A stretch of DNA of 50,772 bases from a bacterium (lineage in GTDB: Bacteria; Zixibacteria; MSB-5A5; GN15; FEB-12). The stretch spans positions 1 through 50,772 of the forward strand of contig JAAERE010000194.1 in the NCBI GenBank assembly GCA_024230675.1, given 5' to 3'. A program made the position numbers and the translations under genes. Positions within the stretch are counted from its first letter, which is position 1. Each line of letters begins with the position of its first letter. The notes under the pieces were generated by a model, which searched no databases, was not told the origin of the DNA, and saw only the letters and a list, made by a program, of their open reading frames with translations. Shown piece by piece: positions 1-50,772 of the stretch.

Positions 1-86
1 GTCATTATCGTAACCGGGAGGTCATCTAGAAGATGTTTGATTTCCCGAATCTTGTCTTTGTTGTTGGTGGCTAGTACGAGCTGCAT
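1..86 (-). CDS. rdgB: dITP/XTP pyrophosphatase (RdgB/HAM1 family), N-terminal fragment that runs off the window edge
   Basis: Reverse-strand translation from the ATG at 86..84 reads MQLVLATNNKDKIREIKHLLDDLPVTIM. This matches the typical RdgB/HAM1 N-terminus. It is too short to appear in the ORF track. Confidence 0.6.
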   Translation of the reverse strand, partial: MQLVLATNNKDKIREIKHLLDDLPVTIM

Positions 87-92
87 GAAATC

Positions 93-911
93 CTAATACC
101 CACTTATATCTACTCTGGTGATGCGGTCGACCGGATGGTCCAAAAAACGCGTGGCCAACTGCGAGAATTTTTCTGGTACGTCAGAGACGAAAAACTTGTG
201 CTCCCCCTGAGGAGTTGGCTGCTGCGAGGCTGCCGTGTTGATGAGGTGCGCATCCGCCAGCAGTCGGTAGGTCGCCCGCGCCGTTTCCTGGCCGGAATCG
301 ATCAGCCGAACGTTGTCGCCCATGACATCGGCAATCACCTGTTTCAGCAGCGGATAGTGTGTGCAGCCGAGGATCAGCGTGTCAACGTCAACATCGATCA
401 TCGTCTGGAGATAGTCCTTAGCGATAAGGTACGTAGCTTCCTTGTCGATGTACCCCTCTTCGGCCAGCGGTACAAACAGGGGACAGGCAAGCGAGAAGAC
501 CTTGTGTTCGGGGTTGATCTCGTGGATCATCCGCGCGTAGGCGTTCGAGCCGATGGTAGCGTTAGTGCCGATAACCCCGATCCGGCCGTTGCTGGTCTTT
601 TCGGCTGCGGCCTCGGCACCGGGTCGTATTACACCCACCATTTCGATTCTGTAATTCCCGGCGACTTCATCGAGGGCCACCGCCGAAGCAGTGTTGCAGG
701 CGCAGATGATGAATTTGACCTTGTGCTCCATCAGGAAGGACACGTCCTGGGCGGTGAACTTGACTATGATCTCGCTGGAGCGTCCTCCGTAAGGTGTTCG
801 GGCGACATCGCCAAAATACACCACGTCTTCGCCGGGCAACATGCGAAAAATCTCGCGGGCCACGGTCAGGCCGCCCACGCCGGAGTCAAAAATCCCTATC
901 GGTCTGTCCAT
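93..911 (-). CDS. murI: glutamate racemase
   Basis: 272-aa ORF with the motifs IGIFDSGVGGLTV, CACNTAS and LGCTHYP, which are characteristic of MurI. Confidence 0.95.
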   Translation of the reverse strand: MDRPIGIFDSGVGGLTVAREIFRMLPGEDVVYFGDVARTPYGGRSSEIIVKFTAQDVSFLMEHKVKFIICACNTASAVALDEVAGNYRIEMVGVIRPGAEAAAEKTSNGRIGVIGTNATIGSNAYARMIHEINPEHKVFSLACPLFVPLAEEGYIDKEATYLIAKDYLQTMIDVDVDTLILGCTHYPLLKQVIADVMGDNVRLIDSGQETARATYRLLADAHLINTAASQQPTPQGEHKFFVSDVPEKFSQLATRFLDHPVDRITRVDISGY

Positions 912-938
912 GCCCGCCCTTTCCCGTCGCTACACAGA

Positions 939-2429
939 TCAATCGTTTTCATATTTGCCTTTGAAGCGTTTGATCGCCTCGTAAATCCCCTTAGCCACCT
1001 TTTCCTGATACTTTTTGGATTTCAGCAGATTCTCTTCGCTCTTGTTCGAAATGAACGCCGCTTCAATCAACACCGACGGAGTGAAGACTTTATTCAGGAC
1101 GAAAAAGCCGGCCTGATCGACCCCTCGCGCCGGGGTGTCGAGGCGCCGTCGAAACTCCCGGTCAACCATCAGGGCAAAATCGTTGGACTCGGCCTGGAAT
1201 TCGGTCATGATCATCTCGTTCAGGATAGACAGGATCGGGTCCTCGAAGGCATCCGACGGACTCGGATTCTGACTTTGATGAGACTCTCTCAGGAAAAAGC
1301 TGTTTTCGAGCTGTTCCACCGACCGGGCGGAATCGTTCAGCGCGGGGGCGAGGAAAAAGACGTTCCAGCCCCGCACTCTCTTCTTGGGTGAGGCGTTGGC
1401 GTGAATCGATATGAACAGGTCAGCTCCGGCCTGGTTGGCTATCTCTGCCCGCCTCTCCAGCGAAACCGTTTTGTTGCGGTCTCGCGTCATGATAACCTTG
1501 AACTTCTTGTCCTTGCGAATCAGGGAAGCCAGCTTCTTGGCGATGTTCAGGACGACGTCTTTTTCTCGCGTGCCCCTCGATCCGATAGCGCCGTAGTCGT
1601 CGCCGCCGTGTCCGGCGTCCACCACAATAACATCGATCTTGTCATCCGGGCCGAGTATTGGTGTGGGAGAAGTGTCGAGTTCGAAATCAACGTCCGTTAT
1701 TGAAATCTGGATCCGGGTCGGGTCGTGGACCAGTTTGTGATGCCATTTATCCGGTTTCTGTCGAAGTCGGATCGATACCTGTCCGGTATTGTTCTCCACC
1801 TGGTGCACCTTAAGGTTCCGCATCAGGCGATTGTCTTTGCGGGAGAGAACGCGGCTGCGGTTGATGCGTGCGTCCCTCATCGAAATATTGATCCAGTTGC
1901 CTTCGGTGACAAAAACCTCATAGGCCAGGGCGGTGGAGAGATGCAACTCGATCAACACGCCGTTGGCTTTCGCCTGGATCGAAAGGTCGTTGACGTTGAA
2001 GTATTCGGAGTCAACTCGGATCGTCCGTTCGGCTCGAGACCAGCTTAGTTTCTGTGGGGTGACCCGGTCCAGGAAGGGAAGCAGCGTGGCGACCGGCACG
2101 AAAAGCTGGCCCTGTCGCAATCCGGCGGCATAGGTCATGTTGTAACTTGTGTCGTTGAGAACAAAGAACGGGGAGTCGAGCAGGAAATTGAATTTGAACC
2201 CGATGTCTTTGTATTCCACCCGGTGGCCGACTGTCGTCCAGGTTAACGTCCCGCCCAGAATATCAGCCAGCTCTGACAGGGAGACGAAATACACGCTGCC
2301 GTCCCAGAACGCGGCGACATCATTGTACCCCCCGGCGATAGAGACCTTGATTTTGTCAGAACCTGTCGCAGTAACTGACATCAAAACGATCAGTAACAGG
2401 ATGAGGGGGATGGTCAAACGGGCTTTCAT
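939..2429 (-). CDS. N-acetylmuramoyl-L-alanine amidase (Amidase_3 family) with an N-terminal signal peptide and extra periplasmic domains
   Basis: Signal peptide MKARLTIPLILLLIVLMSVTA. The C-terminal catalytic block reads VIVVDAGHGGDDYGAIG ... ADLFISIHANAS, typical of AmiA/B/C-type amidases. Confidence 0.9.
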   Translation of the reverse strand: MKARLTIPLILLLIVLMSVTATGSDKIKVSIAGGYNDVAAFWDGSVYFVSLSELADILGGTLTWTTVGHRVEYKDIGFKFNFLLDSPFFVLNDTSYNMTYAAGLRQGQLFVPVATLLPFLDRVTPQKLSWSRAERTIRVDSEYFNVNDLSIQAKANGVLIELHLSTALAYEVFVTEGNWINISMRDARINRSRVLSRKDNRLMRNLKVHQVENNTGQVSIRLRQKPDKWHHKLVHDPTRIQISITDVDFELDTSPTPILGPDDKIDVIVVDAGHGGDDYGAIGSRGTREKDVVLNIAKKLASLIRKDKKFKVIMTRDRNKTVSLERRAEIANQAGADLFISIHANASPKKRVRGWNVFFLAPALNDSARSVEQLENSFFLRESHQSQNPSPSDAFEDPILSILNEMIMTEFQAESNDFALMVDREFRRRLDTPARGVDQAGFFVLNKVFTPSVLIEAAFISNKSEENLLKSKKYQEKVAKGIYEAIKRFKGKYEND

Positions 2430-2432
2430 GCG

Positions 2433-2906
2433 CTATTTCCCAGTTTCTTTTCGAACTGCCTGTTTAATACGCCGGTCGGCCTCTTCCTTGGCAATAGCCT
2501 GGCGCTTGTCGAATTTTCTACGCCCCACGGCCAGCGCCAGTTCGATTTTGACATGTTTTCCCCTAAAATAGACCGCCAGAGGGATCAGAGACAGACCTCG
2601 CTGCTGCGTTTTGATTGTCAGTTTGGTTATCTCCCGCTTGTGTAGAAGCAGGCGGCGCGGGCGGGTCGGGTCGTCCTCGGTGCCGGAAGCCATGGAGTAG
2701 GGCGTGATATGGAGGTTCTTGAGATAAACCTGGCCGTCCTGGACAAGGGCATAGCTATCCGCCAAGTTTACTTTGCCCTCGCGGATAGATTTCACCTCGG
2801 TGCCCCTCAATTCGATCCCGGCCTCAAGCGTGCTCACGATCTCGTAAGAATAGCGGGCCTTTCGGTTTCTCGTGACTATCTGCTTGTTGTCTCTTGACTC
2901 CGGCAT
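2433..2906 (-). CDS. smpB: SsrA-binding protein SmpB
   Basis: Contains NRKARYSYEI..LEAGIELRGTEVKS.R and a basic C-terminal tail. The ORF-track start at 2942 is a TTG. The in-frame ATG at 2906 gives a typical ~157-aa SmpB. The start is uncertain. Confidence 0.88.
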   Translation of the reverse strand: MPESRDNKQIVTRNRKARYSYEIVSTLEAGIELRGTEVKSIREGKVNLADSYALVQDGQVYLKNLHITPYSMASGTEDDPTRPRRLLLHKREITKLTIKTQQRGLSLIPLAVYFRGKHVKIELALAVGRRKFDKRQAIAKEEADRRIKQAVRKETGK

Positions 2907-3103
2907 ACGCGCAAGAATAGGGCGTTTCCGGGCGCGGGGCAATCAAAAACAGGCGATTGGGCGGGCCGCCCAGAGGCAGCTTCGGTCAAGAGCGAGGCGA
3001 GGGCTAATATTGTCGCCCTGACGGTCGATAACTGTATCAACTGTAAGGGATGCAAAGGGGGATTTTGGTGACGAATAACTTCTCTGACGTTCAAGGGGGC
3101 GGA

Positions 3104-3511
3104 ATGCGGTCCGAAACCGACGACAGACGCAAAGCGATCATTTTGGTGGTCGACGATGAAAAACCTATTGCCGATCTGATTCAGAAGATACTGGAAAAGG
3201 AAGGGCATATTGCCCATACGGCCGGGACCGGCGCCGAAGCGGTTCGGCGAGCCGCAGAACTCAAGCCCACTCTGATTATCATGGATATCACTATGCCGGA
3301 GATGGACGGTTATGAGGCGACCCAGCAGATCAAAACCAACGCTGAGTTGAAAGACGTTCCGGTGATTTTCCTGACCGGAAAATCGGCCCAGGAAGACGGG
3401 GGGCGGGCGTTCGCCGAAGGCGGCGTGTCCTACGTACGTAAACCCTTTTCCAACGTCCAGATACGGGACCTGGTCAATCTGACTTTGCAGTCTGTATTTG
3501 ACCTTGGGTAG
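3104..3511 (+). CDS. single-domain response regulator (CheY-like receiver only)
   Basis: Contains ILVVDDE ... IIMDITMPEMDGYE ... VIFLTGK ... KPF. No output domain. The ATG at 3104 is preceded by a G-rich SD; the ORF-track start at 3050 is less likely. Confidence 0.85.
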   Translation: MRSETDDRRKAIILVVDDEKPIADLIQKILEKEGHIAHTAGTGAEAVRRAAELKPTLIIMDITMPEMDGYEATQQIKTNAELKDVPVIFLTGKSAQEDGGRAFAEGGVSYVRKPFSNVQIRDLVNLTLQSVFDLG

Positions 3512-3588
3512 CAGGGGTTAAGAGACGGCGGACAGCTGCCGATCTAATTTATAAAACCCTTATTGGATAAAAGCTCAGCAGGAGAGAC

Positions 3589-3990
3589 GTGTCTCAAAAG
3601 ATTCAAATACAAGCGGCCAGAGTATTGGTTATCGACGACGAGCCTGAGATAACCGATATCGTCGAAACCTTCCTCACCGAGGCCGGCTACACGGTATCTG
3701 TCGAGAACGCTCCGCAAGATGCTGTGACCAAAGCTGTTGAATTCCTGCCGGATGTAGTCCTGCTCGATATTATGATGCCGGGCACCGACGGATATGATAT
3801 CTGCCAGGATATCAAAAAGGTCCCGGAGCTAAGCCACGTTCCCATAATTTTCCTGACCGGCAAGGACCGGGCCGATGACATGGGGCGCTCCTTCAAGGTC
3901 GGCGGCGATATGTTTATCAAGAAGCCGTTTTCCTGCGAAAGGCTCCTGGAAATCGTCAATATTGTGGTGATGTCCACAGCCAAGCACTGA
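3589..3990 (+). CDS. single-domain response regulator (CheY-like receiver only)
   Basis: Contains VLVIDDE ... LLDIMMPGTDGYD ... IIFLTGK ... KKPF. GTG start at 3589 with the SD AGGAGAG upstream. Confidence 0.85.
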   Translation: MSQKIQIQAARVLVIDDEPEITDIVETFLTEAGYTVSVENAPQDAVTKAVEFLPDVVLLDIMMPGTDGYDICQDIKKVPELSHVPIIFLTGKDRADDMGRSFKVGGDMFIKKPFSCERLLEIVNIVVMSTAKH

Positions 3991-4007
3991 GACGGAGATA
4001 GATATAG

Positions 4008-4030
4008 AACGGGCCCCGGGCCCGTTTTTT
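4008..4030 (+). terminator. intrinsic terminator after the second receiver gene
   Basis: GC hairpin AACGGGCC..GGCCCGTT followed by a T6 run (4025..4030). Confidence 0.6.
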
Positions 4031-4031
4031 G

Positions 4032-4060
4032 TTGACTATTTTTGTGCGGTGCACTATATT
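4032..4060 (+). promoter_or_regulatory. sigma70-type promoter candidate (TTGACT-17-TATATT)
   Basis: TTGACT at 4032..4037, a 17-nt spacer, then TATATT at 4055..4060. It lies just upstream of the ATG at 4078. It would exclude the ORF-track start at 4042. Confidence 0.5.
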
Positions 4061-4077
4061 TATTGAAACGGTACGCT

Positions 4078-4653
4078 ATGAGACTCGTAAAAAGATATAA
4101 GAATCGCCGGCTGTACGATACTGAGACCAGCCGAACCATCACCCAGTTTGATCTGGCCCGGATGATACAGGAAGGTCACAAGGTGAAGGTGATCGACTCC
4201 ACCACCGGAGAAGACATCACTCTGGCGGTTATCGGGCGCGTTATGCTGGCGGAAACTTCGCGCTGGGGCAGCGCGAAGGATTCAACGGAACTCTTGAGAT
4301 CAATGATAATAGTAGGAGGTGAGAAATCCATGTCTATACTCAAAAACACGGTGCTGGCCTCAATCGGCGTTCTTCAGGTAACCAAGGCGAAGGCGGAGAA
4401 GATCATCGACGAGCTTATCAAGAAAGGTGATCTGGACAAGTCCGACCGCAAGAAGGCAGTTATGGAACTGCTGGAAAAGGCTGAGAAGTCGACGGCTGAC
4501 CTGCGAAAGAAGTTTGCTTCCGAGGCCCAAAAAGCTGGCAAGAGCGTCTCCAAGATGACCTCAGGTCTCAACTGGGCGACGCAGGACGATCTGAAGAAGC
4601 TGGAGAGAAAGGTCAACCGGCTGGCCAAGCAGATCAAAGAGATGCAGGCCTAG
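4078..4653 (+). CDS. PhaR-N-domain / phasin-like PHA granule-associated regulator
   Basis: The N-terminus MRLVKRYKNRRLYDTETSRTIT matches the PHB/PHA accumulation regulator DNA-binding motif. The C-terminal half is Lys/Glu-rich and coiled-coil, like a phasin. Confidence 0.7.
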   Translation: MRLVKRYKNRRLYDTETSRTITQFDLARMIQEGHKVKVIDSTTGEDITLAVIGRVMLAETSRWGSAKDSTELLRSMIIVGGEKSMSILKNTVLASIGVLQVTKAKAEKIIDELIKKGDLDKSDRKKAVMELLEKAEKSTADLRKKFASEAQKAGKSVSKMTSGLNWATQDDLKKLERKVNRLAKQIKEMQA

Positions 4654-4707
4654 CGGCGAGCAGATCGCAAACCGAGAGATTCCCGTGAAAAACAGGCGTT
4701 CCTGTGT

Positions 4708-7304
<2,597 letters not shown>

Positions 7305-7310
7305 GTTAAA

Positions 7311-8102
7311 CTAAAGATCCTTCAGAAGGTTCTCCGCCTGTTCGGCTTCGAAAGTACCCGGGAAGTCGTCGATCAGCTGCTGGTACAGCCGTTTGGCTTC
7401 GTCCGTTTTATCAAGTTCCTGCTTGCAGCGGGCCAGCTTATATAGCGCCCGACCGTTGTTGGGAGAGTCCGGGAAGCCGTTCATCAGTTTTTCGTACTCG
7501 GCGATAGCCAGAGTGTACTTTTCCTGTGCGAAAAAGCTTTCACCGACCCAGTACAGGGCGCTGGGAACGTTTTCGTCGCCCTCGCAATCAGCCAGGTAGC
7601 TTCGGAAGCCCTCAATCGCCGGATCGTATTCGCCCCTACGCACCAGCGTGAAAGCGTTGTCGTAAGCGTCAATACAATCGGTCGAGGAAGTCGCAGCCGG
7701 CGGGGGCGGAGTGGTCGTGGTTGGCCCGGATGCGGAAACATCCGTCTGCGCGCCCGGCGAACTGGTCGGCGCCAGCCTGACAACCTGTTGACCGGCCATT
7801 TGATCGATCCGGGTCATCAGGTCGTTGTAGTTCTCCAACAACTGGCCCAACTGGCGGGTCAGTTCGTCGGTGGAATAACGGACATCGTTGGTCAGTTTCC
7901 GGTTAGCTTCGGCGCCCGCTGTGATCAGCGAGTCCATGCGGGCCACCAAGTCTGTCGTCTGGCGGTTCTGGGCCTCCAGTTCTGCGATCTGAGCTTTGAT
8001 CTCCTCAGCATCGCGCTTGGTGGCGCAGCCGCTAAACAACCCTATAAAGATAACCGCCATCGCAAAGATGGCGGCTACCGTACTTGTCTTGTGACGGTTC
8101 AT
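7311..8102 (-). CDS. cpoB: Tol-Pal system protein CpoB/YbgF (coiled coil plus TPR)
   Basis: Lipobox-like FSGC, an N-terminal coiled coil and a C-terminal TPR block (ALYWVGESFFAQEKYTLAIAEY...ALYKLARC). It sits immediately downstream of pal. Confidence 0.85.
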   Translation of the reverse strand: MNRHKTSTVAAIFAMAVIFIGLFSGCATKRDAEEIKAQIAELEAQNRQTTDLVARMDSLITAGAEANRKLTNDVRYSTDELTRQLGQLLENYNDLMTRIDQMAGQQVVRLAPTSSPGAQTDVSASGPTTTTPPPPAATSSTDCIDAYDNAFTLVRRGEYDPAIEGFRSYLADCEGDENVPSALYWVGESFFAQEKYTLAIAEYEKLMNGFPDSPNNGRALYKLARCKQELDKTDEAKRLYQQLIDDFPGTFEAEQAENLLKDL

Positions 8103-8122
8103 ATCTCTTATACTCTCGAGGT

Positions 8123-8641
8123 TTACTGAGAGACGATCGTAAACTCGCTCCGACGATTCTTATCCCAGGCGGCTTCGTTGTGACCGGTATCTACCGGGCG
8201 CTCCTTGCCGAAGGAGATAATCGAAAGTCGGGCGGCATCAACACCCAGACCGGACAGATATTCCATCACGGCGTTGGCGCGTTTTTCGCCAAGCGACAGG
8301 TTGTATTCAATCGTCCCGCGCTCGTCACAATGGCCTTCGATCTTGATGATCGCATCCGGGAACTCGTTCAACAACGCATAGTTGTGATCCAGATTCGCCC
8401 GGGCGTCTTCGCGAAGGTTGAACTTGTCAAAGTCAAAGTAAACCACCTGGAACTGCGTGGCCTGCAACACCGGCGGCGGAGGCGGCGGCGGCGGCGGTGG
8501 CGGTGGCGGCGGAGGCGGTGGTGCCGGTGTTGTGTCTACCGGCGGGGGCAGCTCTTCTTCCACTGGTTTTGGACCACCACAGGCGGTCAGCATGCTGGCG
8601 ATAACCACGCCCACGAGCAGCAAAAACGCTAGTCTTTTCAT
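8123..8641 (-). CDS. pal: peptidoglycan-associated lipoprotein Pal (OmpA-C domain)
   Basis: Lipobox LTAC and the OmpA-like block IKIEGHCDERGTIEYNLSLGEKRANAV...RRSEF. Located within the tol cluster. Confidence 0.93.
   Translation of the reverse strand: MKRLAFLLLVGVVIASMLTACGGPKPVEEELPPPVDTTPAPPPPPPPPPPPPPPPPPVLQATQFQVVYFDFDKFNLREDARANLDHNYALLNEFPDAIIKIEGHCDERGTIEYNLSLGEKRANAVMEYLSGLGVDAARLSIISFGKERPVDTGHNEAAWDKNRRSEFTIVSQ
8471..8521 (-). repeat. homopolymeric proline tract (17 consecutive CCN codons) in the Pal linker
   Basis: Counted codon by codon on the reverse strand: 17 uninterrupted Pro codons between Ala and Val. On the + strand this reads as a (GGC/GGT/GGA)n triplet repeat. Confidence 0.95.
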
Positions 8642-8704
8642 TTTCTATTAAACCTCCCTGTAGGGAATCGAAATACTTAAAGTTCTGTCTTATCCAGTCT
8701 GTCC

Positions 8705-8733
8705 ATTCTAGCAGATACCTAATATAGGGTCAA
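8705..8733 (-). promoter_or_regulatory. internal sigma70-type promoter candidate for pal-cpoB (TTGACC-17-TAGAAT)
   Basis: Reverse strand: TTGACC (8733..8728), a 17-nt spacer, TAGAAT (8710..8705). A T8 tract lies just upstream. Confidence 0.5.
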
Positions 8734-8829
8734 TAAAAAAAACATCTTTCTGGAAGGCAAGAGCTTATACCTGCCTCGCAGGCTTGTTTGCCCTCTTATA
8801 CTTTCCAGCAGGCGGAAGGTTTCTGACCG

Positions 8830-10134
8830 TTACTTAATAGGTCCCCAGACCGGATTGGAGCAGTTCCCCCCCCGGGTGAGACGGCGCTGATTGCGGCCGG
8901 AAAGGTCCATCGTATATATGTCTCCGGGGGTCAGCCGCGAAGAAGAAAAGATAATATGCTTGCCGTCGGGGGAGAAGTGCGGGTTTTCGTTCTGGCCTAC
9001 TTCGGTCAAAATGCGGTAATCGGCCCCAGAAGTATCAATCGACGCCAGGTCAAAGCGGCCGTATTTGGTCCGGCTTACGAACGTCACCCGGTCGCCGCGT
9101 TCGGACCAGATCGGGGAATCGTTGTATCTGCCCTCGAACGTCAAACGCCGCATATTGAGGCCGTCGGAATCCATCAGGTAGATCTGGGGAGCCCCGGTAC
9201 GGTCGGACGAGAAAGCAATCATACGGCCGTCGGGGGACCAGGTGGGGGCCGAATCGATAGACCAATGTCGGGTCAGGCGCTTTATAATCCGTCCCTCCAG
9301 GTCCAGTACGTAGATTTCGGAGTTGCCATCCTTGGACAACACACAGGCAATCTTGTCGCCGTCGGGGGAAACCGCGGGGGCCGCCACGACACCGGCGTAA
9401 TCGGTCAGACGTTTGACTTCGCCCGAAGCCACCGAGACTTTGTAGAGCTGCGGATCGCCCCCGTAATAGCTTGTGAAAAACAGCTCGTTGCTCCCCGGTG
9501 CAAACGACGGGGAGAGATTGATAGTATTCATATTGGTTAGCTGCTTTTCGTTGGTACCGTCGTAGTCGGCGACGAACAGCTCCTTGGCCTCATCAATCTT
9601 TCGTATATAGGCCACCTTGCTTCGGAAAATCCCCTGCTCGCCGGTCAGAGCGTGGACGACTTCGTTGGCAATGTCGTGCGACAGCTCCCGCCAATAGGCG
9701 CGGTTGTACTCAAAGTTACCTTTGGCCACTCTGGTCTGGGTTGGGGCGTGGAAGAGCTTCCAGTAGGCGCGAAGGTTCGGGCCGGGAAATTCAACCTCAA
9801 TCTTGAGCACAAACTCCGCACCCAGCCGCTGCCAGCCTAGGAAAGTCAACTCCTTGATTTCATAGGTAGCCAGATAGAAACTGTCCAGCAGAACCAGGCC
9901 AAAATCGGCGTAAAAATCAATGTCACGCTGCACCACTCGAGTTACCCAAAGCATAATCGTGGAGTCATCGCCCGTGATGTACCGATCGCCGACGTACTTC
10001 ACTTCATCAACGCCGATAGGAGTTGGTTCGAACACGCCGGTAATGGTATCTATTCTGATTTCACGTACATCCTGCGCCAGAGCGGCACCGGCGGTCAGGG
10101 CGAAAAGCAGGATAAGAAGCAGGCAGCGTTTCAT
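8830..10134 (-). CDS. tolB: Tol-Pal system beta-propeller protein TolB
   Basis: Signal peptide, an N-terminal TolB domain, and repeated propeller blades (SPSFAPGSNELFFTS, SPDGDKIACV, SPDGRMIAFSSDR, SPDGKHIIFSS). Confidence 0.93.
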   Translation of the reverse strand: MKRCLLLILLFALTAGAALAQDVREIRIDTITGVFEPTPIGVDEVKYVGDRYITGDDSTIMLWVTRVVQRDIDFYADFGLVLLDSFYLATYEIKELTFLGWQRLGAEFVLKIEVEFPGPNLRAYWKLFHAPTQTRVAKGNFEYNRAYWRELSHDIANEVVHALTGEQGIFRSKVAYIRKIDEAKELFVADYDGTNEKQLTNMNTINLSPSFAPGSNELFFTSYYGGDPQLYKVSVASGEVKRLTDYAGVVAAPAVSPDGDKIACVLSKDGNSEIYVLDLEGRIIKRLTRHWSIDSAPTWSPDGRMIAFSSDRTGAPQIYLMDSDGLNMRRLTFEGRYNDSPIWSERGDRVTFVSRTKYGRFDLASIDTSGADYRILTEVGQNENPHFSPDGKHIIFSSSRLTPGDIYTMDLSGRNQRRLTRGGNCSNPVWGPIK

Positions 10135-10150
10135 GCGGTTTTCTTTCGTC

Positions 10151-10843
10151 CTAGTTGGTAAAGGTGATGGTGATACCTATGATTTCATCCAGGAACTGCC
10201 CAGGCAGCGGAGCAAAGGGTGCCGAGCGTTCCACCGCCGCCACGCAGGCCTCATCGAACTGCTGAAGGCCGGAGGAGCTGTTTACCTTGACCTCTATCAT
10301 GCGGCCGGACTTGATAACCTGGAAATAAACATCGCAGTACACTTTGCCGTCGATCTGGATAGGTATCCGGAAATTCTGATTGAGCTTGTTCCAGGTAAGC
10401 GTGAACCAGTAAGGATAGTTAAACGAGGCGTTGTCGACAGAAACGCCGGAGATAGAAGTCCCCGCAGGGGCCTGGACCTCGGTCTGACTATCGGCAGCCC
10501 CGGTCTGATTGTGTTCGGCCGGCTGTGCCTGTACCGGCGGCGTGACCTCCGGTTTGGGCGGCTCCGGTTCTGGTTCTTTGACAGGTTCCTCGACCTCGAC
10601 CGCTGGTTTGGTTGTAGGATTGTCAATTGGGATTTCTTCGGGCGCCATTGCCATTGCCTGCGGGATCTCCGGCGGGGCGATTACGTTAGGTTGGGCCGGG
10701 GCTATATCGGCCATGCTGACGGCGGTGACCCGGATAACCTCCCCGAATTCCGGAGGGTTCGTGATAGCAAAGGGGGCGGTGAGAAAAGTCAGGCCGACCA
10801 CCGAGAGGTGCAACACTACCGAGAATATGAGATCCTTGCTCAT
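10151..10843 (-). CDS. TolA/TonB-family energy transducer (N-terminal TM anchor, Pro/Glu-rich linker, TonB-C-like domain)
   Basis: TM anchor LIFSVVLHLSVVGLTFL, linker EVEEPVKEPEPEPPKPEVTPP, and a C-terminal domain ending ACVAAVERSAPFAPLP. It occupies the tolA position between tolR and tolB. Confidence 0.8.
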   Translation of the reverse strand: MSKDLIFSVVLHLSVVGLTFLTAPFAITNPPEFGEVIRVTAVSMADIAPAQPNVIAPPEIPQAMAMAPEEIPIDNPTTKPAVEVEEPVKEPEPEPPKPEVTPPVQAQPAEHNQTGAADSQTEVQAPAGTSISGVSVDNASFNYPYWFTLTWNKLNQNFRIPIQIDGKVYCDVYFQVIKSGRMIEVKVNSSSGLQQFDEACVAAVERSAPFAPLPGQFLDEIIGITITFTN

Positions 10844-10867
10844 GTCAGCAGCTTTCGTGACCGACGC

Positions 10868-11287
10868 TCAACGTCCGTTTTCCTCGTGAGCGGTTACCAG
10901 TCCGATCAGGTCTATACCGGCGTCTTTCATACGGCCAATAACGCCAATTGCCATGCCGTAGGCGATAGTGGAGTCACCTCGAAGATAGACCGACTGCGTG
11001 TTCTTGACCGCCATTTCCTGCTGGAGGGCGCTTTCAAAGTTCTCCAGCCGCGTCCAGACGTCGTTGATGAAGATACCGCCCTTTTCGTCGATTGTAACTA
11101 CCACACCGGTAGCCTCTTCATTGAGAACCGCAGCACGAGTGACGGGCAGGTCCACTTCGATTCCCGACTGAAGCAGAGGAGCCGAGATCATGAAAATGAT
11201 CAGGAGCACCAGTACGACATCCACGAGGTTGGCGATATTGATATCGGCCACCGAGTTGTACGGTCTTTGTCGTGGGCGTCGCAGCAT
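10868..11287 (-). CDS. tolR: biopolymer transport protein TolR/ExbD
   Basis: 139 aa with INIANLVDVVLVLLIIFM (ExbD TM) and a periplasmic domain. Its ATG overlaps the tolQ stop (ATGTAATG arrangement). Confidence 0.88.
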   Translation of the reverse strand: MLRRPRQRPYNSVADINIANLVDVVLVLLIIFMISAPLLQSGIEVDLPVTRAAVLNEEATGVVVTIDEKGGIFINDVWTRLENFESALQQEMAVKNTQSVYLRGDSTIAYGMAIGVIGRMKDAGIDLIGLVTAHEENGR

Positions 11288-12006
11288 TACATAGCTTCCT
11301 TCTTGGCGCGGGCGATGAAATCGAGGACAAAACTGAAACCGGAGTTATTGATGTACTTCAGCCGGTTGTTGGCCCAGTTGTATGCGATGACGGCGGGAAT
11401 AGCGGCTCCCAGACCGACGATCGTCGCGAGCAGAGCCTCGGCGATACCCGGCGCGACCACAGCCAGCGAGGCCGAGCCGCGTTCACCAATCGACCAAAAC
11501 GAATCCATGATACCTACAACCGTACCCAGCAGGCCCAGGAAGGGTGCGGAGCTGCCGGTCGTGGCGAGGAATACCACTTTCTTTTCCAGGATACCGGTTT
11601 CATCGTTGAGCCGGCGTTCCATGGCCATCTCGACGAGCTCAAAATCGCTGTCGGTTAGCGCATTGACTCGATCGCTAAGCCCGCCGACCTCATTCCTCAG
11701 GCCCTTAACGGTGTTCAGTTCCTCGAAACCGGACCTGAAAATGTTGGCCAGGGGAGAGTGGCGGTAGGACTGGGCCTGTCCGGCCACTTCGTCGAGTTTT
11801 CGCGCCCGCCGGAAATACTGCATGAAATTCCGGGTGTCGCCGTCGATCGCCCTGAACTGGCGGAATTTCTGGAAAATCACGGTCCAGGAGACCAGGGACA
11901 TGGCCACCAGAATGACCAGGATTATGGCGCCGAAAGTCGACAGTTGGCCAATAATCTGCCACAGCGATCCGGTAGCCAGAAGCACAGAAGTTAAAAGTAT
12001 CGTCAT
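11287..12006 (-). CDS. tolQ: MotA/TolQ/ExbB proton-channel protein TolQ
   Basis: Three TM segments and the conserved block LATTGSSAPFLGLLGTVVGIM..F. The ATG at 12006 gives 239 aa. The ORF-track start at 12072 is a GTG with no SD. Confidence 0.88.
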   Translation of the reverse strand: MTILLTSVLLATGSLWQIIGQLSTFGAIILVILVAMSLVSWTVIFQKFRQFRAIDGDTRNFMQYFRRARKLDEVAGQAQSYRHSPLANIFRSGFEELNTVKGLRNEVGGLSDRVNALTDSDFELVEMAMERRLNDETGILEKKVVFLATTGSSAPFLGLLGTVVGIMDSFWSIGERGSASLAVVAPGIAEALLATIVGLGAAIPAVIAYNWANNRLKYINNSGFSFVLDFIARAKKEAM

Positions 12007-12099
12007 ACTCGTTGTACAACCGTCTGAGTCTAAAAGTTTGTAACACTGTCGTCGAGGGAAAACATTTCCCACAGAGGAAATAACTTATCGGGAAGCGCC

Positions 12100-12127
12100 T
12101 TGATAATCAACAAAAACAGCCTTTCAA
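12100..12127 (-). promoter_or_regulatory. possible tol operon promoter (TTGAAA-16-TATCAA)
   Basis: Reverse strand: TTGAAA (12127..12122), a 16-nt spacer, TATCAA (12105..12100). An alternative, TTGATT-17-TAAGTT, lies just downstream. Confidence 0.3.
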
Positions 12128-12161
12128 CGGTGCACAGCACCACATTTGGCCAACATTAAGC

Positions 12162-12189
12162 TTGACGTAGATTGCAGCCCGGGTATTTT
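12162..12189 (+). promoter_or_regulatory. sigma70-type promoter candidate (AGCTTGACG-16-TATTTT)
   Basis: TTGACG at 12162..12167 and TATTTT at 12184..12189. It shares the AGCTTGAC extended -35 motif seen at other promoters in this window. Confidence 0.4.
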
Positions 12190-12237
12190 AGGCCCGTTAA
12201 CGTAAACTCTTATCGAGATATTCCCGGAGGAGGGGAA

Positions 12238-12489
12238 ATGAAGAAGTTACTCGTACTCGCACTGTGCCTCCTGTTTGCGTCCTCGTTTATGTTCGGTTGT
12301 GGCAAACAGGAAACCGGCGAAGACACTGAACCGGCGGCCGGCGGACACCCGGAAGAAACAGCTGACACTACTCGCCTGGACTCTGCAATGGAAGCAGTTG
12401 ACTCCATGGTCGGGGAAGCCGCCGACGAAGCTGCCGAGGCTGTGGAAGGCGCGGCAGAGGAAGTGGTGGAGGAAGTTACGGGTCACTAG
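12238..12489 (+). CDS. small acidic lipoprotein, hypothetical
   Basis: The ATG at 12238 follows the SD GGAGGAGGGG. Signal peptide plus lipobox MKKLLVLALCLLFASSFMFGC. The mature part is Glu/Ala/Asp-rich. Confidence 0.7.
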   Translation: MKKLLVLALCLLFASSFMFGCGKQETGEDTEPAAGGHPEETADTTRLDSAMEAVDSMVGEAADEAAEAVEGAAEEVVEEVTGH

Positions 12490-12546
12490 TCCTGAAGGGT
12501 TAACCCTTTTCCGGCTTAGCGTACCTGGGCAACGAATCTGAAGCTC

Positions 12547-12578
12547 AAAGGGCCTCTCACATGTGTGAGAGGCCCTTT
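12547..12578. terminator. bidirectional intrinsic terminator between convergent genes
   Basis: Perfect palindrome AAAGGGCCTCTCACA/TGTGAGAGGCCCTTT, with an A-run on one side and a T-run on the other. Confidence 0.75.
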
Positions 12579-12602
12579 CTCTATTCGACAGAAACTGAAA
12601 AT

Positions 12603-13724
12603 CTAGTCTTCGATCATCTCGACGTTGGCGCGGGGAACCGTCGCGCGCTCGCCGCCGTCGAACTCAACCTCGAGTACACGAGCTTTCGACTCCGATTCCA
12701 AAACGTGCAGCGGCGACGGCAGGTCGGTCACGGCCCCTAGCCTGCCGAAGTACGGGTGGCGAATCACACGGATAGCGGAGCCGATCGTCAGACCGACGAT
12801 CTCACCGCTACCGGCGTCCTCGGTCTTGTCGGCGTCGATCTTCGGAACGACCACTTCGGGGCGTATGACACCGGCGCGAATCTGCGTGGCGCCGTTAATA
12901 CAAGCCATCTCACCCTCGTGATGTTTCAGCAGCTCGAACGTTTTATGGGCCATGTTAATTTCACCAAAACCTTCGGTCACCACCAGCGTAGTGGTCGTGT
13001 CCTCGGATCCGGTAATAGCGACTCCGATATCGTAGCCGAGGAAGTCTCTGAGGTCCTGGTCGTCGAATCCGCCGACCACGATTCCGCGAACACCAGCCTT
13101 GATAGCCTTCTTGAGGCCGTTGGCTGTCACGCGCGAGCCGCCGACTATGATCTTGCCGGCCATGTCCTCGGTTATCAACTTTTCGTTGAGGATCACGGTG
13201 TTGTCCTGCGTGGCTACGTGAAGCGGCCCGTTGGTCTCGCCACCAATACCGAAAATGCCCTGAACGAACGAGCCGGTGCATTTCACCACGACACCTTCGT
13301 TGGGAATGACTTCGGTGACTTCGCCCTGGAGGTACGCCTTGACCTCAACCGGTGAAGGCTCGCCGCGCTGAAGAACCTGCCCAGTGATGCTCGAGATGGA
13401 CTCGATAGTACCGTCGATAGTCGCGTGACAGTAATTCTTGAAGATGAACAAGGTTTTGGACAGTGCGATCTCTTCGCCCTTCTTGATCGGGTCGCCCGGT
13501 TTTTTGAGCATGACCATATCGATGTCTTCGGGCGGAATTCCCAGTTTGTTGGCGATGTTGATCGGCACCACGTTTCCGGGCAGCACCGTACGCGCAACAA
13601 CATCGTCCGGCTTGACCTGATCGCCGACCTTGACAATCACGTCTCCTTTGAGCGGGAGGATGCGGCGCTTTTCCACCAGCTGTTGTTCGGTGACTTTAAG
13701 TCCCGGCGTATATGCGTGGCCCAT
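12603..13724 (-). CDS. hypothetical protein with an N-terminal barrel-sandwich (biotinyl/lipoyl-like hybrid) segment; last gene of the GlmL-like operon
   Basis: 373 aa with a strong SD AAGAGGAG before the ATG at 13724. The N-terminus KGDVIVKVGDQVKPDDVVAR resembles hybrid-barrel motifs. The middle, IIVGGSRVTANGLKKAIKAGVRGIVVGG, looks alpha/beta. Family not recognised. Confidence 0.75.
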   Translation of the reverse strand: MGHAYTPGLKVTEQQLVEKRRILPLKGDVIVKVGDQVKPDDVVARTVLPGNVVPINIANKLGIPPEDIDMVMLKKPGDPIKKGEEIALSKTLFIFKNYCHATIDGTIESISSITGQVLQRGEPSPVEVKAYLQGEVTEVIPNEGVVVKCTGSFVQGIFGIGGETNGPLHVATQDNTVILNEKLITEDMAGKIIVGGSRVTANGLKKAIKAGVRGIVVGGFDDQDLRDFLGYDIGVAITGSEDTTTTLVVTEGFGEINMAHKTFELLKHHEGEMACINGATQIRAGVIRPEVVVPKIDADKTEDAGSGEIVGLTIGSAIRVIRHPYFGRLGAVTDLPSPLHVLESESKARVLEVEFDGGERATVPRANVEMIED

Positions 13725-13738
13725 AAAACTCCTCTTAA

Positions 13739-13766
13739 CTGCTTATCTGCTTATCTGCTTATCTGC
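13739..13766. repeat. 3.5 tandem copies of the 8-mer CTGCTTAT (reverse strand GCAGATAA) in an intercistronic gap
   Basis: Read directly: ctgcttat ctgcttat ctgcttat ctgc. It lies immediately 5' of the SD of the 12603..13724 gene on the reverse strand. Confidence 0.95.
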
Positions 13767-13782
13767 AAAACGAATATTCAAG

Positions 13783-14535
13783 TTACTTTCTTTTTCTCTG
13801 TCGTATCCTGACCATGACGAGGCACAACAGGATCACAGTCAGACCGCCGTACAGGACAAGGTCGTTGGTCGATTCCGAGGACCCCCGGGACTCCAGGTCG
13901 GCGACTTTTACGTCAGCGTCTTCGCTTCCGACCTCTTCGGTCGAGAACGAGGTCAGCATTTCCGAGAACGAGCCCAGCCCCTCTGTGAGCAGGGAGTCCG
14001 GGCCGTAATAGTAGAAATTGGCAATGCCGCGATCGTAAAACCTCTGTACGAGAACGTTCTTCCTCGGGGCGCCGCCCTCTTCGGTGACATCGCTCATGGC
14101 GGCCAGGGTCTGCAACTCGCTGTCGAAGCCGACTATCTCTTCCGACAGGTCAGCGGTCAGCGAGGCCAGCTTTATCTCTTTCAGTTCACGTCCGAGACTC
14201 TGGACAATAACCCCGATCGCCGAGTCAATCTGCGGCTGAGTCAGGGAGCCCGAAGTGTCGATAGTGAGAATTACATAAACGCCTTCAAACACGGACGGCG
14301 AGTCCTTGGCGGCAAAAACCGCCTCGTAGTTGAGATTACCGGTCGCCTGACGGATATAGTAGTCGGCCGTCTGATAGTCCACTTGCTCCCAATTGTCGGG
14401 ACAGCTGATGTGGAAACCGCCGTTGTAGCTGACAAAAGTCTCGGCCAACCCGTTGGCAGTCAGCAGAAACGTCAGAGCCAGCGCCAGATGCAGCCAGTTT
14501 CTTACTATAGACGTTCGTGATCTCATGCTTCGCAT
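13783..14535 (-). CDS. hypothetical exported protein with a C-terminal membrane anchor
   Basis: N-terminal signal peptide (WLHLALALTFLLTANGLA), a ~200-aa soluble part, and a C-terminal TM (LVLYGGLTVILLCLVMV) followed by RIRQRKRK. Confidence 0.7.
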   Translation of the reverse strand: MRSMRSRTSIVRNWLHLALALTFLLTANGLAETFVSYNGGFHISCPDNWEQVDYQTADYYIRQATGNLNYEAVFAAKDSPSVFEGVYVILTIDTSGSLTQPQIDSAIGVIVQSLGRELKEIKLASLTADLSEEIVGFDSELQTLAAMSDVTEEGGAPRKNVLVQRFYDRGIANFYYYGPDSLLTEGLGSFSEMLTSFSTEEVGSEDADVKVADLESRGSSESTNDLVLYGGLTVILLCLVMVRIRQRKRK

Positions 14536-14553
14536 TCCCTCCGGGGACCGTTC

Positions 14554-16407
14554 CTAGGCCATGGCTTCCTTCGGATAAATGTCCATCTCCGTCATCCACT
14601 TCCTGAGATAGGAAACGCGTTCCTTCTCGTCCAGGGAAGACAGGTCAAACGGACGACCGCGGCCGTCGAGTACGATTCCGACCACGCCGCCGTAGATTTC
14701 GCGGGTGACGGCGTTGCCTTTGCCGCCGCCTATGTCAAAGCCGCGTTCCGGCTCGAAAGTCGCTTTGACCTTAATGGGCAGGCCGTTGTCCTGAACGCCC
14801 AGCTTGAACAGCTTCAGTTCCAGGTAGTCGAGCGTGCCGGACACCGGGCCGTCTGGCATTTCTATCGTGTACTTCATCACCGGGCCGGCTTTTTTAGCCT
14901 GACCCGCTGGGGCGATACAAGTGCCGAGATGAATCAGGCAGTCTTTTTCGAACACTTCGGTAGCCGCTTTGGGCTGTACCTCGGTCAGAACGCCCAACTG
15001 GGGCATCATGAAAATAGAGTCCACGGCCAGGCGGGTGATACCCTCCGGCATAAAAGCGTCCATCATCATGAGAGCCGACTGTTGCCGGCGAGGGGCGTGA
15101 GACAACACACCGCCCGACCCGATGAGCATATCCAGGGTCATCATGTTTACAATCGTCGCGCCGGAGGACGACTGCTCGAAAGCATCGGCGATAGTCCGCT
15201 GCTGCTGCACGCCTTTCAACACCGTGGCAAAAGACTTGTGCTGCACAAACGCGAGGCGCAGAGCCTCCTTGGCGATCGCCTGCTCGAATATCAACTCTTC
15301 CATCGACTGCGGTATCGTAGTCGGACGGATCATTTTGTTTTTTACGCGGTTGCGGAGGTCGCGCTCGTCCATTTCAAAAGGCACCCAGCGCATAACCATC
15401 GGTAGCGTAGCCTCGGCGAACACGTTTGAGATCGAGTAAGACATGCCCAGGTTAGCTGACACCGTCCGGTTGAATTCGCCGTTGGTGCCGTCGGGGCGGA
15501 AAACCGAGAAGACGTCGGTAGTGGCGCCGCCGATGTCAACCCCGACCGCCTCAATACCGTACTGGTCGGCGATAGTCTGAATAATAAGGCCCACGGCGCC
15601 GGGGGTCGGCATAATCGGGGCGTCGGCCCAGGACATCAGCTTCTTGTAGCCGGGGGCCTGCGCCATGACGTGTTCCATGAAAAGCTCGTGGATTTCTTCA
15701 CGGGCCGGAGCCAGGTTTTCCAATTCCAATACCGGTCGCAGGTTGTCGACGGTGCGAAGATCCACTTTGTCGGCGAGAACGTCGGACACCAATTTGGCTG
15801 CATCTTTGTTTCCGGCGTAGATGATTGGAAGTTGATAGCTGGAACCTAGACGGGGACGAGGGTCGGCTGCCGATATTAATTCGGCAAGTTCGACGACGTG
15901 AGTGGTGGTGCCGCCGTCGATACCCCCCGAAAGCAGGAGCATGTCGGGGCGCAGTTGGCGAATGCGCTCGATCTGCTGGTGCGGCAGGCGCTTGTCGTTG
16001 GAGGCAATTACGTCCATCACGATAGCGCCGGCGCCCAGAGCGGCACGCTCGGCCGATTCCGCCGTCATGGAACGAACCACACCGGCCACCATCATCTGGA
16101 GACCGCCACCGGCCGAGGAGGTGGAGATGTAGACGTCGGTGCCGTTCTTCCCGTTGGCCGGGGAGATGAACTTGCCGTCTTCGTCCAACAGCTTGCGTCC
16201 GGAGAGTTCTTCCAGCTCACCCACTGCGTTCAAAACGCCCATCGTCACGTCTTCGAAAGGAGCTTCCACGGTCGTGGGAGCTTCGCCGCGCGACATGAGA
16301 CGATACTCGCCGTTGACGAATTCGATGAGAATCGCTTTAGTGGTAGTGGAGCCACAGTCGGTGGCCACAATTACTTTGATGTCATGTGCATTTTCAAACT
16401 TTGCCAT
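14554..16407 (-). CDS. GlmL/MutL-family protein (actin/Hsp70-fold ASKHA superfamily), 617 aa
   Basis: N-terminal phosphate-1-like motif VIVATDCGSTTTKAILIE. Then SSAGGGLQMMVAGVV..TAESAERAALGAGA and LLLSGGIDGGT, as in the clostridial glutamate mutase accessory protein GlmL. It is longer than the classical ~460-aa GlmL. Confidence 0.75.
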   Translation of the reverse strand: MAKFENAHDIKVIVATDCGSTTTKAILIEFVNGEYRLMSRGEAPTTVEAPFEDVTMGVLNAVGELEELSGRKLLDEDGKFISPANGKNGTDVYISTSSAGGGLQMMVAGVVRSMTAESAERAALGAGAIVMDVIASNDKRLPHQQIERIRQLRPDMLLLSGGIDGGTTTHVVELAELISAADPRPRLGSSYQLPIIYAGNKDAAKLVSDVLADKVDLRTVDNLRPVLELENLAPAREEIHELFMEHVMAQAPGYKKLMSWADAPIMPTPGAVGLIIQTIADQYGIEAVGVDIGGATTDVFSVFRPDGTNGEFNRTVSANLGMSYSISNVFAEATLPMVMRWVPFEMDERDLRNRVKNKMIRPTTIPQSMEELIFEQAIAKEALRLAFVQHKSFATVLKGVQQQRTIADAFEQSSSGATIVNMMTLDMLIGSGGVLSHAPRRQQSALMMMDAFMPEGITRLAVDSIFMMPQLGVLTEVQPKAATEVFEKDCLIHLGTCIAPAGQAKKAGPVMKYTIEMPDGPVSGTLDYLELKLFKLGVQDNGLPIKVKATFEPERGFDIGGGKGNAVTREIYGGVVGIVLDGRGRPFDLSSLDEKERVSYLRKWMTEMDIYPKEAMA

Positions 16408-16518
16408 CTTGCTCTCGCTTTAGAAGCCTTTGTCTTGCGTTCTCGCTAGTCTCTTGTCTCCCAAGAGGCTATGTGCCTCGTTGCGGACCGGATACGAGAA
16501 TTCAGCATTCGGACGGGG

Positions 16519-16547
16519 ATTATAATACAATGTGACAGGCTTGTAAA
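16519..16547 (-). promoter_or_regulatory. sigma70-type promoter candidate for the GlmL-like operon (TTTACA-17-TATAAT)
   Basis: Reverse strand: TTTACA (16547..16542), an exactly 17-nt spacer, consensus TATAAT (16524..16519). It would leave a leader of about 100 nt before the ATG at 16407. Confidence 0.55.
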
Positions 16548-16801
16548 GAGTCATTTTCCCCGCGACCGCAGACCCCCGGCTCACAGTCCCTTAGGGAGTA
16601 CGATCGGTCCCGGATCGGGTCCTCTGATGGCTTTGCGTCGTTGGGGTCATCTGACAAGCCGGGAGTTCTGAGCGGTGTAACATCGACTGATCAGTATTTG
16701 ATGGCACTGCAATGATTAGCGCATCGGGTGGGAGGGTTTGTCGTGTGTTCTCGTAACCGACAGCGGGGGAGTGAGTTGGCTGGTGGGCGCCATTTTTTCG
16801 C

Positions 16802-16830
16802 TTGACTTGCCTTAACGGGCCCGGTAGATT
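16802..16830 (+). promoter_or_regulatory. sigma70-type promoter candidate for the 12-gene operon (GCTTGACT-17-TAGATT)
   Basis: TTGACT at 16802..16807, a 17-nt spacer, TAGATT at 16825..16830. Confidence 0.4.
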
Positions 16831-16873
16831 GCCTGATCTTCTTGAGACCCCTTCGCTTATGGGGCTCTTGAGG

Positions 16874-16902
16874 TTGCCGGGTTTTCCCCGGTTTCGTATA
16901 AT
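16874..16902 (+). promoter_or_regulatory. sigma70-type promoter candidate for the 12-gene operon (TTGCCG-17-TATAAT)
   Basis: TTGCCG at 16874..16879, a 17-nt spacer containing the small palindrome CCGGGTTTTCCCCGG, and consensus TATAAT at 16897..16902. It lies about 100 nt upstream of gene A1. Confidence 0.45.
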
Positions 16903-17017
16903 ATGATTTGATAGCCCGCAGGTTGTTTCGTCACTTCTGAGACACTGAAACAGTTCGCACTTTTGACGGGCAGCTTGGCTTACAACCGGGGAAGAGGATT
17001 TGGATATTTACAGACAG

Positions 17018-18259
17018 ATGTCTCACCGCAGGTGTTCTGCGATGTGCTCCCTCGCCCTTGTTGTCCTCATTTTCATTCTGACAATCGGAAACGCTCTCGC
17101 CCAGGAGGAAGTCCTTCCGCCGGATTCGACGGCCGTCGTTGAAGAGGCCGCCTACGCTCAGCCGGTCCTCAACCTTCAGGCAGAAGACAAGCCCAACGAC
17201 GCCGGCGGTGCCGTGCGAGTCTCCTGGGATGTGTCTACCGATGACGACGGTGATGGCGGTATCATAGGGTATACGATTTATCGAGGAACGGCGGCTGCCG
17301 GTCCGTACGAAGTCGTAGGCCAGGTGCCTTCCGGAAAGTCAGATTTTGATGACGGCAACACGGCAGACAGCCTCACTTACTATTACAAAGTGATTGCGAT
17401 GAACGACGCCTTGTTTAGCGCCGGAGTGACCGAGGTCGAAATGGCCCTGGCGACGACCGCAGGTCCGGTGCAGTCCTCGGAGCAATGGTTTGATTTTCGT
17501 CGTATCAACGTCTTTGCCGGCACCCTGCTGCTCAGCTTCCTTATCATCTTCATGATTTCCCGGGCCAAAGCGGGCAAGAAGCTATTTATCCGCAAGATAG
17601 CCGGTATGGAGGCGGTCGATGAGGCCGTCGGGCGCGCCACGGAGATGGGCAAAAAGATATTCTACGTGCCCGGTATCAACGACATGGACAACGTGCAGAC
17701 AATCGCCAGCATGACGATTCTCGGGCGTGTCGCCGAACTGGCCGGGCAGTACGACACCTGGCTGGAAGTCCCGGTCTGTCGTTCGCTGGTGATGGTAACG
17801 GCCAAGGAAGTGGTCAAAGAAGCTTACACCAAGGTCGGTCGGCCGGACTCATTCCAGGAGAATCAGGTCCATTACCTGACCGATGACCAGTTTGGGTATG
17901 CGGCGGCTATCGACGGCATGGTTGTCCGCGAAAAGCCGGCGACAATTTTCTATATGGGGGCGTTCTTCGCTGAATCGCTGATTCTGGCTGAGACGGGTAA
18001 CGCCACCGGCGCAATTCAAATTGCCGGCACAGCGATGCCCTCACAGCTTCCGTTCTTTGTTGCTTCGTGTGACTACACGCTCATCGGCGAGGAGCTGTTT
18101 GCGGCTTCCGCGTATTTGTCCCGAGAGCCGAAATTGCTCGGTTCGCTAAAAGGGCAGGATATGGGCAAGGCAATTATCCTGGTTTCAATGGTAGTGGGTA
18201 TCATTTTGGAGACATTTGGTATCTGGGAATTCTCACAGTTATTCTCGGTGATTGAATAG
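17018..18259 (+). CDS. cassette 1, family A: signal peptide, FN3-like periplasmic domain, TM, conserved ~200-aa module, C-terminal TM (uncharacterised)
   Basis: FN3-like pattern PVLNLQAEDK..GGAVRVSWDVS..IIGYTIYRG..LTYYYKVIAMND, then TM VFAGTLLLSFLIIFMI. Conserved block KKLFIRKIAGMEAVDEAVGRATEMG...FFAESLILAETG...CDYTLIGEELFAASAYL. Paralogs at 20557 and 24286. The ATG at 17018 gives a clean signal peptide; an alternative TTG start lies at 17000. Confidence 0.85.
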   Translation: MSHRRCSAMCSLALVVLIFILTIGNALAQEEVLPPDSTAVVEEAAYAQPVLNLQAEDKPNDAGGAVRVSWDVSTDDDGDGGIIGYTIYRGTAAAGPYEVVGQVPSGKSDFDDGNTADSLTYYYKVIAMNDALFSAGVTEVEMALATTAGPVQSSEQWFDFRRINVFAGTLLLSFLIIFMISRAKAGKKLFIRKIAGMEAVDEAVGRATEMGKKIFYVPGINDMDNVQTIASMTILGRVAELAGQYDTWLEVPVCRSLVMVTAKEVVKEAYTKVGRPDSFQENQVHYLTDDQFGYAAAIDGMVVREKPATIFYMGAFFAESLILAETGNATGAIQIAGTAMPSQLPFFVASCDYTLIGEELFAASAYLSREPKLLGSLKGQDMGKAIILVSMVVGIILETFGIWEFSQLFSVIE

Positions 18260-18261
18260 TT

Positions 18262-18909
18262 ATGCGCAGAGAGATACCCCTTCTGATAACAGCAATTGCC
18301 GGCGTAGTTTTCGTCGTTCAGTATTTCATTCCTCATTCCCCTTTTAATCATCTTGACGGCTGGTTTTCTGACTGGTTCTCGATTGTCCAGGCCTGCGCTA
18401 TTGTGCTTGGATCGCTGAACCTGCTGATGATCTCGAGTCAGAAGATAGCGAGAAAGAAAGAGGGATGGGGCTACGCTGTCGTGATAATCGTGTCGTTTTT
18501 CCTCATCACGATTATCGGGTTTGCCGGAGGCGAGGAATTCCGCGATGTCGGCACCGGCTTTGATTGGCTCTACAATTACACTTACGTGCCGCTGTCGTCG
18601 ACGATGTACGCCATCCTGGCGTTTTTCGTGGCATCGGCTTCGTACCGGGCCTTCAGGGCTCGCAACGCGGAAGCAACCCTGCTGTTGCTGGCCGCGTTTT
18701 TTGTGATGCTGGGGCGGGTACCGATCGGGGATCTGTTGACAATGTGGATGCCGGAAGGTTTCCGCATGTCGAACCTGGCGACGTGGATCATGGATTTCCC
18801 GCAGACAGCCGGTCAGCGCGCCATTATGATAGGCATCGCGCTCGGCCTGGTCTCGACTTCCCTGAGAGTGATTCTCGGTATCGAACGTTCACATCTGGGA
18901 GGTGAATAA
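18262..18909 (+). CDS. cassette 1, family B: ~6-TM integral membrane protein (uncharacterised)
   Basis: Starts 2 nt after the A1 stop. Conserved blocks STMYAILAFFVASASYRAFRARNAEATLLLLAAF and AGQRAIMIGIALGLVSTSLRVILGIERSHLGG are shared with 21821 and 25898. Confidence 0.85.
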   Translation: MRREIPLLITAIAGVVFVVQYFIPHSPFNHLDGWFSDWFSIVQACAIVLGSLNLLMISSQKIARKKEGWGYAVVIIVSFFLITIIGFAGGEEFRDVGTGFDWLYNYTYVPLSSTMYAILAFFVASASYRAFRARNAEATLLLLAAFFVMLGRVPIGDLLTMWMPEGFRMSNLATWIMDFPQTAGQRAIMIGIALGLVSTSLRVILGIERSHLGGE

Positions 18910-18910
18910 C

Positions 18911-19921
18911 ATGAAAATGAAGCGTGGTGAAGTTATTGTCCTCCTCGTCCTGGCGGTTGGCAGCGTCCTGGCGTATCTCGGGAAGATAAACGGCTGGCAC
19001 AGCGGTTTTATGTTCCCCAAGTGGCTCTCGATAACCATTGTCAGTCTCACGTTTCTCTCAATGGTCTGGATGCTCGTCCGCACGATTCAAGGAAAACTGG
19101 TGGAGCGCCGGATCGTATTCCTGTACGTGGGTATTGCCGTTGCCCTGCCGCTCCTGATGGAACTTCCTCAGAAAATCATCGTGTCGGACATTGTTCGCGC
19201 TGTCTACACCGAGCTGGAGGCCCTGCAGCCGGGCTCGAAAGTTCTCGTTTCGTTCGACTACGACCCGGCGTCGGCCCCGGAACTTCAACCGATGGCCGAG
19301 GCGTTTATCGCCGAGTGTTTCGAGCGCGACCTTACCGTTATTATGATGGGGCTCTGGCCTCAGGGGCCACAGCAGGCGGCCATGGCGGTTGACAGTGCCA
19401 TGAAGAGAATGGGCTATACCGATCAGGATAAGGTGTACGGGGTCGACTATGTGAACCTCGGATACCAGGCCGGCAACGAGTTCGTTATCCAGCGTATGGG
19501 GTCCAGCTTCCAGTCCATGTTCAAAACAGACTTCCTGGGGACTCCCTATGAGGATATCCCGCTGGTCAAAAACGTCAAGAACTTCTCAAATATAAATTTC
19601 TCCTTCAACTTGTCCTCCGGCTTCCCCGGAACGGTTGAGTGGGTTCAGGTAGCGGTCGACCGCTACGGTCTTCGGATGGGGGCCGGCAATACAGCGGTGC
19701 AGGCGCCGACCATCTACCCATATGTGAGATCAAAGCAGGTGCTGGGACTTCTCGGCGGAATGAACGGCGGCGCGGAGTTTGAGACGGTCACCGGACTTCC
19801 GGGCAAAGCGATCGGATTCATGCTGCCACAGTCTTTTGCGCACCTGATCGTAATTGGGTTTATCATCATCGGCAATGTGGCTTTCTTCCGGGAAGGGCGC
19901 AAGTCGAGGCTTAAGGGATAG
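18911..19921 (+). CDS. cassette 1, family C: membrane-tethered periplasmic-domain protein (uncharacterised)
   Basis: The ATG at 18911 follows the SD GGAGGTG (alternative GTG at 18902, overlapping B1). Conserved blocks GSKVLVSFDYDPASAPELQPMA, GVDYVNLGYQAGNE and YPY...GLLGG. The C-terminal TM AHLIVIGFIIIGNVAFF is followed by basic residues. Confidence 0.85.
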   Translation: MKMKRGEVIVLLVLAVGSVLAYLGKINGWHSGFMFPKWLSITIVSLTFLSMVWMLVRTIQGKLVERRIVFLYVGIAVALPLLMELPQKIIVSDIVRAVYTELEALQPGSKVLVSFDYDPASAPELQPMAEAFIAECFERDLTVIMMGLWPQGPQQAAMAVDSAMKRMGYTDQDKVYGVDYVNLGYQAGNEFVIQRMGSSFQSMFKTDFLGTPYEDIPLVKNVKNFSNINFSFNLSSGFPGTVEWVQVAVDRYGLRMGAGNTAVQAPTIYPYVRSKQVLGLLGGMNGGAEFETVTGLPGKAIGFMLPQSFAHLIVIGFIIIGNVAFFREGRKSRLKG

Positions 19922-19933
19922 GGCGGAGTAGTA

Positions 19934-20557
19934 ATGGAACATTTTGGACTCTGGGTTGGTGCATTCCTGACTCTGGGAATTTACTCTTTCCTATACCGTG
20001 ACAACGCCTGGTATAAGCTGTGCGAAGCCATTTTTATCGGCATTTCGGCCGGGTACTGGGTGGTAATTCTCTTCTGGGATAACTTTTACGGCAAGTTTTG
20101 GATCGGTCGCGAAGAAGAGCCTATGCTCTGGGTGGGCGCCGCTCTTGGCGTGCTGATGCTCTGCCGACTGGTTCCCAGGATCGGCTGGATTTCACGCTGG
20201 CCACTGGCGTTTATCGTGGGCGCAACCGCCGGGCTGTGGATGATGAACTACTTCTCATCCAACATCATGGCTCAGGTGCAGAGCACTATCATGCCGCTCC
20301 TCGGCGAAGGCTACAGTGCCTCGTTTGGCGAGATAGTCGGCAATTTTGTAATCGCCGTTGGCACGTTCGCAGGACTGATATATTTCTATTTCTCAAAAGA
20401 ACACAAAGGAGCCTTCGGAGCTACGGCTCGCTTAGGCATTTGGGTAATCATGATCACCTTCGGCGCCTCGTTTGGCTATACGGTCATGAGCCGTATGTCT
20501 TTGCTGATCGGGCGCATCGACTTCTTACTGGGTGACTGGCTGGGGCTGATTCAATAG
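19934..20557 (+). CDS. cassette 1, family D: ~6-TM integral membrane protein (uncharacterised)
   Basis: Conserved blocks FLTLGIYSFLYRDN.WYK..E, SRWPLAFIVG, GLIYFYFSKEH.GAFG and GIWVIMITFGASFGYTVM. The stop TAG (20555..20557) overlaps the GTG start of A2 by 1 nt. Confidence 0.85.
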   Translation: MEHFGLWVGAFLTLGIYSFLYRDNAWYKLCEAIFIGISAGYWVVILFWDNFYGKFWIGREEEPMLWVGAALGVLMLCRLVPRIGWISRWPLAFIVGATAGLWMMNYFSSNIMAQVQSTIMPLLGEGYSASFGEIVGNFVIAVGTFAGLIYFYFSKEHKGAFGATARLGIWVIMITFGASFGYTVMSRMSLLIGRIDFLLGDWLGLIQ

Positions 20558-21813
20558 TGATTGTCGAACCCCAACAAGCCCGGGTTGTGATCCCGGGCAC
20601 CGTCCGATTCCTCCTGTTAGCCTTTCTGGCCGTGGTCGTGAGTATAACCAGTACTGCCACCGCTTCCGAACCCAACGCCGACTCAACTCTTCTTGAAACC
20701 CAGCAAGTCGAACCCGTGACTTCGCTAGTCGCGCAGGATTTCAAATACGACAACGGCGAACGCATTGAACTGTTCTGGGTGCCTTCGGTCGACGACCGTC
20801 TGGTCGACGGGCTGGTGACGGGCTATGAAGTGTATCGCACCGTCAACGAGGGCGATCCTCAGAGACTGGCGATTCTGCCGCCCGGCGCAAACACGTTCCG
20901 CGACGAGGCAGCCGAAATCGACAGCGTTTATTCGTACTATATTACTACGCTCGCCGAAGAGACCAGCGCCAAGTCTGTGGCCACCGAGCCGATGACCTCC
21001 GAGAGGGAGTGGCTGAATAGAGATCGTGGCTATCTGTTCCTGATCGCATTTGTCATTGCTGCGGCCGTGATCTTTTTTGTTGAGACGGCCAAGCGGGGAA
21101 AGAAGCTTTTCATTCGCAAGATCGCCGGACTGGAAGCTATCGATGACGCCGTGGGGCGCGCTACTGAGATGGGCCGACCGGTCCTCTTCGTGCCGGGGAT
21201 TCATGACATGGACGATGTCCAGACGCTGGCGGCCCTGACGATCCTCGGCCGCGTTTCCCGTACGATTGCCGACTACGATTCCAAGATTTTCATGCCGGTA
21301 TCACGCTCGCTGGTGATGACGGCCGCGCGCGAAACTATAAAGTCGTCCTATATGGCCGCTGGTCGCCCCGATGCCTACAACGACGACATGGTCAATTACG
21401 TGACCGACGAGCAATTCGGTTACGTGGCGTCGGTCGATGGTCTCATTGTCCGTGAGAAACCAGCCACGATATTCCTGCTCGGGGCCTTTTTTGCGGAATC
21501 GCTCATATTGGCTGAGACTGGAAACTCCGTCGGTGCGATTCAGATAGCGGGCACCGCCCGTCCGGCGCAGTTGCCGTTTTTTATAGCCGCTTGTGACTTT
21601 ACGCTGATCGGCGAGGAGCTGTTTGCAGCCTCGGCCTATCTCTCGGATGAACCAAAACAATTGGGGTCGCTCAAAGGACAGGACGTAGGCAAAGGTATCG
21701 CTATGTTCTTTGTGATCGCCGGTACGGTAGCGGCGACCATCTCCTACGCATGGGATATTGGCCCTGTGAACGATGTGCTGGATTGGCTTAACCAGGTATT
21801 TTCATCGAATTGA
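20557..21813 (+). CDS. cassette 2, family A: signal peptide, FN3-like domain, TM, conserved module, C-terminal TM (uncharacterised)
   Basis: FN3-like ERIELFWVPS..VTGYEVYR..SVYSYYITTLAEE. Conserved block KKLFIRKIAGLEAIDDAVGRATEMG...FFAESLILAETG...CDFTLIGEELFAASAYL. By my ungapped by-eye alignment, about two-thirds of positions match A1 across the conserved module. Confidence 0.85.
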   Translation: MIVEPQQARVVIPGTVRFLLLAFLAVVVSITSTATASEPNADSTLLETQQVEPVTSLVAQDFKYDNGERIELFWVPSVDDRLVDGLVTGYEVYRTVNEGDPQRLAILPPGANTFRDEAAEIDSVYSYYITTLAEETSAKSVATEPMTSEREWLNRDRGYLFLIAFVIAAAVIFFVETAKRGKKLFIRKIAGLEAIDDAVGRATEMGRPVLFVPGIHDMDDVQTLAALTILGRVSRTIADYDSKIFMPVSRSLVMTAARETIKSSYMAAGRPDAYNDDMVNYVTDEQFGYVASVDGLIVREKPATIFLLGAFFAESLILAETGNSVGAIQIAGTARPAQLPFFIAACDFTLIGEELFAASAYLSDEPKQLGSLKGQDVGKGIAMFFVIAGTVAATISYAWDIGPVNDVLDWLNQVFSSN

Positions 21814-21820
21814 TTAGACT

Positions 21821-22498
21821 ATGAAGCGACAAATACCTCTCTTAATTACGTTTTTCGTCGGCACCCTGCTGATCATATCGGTATTCGTGCCGCCGCTGGG
21901 TGACCTTGAGAGAGACTTCACACTCTTTTTTGATATCATAGCTGTTTTCGCATTTTTCCTGGGCGGTGGAAACCTTCTGAGGATTCACCTTATGAAGCTG
22001 GCCAACCGCCGCAAGGACTGGGGTTTTTCGGCGGTCACCGTGTCCGGCTTCTTGTTCATGCTGGCCATAGGACTGTTCAAAGTCGGCAATCCCGGCGGTA
22101 TAGCGGAGGCTGTCGACGCCGAGGGCTCGTGGTTCAAGGTGATGTTCGACAACGTCATCAATCCGCTACAGTCGACTATGTACTCACTGTTGGCGTTTTT
22201 TGTGGCCTCGGCCTCTTATCGTGCTTTCCGAGCCAAAAACCGCGAAGCCACTATGTTGCTGATCGCCGCATTCATCATTCTGCTGGGGCGCACGCCACTG
22301 GGAGTAATGTTAACCGGCTGGATACCCGAGTGGATGTCGGTGGCCCAGATACCTAATCTGGCCGTCTGGATAATGAACTCGCCGAACCTGGCCGGTCAGC
22401 GTGCTATCATGATTGGAATCAGTCTCGGCGTTATAGCGACCTCGTTGAGGCTCATCCTCGGCGTGGAACGGTCGTACCTGGGAGGTGACAGTGACTAA
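21821..22498 (+). CDS. cassette 2, family B: ~6-TM integral membrane protein (uncharacterised)
   Basis: Contains MKRQIPLLITFF..., STMYSLLAFFVASASYRAFRAKNREATMLLIAAF and AGQRAIMIGISLGVIATSLRLILGVERSYLGG. Confidence 0.85.
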   Translation: MKRQIPLLITFFVGTLLIISVFVPPLGDLERDFTLFFDIIAVFAFFLGGGNLLRIHLMKLANRRKDWGFSAVTVSGFLFMLAIGLFKVGNPGGIAEAVDAEGSWFKVMFDNVINPLQSTMYSLLAFFVASASYRAFRAKNREATMLLIAAFIILLGRTPLGVMLTGWIPEWMSVAQIPNLAVWIMNSPNLAGQRAIMIGISLGVIATSLRLILGVERSYLGGDSD

Positions 22499-23408
22499 CA
22501 TCGGTGTCATCCTTACCCTGATTGTGATATTCGGCGGCCTGCTGTGGCTGCTGGTACGCTCTATCAGCGGTCGTGAAGTAGACCGCCGCATTATTTTCCT
22601 GTTCATTTTCGTCTCGGTCGCGGCGCCGATTATTTTCCAGATTACATTCAAGGAGCGAGCCACTCCGGTGGTCGAGGCGCTTTTCGCGAATATCGACGGT
22701 CTCCCGGCGGGCTCCAAGGTCCTCATATCTTTCGATTTCGATCCGGCGATGGCGCCCGAGGTGCAGCCGATGGCCAACGCCATGTCGCGGCACTGTCTCG
22801 AGAAGGGTCACAAGATCGTGTTTATGTCTCTCTGGGCGACGGGTCAGTCACTAATGACCACCACTTTGAGCAGAGTTATTCTGCCTGAGTTCCCCGAGAA
22901 GGTCAACGGTGTGGACTATGTCAACGTCGGCTACAAAGCCGGCAATGAGGGCGTGCTGAACGTCATCGTATCAGATTTCAAGAAGATGTTCCCCACCGAC
23001 GTCAATGGAGTGCCGCTCGATTCCACTCAGCTTTTCCGCGACATTCGCAGTTGCGCTGATCTCGATCTGATCATTGCCCTTGGCGGTGGCAGACCCGGTC
23101 CCAAAGAATGGGTCCTGTTCGTCGGTGATCCGGCCGATGTCCCGGTAGGCGTAGGCGTGGCGGCTGTCGTAGCACCGCAGTTGTACCCGTACTTCCCGCA
23201 GCAGATTGTCGGCATCCTGGGCGGTGTCAAGGGCGCGGCGGAGTACGAGCAGTTGTTGATCGCCACCCACGATCGTTTTGTTGATATGGAGACGCCGGGC
23301 ATCGACATGATGGGGCCGCAGACACTGGCCCACGTAGTTATCATGGCTTTCATCGTGATAGGCAACATTGCTTTCTTCCGCAGTCGTTCGAAGGGAGGCA
23401 GCAAATGA
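22491..23408 (+). CDS. cassette 2, family C: membrane-tethered periplasmic-domain protein (uncharacterised)
   Basis: The GTG at 22491 lies 5 nt after GGAGG (alternative GTG at 22485) and overlaps the end of B2. Contains GSKVLISFDFDPAMAPEVQPMA, GVDYVNVGYKAGNE and YPYF..QIVGILGG, plus a C-terminal TM AHVVIMAFIVIGNIAFF. Confidence 0.85.
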   Translation: MTNIGVILTLIVIFGGLLWLLVRSISGREVDRRIIFLFIFVSVAAPIIFQITFKERATPVVEALFANIDGLPAGSKVLISFDFDPAMAPEVQPMANAMSRHCLEKGHKIVFMSLWATGQSLMTTTLSRVILPEFPEKVNGVDYVNVGYKAGNEGVLNVIVSDFKKMFPTDVNGVPLDSTQLFRDIRSCADLDLIIALGGGRPGPKEWVLFVGDPADVPVGVGVAAVVAPQLYPYFPQQIVGILGGVKGAAEYEQLLIATHDRFVDMETPGIDMMGPQTLAHVVIMAFIVIGNIAFFRSRSKGGSK

Positions 23409-24256
23409 GCCGAACGGCTGTTATCGTGTTCGCCGGCGTAGTGGCGCTTTTTGTTGTCAGTTGGATGGTTAAGGCCATGGTTCTGGCAGATGTCTCCGAG
23501 ACCAACATCGTGGACGCTTTCATGGTGACCGTGGCGGCTTTTCTAACTCTGGCCATTTACTCTTTCCTCTACAAAGACAATCCCTATTACAAATTCGCCG
23601 AACACCTTTTTGTTGGTGTGTCGGCCGCTTTCTGGATGGTTCAGGGGTTCTGGACGACAATCGTCGGCAACCTTCTGCCGCGTCTTTCCGAAGGACTGGC
23701 TACCTGGTTCCAGCAGCCCTATCAGGGCGGTGGCTACGATCTGGGAGTTTTTGTTTTTCCATATTCGATCATGTACTGGATCCCGGTGATTCTCGGCTCG
23801 CTGTTACTGATGCGTCTATCGCCTCAGGGAGGCTGGTTGTCCCGCTGGCCGCTGGCACTGATTGTTGGTACGACCGCCGGTCTTAACTTCGTAAGGTACC
23901 TTCGCTCTGACTTCATCGTACAGGTGGCGGCGACGTTTGTACCTCTGTTTGGCCGTGACCCGCACCCCTGGCAGGGCTTCGGTCACTTCTTTTCCAACCT
24001 GGACCTCTCGGCTTCGGGCCAGTTTGTGGCTCTTCTGTCGAACTGGGTTATTTTCATTGGCGTATTCTGTGGCTTGATCTACTTCTTCTTCTCCAAGGAG
24101 CACACCGGGGCGTTTGGGAAAGCCTCCCGTGTGGGAATCTGGATTTTGATGATAACGTTCGGCGCCTCGTTTGGATATACGGTCATGGGCCGAATATCGC
24201 TCCTGGTGGGACGCCTGACGTTCCTGTTTAGAGACTGGTTGGGGCTGATTAGTTAA
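23405..24256 (+). CDS. cassette 2, family D: integral membrane protein with an extra N-terminal TM (uncharacterised)
   Basis: The ATG overlaps the C2 stop (ATGA) and follows the SD GGGAGG. Contains FLTLAIYSFLYKDNPYYKFAEH, SRWPLALIVG, GLIYFFFSKEHTGAFG and GIWILMITFGASFGYTVM. Confidence 0.85.
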   Translation: MSRTAVIVFAGVVALFVVSWMVKAMVLADVSETNIVDAFMVTVAAFLTLAIYSFLYKDNPYYKFAEHLFVGVSAAFWMVQGFWTTIVGNLLPRLSEGLATWFQQPYQGGGYDLGVFVFPYSIMYWIPVILGSLLLMRLSPQGGWLSRWPLALIVGTTAGLNFVRYLRSDFIVQVAATFVPLFGRDPHPWQGFGHFFSNLDLSASGQFVALLSNWVIFIGVFCGLIYFFFSKEHTGAFGKASRVGIWILMITFGASFGYTVMGRISLLVGRLTFLFRDWLGLIS

Positions 24257-24285
24257 TACATACCCTTGCACGAAAGGGCAGCTAT

Positions 24286-25884
24286 ATGAGATTTTTGTTC
24301 GGACTAACTGTAATCCTGGCCCTGCTCCTGGGGGCGAGCGTTTCGGCGCAAACCGAACCGCCCGTCACAGATTCAGTAGCAGACTCGGTCGAGGTGCCGG
24401 CGATACCACCGCCAGCGCCGGTTACGGATCTCAAGGCTCTTGATACCGACGACGACCACGGTCATTCGGTTACGCTTACGTGGACGAAATCGGTCGACGC
24501 CCAGACGGGGCAGAACACCGTAAACGGACACCAAATCTTCCGGTGGTACCCGGCGATGATGGACTCTTTGGCGGGCGTGGATTCTCTTAAGAATATGCGT
24601 CAGGATATCCAGAGGGCACAGTCGGCCAACTCGGTATTCAGGAGAGCCCTGGGCGTGGCCGAGGACGCCCTTGAGGATCTCACCAGCGGCGGACGGGGTT
24701 TCGACGCCCTGCGCTTCACCGTGGCGACGCCGCAAGATGACAGCACTTTTGTCCTCGACCGCGCTTTTGTCGAGCAGGCGCTCAGGGACACTGTCGCCAC
24801 TATGACGACGCACCTGCCTCTGCTTCCGGACAGCATAAAGGGCCTGCAGGCCTCTTTCGAGGCCGCCATTGAGAGGCTGACCGAGGCCCATCAGGCGTAT
24901 CCTGAGGGAGGTAGCTGGAATCTGGTCGGCCTGGCTGCCAAAGGTGACACTTCCTTCGTTAATTCCGGGAACAAAGATCCAATGTCGGGTGACTTCATCA
25001 AGGATTTCACCGATCTTTACTATCGCGTCGACGTGGTGACCATCGATGAGACGATTCGAACCGAGTCCGCCATCGTCGGTCCGGTGCAAAGCGAAGGCCA
25101 GTGGTTCAACGGCGGACGCTTCCCGGTCTTTTGGGCCGTCATCATATTCGGCTTCCTCACCATGTACTTCGTAAGCCGGGCCAGAAAAGGGGACGACCTG
25201 TACGTCCGTCCGCTGGCCGGTATCGAGGCTGTTGACGACGCTATCGGTCGTGCCACGGAAATGGGCCGCCCGATTCTCTACGTGCTCGGTCTGGGTACGG
25301 CTGCCGATGTTGCCACGATCGCCTCGTTTACGGTTCTGGGACGTGTGGCCAAACAGGTGGCCGAGTACCAGACGGAGTTGATTGTGCCGACTTACGATCC
25401 GATCGTTATGTCGGTGGCCCAGGAGGTAGTCAAATCCTCCTATCTTGACGCCGGTCGTCCCGATGACTACAAAGAAAACACTGTCTTCTTCGTTACGAAT
25501 CTTCAGTTCGCATATGTGGCCGCCGTCAACGGCATCATGCTTCGCGAGCTGCCGGCGACCAATATTTACATGGGCAAGTTCTTCGCCGAGTCTCTGTTGC
25601 TGGCGGAAACGGGTGCTCTGGCCGGCTCGATTCAGATAGCCGGCACCGACGAGATCGCACAAATTCCGTTCTTCATTGTGGCCTGTGACTACACGCTTAT
25701 CGGTGAGGAGCTATACGCCGCTTCCGCCTACCTGGGGCGCGAGCCGATTTTACTCGGATCGCTCAAAGCTCAGGACTGGGCCAAAGCGGCGGTGATCGTG
25801 TTGGGCATCGTCGGACTAGTAGCCGCCAATCTCGAATGGGGATTCGCGAAAACATTCCTTGAATATTTTCACGTAACCAACTAG
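24286..25884 (+). CDS. cassette 3, family A: as A1/A2, but the FN3-like domain is split by a ~120-aa helical insertion (uncharacterised)
   Basis: Signal peptide MRFLFGLTVILALLLGASVSA. First FN3-like half is VTLTWTKSV..GHQIFRW. The insertion spans about residues 89-209. Second half is WNLVGLA..DLYYRVDVVTID. Conserved module LAGIEAVDDAIGRATEMG...FFAESLLLAETG...CDYTLIGEELYAASAYL. Confidence 0.85.
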   Translation: MRFLFGLTVILALLLGASVSAQTEPPVTDSVADSVEVPAIPPPAPVTDLKALDTDDDHGHSVTLTWTKSVDAQTGQNTVNGHQIFRWYPAMMDSLAGVDSLKNMRQDIQRAQSANSVFRRALGVAEDALEDLTSGGRGFDALRFTVATPQDDSTFVLDRAFVEQALRDTVATMTTHLPLLPDSIKGLQASFEAAIERLTEAHQAYPEGGSWNLVGLAAKGDTSFVNSGNKDPMSGDFIKDFTDLYYRVDVVTIDETIRTESAIVGPVQSEGQWFNGGRFPVFWAVIIFGFLTMYFVSRARKGDDLYVRPLAGIEAVDDAIGRATEMGRPILYVLGLGTAADVATIASFTVLGRVAKQVAEYQTELIVPTYDPIVMSVAQEVVKSSYLDAGRPDDYKENTVFFVTNLQFAYVAAVNGIMLRELPATNIYMGKFFAESLLLAETGALAGSIQIAGTDEIAQIPFFIVACDYTLIGEELYAASAYLGREPILLGSLKAQDWAKAAVIVLGIVGLVAANLEWGFAKTFLEYFHVTN

Positions 25885-25897
25885 GAGGATACATATC

Positions 25898-26713
25898 ATG
25901 AAAAGACAAGTTCCTCTGGTTTTGGTTCTCCTTTTCGGACTGTTCATGATTTTTCAGTACTTCGTACCGCATGAATCTTCCGAATGGGTTTACGAGTTCC
26001 TGCTTGACTGGATCTATATCATCGGCATATTCGCCCTTGCTCTGGGGATCTGGTCCCTGTATGTGGTTTCGGTCGATAAGGTCAAAACCAGGAAGCATGA
26101 CTGGGGATATTCATACGTAACCCTGGCGGGGCTCTTCGGCATGATCCTGTTCGGCTTCACGGCCCGTCATGGCGACGAATGGGGTTGGTATCTTATCTTC
26201 GTGGCCTGTGTGCTGCTGACAGTCATTATGTCGGTGCAGGCGATGGCCGCCAGAATCAACAAAGGACTGCCGCTGGGTCTGGCCGGGTTGTTCCTGCTGG
26301 GGGCCGTACTGATAGCAGTCTTCGACGATACCTGGAGTTTCTACTTCTACACGCAGGAGGGTCTCCAGAGTACAATGTTCCGGGCATTCTTCGACTATAT
26401 CATGATGCCCATCCTGGCTACGATTTTTTCGCTCCTTGCGTTCTTCATTGCCTCTGCGGCTTACCGGGCCTTCCGCGCCAGGAACCTCCTGGCTTCGCTG
26501 CTCCTGATTGCCGCTCTAATCGTGATGATGAGATTCTTCCCTTACTTTGGCGAAAACGTCGGGGAATTCATCGCCCGGGTTTCAAGCTGGCTTATGAACG
26601 TGCCCAACCTGGCCGCACAGCGTGCGATCATTATAGGGGTTGGCCTCGGTATTGTAGCTACCGCTCTCAAGGTCATTCTCGGTATTGAGCGCGGCTATAT
26701 GGGGAAAGGATAA
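25898..26713 (+). CDS. cassette 3, family B: integral membrane protein with about two additional TM helices (uncharacterised)
   Basis: SD AGGAGG. Contains MKRQVPLVLVLL.., a hydrophobic segment absent from B1/B2 (WYLIFVACVLLTVIM...LGLAGLFLLGAVLIAVF), then ATIFSLLAFFIASAAYRAFRARN and AAQRAIIIGVGLGIVATALKVILGIERGYMG. Confidence 0.85.
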   Translation: MKRQVPLVLVLLFGLFMIFQYFVPHESSEWVYEFLLDWIYIIGIFALALGIWSLYVVSVDKVKTRKHDWGYSYVTLAGLFGMILFGFTARHGDEWGWYLIFVACVLLTVIMSVQAMAARINKGLPLGLAGLFLLGAVLIAVFDDTWSFYFYTQEGLQSTMFRAFFDYIMMPILATIFSLLAFFIASAAYRAFRARNLLASLLLIAALIVMMRFFPYFGENVGEFIARVSSWLMNVPNLAAQRAIIIGVGLGIVATALKVILGIERGYMGKG

Positions 26714-26724
26714 GGAAACCACAC

Positions 26725-27606
26725 ATGATTAATTTCTTTGACAGACTTATGCGGCTTGACCGGCGGTGGATCTTCCTCTTCCTCATCGTGGTTTGCATCA
26801 TTGCGTATGTCTCGGATTTCGACGTACCCATCATGCCCGAGCGTGAGGTGGAGACGATTTACGAGTTCGTGGACAGTCTGCCGCCGGGCGAGATCGTCAT
26901 GATTGCGATCGACTACGATCCCAACAACCTGGCCGAGTTGCATCCGATGACCTACGCTATTGTTGAACAGTGCTGGCGCAAGAACCTGAAAGTGCTGATT
27001 ACTTCGCTTTCTCAGAACGGCCCAGGCATGGCCGACGAGGCTCTGCGCAGTATCACCGATTCGCTGGCCGAAACCAAGACCTACAACGGTCAGGTGTACG
27101 AAGGCCGGGAAGTTGTTAACGGTGTGGATTACTGCTTCCTCGGTTACAAGCCCTATTTCGCGCTGGTGATCCTGGGCATGGGGCAGAACTTCCGGCTACC
27201 GTTCCCGGAAGATTATTACGGCACGCCGCTTGATTCGATTCCGATGATGCAGGGTGTTTTGAACTACGACGATGTCGCCTGTGTGATCGACTTATCGGGA
27301 GGCAACATCACCGACTATTGGATTTCCTACGGTCAGAATCGGTTCAACTTCCCGCTGGCCCTGGGGCTTACCGGGGTTATGACCGCCCAGTACTACCCGT
27401 ATCTCGGCTCCGGACAGGTGTTCGGAATCATGGGGGGGCTGCTGGGGGCGGCGCAGTACGAGAAGCTGGTCGATAACGCCGGTCTGGCCAGGGACGGGAT
27501 GCGTGTGCAACTTCCCGCTCATATCGTTATCATCCTGTTCATCCTGGTAGGCAATATCGGGTTCTTTGTGGATCGACGTAACCGCCACCGGGCAGAGGGG
27601 AGGTAG
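26725..27606 (+). CDS. cassette 3, family C: membrane-tethered periplasmic-domain protein (uncharacterised)
   Basis: A single N-terminal TM after RLDRRW. Contains GEIVMIAIDYDPNNLAELHPMT, GVDYCFLGYKP and YPYLGSGQVFGIMGG, plus a C-terminal TM AHIVIILFILVGNIGFF followed by RRNRHR. Confidence 0.85.
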   Translation: MINFFDRLMRLDRRWIFLFLIVVCIIAYVSDFDVPIMPEREVETIYEFVDSLPPGEIVMIAIDYDPNNLAELHPMTYAIVEQCWRKNLKVLITSLSQNGPGMADEALRSITDSLAETKTYNGQVYEGREVVNGVDYCFLGYKPYFALVILGMGQNFRLPFPEDYYGTPLDSIPMMQGVLNYDDVACVIDLSGGNITDYWISYGQNRFNFPLALGLTGVMTAQYYPYLGSGQVFGIMGGLLGAAQYEKLVDNAGLARDGMRVQLPAHIVIILFILVGNIGFFVDRRNRHRAEGR

Positions 27607-27608
27607 CC

Positions 27609-28451
27609 GTGGACTTTACTACTTTCTTATGGACCACCTTCGCCGCTTTTGTGACGCTGGCGACTTTCTCGTTCCTTTACAAGGACAACCCGTTTTATAA
27701 GTTCGCAGAGCACCTCGTGGTAGGTGTGGCGGCCGGTTACTTTGTCATCATTCTCTGGCACAACGGCCTGGTACCGAACCTGTTCCGGCGCCTGGCCGAC
27801 GGTGACTGGTATCTCCTGTGGCTTAACTCCACTATGTGGTGGTATCTGATACCGGCCATTCTGGGCGCTCTCATGTGGACGCGCTTTTCGAAGAGATGGT
27901 CCTGGGTCTCGCGCTGGCCGATGGGGCTGTATATCGGTATCTCGACCGGTGTGGCGATTCCGCTGGAAATGTCCAACCGCGTGAGCAAGCAGCTTTACGC
28001 GACTATGATAGTCAACCCTCAGAACCCCGGTATCGACTGGGCAAACTTCTGGGGACACGGCGGTTTCGATCTTCTGGATGTGGCCTCGGGCTTTTCCCAA
28101 GTGCTGATATTTATCGGTGCCGTGGCCGCCCTGATATATTTCTTCTTCTCAAAAGCGCATACCGGAATATTCGGCAAGGCTGCCACCTTCGGGATCTGGA
28201 TTCTGATGATCGGTTTTGGCGCCTCGTTCGGCTTCACGGTGATGGCGCGTATTTCCCTGTTCATCAACCGGCTACAGTTCATCGATCAAGAATGGATCCA
28301 GCACGCCATGAATCCGGAGAATATGGTCAACGGCTCTCACTGGCCTTACCAGTTGGTGTTCTGGGCGATGATTCTGGTTGTTGTCGGGTATATGGTATTC
28401 GAGCTTGTGCAACACTTCTCGTCCAAGGGGAAAGCTGCACCAGCAGAGTAA
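27609..28451 (+). CDS. cassette 3, family D: integral membrane protein with an extra C-terminal TM (uncharacterised)
   Basis: GTG start 2 nt after the C3 stop, with the SD GGGGAGG. Contains FVTLATFSFLYKDNPFYKFAEH, SRWPMGLYIG, ALIYFFFSKAHTGIFG and GIWILMIGFGASFGFTVM, plus an extra helix LVFWAMILVVVGYMVF. Confidence 0.85.
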   Translation: MDFTTFLWTTFAAFVTLATFSFLYKDNPFYKFAEHLVVGVAAGYFVIILWHNGLVPNLFRRLADGDWYLLWLNSTMWWYLIPAILGALMWTRFSKRWSWVSRWPMGLYIGISTGVAIPLEMSNRVSKQLYATMIVNPQNPGIDWANFWGHGGFDLLDVASGFSQVLIFIGAVAALIYFFFSKAHTGIFGKAATFGIWILMIGFGASFGFTVMARISLFINRLQFIDQEWIQHAMNPENMVNGSHWPYQLVFWAMILVVVGYMVFELVQHFSSKGKAAPAE

Positions 28452-28478
28452 AGTCGACTGACTCATATTGAACTCAAG

Positions 28479-28510
28479 AATCCCGCTTCTTCGGAGGCGG
28501 GATTTTTTTT
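28479..28510 (+). terminator. strong intrinsic terminator closing the 12-gene operon
   Basis: Stem AATCCCGCTTC / GAGGCGGGATT (one G-U pair), TTCG tetraloop, then a T8 run (28503..28510). It lies 28 nt after the D3 stop. Confidence 0.85.
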
Positions 28511-28577
28511 CGTTTACAGTAGTCAAGATGCACTTTTGTGCGTAGAAGAATTAGTTGACAATTGATGACAGTCCGTC

Positions 28578-28601
28578 AGGCCCCGCCAATCGGGCCTTTT
28601 T
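28578..28601 (+). terminator. second, weaker terminator-like hairpin
   Basis: AGGCCC / GGGCCT 6-bp stem, an 8-nt loop, then a T5 run. No ORF lies between it and the first terminator. Confidence 0.35.
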
Positions 28602-28754
28602 GAGTGTCGTCGTGGTCGAGGAGGTGTGACAGATTTAGTCTTTGTAAGGCGCTGGTTTTCAATTAGTTGCGGTCGAGTATTCTTATTCGGGCCGTTAAAT
28701 CGTTAATCTCTATTAAGATATAGGAGTTTTTTCTTAAACAAGTTAAAAAATAGC

Positions 28755-28783
28755 TTGACATACAGGTAATAGTTTCCTATCGT
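28755..28783 (+). promoter_or_regulatory. sigma70-type promoter candidate (TAGCTTGACAT ... TATCGT)
   Basis: Consensus TTGACA at 28755..28760, a 17-nt spacer, TATCGT at 28778..28783. An AT-rich upstream tract precedes it. Confidence 0.4.
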
Positions 28784-28864
28784 CGGCGGTGTGAGGGACC
28801 AATTCTCTGCGCAAGTTCCGAAAAAAGGGTAGCAACGCAAACACAGGGAAAGTGAGGTGGCGTT

Positions 28865-29212
28865 ATGGCTCGGACTAAGAAAGCAGCCCCAGCCGAAACG
28901 AAGGAGAAAGCTGCCGCTGACAGGGAGGAGCAATCCAGGAAAAAATCAAGACTTTCGACCGCTGAGGCGCGCCGTGAATATCAGCGCCGGTACTACCAGA
29001 TGCACAAGGAAAAGGCCAAGGAGTACCAGCGCCAATATAACCTGACTCACAAGAAGAAGGCACGGGCCGGCCGGGGGAAATCCAACATCACAGCCAGCCG
29101 CGAGGTGGTCAGAAGCACTTTTAATACTCAGGATTTAATGCATTCTCCGGTCGAAAAGACGCTAAAAATGCTGGAGAAGATCATCAAAGGTGAGCGCCTG
29201 TTCACAATGTAA
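28865..29212 (+). CDS. small, highly basic Lys/Arg-rich hypothetical protein
   Basis: 115 aa: MARTKKAAPAETKEKAAADREEQSRKKSR...REYQRRYYQMHKEKAKEYQRQY...KKKARAGRGK. SD GTGAGGTGG upstream. No family recognised. Confidence 0.6.
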   Translation: MARTKKAAPAETKEKAAADREEQSRKKSRLSTAEARREYQRRYYQMHKEKAKEYQRQYNLTHKKKARAGRGKSNITASREVVRSTFNTQDLMHSPVEKTLKMLEKIIKGERLFTM

Positions 29213-29231
29213 GCCGCTTCCCGAAAGTCAT

Positions 29232-29270
29232 GGCGGCCGGTGTCGATTTTTGAATCACCGGTCGCCTTTT
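29232..29270 (+). terminator. intrinsic terminator candidate after the basic-protein gene
   Basis: 11-bp stem GGCGGCCGGTG / CACCGGTCGCC (one G-U pair), a 13-nt loop, then TTTT. Confidence 0.5.
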
Positions 29271-29361
29271 CCATTGCTTCCCAAGATAAAATACCGTATC
29301 TATCTATCTATTCTGGACCGAACATGTGTACGTTTAAGTCCTTAATATATAAGGAGATATT

Positions 29362-32169
29362 ATGCCAGCCAAAAAAACAAAGGGGTCCGGAAAAAAGGCG
29401 GAGGCCAAGACTCCGGCGAAAAACACAAAGAAAAGAACTATGAAATCAGAAAAAAATACGGTCAAGTCCGGCAAGTACTATTACTTCTTTGGCAAGGGGA
29501 AGGCCGATGGTAACGCGGCCATGAAGGACCTTCTCGGCGGCAAGGGAGCCAACCTGGCGGAGATGACTAACGCCGGCATCCCGGTTCCTCCGGGTTTTAC
29601 GATCACCACCGAGGTCTGCAATCTCTATTATGACAACGGAATGGAGATCCCGAAGGATATCGATACAGATCTCGAATCGCACATGCACAAGCTGGAAAAA
29701 GCCTCCGGCAAGAAGTTCGGCGACCTGGCCGATCCCCTCATGGTTTCGGTTCGGTCCGGGGCCAAGTTCTCCATGCCCGGCATGATGGACACGATCCTCA
29801 ACCTGGGTCTCAACGAAGAGACGGTCAAGGGCGTTGCAGAGAAAACCGGTAACGAGCGTTTTGCGCTGGACAACTACCGTCGCTTCATCTCCATGTTTGG
29901 CAACGTCGTTCTTGGCATCGACAAGGACCTTTTCGAGGACGTCATCAGCAAGACCAAGAAGGATCGTCGCATCAAGCAGGACAGCTCCCTGCAGGCCAAC
30001 GATCTAAAGAACATAATCAAGAAGTTCAAGGGCATCGTTAAGCGGAAATCCGGCGAAGCCTTCCCGGATGATCCTTACGTGCAGCTGCGCATGTCGCGCG
30101 ACGCTGTTTTTCGCAGCTGGAACAACCCTCGCGCTATCACCTATCGGCGCCTGAACGACATTCCGTCCGGGCTCGGCACGGCGGTGAACGTGCAGGTTAT
30201 GGTGTTTGGCAATACCGGCAACAAGTCCGGTACCGGCGTAGGCTTCACCCGCAACCCTGCTACCGGCGACAAGGAATTCTACGGCGAATATCTGGTCAAC
30301 GCCCAGGGCGAGGACGTTGTGGCGGGTGTCCGCACGCCGCAGCCGATAGCCGAGTTGGCCAATGATATGCCGGCGATTTTCAAGCAACTCAAGGAAATTA
30401 CTACGCGATTGGAAAAACACTATCGCGATATTCAGGATTTCGAGTTTACCGTGCAGGATGGCGAACTGTTCATGCTTCAGACCCGGTCGGGCAAGCGCAC
30501 CGCCCAGGCGGCTATCAAGATCGCCGTTGATATGGTCAAGGAGAAGTTGATCACCAAGGAGGAAGCCCTGATGCGGATCGATCCCATGCAGCTGGATCAC
30601 CTGCTGCATCCCCGCATCGATCCCAAGGCTAAATTCGACGTTATCTGCAAGGGCCTGGCGGCCTCACCGGGCGCAGCCTCGGGCAAAGTGTATTTCACGG
30701 CCGAGGACGTCGTAAGGATCGGTCCCAAAACGCCGACCATCCTGGTTCGCGAGGAGACCAACCCGGACGATATCGAAGGCATGAACGTCGCTGTTGGCAT
30801 TCTCACCTCCCGGGGTGGCATGACTTCGCACGCTGCGGTGGTGGCACGAGGCATGGGCAAGTGCTGTGTAAGCGGCGCCGAGGCCGTCCGCGTTAACGCC
30901 TCGAAGAAAGTGTTTCAGGTAGGACGTCTCTCTGTAAAGGAAGGCGAAATCGTTACGTTGAACGGCTCTACCGGCGAAGTGGTCCTGGGCAAGGTAGATA
31001 CGATCGAGCCGGAACTCTCCGGTGAGTTCAATGTGTTGATGGGCTGGGCCGACGAGGTTCGCCGTATGAAAGTGCGTACTAACGCCGACATCCCGCGCGA
31101 TGCCAAGCAGGCGATACAATTTGGCGCCGAAGGTATCGGTCTCTGTCGGACGGAACACATGTTCTTCGCAGAGGCACGTATTCCGATCGTACAGCAAATG
31201 ATTCTGGCCGACACCACCGAGGAGCGCCAGGCGGCTCTGGACAAGCTGCTGCCGTTCCAGAAGAAGGACTTCAAGGGGCTTTTCGAGGCCATGCAGGGGC
31301 TGCCGGTAACTATCCGCACGCTCGATCCGCCGCTCCACGAATTCCTGCCCCGGAGCGAGGAGATCGAAGAGAAGATCGCCGGTCTCGATCCGAAAGACGA
31401 TGAGTACGAAGAGAAGCTGGAAGCTCTGGAGAAGACGCTCAAGCGGATCTCCGAGTTGAGCGAACTCAACCCTATGCTGGGGCATCGAGGCTGTCGTCTG
31501 GGGGTGATGTATCCCGAGATCACCGAGATGCAGGTCAGGGCGATTCTTCAGGCCGCCTGCGAACTTCACAAGGCCAAGAAGAAGGTCTTCCCGGAGATCA
31601 TGATTCCGCTGGTCGGTCATGTCAACGAGTTCAAGAACCAGAAGGAACTGGTCGATCGCGTGGCCCGCGAGGTCATTGCCAAGAACAAGGTCAAGAATTT
31701 GAATTTCATGATCGGTACCATGATCGAGGTGCCCCGGGCGGCTCTGACAGCCGACGAGATCGCCGAGGAGGCCGAGTTCTTCAGTTTTGGCACCAACGAT
31801 CTGACTCAGATGACTATGGGCTTCTCGCGCGATGACGCCGGCAAGTTCCTTGGTCATTACGTCGAGAAGGATATCCTGCCGAGCGATCCTTTCGTTTCAG
31901 TGGACCCGACCGGCGTGGGGCAGTTGGTCAAGATGGGTAAGGAAAAGGGCCGAGCGGTCCGAGCCGATCTGAAGGTTGGTGTCTGCGGCGAGCACGGGGG
32001 TGACCCGTCTTCGATTGAGTTCTTCGAGGGCGTTGGTCTGGACTATGTTTCCTGTTCTCCCTATCGCGTACCGATAGCCCGTCTGGCTGCCGCTCAGGCA
32101 AGCATTCGAGTGAAGCAGGCCGAAAAGGCAGCCAAGGCTGCAGCGAGAAAAGCGGCCAAGAAGAAGTAA
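29362..32169 (+). CDS. ppdK: pyruvate, phosphate dikinase with Lys-rich N- and C-terminal extensions
   Basis: Contains GGKGANLAEMT, the phosphohistidine region TSRGGMTSHAAVVARGMGK, GLCRTEHMF, and the C-terminal PEP-utilising TIM barrel ending CSPYRVPIARLAAAQA. The ATG at 29362 lies 5 nt after AAGGAG. Confidence 0.95.
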   Translation: MPAKKTKGSGKKAEAKTPAKNTKKRTMKSEKNTVKSGKYYYFFGKGKADGNAAMKDLLGGKGANLAEMTNAGIPVPPGFTITTEVCNLYYDNGMEIPKDIDTDLESHMHKLEKASGKKFGDLADPLMVSVRSGAKFSMPGMMDTILNLGLNEETVKGVAEKTGNERFALDNYRRFISMFGNVVLGIDKDLFEDVISKTKKDRRIKQDSSLQANDLKNIIKKFKGIVKRKSGEAFPDDPYVQLRMSRDAVFRSWNNPRAITYRRLNDIPSGLGTAVNVQVMVFGNTGNKSGTGVGFTRNPATGDKEFYGEYLVNAQGEDVVAGVRTPQPIAELANDMPAIFKQLKEITTRLEKHYRDIQDFEFTVQDGELFMLQTRSGKRTAQAAIKIAVDMVKEKLITKEEALMRIDPMQLDHLLHPRIDPKAKFDVICKGLAASPGAASGKVYFTAEDVVRIGPKTPTILVREETNPDDIEGMNVAVGILTSRGGMTSHAAVVARGMGKCCVSGAEAVRVNASKKVFQVGRLSVKEGEIVTLNGSTGEVVLGKVDTIEPELSGEFNVLMGWADEVRRMKVRTNADIPRDAKQAIQFGAEGIGLCRTEHMFFAEARIPIVQQMILADTTEERQAALDKLLPFQKKDFKGLFEAMQGLPVTIRTLDPPLHEFLPRSEEIEEKIAGLDPKDDEYEEKLEALEKTLKRISELSELNPMLGHRGCRLGVMYPEITEMQVRAILQAACELHKAKKKVFPEIMIPLVGHVNEFKNQKELVDRVAREVIAKNKVKNLNFMIGTMIEVPRAALTADEIAEEAEFFSFGTNDLTQMTMGFSRDDAGKFLGHYVEKDILPSDPFVSVDPTGVGQLVKMGKEKGRAVRADLKVGVCGEHGGDPSSIEFFEGVGLDYVSCSPYRVPIARLAAAQASIRVKQAEKAAKAAARKAAKKK

Positions 32170-32197
32170 GCGATTTTCCGATTTCGCACGACGCCAG

Positions 32198-32228
32198 GGG
32201 CCGCCGCGCTGTTCGCGGCGGCCCTTTT
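32198..32228 (+). terminator. intrinsic terminator after ppdK
   Basis: Perfect 11-bp stem GGGCCGCCGCG / CGCGGCGGCCC, 5-nt loop, then TTTT. Confidence 0.8.
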
Positions 32229-32273
32229 GTCGGCGGATCACAGGGGGCTCCTATCCTGTTAGCCAAGTTTAGC

Positions 32274-32301
32274 TTGACATTTTCGGCCGGTGACATTGAT
32301 T
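32274..32301 (+). promoter_or_regulatory. weak promoter candidate (TAGCTTGACAT, poor -10)
   Basis: TTGACA at 32274..32279 sits inside the same 11-mer TAGCTTGACAT found at 28751. The best -10 is only TTGATT. An alternative extended -10, TGATAGTAT, lies at 32380..32388. Confidence 0.25.
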
Positions 32302-32416
32302 CCGGTTTTAACTCGGGTCGAGGTTTCTCTCTTTGACCGGCGTATTGCCAAAGGGTGTGTCCGGTGCCTCGATTCCGCCTGATAGTATGCTTTGGAGAAA
32401 CAACTGAAAGTCAACG

Positions 32417-34534
32417 ATGAGACACGAATTAGACGCCTTTTTCAAGCCCCGCTCGGTAGCCGTCATCGGCGCCACTCCCAGGAAACTGACTATCGGTCGA
32501 GAGACCCTGCACAACATTTTCGCCGCTGAATTTCGCGGAAAGGTCTTTCCGGTCAATCCTAACTACGAAGTCATCCACTCCGTGAAGTGTTATTCGACTG
32601 TGCTTGACGTCCCCGACGCCGTTGACATGGCCGTTATAATCGTCCCCAAGCAGTTCGTCAAGGAAGCGGTACGGCAGTGCGGTGAGAAAGGCGTCAAGGG
32701 CGTGGTCGTTATTTCGGCCGGCTTTTCGGAAGTTGGTCCCGAGGGCAAGACCCGGGAGAAAGAGGTCCTCGAGGTAGTTCGCAATTACGGGATGCGGATG
32801 ATCGGCCCGAACTGTTTTGGCGTTGTCAACGCCGACCCGGAGATTCGGCTGAACGTCACTTTCGGCAAGACTTTTCCCAAGCACGGCAACGTTGGTTTCA
32901 TTACCCAGTCCGGCGCCATGGGGGAGGCGATCATGAACCACGCGATGGAATTGGGTATCGGGTTTTCCAAGATAGCGTCGATCGGTAACAAGGCGGATAT
33001 CTCCTCCAACGATATCATCACGTACTTCAAGGATGATCCCCAGACGCAGATCATCCTGCTCTACCTGGAGAATTTCGGTAACCCGCGCAAATTCACGCAG
33101 ATCACGACTGAGGTCTCTCGATATAAACCGATCGTGGCCGTCAAGTCAGGTCGGACTTCGCTTGGAGCCAAGGCGGCTTCCTCGCACACCGGCGCTCTGG
33201 CCGGTCTCGATGTAGGCGTGGACGCTCTCTTCGAGCAGGCGGGCATTATGCGGGTTGACACTACCGAAGAACTTTTTGATGTCGCCGCCGCGCTGTCGCG
33301 CCAGCCGATCCCCAGGGGCAACCGGGTGGTCGTAGTAACCAACGCCGGCGGTCCCGGAATCCTGGCTACGGACGCCATGATCAGCCACGGTCTGGAAATG
33401 CCCAACCTGGCTCCGAACACCGTCAAAGAGCTCAAAAATTTCATTTCGGCCGATGCTTCATATGCCAATCCGATGGACATGGTAGCCGGCGCCGGTCCGA
33501 CCGAATATCTCGAAACGCTGAACGTCATCAAAAAGGACAAGCGTTACGACACCATCCTTACGATTTTCCTGTCGCCGGTAACCGTGGACGAACTGCACGT
33601 CGCCAAGAACATCCATACCGCCCTCAAGGACACCGACAAAACAGTTCTGACTTGTCTCATGGGCGCCGGCGTAAGCAAGGCCGGAATCGATTTTCTCAAC
33701 CACAACGGCATACCTACTTATCTCTTCCCCGAGGCTGCTGCCAAGGCGCTGAAGACTATAGACGGTTATCGTCAATGGCTCGAACGTACGCCGGGCAAGG
33801 TCAAGAAACTCAAAGTGCGGACGGACAAGGCCGCTGAGATCATCAACCGCTATCTGGCCGACGGTACCTCGGCGATTGTGGGCGAGGACGCGATGGAAAT
33901 CCTGAAGGCGTACGGTATCCCGGCTGCCGGATATGAATACGCTTTCTCTCCCAAGGAGGCTGTTTCCGTAGCCAAGTCGCTGGGTTTCCCGGTGGTAATG
34001 AAGATCAACACGCCGCCTATTCTTCACAAGACCGAGGCCGGCGGGGTGATGGTGGATCTTCGCTCCGAAGCCGAAATCCGCAACGCTTACAAGGAACTGC
34101 TCAAGCGGGTCGGGAAGATTCCGAAAGGTGAAAAGTTCTCCGTTATCCTACAGCAAATGGTCTCCGGTTCGGTTGAGACAGTTATCGGTATGACCACCGA
34201 TCCTTCGTTCGGCCCCCTGATCATGTTCGGACTGGGCGGCATTTACGTCGAAGTCATGAAAGACGTTGCTTTCCGCATCTATCCGCTGACCCCGCTGAAG
34301 GCGCGGCGGATGATAAAGTCCCTCAAGTCTTACCCGTTGCTGACCGGATTCCGAGGAGCACCGCCGGTAGACATAAAGATTATCGAGGATACACTGCAGC
34401 GCGTGTCGCAATTGGTCGGGGATTTCGACAGCATCGCGGAGATAGATATTAACCCCTTCATCGTCTCGGACGCTCGTGACCGCTGCAAGGCGGTAGACGC
34501 GCGATTTATACTCAAGAAGGAGTCCAAACGATAG
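32417..34534 (+). CDS. ADP-forming acetyl-CoA synthetase (acetate-CoA ligase, fused alpha/beta; CoA-binding plus succinyl-CoA-synthetase-like plus ATP-grasp)
   Basis: 705 aa with FKPRSVAVIGATPR..GREV, VFPVNPNY, GPNCFGV and SHTGALAG (phosphohistidine loop), plus a C-terminal ATP-grasp (GFPVVMKI..HKTEAGGV). Confidence 0.88.
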   Translation: MRHELDAFFKPRSVAVIGATPRKLTIGRETLHNIFAAEFRGKVFPVNPNYEVIHSVKCYSTVLDVPDAVDMAVIIVPKQFVKEAVRQCGEKGVKGVVVISAGFSEVGPEGKTREKEVLEVVRNYGMRMIGPNCFGVVNADPEIRLNVTFGKTFPKHGNVGFITQSGAMGEAIMNHAMELGIGFSKIASIGNKADISSNDIITYFKDDPQTQIILLYLENFGNPRKFTQITTEVSRYKPIVAVKSGRTSLGAKAASSHTGALAGLDVGVDALFEQAGIMRVDTTEELFDVAAALSRQPIPRGNRVVVVTNAGGPGILATDAMISHGLEMPNLAPNTVKELKNFISADASYANPMDMVAGAGPTEYLETLNVIKKDKRYDTILTIFLSPVTVDELHVAKNIHTALKDTDKTVLTCLMGAGVSKAGIDFLNHNGIPTYLFPEAAAKALKTIDGYRQWLERTPGKVKKLKVRTDKAAEIINRYLADGTSAIVGEDAMEILKAYGIPAAGYEYAFSPKEAVSVAKSLGFPVVMKINTPPILHKTEAGGVMVDLRSEAEIRNAYKELLKRVGKIPKGEKFSVILQQMVSGSVETVIGMTTDPSFGPLIMFGLGGIYVEVMKDVAFRIYPLTPLKARRMIKSLKSYPLLTGFRGAPPVDIKIIEDTLQRVSQLVGDFDSIAEIDINPFIVSDARDRCKAVDARFILKKESKR

Positions 34535-34572
34535 TCAGCGACGTTACAGGACAATCGTAGAGGAGGTTGGCG

Positions 34573-35097
34573 ATGCGATACGAAATCAGATCGATCGGCA
34601 TATGGGCCTACCTTAAGATCGGCTTCTTTCTGAATCTGCTTATAGGGTTCATAGGCGGACTGTTTTTCGCGGTTTTCATGTCGTTTCAAATGGCCCTGAT
34701 GGATAATCTGGGTCTGGACCCGGGTCCCGGGTTCGGCGGCGAAGAGCTTCCGATCGGTATTCTCATGGTCATCATGCCGATCATGTTTGCCATCGGGGGA
34801 GCCATCTTCTATACCCTGTTCGGCCTGATTTTCGTTTTCATATACAACCTGGTGGCCAAACTTACCGGCGGATTCGAGATGGACCTTCGGGCCGTGGATC
34901 AACCGCCCCCGGTTCAATCGGTTTCACCTCAGCCGGCCGCACCACAGACGGCTCCGCCCGCATCGCCTCGGGAGGCCGCTCCACCGTGGCAACCGCCACC
35001 GCCGCCGCCCGGCACGCCACCACCACCTATAACAGACGAGCACCGTCCGCCGGAACCTCAGGGGCCACTGCCTCCGGCCGGGGACGAGCCAAGATAG
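34573..35097 (+). CDS. hypothetical membrane protein with a Pro-rich C-terminal tail
   Basis: The ATG at 34573 lies 6 nt after GGAGG. There are about three hydrophobic helices. The tail includes PPPVQSVSPQPAAPQTAPPASP...PPPPPPGTPPPP. Confidence 0.65.
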   Translation: MRYEIRSIGIWAYLKIGFFLNLLIGFIGGLFFAVFMSFQMALMDNLGLDPGPGFGGEELPIGILMVIMPIMFAIGGAIFYTLFGLIFVFIYNLVAKLTGGFEMDLRAVDQPPPVQSVSPQPAAPQTAPPASPREAAPPWQPPPPPPGTPPPPITDEHRPPEPQGPLPPAGDEPR

Positions 35098-35112
35098 ATT
35101 CAGCAGGAACCT

Positions 35113-36558
35113 ATGTCTGAGAGACCCGTCAAAGTACGCATTGCACCCTCGCCAACCGGTTATCTCCACGTTGGAACCGCCCGCGCGGCGCTATTTAACT
35201 ATCTATACGCCCGCCACAACGACGGCAAGTTCGTGCTCAGGCTGGAAGACACAGATGTCGCCCGGTCAAAACCGGAGTTTATCCAGCCCATTCTCGACGC
35301 CCTCAAATGGTTGGAACTGGACTGGGACGAGGAGATCGTTTTCCAGTCAAAACGTAGTGAACTGTACGCCGAGTACCTTGAACGATTCCTGAAGACCGAT
35401 CGCGCCTATCATTGCTTCTGTTCGCGTGAGGAGCTGGAGGCTGAGAGAAAACAGGCCCGTGCCGATAAACGGTCGATGAAATACAGCCGCAAATGCCTCT
35501 CTCTGAGCAAAGAAGAGATACAGGCGAAACTTGACGCCGGAGAGAAGCCGGTGGTCAGAGTGAAAATACCAGAAGGGGCAACCACCTACGAGGATATCGT
35601 TTCGGGCGAACTCACCCGCCAAAACGAGGAACTGGAGGATTTCATTGTTGCCCGTTCCGACGGTTCCGTGACCTACAACTTTGCCGTAGTCGTGGACGAT
35701 TACGACATGGGTATAAGCCATGTTATTCGCGGCAACGATCATATCACCAATACGTTCAAGCAGATTATTCTGTACAACGCCCTGGAGCTGGAGCTGCCGG
35801 TGTTCGGTCACGTTCCGATGATTCTTCGTCCTGACAAAAAGAAAGTCTCCAAGCGGCTTGGTGACAAAGATGTCGGTGAGTACCAGAACGAAGGCATTCT
35901 TCCCGAGGCGATGATCAACTATCTGTCGTTGCTGGGTTGGTCACCGAAAGTAGACAACGAAATATACTCCCGGCAGGAATTGATAGACCTGTTTGATACA
36001 TCGGGTCTGAACAACTCCAACGCCGTGTTCGACGATGAGAAGCTGCTGGCATTCAACTTCTCTCACATTCAGAAAAAGAGCGACCATGAGCTGGCCGTGC
36101 TGGCCGCGCCTCTGCTTGTCGACGCCGGGGTGACCACTAAGTACTGGTTGGAGACGCGCTGGGAGTTCCTTCGACAGGTTGTAGGCCTGCTCAGGGAGAG
36201 GCTGCACCGAATGTCGGATATCGTGACCCTCGGGGGATATTTTTTCGATTTCGACTATACTTACGATCCCAAGGCCGAAGCCAAACAGTTCCACGCCGAA
36301 GGCGCCCAGCTGCTGTCGGATTTGGCGGAGCGGTTCGAGGCGCTGGATCAGTTTACGCACGACAAGGTCGAGGCCGCCCTGTCCGAACTGGCCGAAGAGC
36401 GGGATATCAAGAAGGGCAAGATAATCCATCCAACGCGCCTGGCCGTGTCCGGCATGTCGATCGGCCCCGGTCTGTACGACCTGCTGGTAGTATTGGGACA
36501 GAGAACGGTTGTTGACAGGATGAAGAAAGCAGTAGAATATATACATCAGAGATCGTGA
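35113..36558 (+). CDS. gltX: glutamate-tRNA ligase
   Basis: Contains RIAPSPTGYLHVGTARAALFNY (HIGH region), the RLEDTD motif and the KMSKS variant KVSKR. Confidence 0.96.
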   Translation: MSERPVKVRIAPSPTGYLHVGTARAALFNYLYARHNDGKFVLRLEDTDVARSKPEFIQPILDALKWLELDWDEEIVFQSKRSELYAEYLERFLKTDRAYHCFCSREELEAERKQARADKRSMKYSRKCLSLSKEEIQAKLDAGEKPVVRVKIPEGATTYEDIVSGELTRQNEELEDFIVARSDGSVTYNFAVVVDDYDMGISHVIRGNDHITNTFKQIILYNALELELPVFGHVPMILRPDKKKVSKRLGDKDVGEYQNEGILPEAMINYLSLLGWSPKVDNEIYSRQELIDLFDTSGLNNSNAVFDDEKLLAFNFSHIQKKSDHELAVLAAPLLVDAGVTTKYWLETRWEFLRQVVGLLRERLHRMSDIVTLGGYFFDFDYTYDPKAEAKQFHAEGAQLLSDLAERFEALDQFTHDKVEAALSELAEERDIKKGKIIHPTRLAVSGMSIGPGLYDLLVVLGQRTVVDRMKKAVEYIHQRS

Positions 36559-36594
36559 ACTGCGGCATGGCAGTCGCGCTAGTGAGGTCAAAGC

Positions 36595-37095
36595 ATGTCC
36601 AAAACTAAAGAACAGATAGCCGCCACGCTGAAGACAGCCATTCGCGGCGAGGAAGACGGCTACAAATTCTACGATCTGGTTGCGAAAAAGGCCACCAATC
36701 CCGAAGCTAAACGCAAGCTCGAAGGTTTGCGGGACGACGAGATGCGCCACAAGGAGACCCTAAGAGCCTTCTACGCCAAGTATGTGGGCGGCGAAGTCGG
36801 CGAGCTGCCGGAAAAAGGGCTTTCGGTCCTTTCCGACGTCTTCCGCAAAGGCCACGTCCACGATCTCAAGAGCGAGATGGAGTTTCTAAACCTCGCTATC
36901 GAGGCCGAGTTGGCGGCGACCAAGTTCTATCAGGAAGAGCGCAATCTAATAGACGATGAAGAGTTCGGCAAAGTGCTGGACCAGCTTGCCGACGAAGAAC
37001 ACGGCCATTTTGAATTGCTTCAGGCGGAAAAAGACGCCCTGGGCGGCAATTACAACTGGTTCGGTTTCGATCACGGCACGCCCATGGAGCACTAG
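36595..37095 (+). CDS. ferritin-like diiron four-helix-bundle protein (rubrerythrin-type domain without the rubredoxin domain)
   Basis: Glu/ExxH ligand pattern: GEEDGYKFY, DDEMRHKE, EAELAATKFY, DEEHGHFE. Confidence 0.8.
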   Translation: MSKTKEQIAATLKTAIRGEEDGYKFYDLVAKKATNPEAKRKLEGLRDDEMRHKETLRAFYAKYVGGEVGELPEKGLSVLSDVFRKGHVHDLKSEMEFLNLAIEAELAATKFYQEERNLIDDEEFGKVLDQLADEEHGHFELLQAEKDALGGNYNWFGFDHGTPMEH

Positions 37096-37146
37096 ACGGG
37101 ACTTTTGTGAGTCGACCGGGAAGGCCCCATGGGCAGGAGGTGAGTC

Positions 37147-37293
37147 GTGCAATGGCTCTGCGAAATATGCGGATATGTTCACGACGGCGATGAACCGCCG
37201 GCCAACTGTCCGCTTTGCCGCGCTCCCCGAAGCCGTTTCGTGGAATACCATGAGGGAGGGGACAACGGTGACGGCGGTCGATCCGAAAAATGA
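37147..37293 (+). CDS. unannotated 48-aa rubredoxin-like zinc/iron-ribbon protein
   Basis: My own translation from the GTG at 37147 (SD AGGAGG 7 nt upstream) is VQWLCEICGYVHDGDEPPANCPLCRAPRSRFVEYHEGGDNGDGGRSEK, ending at TGA 37291..37293. The CxxC-X15-CxxC spacing matches the rubrerythrin C-terminal rubredoxin domain. It is below the ORF-track size cutoff. Confidence 0.7.
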   Translation: MQWLCEICGYVHDGDEPPANCPLCRAPRSRFVEYHEGGDNGDGGRSEK

Positions 37294-37317
37294 AAACCGG
37301 AAGGAGACCTCGGTAAT

Positions 37318-37797
37318 ATGAATTCCAACGGACTCAGAGCGGGCGACGACGCCCCCGATTTTACGCTGCCCACGCACAACGAGGGCGAACTGAACCTGGC
37401 CTGGTACGAGGGACGCAAGAACGTAATCCTGGCGTTTTACCCGGGCGATTTCACGCCGGTCTGCTCGGCCCAGATCCCCGGCTATCTCCCCCTGATGGAG
37501 GCGTTTGAAGAACACGATTGCCAGCTTTTTGGGGTTTCCGTGGATTCTGTCGCCTGTCACATCGCCTGGGCCAAGTCCCTGGGCGGTCTGTCGTTTCCTC
37601 TCATGTCCGATTTTTATCCCCACGGGGAAGTGGCCGCCAAGTACGGTGTCCTGGCTGAACGTGGCTATGCCGAGCGGGTCGTCTTTTTGATCGATAAGAA
37701 GGGCGTTATCCGTCTGGTGGATCGCGTCCCGCTGTCCGACACCCCGGACAACGAAACGCTGCTCAGGGCTATCGGAAACCTGGCCGCTGCCGAATAG
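37318..37797 (+). CDS. peroxiredoxin (AhpC/TSA-Bcp type)
   Basis: Contains ILAFYPGDFTPVCSAQ (peroxidatic Cys motif). 159 aa, with the SD AAGGAG upstream. Confidence 0.88.
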   Translation: MNSNGLRAGDDAPDFTLPTHNEGELNLAWYEGRKNVILAFYPGDFTPVCSAQIPGYLPLMEAFEEHDCQLFGVSVDSVACHIAWAKSLGGLSFPLMSDFYPHGEVAAKYGVLAERGYAERVVFLIDKKGVIRLVDRVPLSDTPDNETLLRAIGNLAAAE

Positions 37798-37894
37798 CAC
37801 CGCCTGACAACGCCCCTGCGGCATGGGGCGCCAAATCGCGCAGAATCTCGGGCAGGTGCGGGCACTTTTGTGTACATCCGCTGTTTAAGACTGG

Positions 37895-38959
37895 ATGAAT
37901 ATGAGCAACACAGAGTCAGCCTATAACCGCGAAGACGTTTTTGATATCACTTTCATTGGCGCCGGGCCGGTCGGTCTCTACGGTATGTACTATGCCGGCC
38001 TTAGAGTGACCCGGTTCAAGACGATTGACATGCTCGATGAGGTCGGCGGCGGTCTCATGGCGCTCTACCCTGAAAAGTACATTTACGATGTGGCCGGCTT
38101 TCCGAAGGTTATGGCCAAGGAACTCACGCGCATGCTCAGAGAGCAGGCCACCCAATATCCCCACATGTTTTGCCTGGGCGAGAAAGTTCTTGACCTCAAG
38201 CGACACGATGAAGGCCTTCTGCTTGTGACTACCGACAAGGGCGTCCACAAAAGCAAATCGGTCGTTATCTGTGCCGGGATGGGGGCGTATATACCCCGAC
38301 GCCTGGATATCCCCAACCTGCAGGAACTCGAAGGCGCCGGTGTTTTCTACAGCGTACGCCGACTCAACGATTTCCGCGACAAACAAATTCTCATTGTTGG
38401 CGGCGGCGACGCGGCGTTTGACTATGCCATGATGCTGGAACCGGTGGCCCGCGAGATAACGCATATCCACCGCAACGATTTCTTTTCGGCTCATGAGGAT
38501 TCAGTACAGAAGGTTCGCGAGTCCTCGGTAAGACTGAAAGTCCCTTTCTGGGAGCTAAAGCGCATTGAGGGTGAGGACTGGGTCAAGCGGGCGACTATCG
38601 TCCAGACCCAGACGGGAGAGGAAGAAGTCCTGGACGTTGATGCCATCATCCTCAATGTCGGCTTCCTCACCAACCTGGGACCGATCGAAAACTGGGGGTT
38701 GGAGCTCGAAAACAACGCTATTAAGGTCGATTCGCGTATGCGTACCAATATCGACGGCGTTTTCGCGGCCGGAGACATCGTGACCTACGAGGGCAAGCTA
38801 GACCTGATATCGACCGGTTGTGGCGAGGTGGCCGTTGCCGTCAACAACGCCAAGAATTTCATTGATCCGAAGGCGAAGGTTCGCCCCGGTCACTCCACTG
38901 ACAAGCACCTGGTGTCCAGGCGGAAAATGAAGCGTCTGGCGGAGAAAGAGAAGAAATAA
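37895..38959 (+). CDS. thioredoxin-reductase-like ferredoxin-NADP(+) reductase (YumC/Chlorobium FNR type)
   Basis: Contains DITFIGAGPVGLY..YAG, GGGLMALYPEKYIYDVAGFP, LIVGGGDAAFDYA and AAGDI. It has no CxxC redox pair. The C-terminal tail RRKMKRLAEKEKK is Lys-rich. Confidence 0.8.
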   Translation: MNMSNTESAYNREDVFDITFIGAGPVGLYGMYYAGLRVTRFKTIDMLDEVGGGLMALYPEKYIYDVAGFPKVMAKELTRMLREQATQYPHMFCLGEKVLDLKRHDEGLLLVTTDKGVHKSKSVVICAGMGAYIPRRLDIPNLQELEGAGVFYSVRRLNDFRDKQILIVGGGDAAFDYAMMLEPVAREITHIHRNDFFSAHEDSVQKVRESSVRLKVPFWELKRIEGEDWVKRATIVQTQTGEEEVLDVDAIILNVGFLTNLGPIENWGLELENNAIKVDSRMRTNIDGVFAAGDIVTYEGKLDLISTGCGEVAVAVNNAKNFIDPKAKVRPGHSTDKHLVSRRKMKRLAEKEKK

Positions 38960-38962
38960 AGA

Positions 38963-40042
38963 ATGTACTTTTCGCTGCCCACAGAGTACCGGGAGGCCGG
39001 AATCGAGGAGCTCAAAGAGCGTATCACTGCGGTGCGGGAACGACTCGGCTCCAGGCTCTGTATCCTTACGCATCACTATCAGCGCATGGAAGTAGTGGAG
39101 TTCGGCGATCGTGTCGGTGACAGCTACGCCCTCTCGAAAATTGCCGCCGGCCAGAAGGAAACCGAGACGATCGTATTCTGCGGCGTTCACTTCATGGCCG
39201 AGTCAGCTGAAATCCTGACGGCCGAGCACCAGAACGTCTTTCTGCCGAACCCGCTGGCCGGTTGCCCCATGGCCGACATGGCGGAAATGGCCGACGTCCT
39301 CGAAGCCTGGGAATTCCTCAAGCAGTTCGGTGGCGAAGATAAGATCATGCCGATCTCGTACATGAATACGGCGGCCGGTTTAAAGGCGTTCACGGGCAAG
39401 TACGGCGGCCTCATTTGTACTTCCTCTAACGCCGACGCTGCCCTGAAGTGGGCGTTCGACCGGCGTGAGAAGGCGTTCTTTTTCCCGGATGAGAATCTGG
39501 GGAGAAACACCGGCAAGAAAATGGGGTTGAAGCCTGATGAAATGGTTGTCTGGGATTTTTCGCTCGACAACGGCGGCCTGACCGATGAACAGATCGACCG
39601 CGCTCGCATAATTCTCTGGAAGGGGCACTGCCACGTCCACACGAATTTCACGGCTGAGCACGTCGACGAGGTGAGGCGCGAGCGGCCGGGTGTGAAGGTT
39701 GTTGTGCACCCGGAGTGTCCGGTGGAAGTAGTTGACCGGGCCGACGCCTCGGGTTCCACCAAGTTCATTGTTGAGTACTGTGAAAAAGCGCCGTCGGGGT
39801 CGGTTATTGCCATTGGCACCGAAATAAATCTGATCAACCGCATGGCGCATGAGCATCAGGATAAGACGATTATCGAGTTGTCCGGTAAGACCTGTCCGGT
39901 GTGTGCCAACATGTACCGGACAACGCTGAACGATCTGGCTCATTGTCTGGAGAACTACCCGGACCTCAAGCGGATCGAAGTCTCCGATTCCACTCGCCGA
40001 GACGCCCGTCTGGCGTTGGAGCGGATGCTCGAAGTCAGGTGA
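38963..40042 (+). CDS. nadA: quinolinate synthase
   Basis: Contains FCGVHFMAESAEIL, the HPECP motif and the Cys ligands of the 4Fe-4S cluster (CPMA, CPVCANM). Confidence 0.9.
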   Translation: MYFSLPTEYREAGIEELKERITAVRERLGSRLCILTHHYQRMEVVEFGDRVGDSYALSKIAAGQKETETIVFCGVHFMAESAEILTAEHQNVFLPNPLAGCPMADMAEMADVLEAWEFLKQFGGEDKIMPISYMNTAAGLKAFTGKYGGLICTSSNADAALKWAFDRREKAFFFPDENLGRNTGKKMGLKPDEMVVWDFSLDNGGLTDEQIDRARIILWKGHCHVHTNFTAEHVDEVRRERPGVKVVVHPECPVEVVDRADASGSTKFIVEYCEKAPSGSVIAIGTEINLINRMAHEHQDKTIIELSGKTCPVCANMYRTTLNDLAHCLENYPDLKRIEVSDSTRRDARLALERMLEVR

Positions 40043-40062
40043 AGATTGAGATCTCGTAAAGC

Positions 40063-40091
40063 TTGACTGTCGCGATCCACGTTGATATATT
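40063..40091 (+). promoter_or_regulatory. sigma70-type promoter candidate (AGCTTGACT-17-TATATT)
   Basis: TTGACT at 40063..40068, a 17-nt spacer, TATATT at 40086..40091. It lies about 50 nt upstream of the E2 start. Confidence 0.5.
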
Positions 40092-40142
40092 TCCAGCAAT
40101 TATGGGGAAGGGCTGCAAATCGCTCGAGAGAGGAAAGCGGGT

Positions 40143-41510
40143 ATGATACAGGATGTGCTGGTCCCACAAATGGGAGAATCGGTCCTTGAGGGGACTATTT
40201 TAGAATGGAAAGTCCAGGTTGGCGATAAAGTGGAGAACAATCAGCCGCTTGTCGAGCTGATGACCGATAAGGTCAACGTTGAGATTCCGGCGGAGACAGA
40301 TGGTGTCCTGACCGCCCAGTTCGCCAAGGAGGGCGATGTCGTCCCGGTCGGCACCCGCGTGGCCACGATTGACGATGGCAAGGCAGGGGAAGCTAAGGCT
40401 GCTGCTCCGGCCGCCAAAGAACCAGCCAAAGCAGCGCCGGCCAAAGCTCCGGCGACTTCTGCCCCGGCCCCGGCCGCCCCGGCGCCCGAGGTCAAAGGCA
40501 CCGCCGCCAGGGGTAAGGGGAAGATGTCCCCCAAGGTGCGAATGATGATTCGCGAGTATGGCTTGGACTCGGAAGCGATCACCCCGACCGGAAAGAAGGG
40601 TCTGGTCACGGTCGACGATGTGATGCGGACGATTGAAATGCGTTCGACAGCGGCCGGATTCACCGGCGGTCCGATTCCTTCGCCGGCCCTGGCTACGGCG
40701 CCGACCACGCCCGCCCCGGCATCTCCGGCGGCGGCCCCGGTGCCAGCCGCACCGGCAGCGCCAAAAGTTCAGGTCCAAATTCCGATATTCGAACCCCTGC
40801 CGGAATCACAGCGCGAGACCCGGCTGCCTCTGGCCGGCGCTCGAAAGATGATCGCCGAGCACATGGTGCACTCGGTTCACACTTCAACCCATGTGACCAC
40901 TTTCGAAGACATTGACTTGACCGAACTCGCGGCGTTTCGCAAAGAGATAAAAAAATCGTTTATCGAGACCTACGGTGCTAATATCACCTTTATGCCCTTT
41001 GTGGTCAAGGCGGCCTGTACGGCTCTAAAAGAGTTTCCGACGATCAACGCTTCGATGACCGAAAAAGAGATCATCGTCAAGAATTACTACAATATCGGTA
41101 TCGCCGTCGCCCGCGACGAGGGCCTGATCGTTCCGGTGATCAAAGATGCGGACAAGAAAACAATCGTCGAACTGGCGGTTGAGATCGCACAGCTTGGGGA
41201 GAAGGCCCGGACCAACCGGCTCATGCCGGACGACGTCTCCGGGGGGACTTTCACCCTGACCAACGCCGGCATGTTCGGCGCGACGGCTTCGACACCCATA
41301 ATCTCGCAACCGCAGGTGGCTATTCTCGGCATCCACGCGATCGCCAGGCGCCCGTGGGTGGTGGACGGTGAGATTGTGGTACGCGACATCTCCAGCTTTG
41401 GTATGTCCTTTGACCACAGGCTGATCGACGGTCACACTGCCGTGCAGTTCCTGCATCGGGTTCATGAATACCTGGCCGACACGCGGCGTCTGCTGCTCAA
41501 CCTGCGCTGA
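40143..41510 (+). CDS. 2-oxoacid dehydrogenase complex E2 (dihydrolipoyl acyltransferase)
   Basis: Lipoyl domain (VELMTDKVNVEIPA), Ala/Pro linkers, a peripheral-subunit-binding domain (SPKVRMMIREYGLD) and the catalytic domain motif SFDHRLIDG. Confidence 0.92.
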   Translation: MIQDVLVPQMGESVLEGTILEWKVQVGDKVENNQPLVELMTDKVNVEIPAETDGVLTAQFAKEGDVVPVGTRVATIDDGKAGEAKAAAPAAKEPAKAAPAKAPATSAPAPAAPAPEVKGTAARGKGKMSPKVRMMIREYGLDSEAITPTGKKGLVTVDDVMRTIEMRSTAAGFTGGPIPSPALATAPTTPAPASPAAAPVPAAPAAPKVQVQIPIFEPLPESQRETRLPLAGARKMIAEHMVHSVHTSTHVTTFEDIDLTELAAFRKEIKKSFIETYGANITFMPFVVKAACTALKEFPTINASMTEKEIIVKNYYNIGIAVARDEGLIVPVIKDADKKTIVELAVEIAQLGEKARTNRLMPDDVSGGTFTLTNAGMFGATASTPIISQPQVAILGIHAIARRPWVVDGEIVVRDISSFGMSFDHRLIDGHTAVQFLHRVHEYLADTRRLLLNLR

Positions 41511-41512
41511 TT

Positions 41513-42214
41513 ATGAGTTCGTCTGATGACAAAGCGTACGGCTGGCACCTGGGACTGGGCAAGGTCGAATACCAGCAGGTGCTGGGCTGGCAGCACGGCC
41601 TGCTGAAGATGCGCGAGCAGGGTTTTGCCAGGGACACAATAATTACAGTCGAGCACCCGCCGGTGATAACGGTTGGTCGGGACGGTCACGAAGAGAATTA
41701 CGCCGACCTCAAAACACCGCCGATCAAGATTGAGAGGGGCGGCGACGTCACCTGGCACGGGCCGGGGCAACTGGTCGCATATTTCATCTTCAACCTGACC
41801 CGGCGAGGCCGAGACCTACACCAGTTTATGGACAACATCCAGGACGGCATAATCGCCGTTCTGGGAGAGTACGACATCGCCGCCGACAAGGGAGGAGAGC
41901 ACAAAGGCGTCTGGACGGGGGGGAAGAAGATCGCCTCGGTGGGCGTCGCCGTAAAAAAATGGATGTCTTTCCACGGCGCCGCGATTAACCTCAATACCGA
42001 CCTGTCGGAATTCGATCAGATTCAGCCCTGCGGTCTGGATGCGACGGTGATGACCTCTGCAAGAAAAATATTGAGTAAGAAGGTGAATCTTCTTACCTTT
42101 GGCCGGCAGTTGGTCGACCATTACAGCCGCATCTTCGAAACCACATTCGCACCGGTTGATCTGGAAAGTCTGGCCGAGGACGTTGAAAGCCAGGCCGGCG
42201 GCTACGAGATTTGA
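41513..42214 (+). CDS. lipB: lipoyl(octanoyl) transferase
   Basis: Contains VEHPPVITVGR, RGGDVTWHGPGQLVAY, KKIASVGV and PCGL. It starts 2 nt after the E2 stop. Confidence 0.92.
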   Translation: MSSSDDKAYGWHLGLGKVEYQQVLGWQHGLLKMREQGFARDTIITVEHPPVITVGRDGHEENYADLKTPPIKIERGGDVTWHGPGQLVAYFIFNLTRRGRDLHQFMDNIQDGIIAVLGEYDIAADKGGEHKGVWTGGKKIASVGVAVKKWMSFHGAAINLNTDLSEFDQIQPCGLDATVMTSARKILSKKVNLLTFGRQLVDHYSRIFETTFAPVDLESLAEDVESQAGGYEI

Positions 42215-42257
42215 CATCCCAGGGGCCGTAGAGCCCCGCTTTCACAGGAGATAAGAA

Positions 42258-43004
42258 ATGGAGCTTGAAGGGAAAGTAGCGTTTGTGTCCGGCGGCACCC
42301 GGGGAATCGGGTTTGCCGTCGCCGAGAGGCTCGCCAGGCAAGGAGCCAACGTCGTGTTGAACTATTTCCGGAGCCGTCAGTCGGCCGACGAAGCGGTGGA
42401 AAAGATCAAGAGCTACGGCGTGGAGTCGTTTGCCCATCGGGCCAACATGGGCAACCACGCGCAAATCCCGGCCATTTTTGAAGCCATCACCAAGCGCTTC
42501 GGCAAACTGGACATCCTGATCTCCAACGCCGCCCTGGGGCTGTATACGGACCTTCTTGATATCGACGACAAGGCTTGGGATCTCTCTATGCACACCAACG
42601 CCCGGGCGTTTCTGCATTGCCTCCAACTGGGCTCCAAAATTATGCCCGACCACGGCCGCATTGTAACGCTTTCGTCGCTGGGTTCCATTCGGTATATTCC
42701 GGGCTATTCAGCGATTGGTGTATCCAAAGCGGCGCTGGAGAACATCGTGCGCTATGCGGCTATTGAAATGGCCTCGCGCCAGATTACGGTCAACGCCGTG
42801 TCCGGCGGGTTTATCGATACGCGGGCGTTGTCGGTGTTTCCCAATTTCGAGAAGATGAAGCGGGAAGTTTCCGAGCGAACGCCGTTCAAGCGTATTGGCA
42901 AGCCTGAGGAAATCGCGGACGTGGTCGTTTTTCTGGCCGGTCCGAAAGCCAGTTGGATCACCGGTCAGACGGTTATTGTCGACGGCGGCTACTCTCTAAT
43001 GTAG
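42258..43004 (+). CDS. short-chain dehydrogenase/reductase, FabL-like enoyl-ACP reductase candidate
   Basis: Contains VSGGTRGIGFAVAERLA, NAA, and the S..Y...K catalytic pattern (SSLGS..YIPGYSAIGVSKAA). The overall layout resembles FabL. Confidence 0.7.
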   Translation: MELEGKVAFVSGGTRGIGFAVAERLARQGANVVLNYFRSRQSADEAVEKIKSYGVESFAHRANMGNHAQIPAIFEAITKRFGKLDILISNAALGLYTDLLDIDDKAWDLSMHTNARAFLHCLQLGSKIMPDHGRIVTLSSLGSIRYIPGYSAIGVSKAALENIVRYAAIEMASRQITVNAVSGGFIDTRALSVFPNFEKMKREVSERTPFKRIGKPEEIADVVVFLAGPKASWITGQTVIVDGGYSLM

Positions 43005-43054
43005 TCAGGCTGCTATAGCCGCCGGTTCGACGTTGCATCAGAGGGGAACGACTG

Positions 43055-45085
43055 TTGGCAACCGGCCGTGCGGACAAAATTCATCCTTACGTTCTAACAG
43101 CCTTCACTTTGACGGTGGCGGCCTTCTATGCAGCCTCGTTTTTTCCTCAGGCACGTCTGTGGGGGATAAATTGGTTCGGGTTTTTCGATTGGTACGGTCC
43201 GATCTCCCTGCTGGCAGTCGCGCTGCTCTTACCGCTCGTCCTTGTCCGGCTCGGCTCGGCGGATGACAAGCCCTCAAGCAGTCGCGTCTACGGCGTTTTC
43301 GCGAGTGCGACCGTACTTCTGCTCACGCTCTTTCTCCACCTCTTCAGGGCACGCACTCACTTTCTCGGCGATGGCTACCAGATTCTGGACTGGCTTAGGT
43401 CGGGAGCGCCTAACAACAAACCCTGGGCGGCCGGGGTCCACGCGGTCCTGTTGTGGCTGTACACCGCTGTTGCGGATTTCTCGAGCCAGCCTGAATTAGC
43501 GGCTTCCCAACTGCTTTCATATCTATCGGGCGTGGTATTCGTCATTGCAGCTGCCCTGTCTGCCGCCTGGTTCTTTGAGCGGACGAGAGATCGAATCATC
43601 TTTCTTCTGGGTTTGTGCTCGGGTGGGCACATGCTTATGTATTTCGGATACGTCGAAAGCTATCCGCTTTTTGTTACCGTAGTGGCGCTGTTCAGTCTTG
43701 TCGGTCTGGCCGTCAGCCGCGGCAAACTGGGCCGGTCCTGGCTGCTGATTCCTCTGGGGCTGGCGGTCACCCTCCATATCTTCTGCGTGGCGCTGATTCC
43801 GGCAGGACTTTATCTGCTTCTCAGGGACACTTCGTTGGGGCGGCGCCTGGCGTCAATGCGTCCCGCCGTACGATGGGGGGGAGCCGTCCTGTGCTTTGCT
43901 GGCGCGGTGGCGGTCTTTGCATACGCTTACACCCACAGCTACTTTTTCCGCTTCACTATCGTGCCGTTTGTTGATGGCCCGCTGGTGGTGGAACGATACA
44001 CGATGTTTTCCTCTGCTCATCTGCTGGACTTTGTTAACCTGATATGGCAGCACGCTCCAGCCTTGTTGCTGTTTGGGGCGGTCCGGCTCATGCTGCCGAT
44101 GCGCTCCATGGTCGTCCGTCCTGACTATCGCTTCCTGTTCCTGTTGGCAGCTCCATCGTTGGTGATGGTTTTCATCTTTCAGCCGGGTCTGGCAACGCCC
44201 CGCGACTGGGACCTTTTCAGCTTTCCGGCCGTACCGCTGGTCCTTTTGGGTTTTTATGCGATTCTGGATAATCGGGACCGTCTGGTCGGATACACAACGA
44301 TATCCGGCCTTGCCATCGCCCTGGGCTTCATGCTTCTGATCCCGAGAGTAGCAACTCAGGTCGTTCCAGAGAAGGGCTTGGCCGTGTTTGAGCGCATGGC
44401 GGTCCTTGATCCGATTAGAAACCGCTCCGGGCGCTTTATACAGATCGATTACTATGAGTCTCTGGGCGATACGGCCAATGTAGAACGGGTCCGTGAGTTC
44501 TGTCGCGCCAAATATCCCCAGGAGCGATGGTACGAGGAGTCGCGAATCCTCCTGGAGGGAAATAGGCCGGAAGCAGCCGCCGAGAAGCTCCGGGATGTAG
44601 TGAATTTCGACCCTTCCCACGGGCACGCCTGGGCTGGTCTGGGACTATATCATTATGAGAACAGGCGTTTTGACAGCGCCCTGGCCTGCTGGCAAATCGC
44701 CACCGCCCTTACACCCTTTGATGCCGATCACCTCAGGCAATTGGGTCTTGGTTATTCTGCGGTTGGAGACACCTCCCGAGCAGAGGATTGTTGGCGAGGA
44801 TCTGCGCATCTGGATGACTCCGACCCCGCGGCACAAATATACCTTCTGGGGCTCTATCGCGAGCAGGAGCGCAACGACGAGTATGAGCGCATTCTCAATA
44901 CTCTCGGAGCCCGGCCAGATGTACCCCTGGGGGTTCTGGTAGAGTACGCCGATTACTGTGCCTTTGTCGGCGACCTTGCGGCTTCGGTCGAAGGTTACAG
45001 TCGGGCGTTGGCCCAGGGGCTGGACTCGGCTTTCGTGAGGGAGCGGCAGAGGCAATACCCCGGCCTGCGGGTTATCGAAGACTGA
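43055..45085 (+). CDS. large polytopic membrane protein with C-terminal TPR repeats (uncharacterised)
   Basis: There are about 12 hydrophobic helices in the first ~430 aa, followed by TPR-like repeats (AWAGLGLYHYENRRFDSALACWQIA..). TTG start at 43055 with the SD AGAGGGGA. Confidence 0.7.
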   Translation: MATGRADKIHPYVLTAFTLTVAAFYAASFFPQARLWGINWFGFFDWYGPISLLAVALLLPLVLVRLGSADDKPSSSRVYGVFASATVLLLTLFLHLFRARTHFLGDGYQILDWLRSGAPNNKPWAAGVHAVLLWLYTAVADFSSQPELAASQLLSYLSGVVFVIAAALSAAWFFERTRDRIIFLLGLCSGGHMLMYFGYVESYPLFVTVVALFSLVGLAVSRGKLGRSWLLIPLGLAVTLHIFCVALIPAGLYLLLRDTSLGRRLASMRPAVRWGGAVLCFAGAVAVFAYAYTHSYFFRFTIVPFVDGPLVVERYTMFSSAHLLDFVNLIWQHAPALLLFGAVRLMLPMRSMVVRPDYRFLFLLAAPSLVMVFIFQPGLATPRDWDLFSFPAVPLVLLGFYAILDNRDRLVGYTTISGLAIALGFMLLIPRVATQVVPEKGLAVFERMAVLDPIRNRSGRFIQIDYYESLGDTANVERVREFCRAKYPQERWYEESRILLEGNRPEAAAEKLRDVVNFDPSHGHAWAGLGLYHYENRRFDSALACWQIATALTPFDADHLRQLGLGYSAVGDTSRAEDCWRGSAHLDDSDPAAQIYLLGLYREQERNDEYERILNTLGARPDVPLGVLVEYADYCAFVGDLAASVEGYSRALAQGLDSAFVRERQRQYPGLRVIED

Positions 45086-45103
45086 TTCTGCGGAAAGGCC
45101 CGG

Positions 45104-45901
45104 TCAGGCCTGGTTTCGCTTTCTCTGGATCAAGTATATCGCCAGACCTCCCACAAACAGACCGATCGAAACAACCTGATTGTAGGTCGGCTGGAGGCCG
45201 TCGAGTGCGAAGTGCATTTCATGTTCGTAATAGCGGACGTACTCCAGCACAAACCGGAAGAACGCTTCAGCCATGAAGAGAATAGCCACCAACTGTCCCA
45301 CGAACTGCCTGCGTTTCATCAGGAAGTGCAAAGCCACAAACAACCCCAGACCATAGAGAGAACTGTATAGCTGGGCCGGGTGGATGTGCTGTGAGCCGAA
45401 CACACTGTGGGGAATCGAGCCGGTAGGAAACTGTACACCCCATGGTACATCGGTCGGCGTCCCGAAACAGCAGCCGTTGAGAAAGCAGCCGATGCGGCTG
45501 ATGCCTATGCCCAGTCCGAGAGTAGGTGCGAAATAGTCGAATACTTCCAGCACCGAAAGCTTCTTGAAATAGCAGTAGACGATAGCTCCGCCGATGGCCA
45601 TCAGGACGCCGCCGTACAGGTTGAGGCCGGCGATGCCGAACTGGCCCTCGCCGAAGGGATTGAACACCGCTCCCAGGTTGTTTGAGAAATCGCCCCAATG
45701 CAGAGCCACGAAGGACAGTCTGGCGCCTATGATGCCGCCGAATATCAGGATGTAGGCTACGTTCAGGAGGGGCTCAAAATCCTTGCCGTCGCGGCGAGAC
45801 ATTCGGGCTACATACCAGACACCCAGCAGAAACGAAAGGGCCAGCATCAGCCCGAAGGACCGGATAGGCACCGGTCCGATATGGAAAAGTTCAGGATACA
45901 T
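45104..45901 (-). CDS. lgt: prolipoprotein diacylglyceryl transferase
   Basis: N-terminus IGPVPIRSFGLMLALSFLLG. Also GGIIGARL, GRIGCFLNGCC.G and HPAQLY motifs. Confidence 0.93.
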   Translation of the reverse strand: MYPELFHIGPVPIRSFGLMLALSFLLGVWYVARMSRRDGKDFEPLLNVAYILIFGGIIGARLSFVALHWGDFSNNLGAVFNPFGEGQFGIAGLNLYGGVLMAIGGAIVYCYFKKLSVLEVFDYFAPTLGLGIGISRIGCFLNGCCFGTPTDVPWGVQFPTGSIPHSVFGSQHIHPAQLYSSLYGLGLFVALHFLMKRRQFVGQLVAILFMAEAFFRFVLEYVRYYEHEMHFALDGLQPTYNQVVSIGLFVGGLAIYLIQRKRNQA

Positions 45902-46826
45902 CTTGTCGGCTCAATTCCTTTTGTTCTTTGTGCGGGCTCACATCCCGTGTTGGGGACTTTTGGTACTTCCACACCAGAATCAACGAAAAGATCCCGATGG
46001 CTGCCCCTGCGAATACGTCGGAAGCATAGTGGAATCTTCCCCAGACCGTGCCTATCGCCAGACCGGTCACGATCGGCAGGAGTACCCACCCGGCTTTACG
46101 ATAATACCTAAAACAGAACAGCATAATCACGAGTGCGATTCCGGTGTGGGACGAAGGCATCGCGCCGCCGCGCACCGCTCCTCGATCTATCACCATTTCT
46201 ACAAGCGGCCTGAATATCGGCCCCTCGACGCTATTAGTGTACAGCTCGGCAAAATGCCAGCGGGGTCCCTCGACAGGGTACAGCGAGAACAGCAAATACG
46301 AAATAAAAAACGTCAGACAGGCCGCAGCCGAAAACTCCCTGATCACCCGGTAGTGCTTCTTGGCAAAGGCGGCGATGAGAAAAACGGGCAACATAGGATA
46401 ATAGCTGAAGTAGCAGAACGACAGAATCTCGTTGGTCCAGACGTTCAGCAGATGACTGTCGATATAAAGCGTCGGATTGGCTCCGAGGAGCATGTTTTCG
46501 AAAGTCACCACCTGCCAGTCAAGAAACTGGTCAGTCAGCAAAAACATCAGACCGCCCGTGGCCCGATAGAAGAAGGTGAACATAGCCCCTGGGTACAAAA
46601 GCCTCACCAGAGCCTGCCAGCGCCCTCCTGAGGAGTCTACAAAGCGCATTATCAACAGGGCCACGGCTGCCATAGCCGCATAGAATACGAGCTCGTCGGT
46701 GTAATCGGCCAGGGGGCGGCCGAACGCCAGGATTGCTGACAACATAAGCAGGCAGTAACCCAGAACTATCCAGTCGAAAGCGTACGCTGTGCGGGCTATT
46801 GGAGAGCGAGCCGCCTGCTCAGTCAT
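45891..46826 (-). CDS. PAP2-superfamily membrane phosphatase
   Basis: Polytopic, with the PAP2 signatures PSSHTG and RFHYASDV. It overlaps the lgt start by 11 nt. Confidence 0.8.
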   Translation of the reverse strand: MTEQAARSPIARTAYAFDWIVLGYCLLMLSAILAFGRPLADYTDELVFYAAMAAVALLIMRFVDSSGGRWQALVRLLYPGAMFTFFYRATGGLMFLLTDQFLDWQVVTFENMLLGANPTLYIDSHLLNVWTNEILSFCYFSYYPMLPVFLIAAFAKKHYRVIREFSAAACLTFFISYLLFSLYPVEGPRWHFAELYTNSVEGPIFRPLVEMVIDRGAVRGGAMPSSHTGIALVIMLFCFRYYRKAGWVLLPIVTGLAIGTVWGRFHYASDVFAGAAIGIFSLILVWKYQKSPTRDVSPHKEQKELSRQDVS

Positions 46827-47523
46827 CAGACTTGCTTCTTTCCGACCGGCCGGCTACGACAAGAACGATTTCGCCCTTTACCTTGCGGTCCCTTATCTGT
46901 TCGATTATGGCGCTGATGTTTCCCCGGATATACTGCTCGAATTTCTTGCTGATTTCTCTCGCCAGACAGGCCTGTCGGTCTCCGAGGACCTCCTGCATGT
47001 CGGCCAAGGCCTTTTGTACCCGGTGGGGCGACTCATAGAACACAAGTGTGTGTTCCAGACTCTCCAGCTGTTGCAGCCTTCGTTTTCGCGCGGCGGATTT
47101 GTTGGAGAGAAAACCCTCAAAGAAGAACCGGTCTGTGGGAAGACCGGAGGCGGTGACCGCCGGTACGATCGCGCAAGGGCCGGGCAGGGCCACGATCTCA
47201 AGATCAAGCTCTATGGCGGCTCGCACTATCCGGTAAGCCGGATCTGAAATACCTGGTGAACCGGCGTCCGTGGCCACCGCGACGCTCTGTCCCTCGGCTA
47301 CCATCTGAGCCAGTTGTGCGGCCCGCTCGGCTTCGTTGAAATCGTGATAGCTGATCAGCTTCTTCTTTAGACCGAGTTTTTTTAGAAGCGAGCCGGTGAC
47401 GCGGGTATCCTCGCAGGCTACGGCGGCAACTTCTTCGAGTACTTCGACCGCCCGATTGGTTATGTCGCCCATGTTTCCAATCGGTGTGGGGACGAGGTAT
47501 ATTTTGCCGGGTTGTACAGTCAT
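46819..47523 (-). CDS. rsmI: 16S rRNA (cytidine1402-2'-O)-methyltransferase
   Basis: Contains LYLVPTPIGNMGDIT.RA...L..V..VACEDTR and SDAGSPGISDP, typical of RsmI. Confidence 0.92.
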   Translation of the reverse strand: MTVQPGKIYLVPTPIGNMGDITNRAVEVLEEVAAVACEDTRVTGSLLKKLGLKKKLISYHDFNEAERAAQLAQMVAEGQSVAVATDAGSPGISDPAYRIVRAAIELDLEIVALPGPCAIVPAVTASGLPTDRFFFEGFLSNKSAARKRRLQQLESLEHTLVFYESPHRVQKALADMQEVLGDRQACLAREISKKFEQYIRGNISAIIEQIRDRKVKGEIVLVVAGRSERSKSDD

Positions 47524-47532
47524 GGCTGGAGG

Positions 47533-48342
47533 TCAGCTGTCCAACTGGACGTAGTTGGGGACGGCCTTACGATTCAGAGGAGCGACCGGCGGGAGAGAGC
47601 GTTTGAAGGCGTTGCGGTTGAGGAAGGATATCACCCGACTGAGACTAACGGCGTTGAATCCTTCCGATTCAAGCGCGGCGATCGAGCGCTCCCCATCATC
47701 GACGACCCGTCGAAGAATCCCATCTATTTCATCGTAGGTGACGCCGATCTCTCCCTCGTCGGTCTGGTCGGCCCAGAGATCGGCCGAGGGAGCCTTGGTG
47801 ATAATGGACTCGGGGACCTCCAGATGTCTCGCCAGGTCCCGCACCTCCGCTTTATATAGCTCTCCAATGGGATTGGCCGAACAGGCTGAGTCGCCGAACA
47901 GGGTTGTGTACCCCAGACATATCTCGGTTCGGTTGCCGGTCCCGAGCACCAGGCGGTTCATCTCATAAGCCTGATCAAAAAGGATAGACATCCGCTCCCG
48001 GGCCATCTTGTTGCCCGCGCGAAGCCTCATATCATCGTCAATCGTTTCATAATAGGCGTCGATCATGGGGGAGATATCGACTGTTTTGCTTTCGATCCCA
48101 AGATGGTTCACCAGCTTCCGGGCGTCGCTCACAGATTCAGAAGACGAGGTTCTGTACGGCATGAGAACGCCGAACACCTTATCGGCCCCGACGGCTCTCA
48201 CCGCCAGCGTCGCCGAAAGGGCGGAGTCGATTCCCCCCGAGAGCCCAACCACATAGCCGAATAGACTGGAAAGGTTCAATTGCCCTACAAGGAAGCGGCT
48301 AATTGTCGTGAGGGTGTCCTGAAAGTTGATTCCTTTAGTCAT
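47533..48342 (-). CDS. nadE: ammonia-dependent NAD(+) synthetase
   Basis: PP-loop GLSGGIDSA and the downstream NadE blocks (GTGNRTE..GY.T.FGD). The ATG at 48342 gives ~269 aa. The ORF-track start at 48390 is a GTG. Confidence 0.88.
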   Translation of the reverse strand: MTKGINFQDTLTTISRFLVGQLNLSSLFGYVVGLSGGIDSALSATLAVRAVGADKVFGVLMPYRTSSSESVSDARKLVNHLGIESKTVDISPMIDAYYETIDDDMRLRAGNKMARERMSILFDQAYEMNRLVLGTGNRTEICLGYTTLFGDSACSANPIGELYKAEVRDLARHLEVPESIITKAPSADLWADQTDEGEIGVTYDEIDGILRRVVDDGERSIAALESEGFNAVSLSRVISFLNRNAFKRSLPPVAPLNRKAVPNYVQLDS

Positions 48343-48407
48343 TGTCTCTATTCCCGGTCTGAAACGATACCAAATCAGAAAGTGACTCACAAGTGAAATA
48401 TCCCCGG

Positions 48408-48436
48408 TTGACGCCGCTGGTGCCCGGCCTTATATT
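48408..48436 (+). promoter_or_regulatory. sigma70-type promoter candidate for ssb (TTGACG-17-TATATT)
   Basis: TTGACG at 48408..48413, an exactly 17-nt spacer, TATATT at 48431..48436. It lies about 30 nt upstream of the ssb ATG. Confidence 0.5.
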
Positions 48437-48467
48437 CCGGCATTCAAACTGAGGGAGAACCGGATCA

Positions 48468-48899
48468 ATGAGCGTAAACAAAGCTATTTTACTGGGACGA
48501 CTGGGCAAAGACCCGGAGCTGCGATATACTCCTTCCGGGAAAGCGGTCGCATCTTTTTCCCTGGCTACGTCCGAGCGGTGGACCGGTCAGGACGGCCAGC
48601 GCAACGAGTCTACGACCTGGCACAACATTGTCGCCTGGGGGAAACAGGCCGAACTGATCAAGGAATACCTGCGCAAAGGGCGTGAGGTATATATTGAGGG
48701 GCGTATCGACAACCGCAGCTACGAGAAAAAAGACGGCAGCGGCAAAGCGTATATTTCCGAAGTCATCGTCCAGACTTTCCAGTTTGTTGGTTCCCGAGGA
48801 GATTCGCAGGGCAGCCCCGAGCCTTCAGCGGCTCCCAGTGGAGAGGCTGCCGCGCCTTCCGGCACTGCTACGTCCGACGACGACGACCTCCCGTTCTGA
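48468..48899 (+). CDS. ssb: single-stranded DNA-binding protein
   Basis: OB-fold N-terminus MSVNKAILLGRLGKDPELRYTPSGKAV..F.LAT, a Gly/Pro/Ser-rich linker, and the acidic tip DDDDLPF. Confidence 0.96.
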   Translation: MSVNKAILLGRLGKDPELRYTPSGKAVASFSLATSERWTGQDGQRNESTTWHNIVAWGKQAELIKEYLRKGREVYIEGRIDNRSYEKKDGSGKAYISEVIVQTFQFVGSRGDSQGSPEPSAAPSGEAAAPSGTATSDDDDLPF

Positions 48900-48922
48900 T
48901 CAGAATTTGCACAGACCTGTCG

Positions 48923-48948
48923 CAAAAGCCCCGCGTGCGGGGCTTTTG
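48923..48948 (+). terminator. intrinsic terminator after ssb
   Basis: CAAAAGCCCCG / CGGGGCTTTTG hairpin ending in TTTT. Confidence 0.7.
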
Positions 48949-49085
48949 CATGTCCGATACTTCCACAACAGAATGTCTTTTTTAGGGCTAAGAACGGCGG
49001 CCGATTTCACCGAAATTTGACTATGCGGGCGAAATCTGCCCAATAGGGGGCCGGGTCCGCGTCAAGAATAATAGGAGATTGTCTT

Positions 49086-49655
49086 ATGTTCGCACGACTT
49101 CTAAGAGCCGAATCCGTTCTGGATAACGCGCGTCTCTATCGGACGGCGACTTTCATGGGGCTTTCGGCGGTGATGGCCTCAGCGGCCATTATCTGGTACT
49201 ACAACGACAACGTCCTGGGCGTCGTAAGTAGCGGCATCTCTGACCGCATCCAGTTGACCCTGTTAGCGCTCATGCCCTACATGATCTCGGCCGTGATTTC
49301 GGCGATCACCGCCATTGGTGTCATGAACATCCTTCCAACGGCTCGCATGGCGGCCCCCGTGCATCAGATAGTCGCCCGGCTGAAAGAGATCGGCGATGGT
49401 GACCTCACGGCCAGGGTACGAATGGACGGTGAGGATCCCCTCAAAGACGTCGGCAACGCTTTCAACGGGGCCATGTCATCGCTGGCGGATCAGGTGGCTC
49501 ACTGGAAGATCGTCAACCGGCAACAGTGGGGAGTACTCTGTCGTATTCGCCAGGCTGTTGAGGAAAAAGATGAGGAACAGGCGTTGCGCTTTGTTGCCGA
49601 GATGGAACAGAACTGGGATCGTATTGCCGAGATCGAGCAGCGTCTAATCGCCTGA
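49086..49655 (+). CDS. two-TM HAMP-domain protein without a recognisable output domain
   Basis: Two hydrophobic helices, then the HAMP pattern [21 protein letters not shown]....[17 protein letters not shown], then a short coiled coil. Its 3' end overlaps the lpxD 3' end by 12 nt (convergent). Confidence 0.7.
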
Positions 49656-50663
49656 TTTCTTGGGTTCGTCCGACTCGAGTTTCCTGACTCGCTTGAAGAG
49701 ATCGGGAAGGCGCGAAAGGGCGGCTTCTATTCGTTTTGCCTGCATGATGTCGCGGGCGGGGGAACCAAGAACGGTTTTTCCGGCTGCAAGGGATTTGGCT
49801 ACACCGGACTGGGCGCCGACCTGGACGTCATCGCCGATTTCGATGTGCCCCACCAGCCCCACCTGACCGGCGAGGATGGCCCGGTTTCCCACCTTGGTCG
49901 ATCCGGAAATGCCGACCTGGGCTACGATAATGGCGTTTTCGCCGATCTCCACATTGTGAGCTATCTGCACCAGGTTGTCGATCTTGGTCCCACGACCAAT
50001 TTTGGTCGGGCCGATGGCGCCCCGGTCAACCGTCGTGTTTGAGCCGATCTCCACGTCGTCGGCAATCTCCACCCAGCCAACCTGCTTGATCTTCTTAAGA
50101 CCCTTTTCTGATGGGGCGAAACCAAAACCGTCAGATCCGATAACCACTCCTGAGTGCAAGATGACGTTGTTGCCGATCTTACTGCCGTTGAGAATACGAA
50201 CCCCCGGGTAAAACAGGCAGTTGTCACCTATCTGAACGTCCTCACCCACGTAAACCGACGACACCAACTGGCAGTTGCGGCCTATCACCGTACCGTGGCG
50301 CAGATGGCAGAGGGGGCCGATGCGCGATGATTCATCGATGTTCACATCCCATTCGATGACGCTGTCGGCGTGAACGCCGGGCGCCGTCTGGGGCTGGTCG
50401 GGGTACAGGAGAGCGACAATCTGCGCGTAGGCAAAGTAGGGATTGGGGTGTCGAATAACCGGTATGTGGGTGCAGGGGGTGTCCGGGTCGAGGATGAGCG
50501 CCGAGGCTCTCGTGGTTTCGACGAAACGGGAGTACCGTGAGTTGGCGATGAAGCTGATGGCTCCCGGTCCGGCCGTTTCAATTGGGCCCACCGCCTCAAT
50601 GACCGTCTGGGCATCGCCCTCGACGGTGGCGCCCACTCTTTTCGCTAATTCGCCAAGAGTCAT
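49644..50663 (-). CDS. lpxD: UDP-3-O-acylglucosamine N-acyltransferase
   Basis: N-terminus [15 protein letters not shown], an extended left-handed beta-helix of hexapeptide repeats, and a C-terminal helix. Confidence 0.93.
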
Positions 50664-50670
50664 GGAATAG

Positions 50671-50772
50671 CTACAGATCCAGTTTTTCGAGCTGTTCCAG
50701 GACCTTGTCGGTAATGTCGTAAGTGTCCTTGATGTAGCCCAGACCGGACTGGAGCGTGAAGACCACGTCGTA
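50671..50772 (-). CDS. skp: OmpH/Skp-family periplasmic chaperone, C-terminal fragment
   Basis: Reverse translation ends [33 protein letters not shown]. This has a typical Skp C-terminus (DIT..V) and the conserved skp-lpxD gene order. The start lies outside the window. Confidence 0.55.

Follow-up and report, generated by a model that had tools for sequence, protein, structure and literature searches.

A thrice-repeated four-gene membrane-protein cassette of Zixibacteria with a divergently encoded candidate ATPase

Gene organization of the locus

What kind of system is encoded by twelve adjacent genes for membrane proteins that fall, three times over, into the same four families? The question is raised by a contig of a Zixibacteria genome (JAAERE010000194.1, assembly GCA_024230675.1), of which positions 1 to 50,772 (50,772 nt) were analyzed and are referred to as the window. 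An earlier note, made from the sequence alone, had listed twelve consecutive forward-strand ORFs arranged as three tandem A-B-C-D cassettes, and all twelve were found at the positions it had given (17018–28451, +), tightly packed with intergenic gaps of −14 to +29 bp. The first cassette (all CDS on the + strand) comprises A1 (17018–18259, with alternative start codons TTG at 17000 and ATG at 17042), B1 (18262–18909), C1 (18911–19921) and D1 (19934–20557). It is followed by A2 (20557–21813), B2 (21821–22498), C2 (22491–23408, with an alternative GTG start at 22485; the orthologue in locus L080 is 305 aa) and D2 (23405–24256), and then by A3 (24286–25884), B3 (25898–26713), C3 (26725–27606) and D3 (27609–28451), of which B3, C3 and D3 were assigned by blastp and TM prediction. 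A consensus scan placed a promoter (TTGACT-N17-TAGATT) at 16802–16830 (+), the −35 and −10 hexamers of which do not vary when five related Zixibacteria loci are aligned with it, and a second sigma70-like site at 16874–16902 (+). The block is closed by an intrinsic terminator (28476–28515, +, or 28476–28507 by a narrower delimitation) with a 14 bp stem, a TTCG loop and a T8 run; the flanking signals described previously were recovered on both sides.

Within families, the copies are 29–48% identical by blastp (A1/A2 46%, A1/A3 47%, A2/A3 48%; B1/B2 48%, B1/B3 29%; C1/C2 39%, C1/C3 31%, C2/C3 33%; D1/D2 46%, D1/D3 36%, D2/D3 44%), with E-values of 1e-27 to 1e-123, whereas no similarity was found between families by blastp or profile-profile hhalign, which bears out their division into four paralog families in a repeating order. 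The signature motifs ascribed to each family are present with small deviations, such as LAG in place of IAG in A3 and DFDP in place of DYDP in C2. Since the conserved parts of the copies share only 64–72% DNA identity, the copies are old and not the result of an assembly collapse. The triple layout was independently assembled in many other MAGs and in one 3.84 Mb genome, and copies 1, 2 and 3 have positional orthologues across Zixibacteria, the proteins of all four families being 55–81% identical to their positional orthologue versus 29–52% to their paralogues. The proposal of an old triplication is thereby upheld, and we regard the twelve-gene operon of three old A-B-C-D copies as confirmed. 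A WOR-3 genome carries a separate, younger triplication (65–81% identity); en bloc amplification is independent in Zixibacteria (old) and WOR-3 (young), and has at least two origins.

Predicted topology and conservation of the proteins

TM segments are predicted in all twelve products, as expected from their description as membrane proteins, and one module amounts to approximately 16–18 TM helices. A1 consists, in order, of a signal peptide, a periplasmic FN3 domain (assigned from PDB profile matches and Foldseek), a TM helix, a cytoplasmic DUF6754 domain and a C-terminal TM helix, the topology being taken from K+R counts. The DUF6754 domain is alpha/beta and is followed by a hyper-conserved acidic segment, for which no membrane span is predicted, and the final helix. 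The AF2 model of A1 has a pLDDT of 73, and that of residues 324–362, the most conserved segment, is below 50. Conservation, scored by averaging over columns the frequency of the most common residue, is 0.72 in the cytoplasmic domain, 0.89 in segment 320–375 and 0.36 in the ecto-FN3, and the paralogues are 57–69% identical in their cytoplasmic parts versus 26–28% in their ecto parts. E325, E331, D358, E364 and E365 are invariant. Alignment with A1 and A2 reveals an insertion of about 110 aa in the FN3 of A3, and among loci the A-type ectodomains vary between FN3, multiple FN3, a BamB-like propeller and a C-terminal EF-hand; the ectodomains of the module appear to be swappable.

B1 has six TM helices, with both termini inside, and an invariant, Arg-rich cytoplasmic loop (YRAFRA), while B3 has two extra predicted TM helices. 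D1 is polytopic (about six TM helices) with conserved loops YxDNxxYKxxE, SRWP and YFSKEHKGxFG, which, like the YRAFRA loop of B, are on the K+R-rich, cytoplasmic side. In C1, N-terminal TM helices are followed by a periplasmic Rossmann-like alpha/beta domain and a C-terminal TM helix. The AF2 model of C1 is confident (pLDDT 89.4, pTM 0.83), and Foldseek returned generic Rossmann matches only, none at E ≤ 1e-3. C3 represents a minimal form, with one N-terminal TM helix, the periplasmic domain and a C-terminal TM helix. Only a few Cys and His residues are invariant, and the module appears to carry no redox signature. As stated before, no Walker A motif or ABC signature is conserved in the twelve proteins; a lone GQVPSGKS in A1 lies in the variable part of FN3, is missing from A2 and A3, and was rejected as a chance match.

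Known families and distribution of the module

The earlier note could name no family for any of the proteins. This holds for B, C and D, which have no match in Pfam, NCBIfam, PADLOC or PDB, with Pfam also scanned for each member (37–43 homologues per family) and PDB sequences searched with profiles. It does not hold for A, which combines FN3 with the Pfam domain DUF6754 (PF20539); A1 and A2 align with this model over its full length (E = 1e-124 and 4e-120, respectively), every invariant motif recurs in A3, and PF20539 is present in the positional orthologue of A3 in L080. Database members of the entry, annotated as 'fibronectin type III domain-containing protein' or 'DUF6754 domain-containing protein', have the same architecture of FN3, TM helix, DUF6754 and TM helix. 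The name holds no functional information, and the entry is a catalogue label that includes neither the B, C and D partners nor the link to the gene pair described below. In the literature searched, the PF20539/DUF6754 name is absent and no paper mentions an A-B-C-D system. Foldseek searches with the AlphaFold models of A and C likewise gave no match to a characterised system, and, judged on sequence and predicted structure, the module seems to resemble none.

Outside this genome the four families do co-occur, and in the same order: of 79 loci from at least 15 phyla, practically all that are long enough preserve it, as do Gimesia and other PVC-type contigs, cultured Planctomycetes included. A single cassette per genome is usual, and copy numbers of 1, 2, 3 and 3+1 occur. 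In one locus (L083), a BSH gene (see below) and A are present but B, C and D are not next to them. The A-B-C-D module appears to be the unit in which a widespread system, not described before, is inherited.

The divergent ATPase and BSH genes

Three genes on the reverse strand lie upstream of the cassettes. U1 (14554–16407, −) codes for a 617 aa ASKHA (actin-fold) ATPase of the MutL/GlmL family (PF13941, E = 3e-128), U2 (13783–14535, −) for a 250 aa protein that carries a signal peptide and, at its C-terminus, a TM anchor, and whose gene is present between the other two only in Zixibacteria that resemble the window, and U3 (12603–13724, −) for a 373 aa protein with a weak N-terminal barrel-sandwich-hybrid (BSH) signal. 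The Pfam matches of U3 are below cut-off (RnfC_N, E = 0.0012, 19.3 versus 25.6 bits; Biotin_lipoyl, E = 0.0075), and it has no match among PDB sequences. The promoter of the U1-U2-U3 operon (16519–16547, −; TTTACA-N17-TATAAT, an 11/12 consensus match) is conserved in related loci and is back-to-back with the cassette promoter.

By their NCBIfam names, MutL/GlmL relatives are known elsewhere only as accessory proteins of B12-dependent glutamate or ornithine mutases (NF040745, NF040744), with no obvious membrane link. U1 keeps the ASKHA phosphate-1, phosphate-2 and adenosine motifs (DCGSTTTK, DIGGATTD and GSGGVLSHAP) but scores far below the equivalog cut-offs (GlmL, 234 versus 475 bits; Or-4, 218 versus 600 bits), is extended at its C-terminus by about 130 aa, and its gene is beside membrane-protein genes rather than a mutase. 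Across phyla, U1 is 62–87% and U3 50–73% identical, and U3 is always paired with U1. In many phyla the order MutL, 375 aa BSH protein and A-B-C-D is found within one operon, co-directionally and with abutting or overlapping genes (Fermentibacteria-like, Acidobacteriota, Phycisphaerales, Planctomycetaceae and other loci); in L024 and L037 the pair lies between two cassettes, and in this window it is divergently upstream. Among loci for which 4 kb or more of upstream sequence is available, about half do not have it nearby, namely those of WOR-3, Poribacteria, 'Deltaproteobacteria' and Edwardsbacteria.

Downstream of U3 (8830–12072, −), Pfam identifies genes for ExbB/TolQ, ExbD/TolR, TonB_2 (TolA-like) and TolB, a layout shared by L080, where ExbD is annotated downstream of U3. 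ExbB/ExbD genes occur within 10 kb of the module in four phyla and in four different arrangements, an adjacency that could reflect general envelope-gene clustering. The divergent ATPase and BSH genes, the recurrent ExbB/ExbD neighbourhood and the periplasmic FN3 of A had previously been overlooked.

Possible function

The suggestion of a novel inner-membrane or envelope machine made of several subunits is supported by these results, and none of the refuting checks proposed with it overturned it. We would give about even chances to a specific form of it. The physical assembly that we infer is one inner-membrane complex per A-B-C-D set, the highly conserved cytoplasmic face of which would dock the ATPase/BSH pair. 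ATP-driven conformational change would then be relayed across the membrane to the periplasm, where the variable domains, namely the Rossmann-like domain of C and the FN3, beta-propeller or EF-hand modules of A, would be the putative effectors; these may act on a partner or cargo in the envelope, perhaps together with ExbBD-type motors. The cassettes would be isoforms, that is, alternative membrane modules sharing one cytoplasmic engine, much as ECF S-components share EcfAA'T. In favour of this form are the constant gene order, the cassette-like behaviour of the copies, the linkage to the ATPase pair, the concentration of conservation in U1, U3 and the cytoplasmic parts of A, B and D, the swappable ectodomains, the ExbB/ExbD neighbourhood and the lack of a redox signature; against it stand the loci without the pair nearby, the low-confidence model of the most conserved segment of A, the mutase-related role of other MutL/GlmL proteins, L083, and the chance that the ExbBD adjacency is general envelope-gene clustering. 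FtsEX, LolCDE and MacB (mechanotransmission ABC systems) and ECF transporters offer an analogy only, in that a cytoplasmic ATPase works with membrane subunits that have functional periplasmic domains; the module has no ABC ATPase, Walker A, ABC signature, or FtsX/MacB or ECF Pfam match, and its candidate ATPase has an actin-like fold, which is not known to drive any transporter.

It is unlikely, in our view, that the module is instead the inner-membrane permease of a TonB-dependent uptake system, in which C would be a tethered domain that binds substrate in the periplasm, the MutL-like ATPase would energise import or process cargo, and the cassettes would differ in substrate specificity. In Fermentibacteria-like loci the module is directly followed by genes for a TonB-dependent receptor, ExbB, ExbD and TonB, and ExbBD/TonB genes are close by in WOR-3 and Zixibacteria, but the receptor adjacency is confined to five closely related loci. 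The helix number per module and the invariant Glu, Asp and Arg near the membrane would suit a permease, and repeated independent amplification is reminiscent of transporter diversification; however, the paralogues do not differ in the invariant charged residues, which therefore point to mechanism, not specificity, neither a riboswitch nor any other regulator offers a clue to the substrate, and FN3, beta-propeller and EF-hand ectodomains are protein- or glycan-binding scaffolds, atypical of a solute permease.

Less probable again is a morphogenetic role, by analogy with MreB-MreC-MreD or FtsA-divisome links, in which the actin-fold protein would polymerise or act as a scaffold on the cytoplasmic face, anchored in the envelope by A–D, and function with Tol-Pal in division or outer-membrane maintenance. 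The actin-like extreme conservation of U1, the variable periplasmic protein-binding domains and the Tol-Pal-type cluster directly downstream of U3 in this lineage (with TPR/YfiO annotated in L080) are in its favour. The operon logic resembles that of MreB-MreC-MreD and PilM-PilN-PilO, where an ASKHA-fold protein accompanies membrane proteins with periplasmic domains. The module differs from these in that it comprises four membrane subunits, with a BSH protein besides, and shows no sequence or profile similarity to any Mre or Pil family. Against a morphogenetic role, MutL-family proteins are not known to polymerise, tripled membrane anchors would be unusual for a division or elongation scaffold, PVC-type loci have no Tol-Pal cluster nearby, and the system is missing from most bacteria and so cannot be a general division component.

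A slightly slimmer chance is given to a self-sufficient ion- or PMF-driven complex (an ion transporter or stator-like motor), for which the MutL/BSH pair would be a frequent neighbour of separate function. The loci lacking the pair within reach fit this, and the invariant acids of A could form an ion path with the invariant arginines of B and D. In a separate comparison with Rnf and Na+-NQR (six subunits), the resemblance lies in a peripheral subunit with an N-terminal BSH domain, two small polytopic subunits (about 200 aa) and one with a membrane-anchored periplasmic domain, but no module subunit has an Rnf/Nqr, FMN_bind or Fe-S Pfam match, and conserved cysteines are almost absent. Against a self-sufficient complex, the abutting or overlapping MutL-BSH-A genes of several phyla suggest translational coupling, in L024 and L037 the pair has a cassette on either side, the conserved acidic segment of A is not predicted to span the membrane, and the cytoplasmic face is the most conserved, in keeping with a soluble partner that docks there.

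That the twelve proteins form one obligate hetero-assembly of three related modules is very improbable: they share one promoter, one terminator and tight packing, and the three copies are kept together in order across Zixibacteria, but most phyla have a single cassette and copy number varies. The evidence favours three isoforms, because genomes normally have a single cassette and independent amplification has occurred in other lineages.

Organization of the cassette block

Twelve consecutive ORFs occupy the forward strand from 17000 to 28451, as the earlier note had it, with intergenic distances of -14 to +29 bp, and all twelve products carry predicted TM segments, in line with the proposal that each is a membrane protein. 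When sorted by BLASTP, the proteins fell into the four paralog families that had been claimed, recurring in the order A-B-C-D, with paralogs sharing 46-48% (A1/A2/A3), 29-48% (B), 31-39% (C) and 36-46% (D) aa identity at E-values of 1e-27 to 1e-123. No similarity between families was detected by BLASTP or by profile-profile comparison (hhalign). An internal duplication of the A-B/C-D type was considered and rejected, as hhalign shows no relation among the four families, nor between them and U1 or U3, the two soluble proteins described below. The DNA of the copies can be aligned solely in the best-conserved stretches (64-72% identity), and because of this the copies must be old and not the product of an assembly collapse, which is what the note had concluded. 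It had also reported the absence of Walker A and ABC signature motifs, and no conserved instance of either occurs in A-D; a lone GQVPSGKS string in A1 falls within its variable FN3 part and is coincidental.

The transcription signals said to bracket the block are present, with two sigma70-like promoter sites before A1 and a terminator (28476-28507; 14-bp stem, TTCG loop and T8 run) after D3. The first promoter (16802-16830, TTGACT-N17-TAGATT) is unchanged in five related loci. It is separated from A1 by a 5' leader of some 180 nt (16837-17017, + strand), and a hairpin within it (about 16848-16880) is common only to the window and its closest relative, locus L080. No Rfam family was found anywhere in the window, leader included. 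An antisense ORF of 429 aa (24373-25662, - strand) lies wholly within A3 and is most likely a spurious product of the GC-rich coding region.

Family A combines an FN3 domain with DUF6754

The earlier note could name no family for any of the twelve proteins, and while this holds for B, C and D, which have no Pfam or NCBIfam match, it does not hold for A. A1 and A2 match DUF6754 (PF20539) with 415 bits (E = 1e-124) and 400 bits (E = 4e-120), above the Pfam gathering score of 27 bits that defines membership, and A3 has the same invariant motifs as A1 and A2, its positional orthologue in L080 carrying PF20539. The extracytoplasmic part of A contains a fibronectin type III (FN3) domain, which lies, along with a signal peptide, N-terminal to DUF6754; it gives profile matches to titin FN3 (E = 7.5e-19), and nearly all of the best 50 Foldseek matches of the A model were to FN3 or other beta-sandwich domains. 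Because FN3 matches filled the Foldseek list, the DUF6754 part is only bounded structurally, with no non-FN3 match to a PDB structure better than about 4e-4.

In the AF2 model of A (pLDDT 73), an N-terminal helix is followed by FN3 (residues 57-158), a TM helix (166-190), an alpha/beta domain (about 200-320), a poorly modelled stretch (324-362) and a C-terminal TM helix (377-405). The poorly modelled stretch falls in the best-conserved part of the family, since 40 of the 56 columns between residues 320 and 375 are at least 90% conserved among 43 sequences from many phyla. By K+R counts, the alpha/beta domain is cytoplasmic and both FN3 and the C-terminal tail are outside, and an outside tail fits those variants that have EF-hand pairs after the last helix. 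Conservation, scored for each column as the frequency of the commonest residue and then averaged, is 0.72 in the cytoplasmic domain and 0.89 in the acidic segment 320-375 (with E325, E331, D358, E364 and E365 invariant), against 0.36 in FN3, and the window paralogues are 57-69% identical inside the cell versus 26-28% outside. Elsewhere in the family, the ectodomain has multiple FN3 domains, or BamB-like beta-propellers or EF-hand pairs have been substituted.

Among individual A proteins, P0323, P0346, P0377, P0392 and P0368 are variants with C-terminal EF-hand pairs, BamB-like beta-propellers or several FN3 domains, and their ectodomains reach about 700 aa. In A3 (24286-25884), about 110 aa, predicted to be helical, are inserted within the FN3 region.

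Families B, C and D

Three of the four membrane families, B, C and D, are unmatched in the family databases searched: nothing informative was returned by Pfam or NCBIfam, and Pfam scans of the individual members (37-43 homologues per family) gave scattered sub-threshold matches to TMD0_ABC, Acyl_transf_3 and TraX, none of them consistent. When profiles of A-D, U1 and U3 were searched against PDB sequences (hmmsearch), FN3 was the sole meaningful match.

B is a 6-TM protein with both termini inside, and its invariant YRAFRA loop is on the cytoplasmic side. C was modelled by AF2 (pLDDT 89.4, pTM 0.83) as a Rossmann-like alpha/beta domain between N- and C-terminal TM helices, and this domain is predicted from charge bias to be periplasmic; Foldseek matched the model to generic Rossmann folds only (SDR, GT-B), none at E<=1e-3 and with TM-scores of at most 0.32. 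D has about six TM helices, and its conserved loops (YxDNxxYKxxE, SRWP and YFSKEHKGxFG) are on the K+R-rich side. B3 (25898-26713) has two additional TM helices, and the third cassette is the most divergent of the three on the periplasmic side.

An actin-fold ATPase and a BSH protein accompany the module

Flanking-ORF clustering and phmmer searches revealed two soluble proteins that accompany the module, both missed in the twelve-gene scope of the earlier note. U1 (14554-16407, - strand) is a MutL/GlmL-family ATPase of the ASKHA (actin-fold) class (PF13941, E = 3e-128, 428.8 bits), and U3 (12603-13724, - strand), about 375 aa long, gives a weak barrel-sandwich-hybrid (BSH) signal in its N-terminal part. 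Between them, U2 (13783-14535, - strand) encodes a 250-aa protein bearing a signal peptide and, at its C-terminus, a TM anchor; it has no family match and occurs only in window-like Zixibacteria. Across phyla as far apart as Zixibacteria, Acidobacteriota and Planctomycetes, U1 is 62-87% identical, and U3 is 50-73% identical across phyla. No relatives of solved structure could be detected by sequence for either protein.

U1 differs from the GlmL and Or-4 equivalogs in scoring well below their NCBIfam cut-offs (233.8 against 475 bits for GlmL, NF040745; 218 against 600 bits for the ornithine-pathway Or-4, NF040744), and likewise below that of TIGR01319 (171 against 204 bits), and in having no mutase association. 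No B12-dependent mutase was found near U1 in the window or in any annotated related locus, and the neighbours of U1 are U2, U3, Tol/Exb genes and the A-D cassettes. Its assignment is one of membership only, in the broad Pfam MutL family, as is that of A in DUF6754 and FN3.

The genes for MutL, BSH, A, B, C and D are co-directional and abut or overlap in Fermentibacteria-like loci, Acidobacteriota, Phycisphaerales, Planctomycetaceae and other lineages, and in L024 and L037 the MutL/BSH pair lies between two cassettes. In the window and its relatives, the U1/U3 pair is divergent from the cassettes and the back-to-back promoters are conserved. The module of the earlier note should be widened into a system of six or seven genes, one of them for the actin-fold ATPase.

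A small conserved protein, S1 (115-126 aa, motif HAFAV..P..F.P), is encoded ahead of the MutL-like gene outside Zixibacteria, in PVC-type and other loci (L081, 6554-6934; L082, 4631-5005; L084, 4622-4969; L048, 6448-6954), and a second, S2, with two TM helices, is found in some loci; neither is present in the window.

Distribution and amplification of the module

All of the nearest named homologues of A1 belong to Candidatus Zixiibacteriota, so a Zixibacteria MAG is the probable source of the window. When one genome per GTDB species was scanned, at least 526 relatives were confirmed, and the 79 loci that were kept come from Zixibacteria, WOR-3, Stahlbacteria, Coatesbacteria, Fermentibacteria, Aegiribacteria, Eisenbacteria, Edwardsbacteria, Poribacteria, Cloacimonadota, Acidobacteriota, Gemmatimonadetes, Armatimonadota, 'Deltaproteobacteria' and Phycisphaerales. 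A second protein search added Latescibacterota as well as Planctomycetaceae, among the latter the cultured Maioricimonas rarisocia and Gimesia sp. The system spans at least 15 phyla, which are mostly uncultivated. Among 1.84 billion cluster representatives (50% identity), relatives of the DUF6754 domain number 2169 at E<=1e-3, 1607 at 1e-10 and 776 at 1e-30.

Comparison of the four family profiles with the loci showed that the order A-B-C-D is kept in essentially every locus long enough, and the co-occurrence outside this genome that the earlier note had left to a survey is thereby seen throughout these phyla. One exception, L083 (6866-9275), has a 377-aa gene in the BSH position and of BSH size, followed by A, a rhomboid and a thioredoxin, and there B, C, D and MutL are not adjacent to A.

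The three window copies each have a positional orthologue across Zixibacteria, for all four families together, with 55-81% identity to the positional orthologue versus 29-52% to the other copies, indicating that the triplication occurred en bloc and predates the Zixibacteria radiation. A related genome of 3.84 Mb has a layout identical to that of the window. An independent, younger en-bloc triplication (65-81% between copies) is found in the WOR-3 genome CP070705 (L065, L026), which has a fourth, divergent cassette at a separate locus. The four-gene module is the unit, and its amplification is recurrent and lineage-specific.

Comparison with known systems

No specific match of A-D to a characterised system was found with Pfam, NCBIfam or PDB profiles, or with Foldseek for A and C, and the cautious interpretation of the earlier note, a novel inner-membrane or envelope machine, stands. 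Unlike ABC transporters, A-D have no conserved Walker A or LSGGQ motif and no ABC_tran, ABC membrane or other ABC Pfam domain above cut-off; the only signal was TMD0_ABC, which 13 of the 43 B members matched below threshold (E = 2.7e-4 at best, 21.5 bits versus a cut-off of 27). Rnf and Na+-NQR are distinguished by domains (Rnf-Nqr, NQR2_RnfD_RnfE, FMN_bind, RnfC) and conserved Cys ligands that are absent from A-D, where A has one invariant Cys and B, C and D have none; the RnfC_N match of U3 (19.3 bits) is below the 25.6 cut-off. A redox complex was rejected, as there is almost no conserved Cys or His. The MotA_ExbB, ExbD and TonB_C domains of the Ton and Tol motors (ExbB-ExbD-TonB, TolQRA) are found in neighbouring genes only, not in the cassette proteins. 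Anti-phage defence was also rejected, with no match of A1, B1, C1, D1, U1, U2 or U3 to PADLOC-DB models at E<=0.01. The mechanotransmission ABC systems FtsEX, LolCDE and MacB, the ECF transporters with their shared energising modules, and the actin-fold/membrane operons mreBCD and pilMNO are the nearest functional analogies to the module and not homologous to it.

DUF6754 (PF20539) is not mentioned in the searchable literature, and searches on PF13941, GlmL/actin-like proteins, and Zixibacteria or Planctomycetes with Exb returned nothing on the module, nor is it mentioned in the retrieved passages of a 2025 paper on periplasmic force transducers. As far as the searched databases and searchable literature show, the system is undescribed.

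Possible function and gene neighbourhood

Conservation is concentrated on the cytoplasmic side (the cytoplasmic domain and acidic segment of A, the Arg-rich loop of B and the loops of D) and this, together with the swapped ectodomains, points to a constant cytoplasmic interface with a variable periplasmic output. The conservation pattern, taken with the close operon linkage to an ATPase that is itself very conserved, suggests that A-D form an inner-membrane complex. Such a complex would have about 16-18 helices and would offer a docking site to the ASKHA ATPase and the BSH protein, ATP-driven changes being relayed to its own periplasmic domains, and its output might be to move a cargo or to act on a partner in the envelope. 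One common engine would serve the three cassettes, each an alternative module. We consider this reading evenly balanced between being right and wrong.

ExbB/ExbD genes lie within 10 kb of the module in four phyla, in four different arrangements: following U3 as part of a Tol-Pal-type cluster in Zixibacteria, downstream of the module in WOR-3, upstream of it in Gimesia, and directly after D in Fermentibacteria-like loci, where the series is TonB-dependent receptor, ExbB, ExbD and TonB. Given this last arrangement, A-D could be the permease of a TonB-dependent uptake route, which we judge rather unlikely. B12-related uptake, an idea raised by the TonB system together with the GlmL-like ATPase, was rejected, with no cobalamin riboswitch or other Rfam family in the window and no mutase or cobalamin genes nearby.

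In the window, the Tol-Pal-type cluster (8830-12072, - strand; ExbB/TolQ, ExbD/TolR, TonB_2/TolA-like and a TolB beta-propeller) is directly downstream of MutL-U2-BSH, and U1 might provide an actin-like scaffold tied to Tol-Pal, which we judge quite unlikely. In L080 two more genes extend the cluster, one of 172 aa and one TPR/YfiO-like.

Roughly half of the loci whose upstream sequence is long enough (WOR-3, Poribacteria, 'Deltaproteobacteria' and Edwardsbacteria) are without a MutL/BSH pair nearby, and linkage of the module to the pair is frequent, not universal, at the loci inspected. A self-sufficient, ion-driven complex with incidental neighbours would be at home in such loci; set beside the abutting six-gene arrangements, it is likewise quite unlikely. 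A single obligate assembly of all twelve proteins is highly improbable, most phyla having a single cassette and Zixibacteria two or three tandem copies.

On the 3' side, the cassettes are followed by a very basic 115-aa protein without family match (28865-29212, + strand) and pyruvate phosphate dikinase (29362-32169, + strand), both syntenic on that side of the cassettes in several Zixibacteria loci (L009, L028, L031, L042 and L053). The genes beyond, for an ADP-forming acetyl-CoA synthetase-type protein (32417-34534, + strand; CoA_binding, Succ_CoA_lig and ATP-grasp_5) and glutamyl-tRNA synthetase (35113-36558, + strand), are ordinary housekeeping context.

To our knowledge, energy coupling by an ASKHA ATPase is known for no membrane transporter or mechanotransducer. 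If the coupling is true, an actin-fold ATPase acting on a membrane complex would be a new type of energised membrane machine. More broadly, and tentatively, A-D with the MutL-like ATPase and BSH protein may possibly represent an unrecognised class of trans-envelope machine, ASKHA-powered, carried by at least 15 phyla, working alongside ExbBD-type motors and tuned in individual lineages by amplification of membrane modules that are interchangeable. Because the system is so constrained, it almost certainly has an important envelope or transport function in much of the uncultivated bacterial world. Single-copy versions are present in cultured Planctomycetes (Gimesia and Maioricimonas rarisocia), and the system is therefore open to experiment now.

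Follow-up and report, generated by a model that had tools for sequence, protein, structure and literature searches.

A DUF6754 protein with an FN3-like head as a candidate subunit of a conserved four-gene membrane cassette in Zixibacteria and other bacteria

The gene A1, on a 50,772-nucleotide contig of a Zixibacteria genome (GCA_024230675.1, JAAERE010000194.1; this whole stretch is termed the window), encodes a protein in which a variable, FN3-like head is joined to a highly conserved core of the family DUF6754, and it is the first gene of a cassette, A-B-C-D, whose order is maintained across distantly related bacteria. The reading favored here, to which a probability of about one half is assigned, is that A1 is anchored in the inner membrane by a helical hairpin, displays its DUF6754 core in the cytoplasm and serves as an obligate subunit of an envelope-directed machine composed of A, B, C, and D.

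The reading frame of A1 extends from 17000 or 17018 to 18259 on the forward strand and contains three candidate start codons (TTG 17000, ATG 17018, and ATG 17042). The preliminary description of this locus chose ATG 17018, and a 405-aa database copy of the protein (P0001) begins at 17042. The promoter candidate listed in Table 1 resides within a 590-bp divergent intergenic region 5′ of A1, for which an Rfam search returned no match. Beginning with A1 is a 12-gene operon in which the A-B-C-D cassette occurs three times in tandem, with one promoter-like site and one strong terminator, and in which neighboring genes overlap or are separated by gaps of at most 30 nt. The unit of duplication is the whole cassette, never a single gene.

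Table 1. Coordinates of A1, its structural segments, and the surrounding genes and signals in the window
Feature	Position	Strand	Description
X	12603..13724	-	Soluble 373-aa protein; weak barrel-sandwich-hybrid N-terminus, KOW-like C-terminus
250-aa protein	13783..14535	-	Membrane-anchored; between the GlmL-like gene and X; no family match
GlmL/MutL-like protein	14554..16407	-	ASKHA-fold ATPase, 617 aa; divergent from A1
Promoter candidate	16874..16902	+	5′ of A1; sigma-70-like, TTGCCG-17-TATAAT; consensus scan, 10/12 matches; consensus match only
A1	17018..18259	+	413 aa; ORF; predicted signal peptide, FN3-like head, TM helix, DUF6754 cytoplasmic module, TM helix
A1 signal-peptide-like segment, residues 1-34	17018..17119	+	RR, hydrophobic core, ALA/QE; hydropathy and direct sequence reading
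A1 FN3-like head (predicted periplasmic), residues ~48-152	17159..17473	+	AlphaFold, Foldseek, PDB profile matches
A1 TM helix 1, residues 160-185	17495..17572	+	Hydropathy, AlphaFold, insertion energy; conserved juxtamembrane W157/R162 just ahead
A1 DUF6754 core, residues 186-378	17573..18151	+	Invariant, predicted cytoplasmic alpha/beta domain; predicted beta-alpha repeats, conservation
A1 FFAESLILAETG motif (E319, E325), residues 316-327	17963..17998	+	Invariant; in the model, end of strand beta4 and 8-residue helix
A1 LIGEELFAASAYL motif (E358, E359), residues 355-367	18080..18118	+	Invariant; in the model, 13-residue helix, pLDDT ~53
A1 TM helix 2 (C-terminal), residues 379-405	18152..18232	+	Hydropathy, model, insertion energy, K/R counts; followed by short, predicted periplasmic tail
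B1	18262..18909	+	215 aa; about six hydrophobic segments
C1	18902..19921	+	339 aa; TM helices, ~220-aa predicted periplasmic alpha/beta-type domain, C-terminal TM helix
D1	19934..20557	+	207 aa; polytopic membrane protein
A2	20557..21813	+	A1 paralog
B2	21821..22498	+	48% identity to B1
C2	22485..23408	+	39% identity to C1
D2	23405..24256	+	46% identity to D1
A3	24286..25884	+	532 aa; ~120-aa head insertion (alignment)
B3	25898..26713	+	Two extra hydrophobic helices inserted
C3	26725..27606	+	ORF, hydropathy
D3	27609..28451	+	Extra C-terminal hydrophobic helix
Terminator-like hairpin	28476..28507	+	Intrinsic type, ending the 12-gene operon; 14-bp stem and T run

The layout attributed to A1 in the preliminary description, namely a signal peptide, an FN3-like pattern, a GPVQS..QWF motif ahead of a transmembrane (TM) helix, a positive cluster and a C-terminal TM helix, is present in its entirety, and A2 and A3 share it. 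The N-terminal h-region terminates with GNALA/QEE, the sequence GPVQSSEQWF occupies residues 149-158, and the positive cluster, SRAKAGKKLFIRK, spans residues 182-194. AlphaFold models the head as a beta-sandwich (pLDDT ~90), and nearly all of its top 50 Foldseek matches are to FN3 domains or to proteins containing them (E ~1e-5, probability 1.0); profile searches of the PDB match FN3 chains weakly (E 0.003-0.03). Because the Pfam fn3 model gives no match to A1 at E values of up to 1, the head is referred to as FN3-like by fold. The heads are poorly conserved between paralogs, as had been stated, with identities of 26-28%. Across lineages, the head is absent, comprises from one to six or more FN3 domains, or takes the form of a BamB-like beta-propeller, and the core in these same lineages is 50-78% identical throughout. 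Headless versions of A are common, retaining the full core and the cassette. Of the earlier proposal that the heads are variable, specificity-conferring ectodomains mounted on the core, these exchanges uphold the contrast between a variable head and an invariant core.

The remainder of A1 corresponds to Pfam DUF6754 (PF20539), with scores of 415 bits for A1 (E 1e-124), 400 bits for A2 (E 4e-120) and 382 bits for A3 (E 2e-114) relative to a gathering score of 27 bits. The matches span model positions 2-256 of 257, equivalent to residues 154-408 of A1; the model combines TM helix 1, the cytoplasmic domain and TM helix 2 in one unit. The family entry provides a name only, with no function, structure or paper found, and literature searches for DUF6754/PF20539, MutL (PF13941), and GlmL yielded nothing relevant. 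Subunit A has more than 8000 homologs, forming 2169 clusters at 50% identity, and these are labeled “DUF6754 domain-containing” or “fibronectin type III domain-containing” by NCBI and JGI.

Conservation within the core is pronounced. Over residues 192-390, A1 is 67% identical to A2 (133/199), in accord with a previous by-eye estimate of two-thirds, and 59% identical to A3. Among 134 distant cluster representatives, 39 positions of the cytoplasmic domain are at least 98% conserved, five of which are glutamates; the mapping of conservation across homologs that had been suggested as a check thereby places Glu319, Glu325, Glu358, and Glu359 each at or above this level. The invariant residues of A1 include R192, R206, E209, E319, E325, Q334, Q343, C351, D352, E358, and E359. 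Mean column identity is 0.37 for TM helix 1 and 0.46 for TM helix 2, compared to 0.66-0.81 for the cytoplasmic domain and 0.81 for residues 306-372, so conservation within the protein is lowest in the two real TM helices and highest in residues 306-372.

The topology of A1 and the fold class of its core are inferred from hydrophobicity, charge distribution and modeling. When hydropathy and insertion-energy scales are applied by hand (Kyte-Doolittle with a 19-residue window and a threshold of 1.6; a Hessa-type scale), only the signal peptide and residues 160-185 and 379-405 reach TM hydrophobicity. The glutamate-bearing stretches have Kyte-Doolittle 19-residue means of ~1.1 by hand calculation, none exceeding 1.6, and their insertion energies are about +4 to +6 (about +5.7 for FFAESLILAETG), whereas the three real hydrophobic helices have values of -2 to +1. 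Across residues ~306-372, insertion energies run from +4 to +8, on a par with buried segments in other regions of the soluble part of A1. The description of the conserved glutamates as embedded in hydrophobic stretches is an overstatement: the glutamates are invariant, but the stretches themselves are only moderately hydrophobic and lie below the TM threshold. There are no K/R residues counted before TM helix 1 and four after it, and clusters of these residues follow TM helix 1 and precede TM helix 2 in A1, A2, and A3, a pattern that is reversed in C1-C3. These counts, interpreted by the positive-inside rule, agree with the original placement of the module on the cytoplasmic side.

In an AlphaFold model of the module alone (pTM 0.65), five beta-alpha units are predicted. 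Residues ~205-290 are modeled with pLDDT values of 77-95, and the glutamate region (residues 292-372) with values of 32-51 in the full-length run and 51-60 in the module run; in these low-confidence models, the glutamate motifs reside in helices of 8-13 residues that follow the beta-strands of a parallel alpha/beta domain. Foldseek searches with the module-only model give generic Rossmann-like matches only (best E 0.1, TM-score at most 0.3), and searches with the full-length model are swamped by the FN3 head; no PDB fold match to the module is better than E 0.1. Because no specific relative emerges, assignment of the fold class rests on the pattern of secondary structure. Structure prediction for residues ~190-419 had been recommended for comparison with known folds; the module model gives a predicted alpha/beta domain for which Foldseek yields no specific relative (best E 0.1). 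A HAD-like (DxDxT) interpretation of the segment DMDNVQT after strand beta1 was rejected because A3 lacks both of its Asp residues and the family does not conserve them. Taken with the hydropathy values, the models indicate that the DUF6754 part is most likely a domain in the cytoplasm and not a membrane-embedded ion channel. The conserved glutamates would then probably belong to a binding or catalytic site on the cytoplasmic side and not to a path for ions through the membrane.

The order A-B-C-D is preserved in 90 of the 92 loci with enough sequence 3′ of A. These loci represent more than 12 phyla and occur in Zixibacteria, WOR-3, Stahlbacteria, Coatesbacteria, Fermentibacteria, Aegiribacteria, Eisenbacteria, Latescibacteria, Cloacimonadota, Marinimicrobia, Gemmatimonadota, Planctomycetota, Acidobacteriota, and Armatimonadota, and the cassette subunits are 40-60% identical between phyla. 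Gene order of this kind suggests that A, B, C, and D associate as a four-protein membrane complex. Gimesia genomes (MAGs in this set) contain a full M-X-A-B-C-D array. Two cultured Planctomycetes, Thalassoglobus neptunius KOR42 and Planctomicrobium sp. SH661, carry the X-A pair, which in Thalassoglobus is without adjoining B-C-D. Tol-Pal or ExbB/ExbD genes adjoin the cassette in Zixibacteria, WOR-3/Stahlbacteria, and Fermentibacteria, the last of which also has a TonB-dependent receptor gene at these loci. No match to B, C, or D was obtained in Pfam, NCBIfam, PADLOC, or the PDB, and sequence and profile searches of the PDB, run for all four subunits, X, and the GlmL-like protein, recovered FN3 matches to the head of A and nothing else of significance. 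An anti-phage defense system was considered and discarded, with no PADLOC match for A1, B1, C1, D1, X, the 250-aa protein, or the GlmL-like protein. A pseudo-symmetry relating the A module to the C domain and B to D was likewise set aside, the corresponding hhalign probabilities being below 1%.

Divergently oriented relative to A1 is the soluble protein X, which is 52-64% identical across phyla and has weak matches to Biotin_lipoyl, RnfC_N, and NqrA_N and no relative in the PDB. In many phyla, X is directly upstream of A, and the GlmL-like gene is upstream of X in most X-centered loci; about half of the X-centered loci have no A-D within 6 kb. A role for X as a biotin or lipoyl carrier was rejected, since its hairpin contains no invariant Lys. 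Judged by its profile scores, the GlmL-like neighbor belongs to Pfam MutL, the broader family, but falls below the NCBIfam cut-offs for GlmL (234 versus 475 bits), Or-4 (218 versus 600 bits), and glmL_fam (171 versus 204 bits). It resembles the GlmL/MutL accessory proteins of B12-dependent mutases in its Pfam MutL match (E 3e-128), but differs from them in having a C-terminal extension of ~130 aa, in the absence of adjoining mutase genes, and in its pairing with X and A-D. The 250-aa protein is found only at loci where the GlmL-like gene and X are divergent from A, mostly in Zixibacteria. In some phyla, the small proteins x11 and s117 precede the GlmL-like gene; neither has a homolog in this window. 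Import of a cofactor (B12), as might be suggested by the GlmL-like, TonB-dependent receptor, and ExbBD neighbors, is without support because searches of the window and of 10 diverse loci detected no cobalamin riboswitch and none of any other class. No substrate or cofactor motif was found for the A-D system.

These features can be assembled into a working model of the proposed machine. Following cleavage of the signal peptide, the FN3-like head of A1 would reside in the periplasm and TM helix 1 would cross inward, leading to a DUF6754 core (~186-378) that is predicted to form a cytoplasmic parallel alpha/beta (Rossmann-like) domain, after which the second, poorly conserved TM helix would return a short tail to the periplasm. 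In parallel alpha/beta folds, the loops and helix starts that follow strands are the usual ligand-, metal-, or partner-binding edge, and it could be that the invariant residues of A1, which the models place in such positions, form an edge of this type. The partners of A would be B, with about six hydrophobic segments, the polytopic D, and C, which appears to be a mirror image of A, having cytoplasmic ends and a periplasmic domain of ~220 aa between two TM helices. Together, the four proteins might operate as a transporter or as an assembly or transmission device directed at the envelope, with the cytoplasmic DUF6754 domain as its catalytic or coupling site and the variable periplasmic heads as adaptors; based on gene order, the machine probably works with soluble X and the GlmL-like ASKHA ATPase. 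Conceivably, although this extension is tentative, A-D, X, and the ATPase represent a previously unrecognized envelope-spanning machine that is powered from the cytoplasm through DUF6754 and not by an ABC ATPase or a stator of the MotA/ExbB type. Its exchangeable periplasmic heads, FN3 arrays or beta-propellers, would steer it toward different envelope targets, and Zixibacteria would possess three specialized copies.

Some aspects of this organization are reminiscent of known membrane systems. The list of parts resembles that of Rnf and Na+-NQR: two subunits of ~200 aa, each having about six TM helices, another that carries a periplasmic domain, and a cytoplasmic subunit at the periphery. For X, the weak RnfC_N and NqrA_N barrel-sandwich matches add to the resemblance. 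An Rnf/Nqr-like complex was nevertheless rejected: in hhalign comparisons with E. coli RsxC, RsxA, RsxE, and RsxG, the probabilities for B, D, and C were 0.2-0.4%, and X aligned to RsxC over a 41-residue hairpin at 12%; there was no match to Pfam Rnf-Nqr, and neither Cys clusters nor flavin-attachment motifs were seen in the alignments. MlaFEDB and MacB/LolCDE/FtsEX offer a parallel in possible mode of working only, combining polytopic subunits, a large periplasmic domain, a small cytoplasmic alpha/beta domain, and an ATPase at the envelope. The A-D system, by contrast, contains no ABC ATPase, MCE, FtsX, or STAS domain, and its candidate ATPase has the ASKHA (GlmL-like) fold; any relation to envelope ABC machines would be purely architectural.

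The most direct challenge to a cytoplasmic core comes from the preliminary description itself, in which the carboxylates were compared with those lying within apolar helices of MotB, ExbD, TolR, and antiporters. In this alternative, residues ~306-372 would be embedded in the membrane, forming short or re-entrant helices that pack against B and D, the glutamates would line a proton or sodium path, and DUF6754 would be the energized core. No other stretch of the protein is as conserved as this segment (0.81), which contains four invariant Glu and one invariant Asp within moderately hydrophobic sequence and is modeled with low confidence in the AlphaFold monomer, as expected if partner subunits were needed; B and D are polytopic membrane proteins that could supply such contacts. 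Like A, MotB, ExbD, and TolR are bitopic proteins of the inner membrane that have a periplasmic domain and carry invariant carboxylates. Stators, however, have a single conserved Asp within one TM helix and a minimal cytoplasmic part, whereas the carboxylates of A1 at 209, 319, 325, 352, 358, and 359 fall outside the TM helices (from hydropathy and the low-confidence model), within a cytoplasmic domain of ~190 aa, and its TM helices are the least conserved region. Hydrophobicity of the segment remains under the TM threshold, its insertion energy is that of buried soluble segments, its predicted helices of 8-13 residues alternate with beta-strands, and K/R-rich cytoplasmic sequence flanks it on both sides. 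Neither Pfam nor NCBIfam yields a match of A to ExbD, MotB, MotA_ExbB, or any transporter family, and A has no sequence similarity to TolR, MotA, or antiporter families; the comparison of A, B, C, and D with transporters in Pfam, NCBIfam, and the PDB gave nothing significant (best MrpF, E 0.59). Real TolQ/TolR or ExbB/ExbD genes are often near the A-D system, and in this window TolQ and a genuine TolR (10868-11287; ExbD match 3e-23) are encoded apart from A. The comparison with stators and antiporters is not supported, and a membrane-embedded core is considered unlikely.

Other readings accept a cytoplasmic core and differ from the proposed machine in its purpose. If DUF6754 were a membrane-tethered enzyme, namely a metal-dependent transferase or hydrolase that works at the inner leaflet on an envelope precursor linked to lipid, with B and D as a conduit and C handling the product in the periplasm, then its enzyme-like degree of invariance, its invariant carboxylates, Gly-rich loops (ETGxxxGAIQIAGT), and single invariant Cys after predicted beta-strands, its tethering by two helices, and its envelope-related gene context would be explained; yet no glycosyl-, phospho-, or acyl-transferase family is matched by sequence or fold, the DxD-like DMD motif after strand beta1 is unconserved across the family, and sugar-nucleotide or lipid-biosynthesis genes are not consistently adjacent, making this quite improbable. 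A transmembrane receptor, in which the head would sense an envelope or extracellular cue, the invariant domain would provide the output, and B, C, and D would be accessory, seems very improbable. Variable ectodomains on an invariant cytoplasmic module are typical of receptors, and FN3 domains and beta-propellers are binding scaffolds, but the common headless versions keep the full core and cassette, Pfam and NCBIfam detect no kinase, cyclase, HAMP, PAS, or other signaling domain, and the recurrent neighbors include no response regulator or transcription factor, with the exception, in WOR-3 and Stahlbacteria, of a DUF4388 protein. A machine is also a better fit to the presence of three more invariant subunits in the membrane or periplasm and to the 40-60% identity of all subunits across phyla. 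Appreciably more plausible, though still regarded as the lesser possibility, is that the GlmL-like ATPase and X form a module of their own, such as a cofactor-enzyme reactivase pair, tied to A-D by synteny only. At many loci, the ATPase-X pair or X by itself occurs with no A-D inside 6 kb; in WOR-3, A-D lies next to other genes and X is located elsewhere; and GlmL relatives accompany B12-dependent mutases in other settings, according to NCBIfam model names. On the other hand, X-A adjacency recurs in Planctomycetota, Acidobacteriota, Eisenbacteria, Latescibacteria, Fermentibacteria, and Marinimicrobia in both orientations, the phyla listed for X match those for A, and no mutase genes lie beside the ATPase or X.

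Despite thousands of cassette homologs, no family model, solved or recognizable structure, or literature was found for B, C, D, or X. The strong constraint on the subunits across more than 12 phyla implies an important, probably envelope-related function. The system occurs widely among the FCB and PVC groups, in Acidobacteriota, and in many candidate phyla, lineages that dominate sediments, soils, and oceans and have barely been cultured. If A-B-C-D does prove to be a new transport or assembly machine, it would supply a missing component for models of the diderm envelope outside Proteobacteria and would give DUF6754 a role.

Every feature that the preliminary description listed for A1, the first of three paralogous genes (A1-A3) in the window, is present. 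The N-terminus resembles a signal peptide, ending at …GNALA with QEE following, and an FN3-like pattern is also found; GPVQSSEQWF directly precedes a hydrophobic helix (residues 160-185; A1 numbering throughout), and the basic cluster SRAKAGKKLFIRK, the motifs FFAESLILAETG (316-327) and LIGEELFAASAYL (355-367) and a last hydrophobic helix (379-405) are likewise in place. A2 and A3 share this layout, as had been claimed, A3 with about 120 extra residues in its head. The by-eye estimate of two-thirds identity between A1 and A2 was accurate: over residues 192-390 identity is 67% for A1/A2 and 59% for A1/A3, while the heads are 26-28% identical.

In all three proteins the C-terminal ~255 residues give full-length matches to Pfam DUF6754 (PF20539) (E 1e-124 to 2e-114). 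NCBIfam contains no match for this module, the PDB no sequence relative, and a literature text search for "DUF6754" and "PF20539" found no paper. At least 8000 relatives of A were recovered by word-index search, all scored ones with E <1e-3, and an exhaustive search of 50%-identity representatives yielded 2169 clusters, in all of which the module is C-terminal, behind an N-terminal part of ~30 to ~720 residues. A1 is a new member of this catalogued, wholly uncharacterised domain family.

The invariant glutamates of the module had been read as the intramembrane carboxylates of a stator or transporter. That reading is not supported: hydropathy, charge, predicted structure and conservation all place the glutamates of A1 probably outside the membrane. 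On the Kyte-Doolittle scale (19-residue window, threshold 1.6), just three segments pass the threshold: the signal peptide, 160-185 and 379-405. These segments score -2 to +1 on a Hessa-type insertion scale. Windows over the Glu motifs score +4 to +8 at best, no different from ordinary buried stretches in other parts of the domain. In all three paralogs there are four K/R residues just after TM1 versus 0-1 before it, and K/R are also clustered just before TM2, so the whole 190-aa stretch is assigned to the cytoplasmic side, in agreement with the placement first proposed.

An AlphaFold run on the module (pTM 0.65) predicts TM1 and then five beta-alpha units, with strands at ~214-218, 249-253, 284-286, 309-313 and 332-334 and short helices at 318-325 (AESLILAE), 341-350 and 356-368 (GEELFAASAYLS), followed by TM2. 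As modeled, these helices, which are 8-13 residues long and alternate with strands, are not transmembrane. Both AlphaFold models are weakest over residues 292-372 (pLDDT 32-51 and 51-60), and Foldseek returned only generic Rossmann-like matches for the module (E 0.1 or worse, TM-score up to 0.3); thus, the fold class is one that we infer. Conceivably, residues 292-372 may instead be buried among partner subunits. In stators, the TM helix is conserved and carries a conserved Asp. Conservation in A is the reverse, with mean column identities among 134 representatives of 0.37 and 0.46 in the two real TM helices, 0.66 in residues 186-305 and 0.81 in residues 306-372. Thirty-nine positions are at least 98% invariant in this set, among them R192, R206, E209, E319, E325, Q334, Q343, C351, D352, E358, E359, D381 and K384.

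Residues ~50-152 of A1 are predicted as a beta-sandwich (pLDDT ~90) that matches FN3 domains in the PDB by Foldseek (E ~1e-5, probability 1.0) and is not matched by the Pfam fn3 model, so the head has an FN3-like fold with a divergent sequence. Inspection and Pfam scans indicate that the family includes headless proteins, proteins whose heads are FN3-like repeats (from one to six or more) and proteins with BamB-like (PQQ_2) beta-propellers, the latter replacing the FN3 head in P0132, P0137, P0145 and P0152. This variety, together with the range of N-terminal lengths and the constant C-terminal position of the module, bears out the earlier proposal of a variable ectodomain on an invariant core. 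The A3 insertion (residues ~95-215), lacking in A1 and A2, breaks the FN3-like head and, judged from sequence, is expected to be helical; A3 orthologs are 406-634 aa long and differ in its length. One family member, P0144, extends ~155 aa beyond the last TM helix.

Each A gene heads a four-gene cassette, A-B-C-D, present in three tandem copies. Throughout A1-D3, neighboring genes overlap or lie no more than 30 nt apart, and the array has one promoter-like site and one terminator-like hairpin, so it looks like a single 12-gene operon. Paralogs are 29-48% (B), 31-39% (C) and 36-46% (D) identical. By K/R counts, C mirrors A: the K/R-rich ends of C are cytoplasmic, and the conserved ~220-aa domain that two of its TM helices enclose is periplasmic. 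Nothing significant was found for B, C or D as single sequences in Pfam (nor member by member for C and D), or in NCBIfam, PADLOC or PDB sequence profiles, and in a Latescibacteria locus the precomputed Pfam annotation is blank ("-") for B, C, D and X. Comparisons of the A module with C, and of B with D, gave no detectable relationship. Rfam has no match in the divergent region upstream of A1 or anywhere in the window.

Features of the window
Feature	Position	Strand	Remark
CpoB-like TPR protein	7311-8102	-	Tol-Pal cluster
Pal/OmpA-like protein	8123-8641	-	long poly-Pro linker
TolB	8830-10134	-	Tol-Pal cluster
TolA/TonB_C-like protein	10151-10843	-	Tol-Pal cluster
TolR	10868-11287	-	Tol-Pal cluster
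TolQ	11287-12072	-	Tol-Pal cluster
X, soluble, 373 aa	12603-13724	divergent from A1	recurrent neighbor
250-aa membrane protein	13783-14535	-	between GlmL-like gene and X; hydrophobic N- and C-termini
GlmL/MutL-like ASKHA-fold protein (M)	14554-16407	divergent from A1	Pfam MutL E 3e-128
Divergent intergenic region, GlmL-like gene/A1	16408-17017		590 bp, unusually long
Promoter-like site	16874-16902	+	single, upstream of A1
A1	17000/17018-18259	+	alternative starts
B1	18262-18909	+	about six hydrophobic segments
C1	18902-19921	+	third gene of first cassette; two extra N-terminal hydrophobic helices
D1	19934-20557	+	polytopic
A2	20557-21813	+	layout common to A1
D2	23405-24256		extra N-terminal hydrophobic helix
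A3	24286-25884	+	layout common to A1; head insertion ~120 aa
B3	25898-26713		two inserted hydrophobic helices, residues ~93-146
D3	27609-28451		extra C-terminal hydrophobic helix; end of third cassette
Terminator-like hairpin	28476-28507	+	single, strong, downstream of D3
Lys/Arg-rich ORF, 115 aa	28865-29212	+	between operon terminator and next gene
Pyruvate phosphate dikinase gene	29362-32169		

The window derives from a Zixibacteria genome, and the closest locus to it is 86% identical. Among the loci taken from GTDB species representatives, 92 have 3.2 kb or more of ungapped sequence downstream of A, and 90 of these keep the order A-B-C-D. Both exceptions (L047, L049) are extra, orphan DUF6754 genes with no adjoining B-C-D, and at least in the L047 genome a full cassette (L075) is present as well. 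Cassettes occur in Zixibacteria, typically two or three in tandem, and, mostly singly, in other phyla: WOR-3, Stahlbacteria, Coatesbacteria, Fermentibacteria, Aegiribacteria, Eisenbacteria, Latescibacteria, Cloacimonadota, Marinimicrobia, Gemmatimonadota, Planctomycetota, Acidobacteriota, Armatimonadota and others. That whole cassettes are duplicated and that each subunit keeps 40-60% identity from phylum to phylum argues for an obligate hetero-oligomeric complex. Apparently truncated cassettes in L011, L014, L020 and L021 (MAG "chromosome" records CP070824, CP070756 and CP070674) contain 100-N scaffold gaps and are thus assembly artefacts.

Flanking genes recur as well. Of the first 125 loci, 56 have the GlmL/MutL-like ATPase (M), X or both beside the cassette, either divergently, as in the window, or co-directionally as M-X-A-B-C-D. 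The Gimesia MAG (L248) also has M-X-A-B-C-D. The M of the window reaches none of the NCBIfam GlmL cut-offs. Most of 78 X-centered loci have M ahead of X, and in about half of the 78 A-D come after it or flank it. Across phyla, X retains 52-64% identity and many invariant motifs; it has no relative in the PDB, and its weak matches are to the barrel-sandwich families Biotin_lipoyl (11/13 members) and RnfC_N (8/13) and to KOW. Since Latescibacteria have X-A-B-C-D without M, and Thalassoglobus (L255) has FtsY-X-A with B-C-D not adjacent, X-A is the tightest link, which suggests that X docks on the cytoplasmic DUF6754 domain. The 250-aa protein, which has no family match, is 29-39% conserved and confined to lineages in which the GlmL-like gene/X diverge from A. 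Two small proteins absent from the window, x11 (~140 aa, hydrophobic segments near the N-terminus) and s117 (~115-165 aa, basic C-terminus), accompany the system in several non-Zixibacteria phyla (L080, L090, L091, L100, L119, L122, L123, L071, L074), usually upstream of the GlmL-like gene; they immediately precede A in L122 and L123, and s117 follows D in L071 and L074.

A complete Tol-Pal set (7311-12072) lies directly downstream of X. In WOR-3/Stahlbacteria (L066, L072, L084, L094) the genes after the cassette encode a DUF4388 protein, unannotated small proteins (three to four) and ExbB-ExbD(-ExbD), and in Fermentibacteria/Aegiribacteria (L080, L090, L091) they encode a TonB-dependent receptor, which carries a CarboxypepD_reg domain, and ExbB/ExbD. 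Such proximity is recurrent, not universal; together with the periplasmic heads and the periplasmic domain of C, it points to an envelope-directed role. The same genes mean that the real MotA/ExbB-type stators are encoded separately.

The anatomy that we favor, with a probability of about 0.5, is that of a cytoplasmic, membrane-stapled alpha/beta domain whose invariant carboxylate-, Gln- and Gly-rich loops after predicted beta-strands probably create a binding site for a ligand, a metal or a partner. Its function is proposed more tentatively: DUF6754 would be the cytoplasmic subunit that provides coupling or catalysis in an A-B-C-D inner-membrane complex acting on the envelope, with X and the ASKHA ATPase as probable partners and the variable heads as periplasmic adaptors. 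The alternatives are an intramembrane ion path, a receptor, a tethered enzyme and, for the flanking genes, a coincidental neighborhood. Family tests placed A in DUF6754 and found no membership of stator, transporter, Rnf/Nqr or defence families for the system, nor of the GlmL-equivalog families for M. The nearest functional analogies are Mla-, MacB- and FtsEX-type envelope machines, and these are architectural only. The A-B-C-D system resembles nothing characterised by sequence, profile or a fold comparison of modest quality, although a remote relationship is possible despite the negative searches. Its Planctomycetaceae carriers, including the cultured Thalassoglobus neptunius KOR42 (L255) and Planctomicrobium sp. 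SH661 (L268), are candidate experimental hosts.
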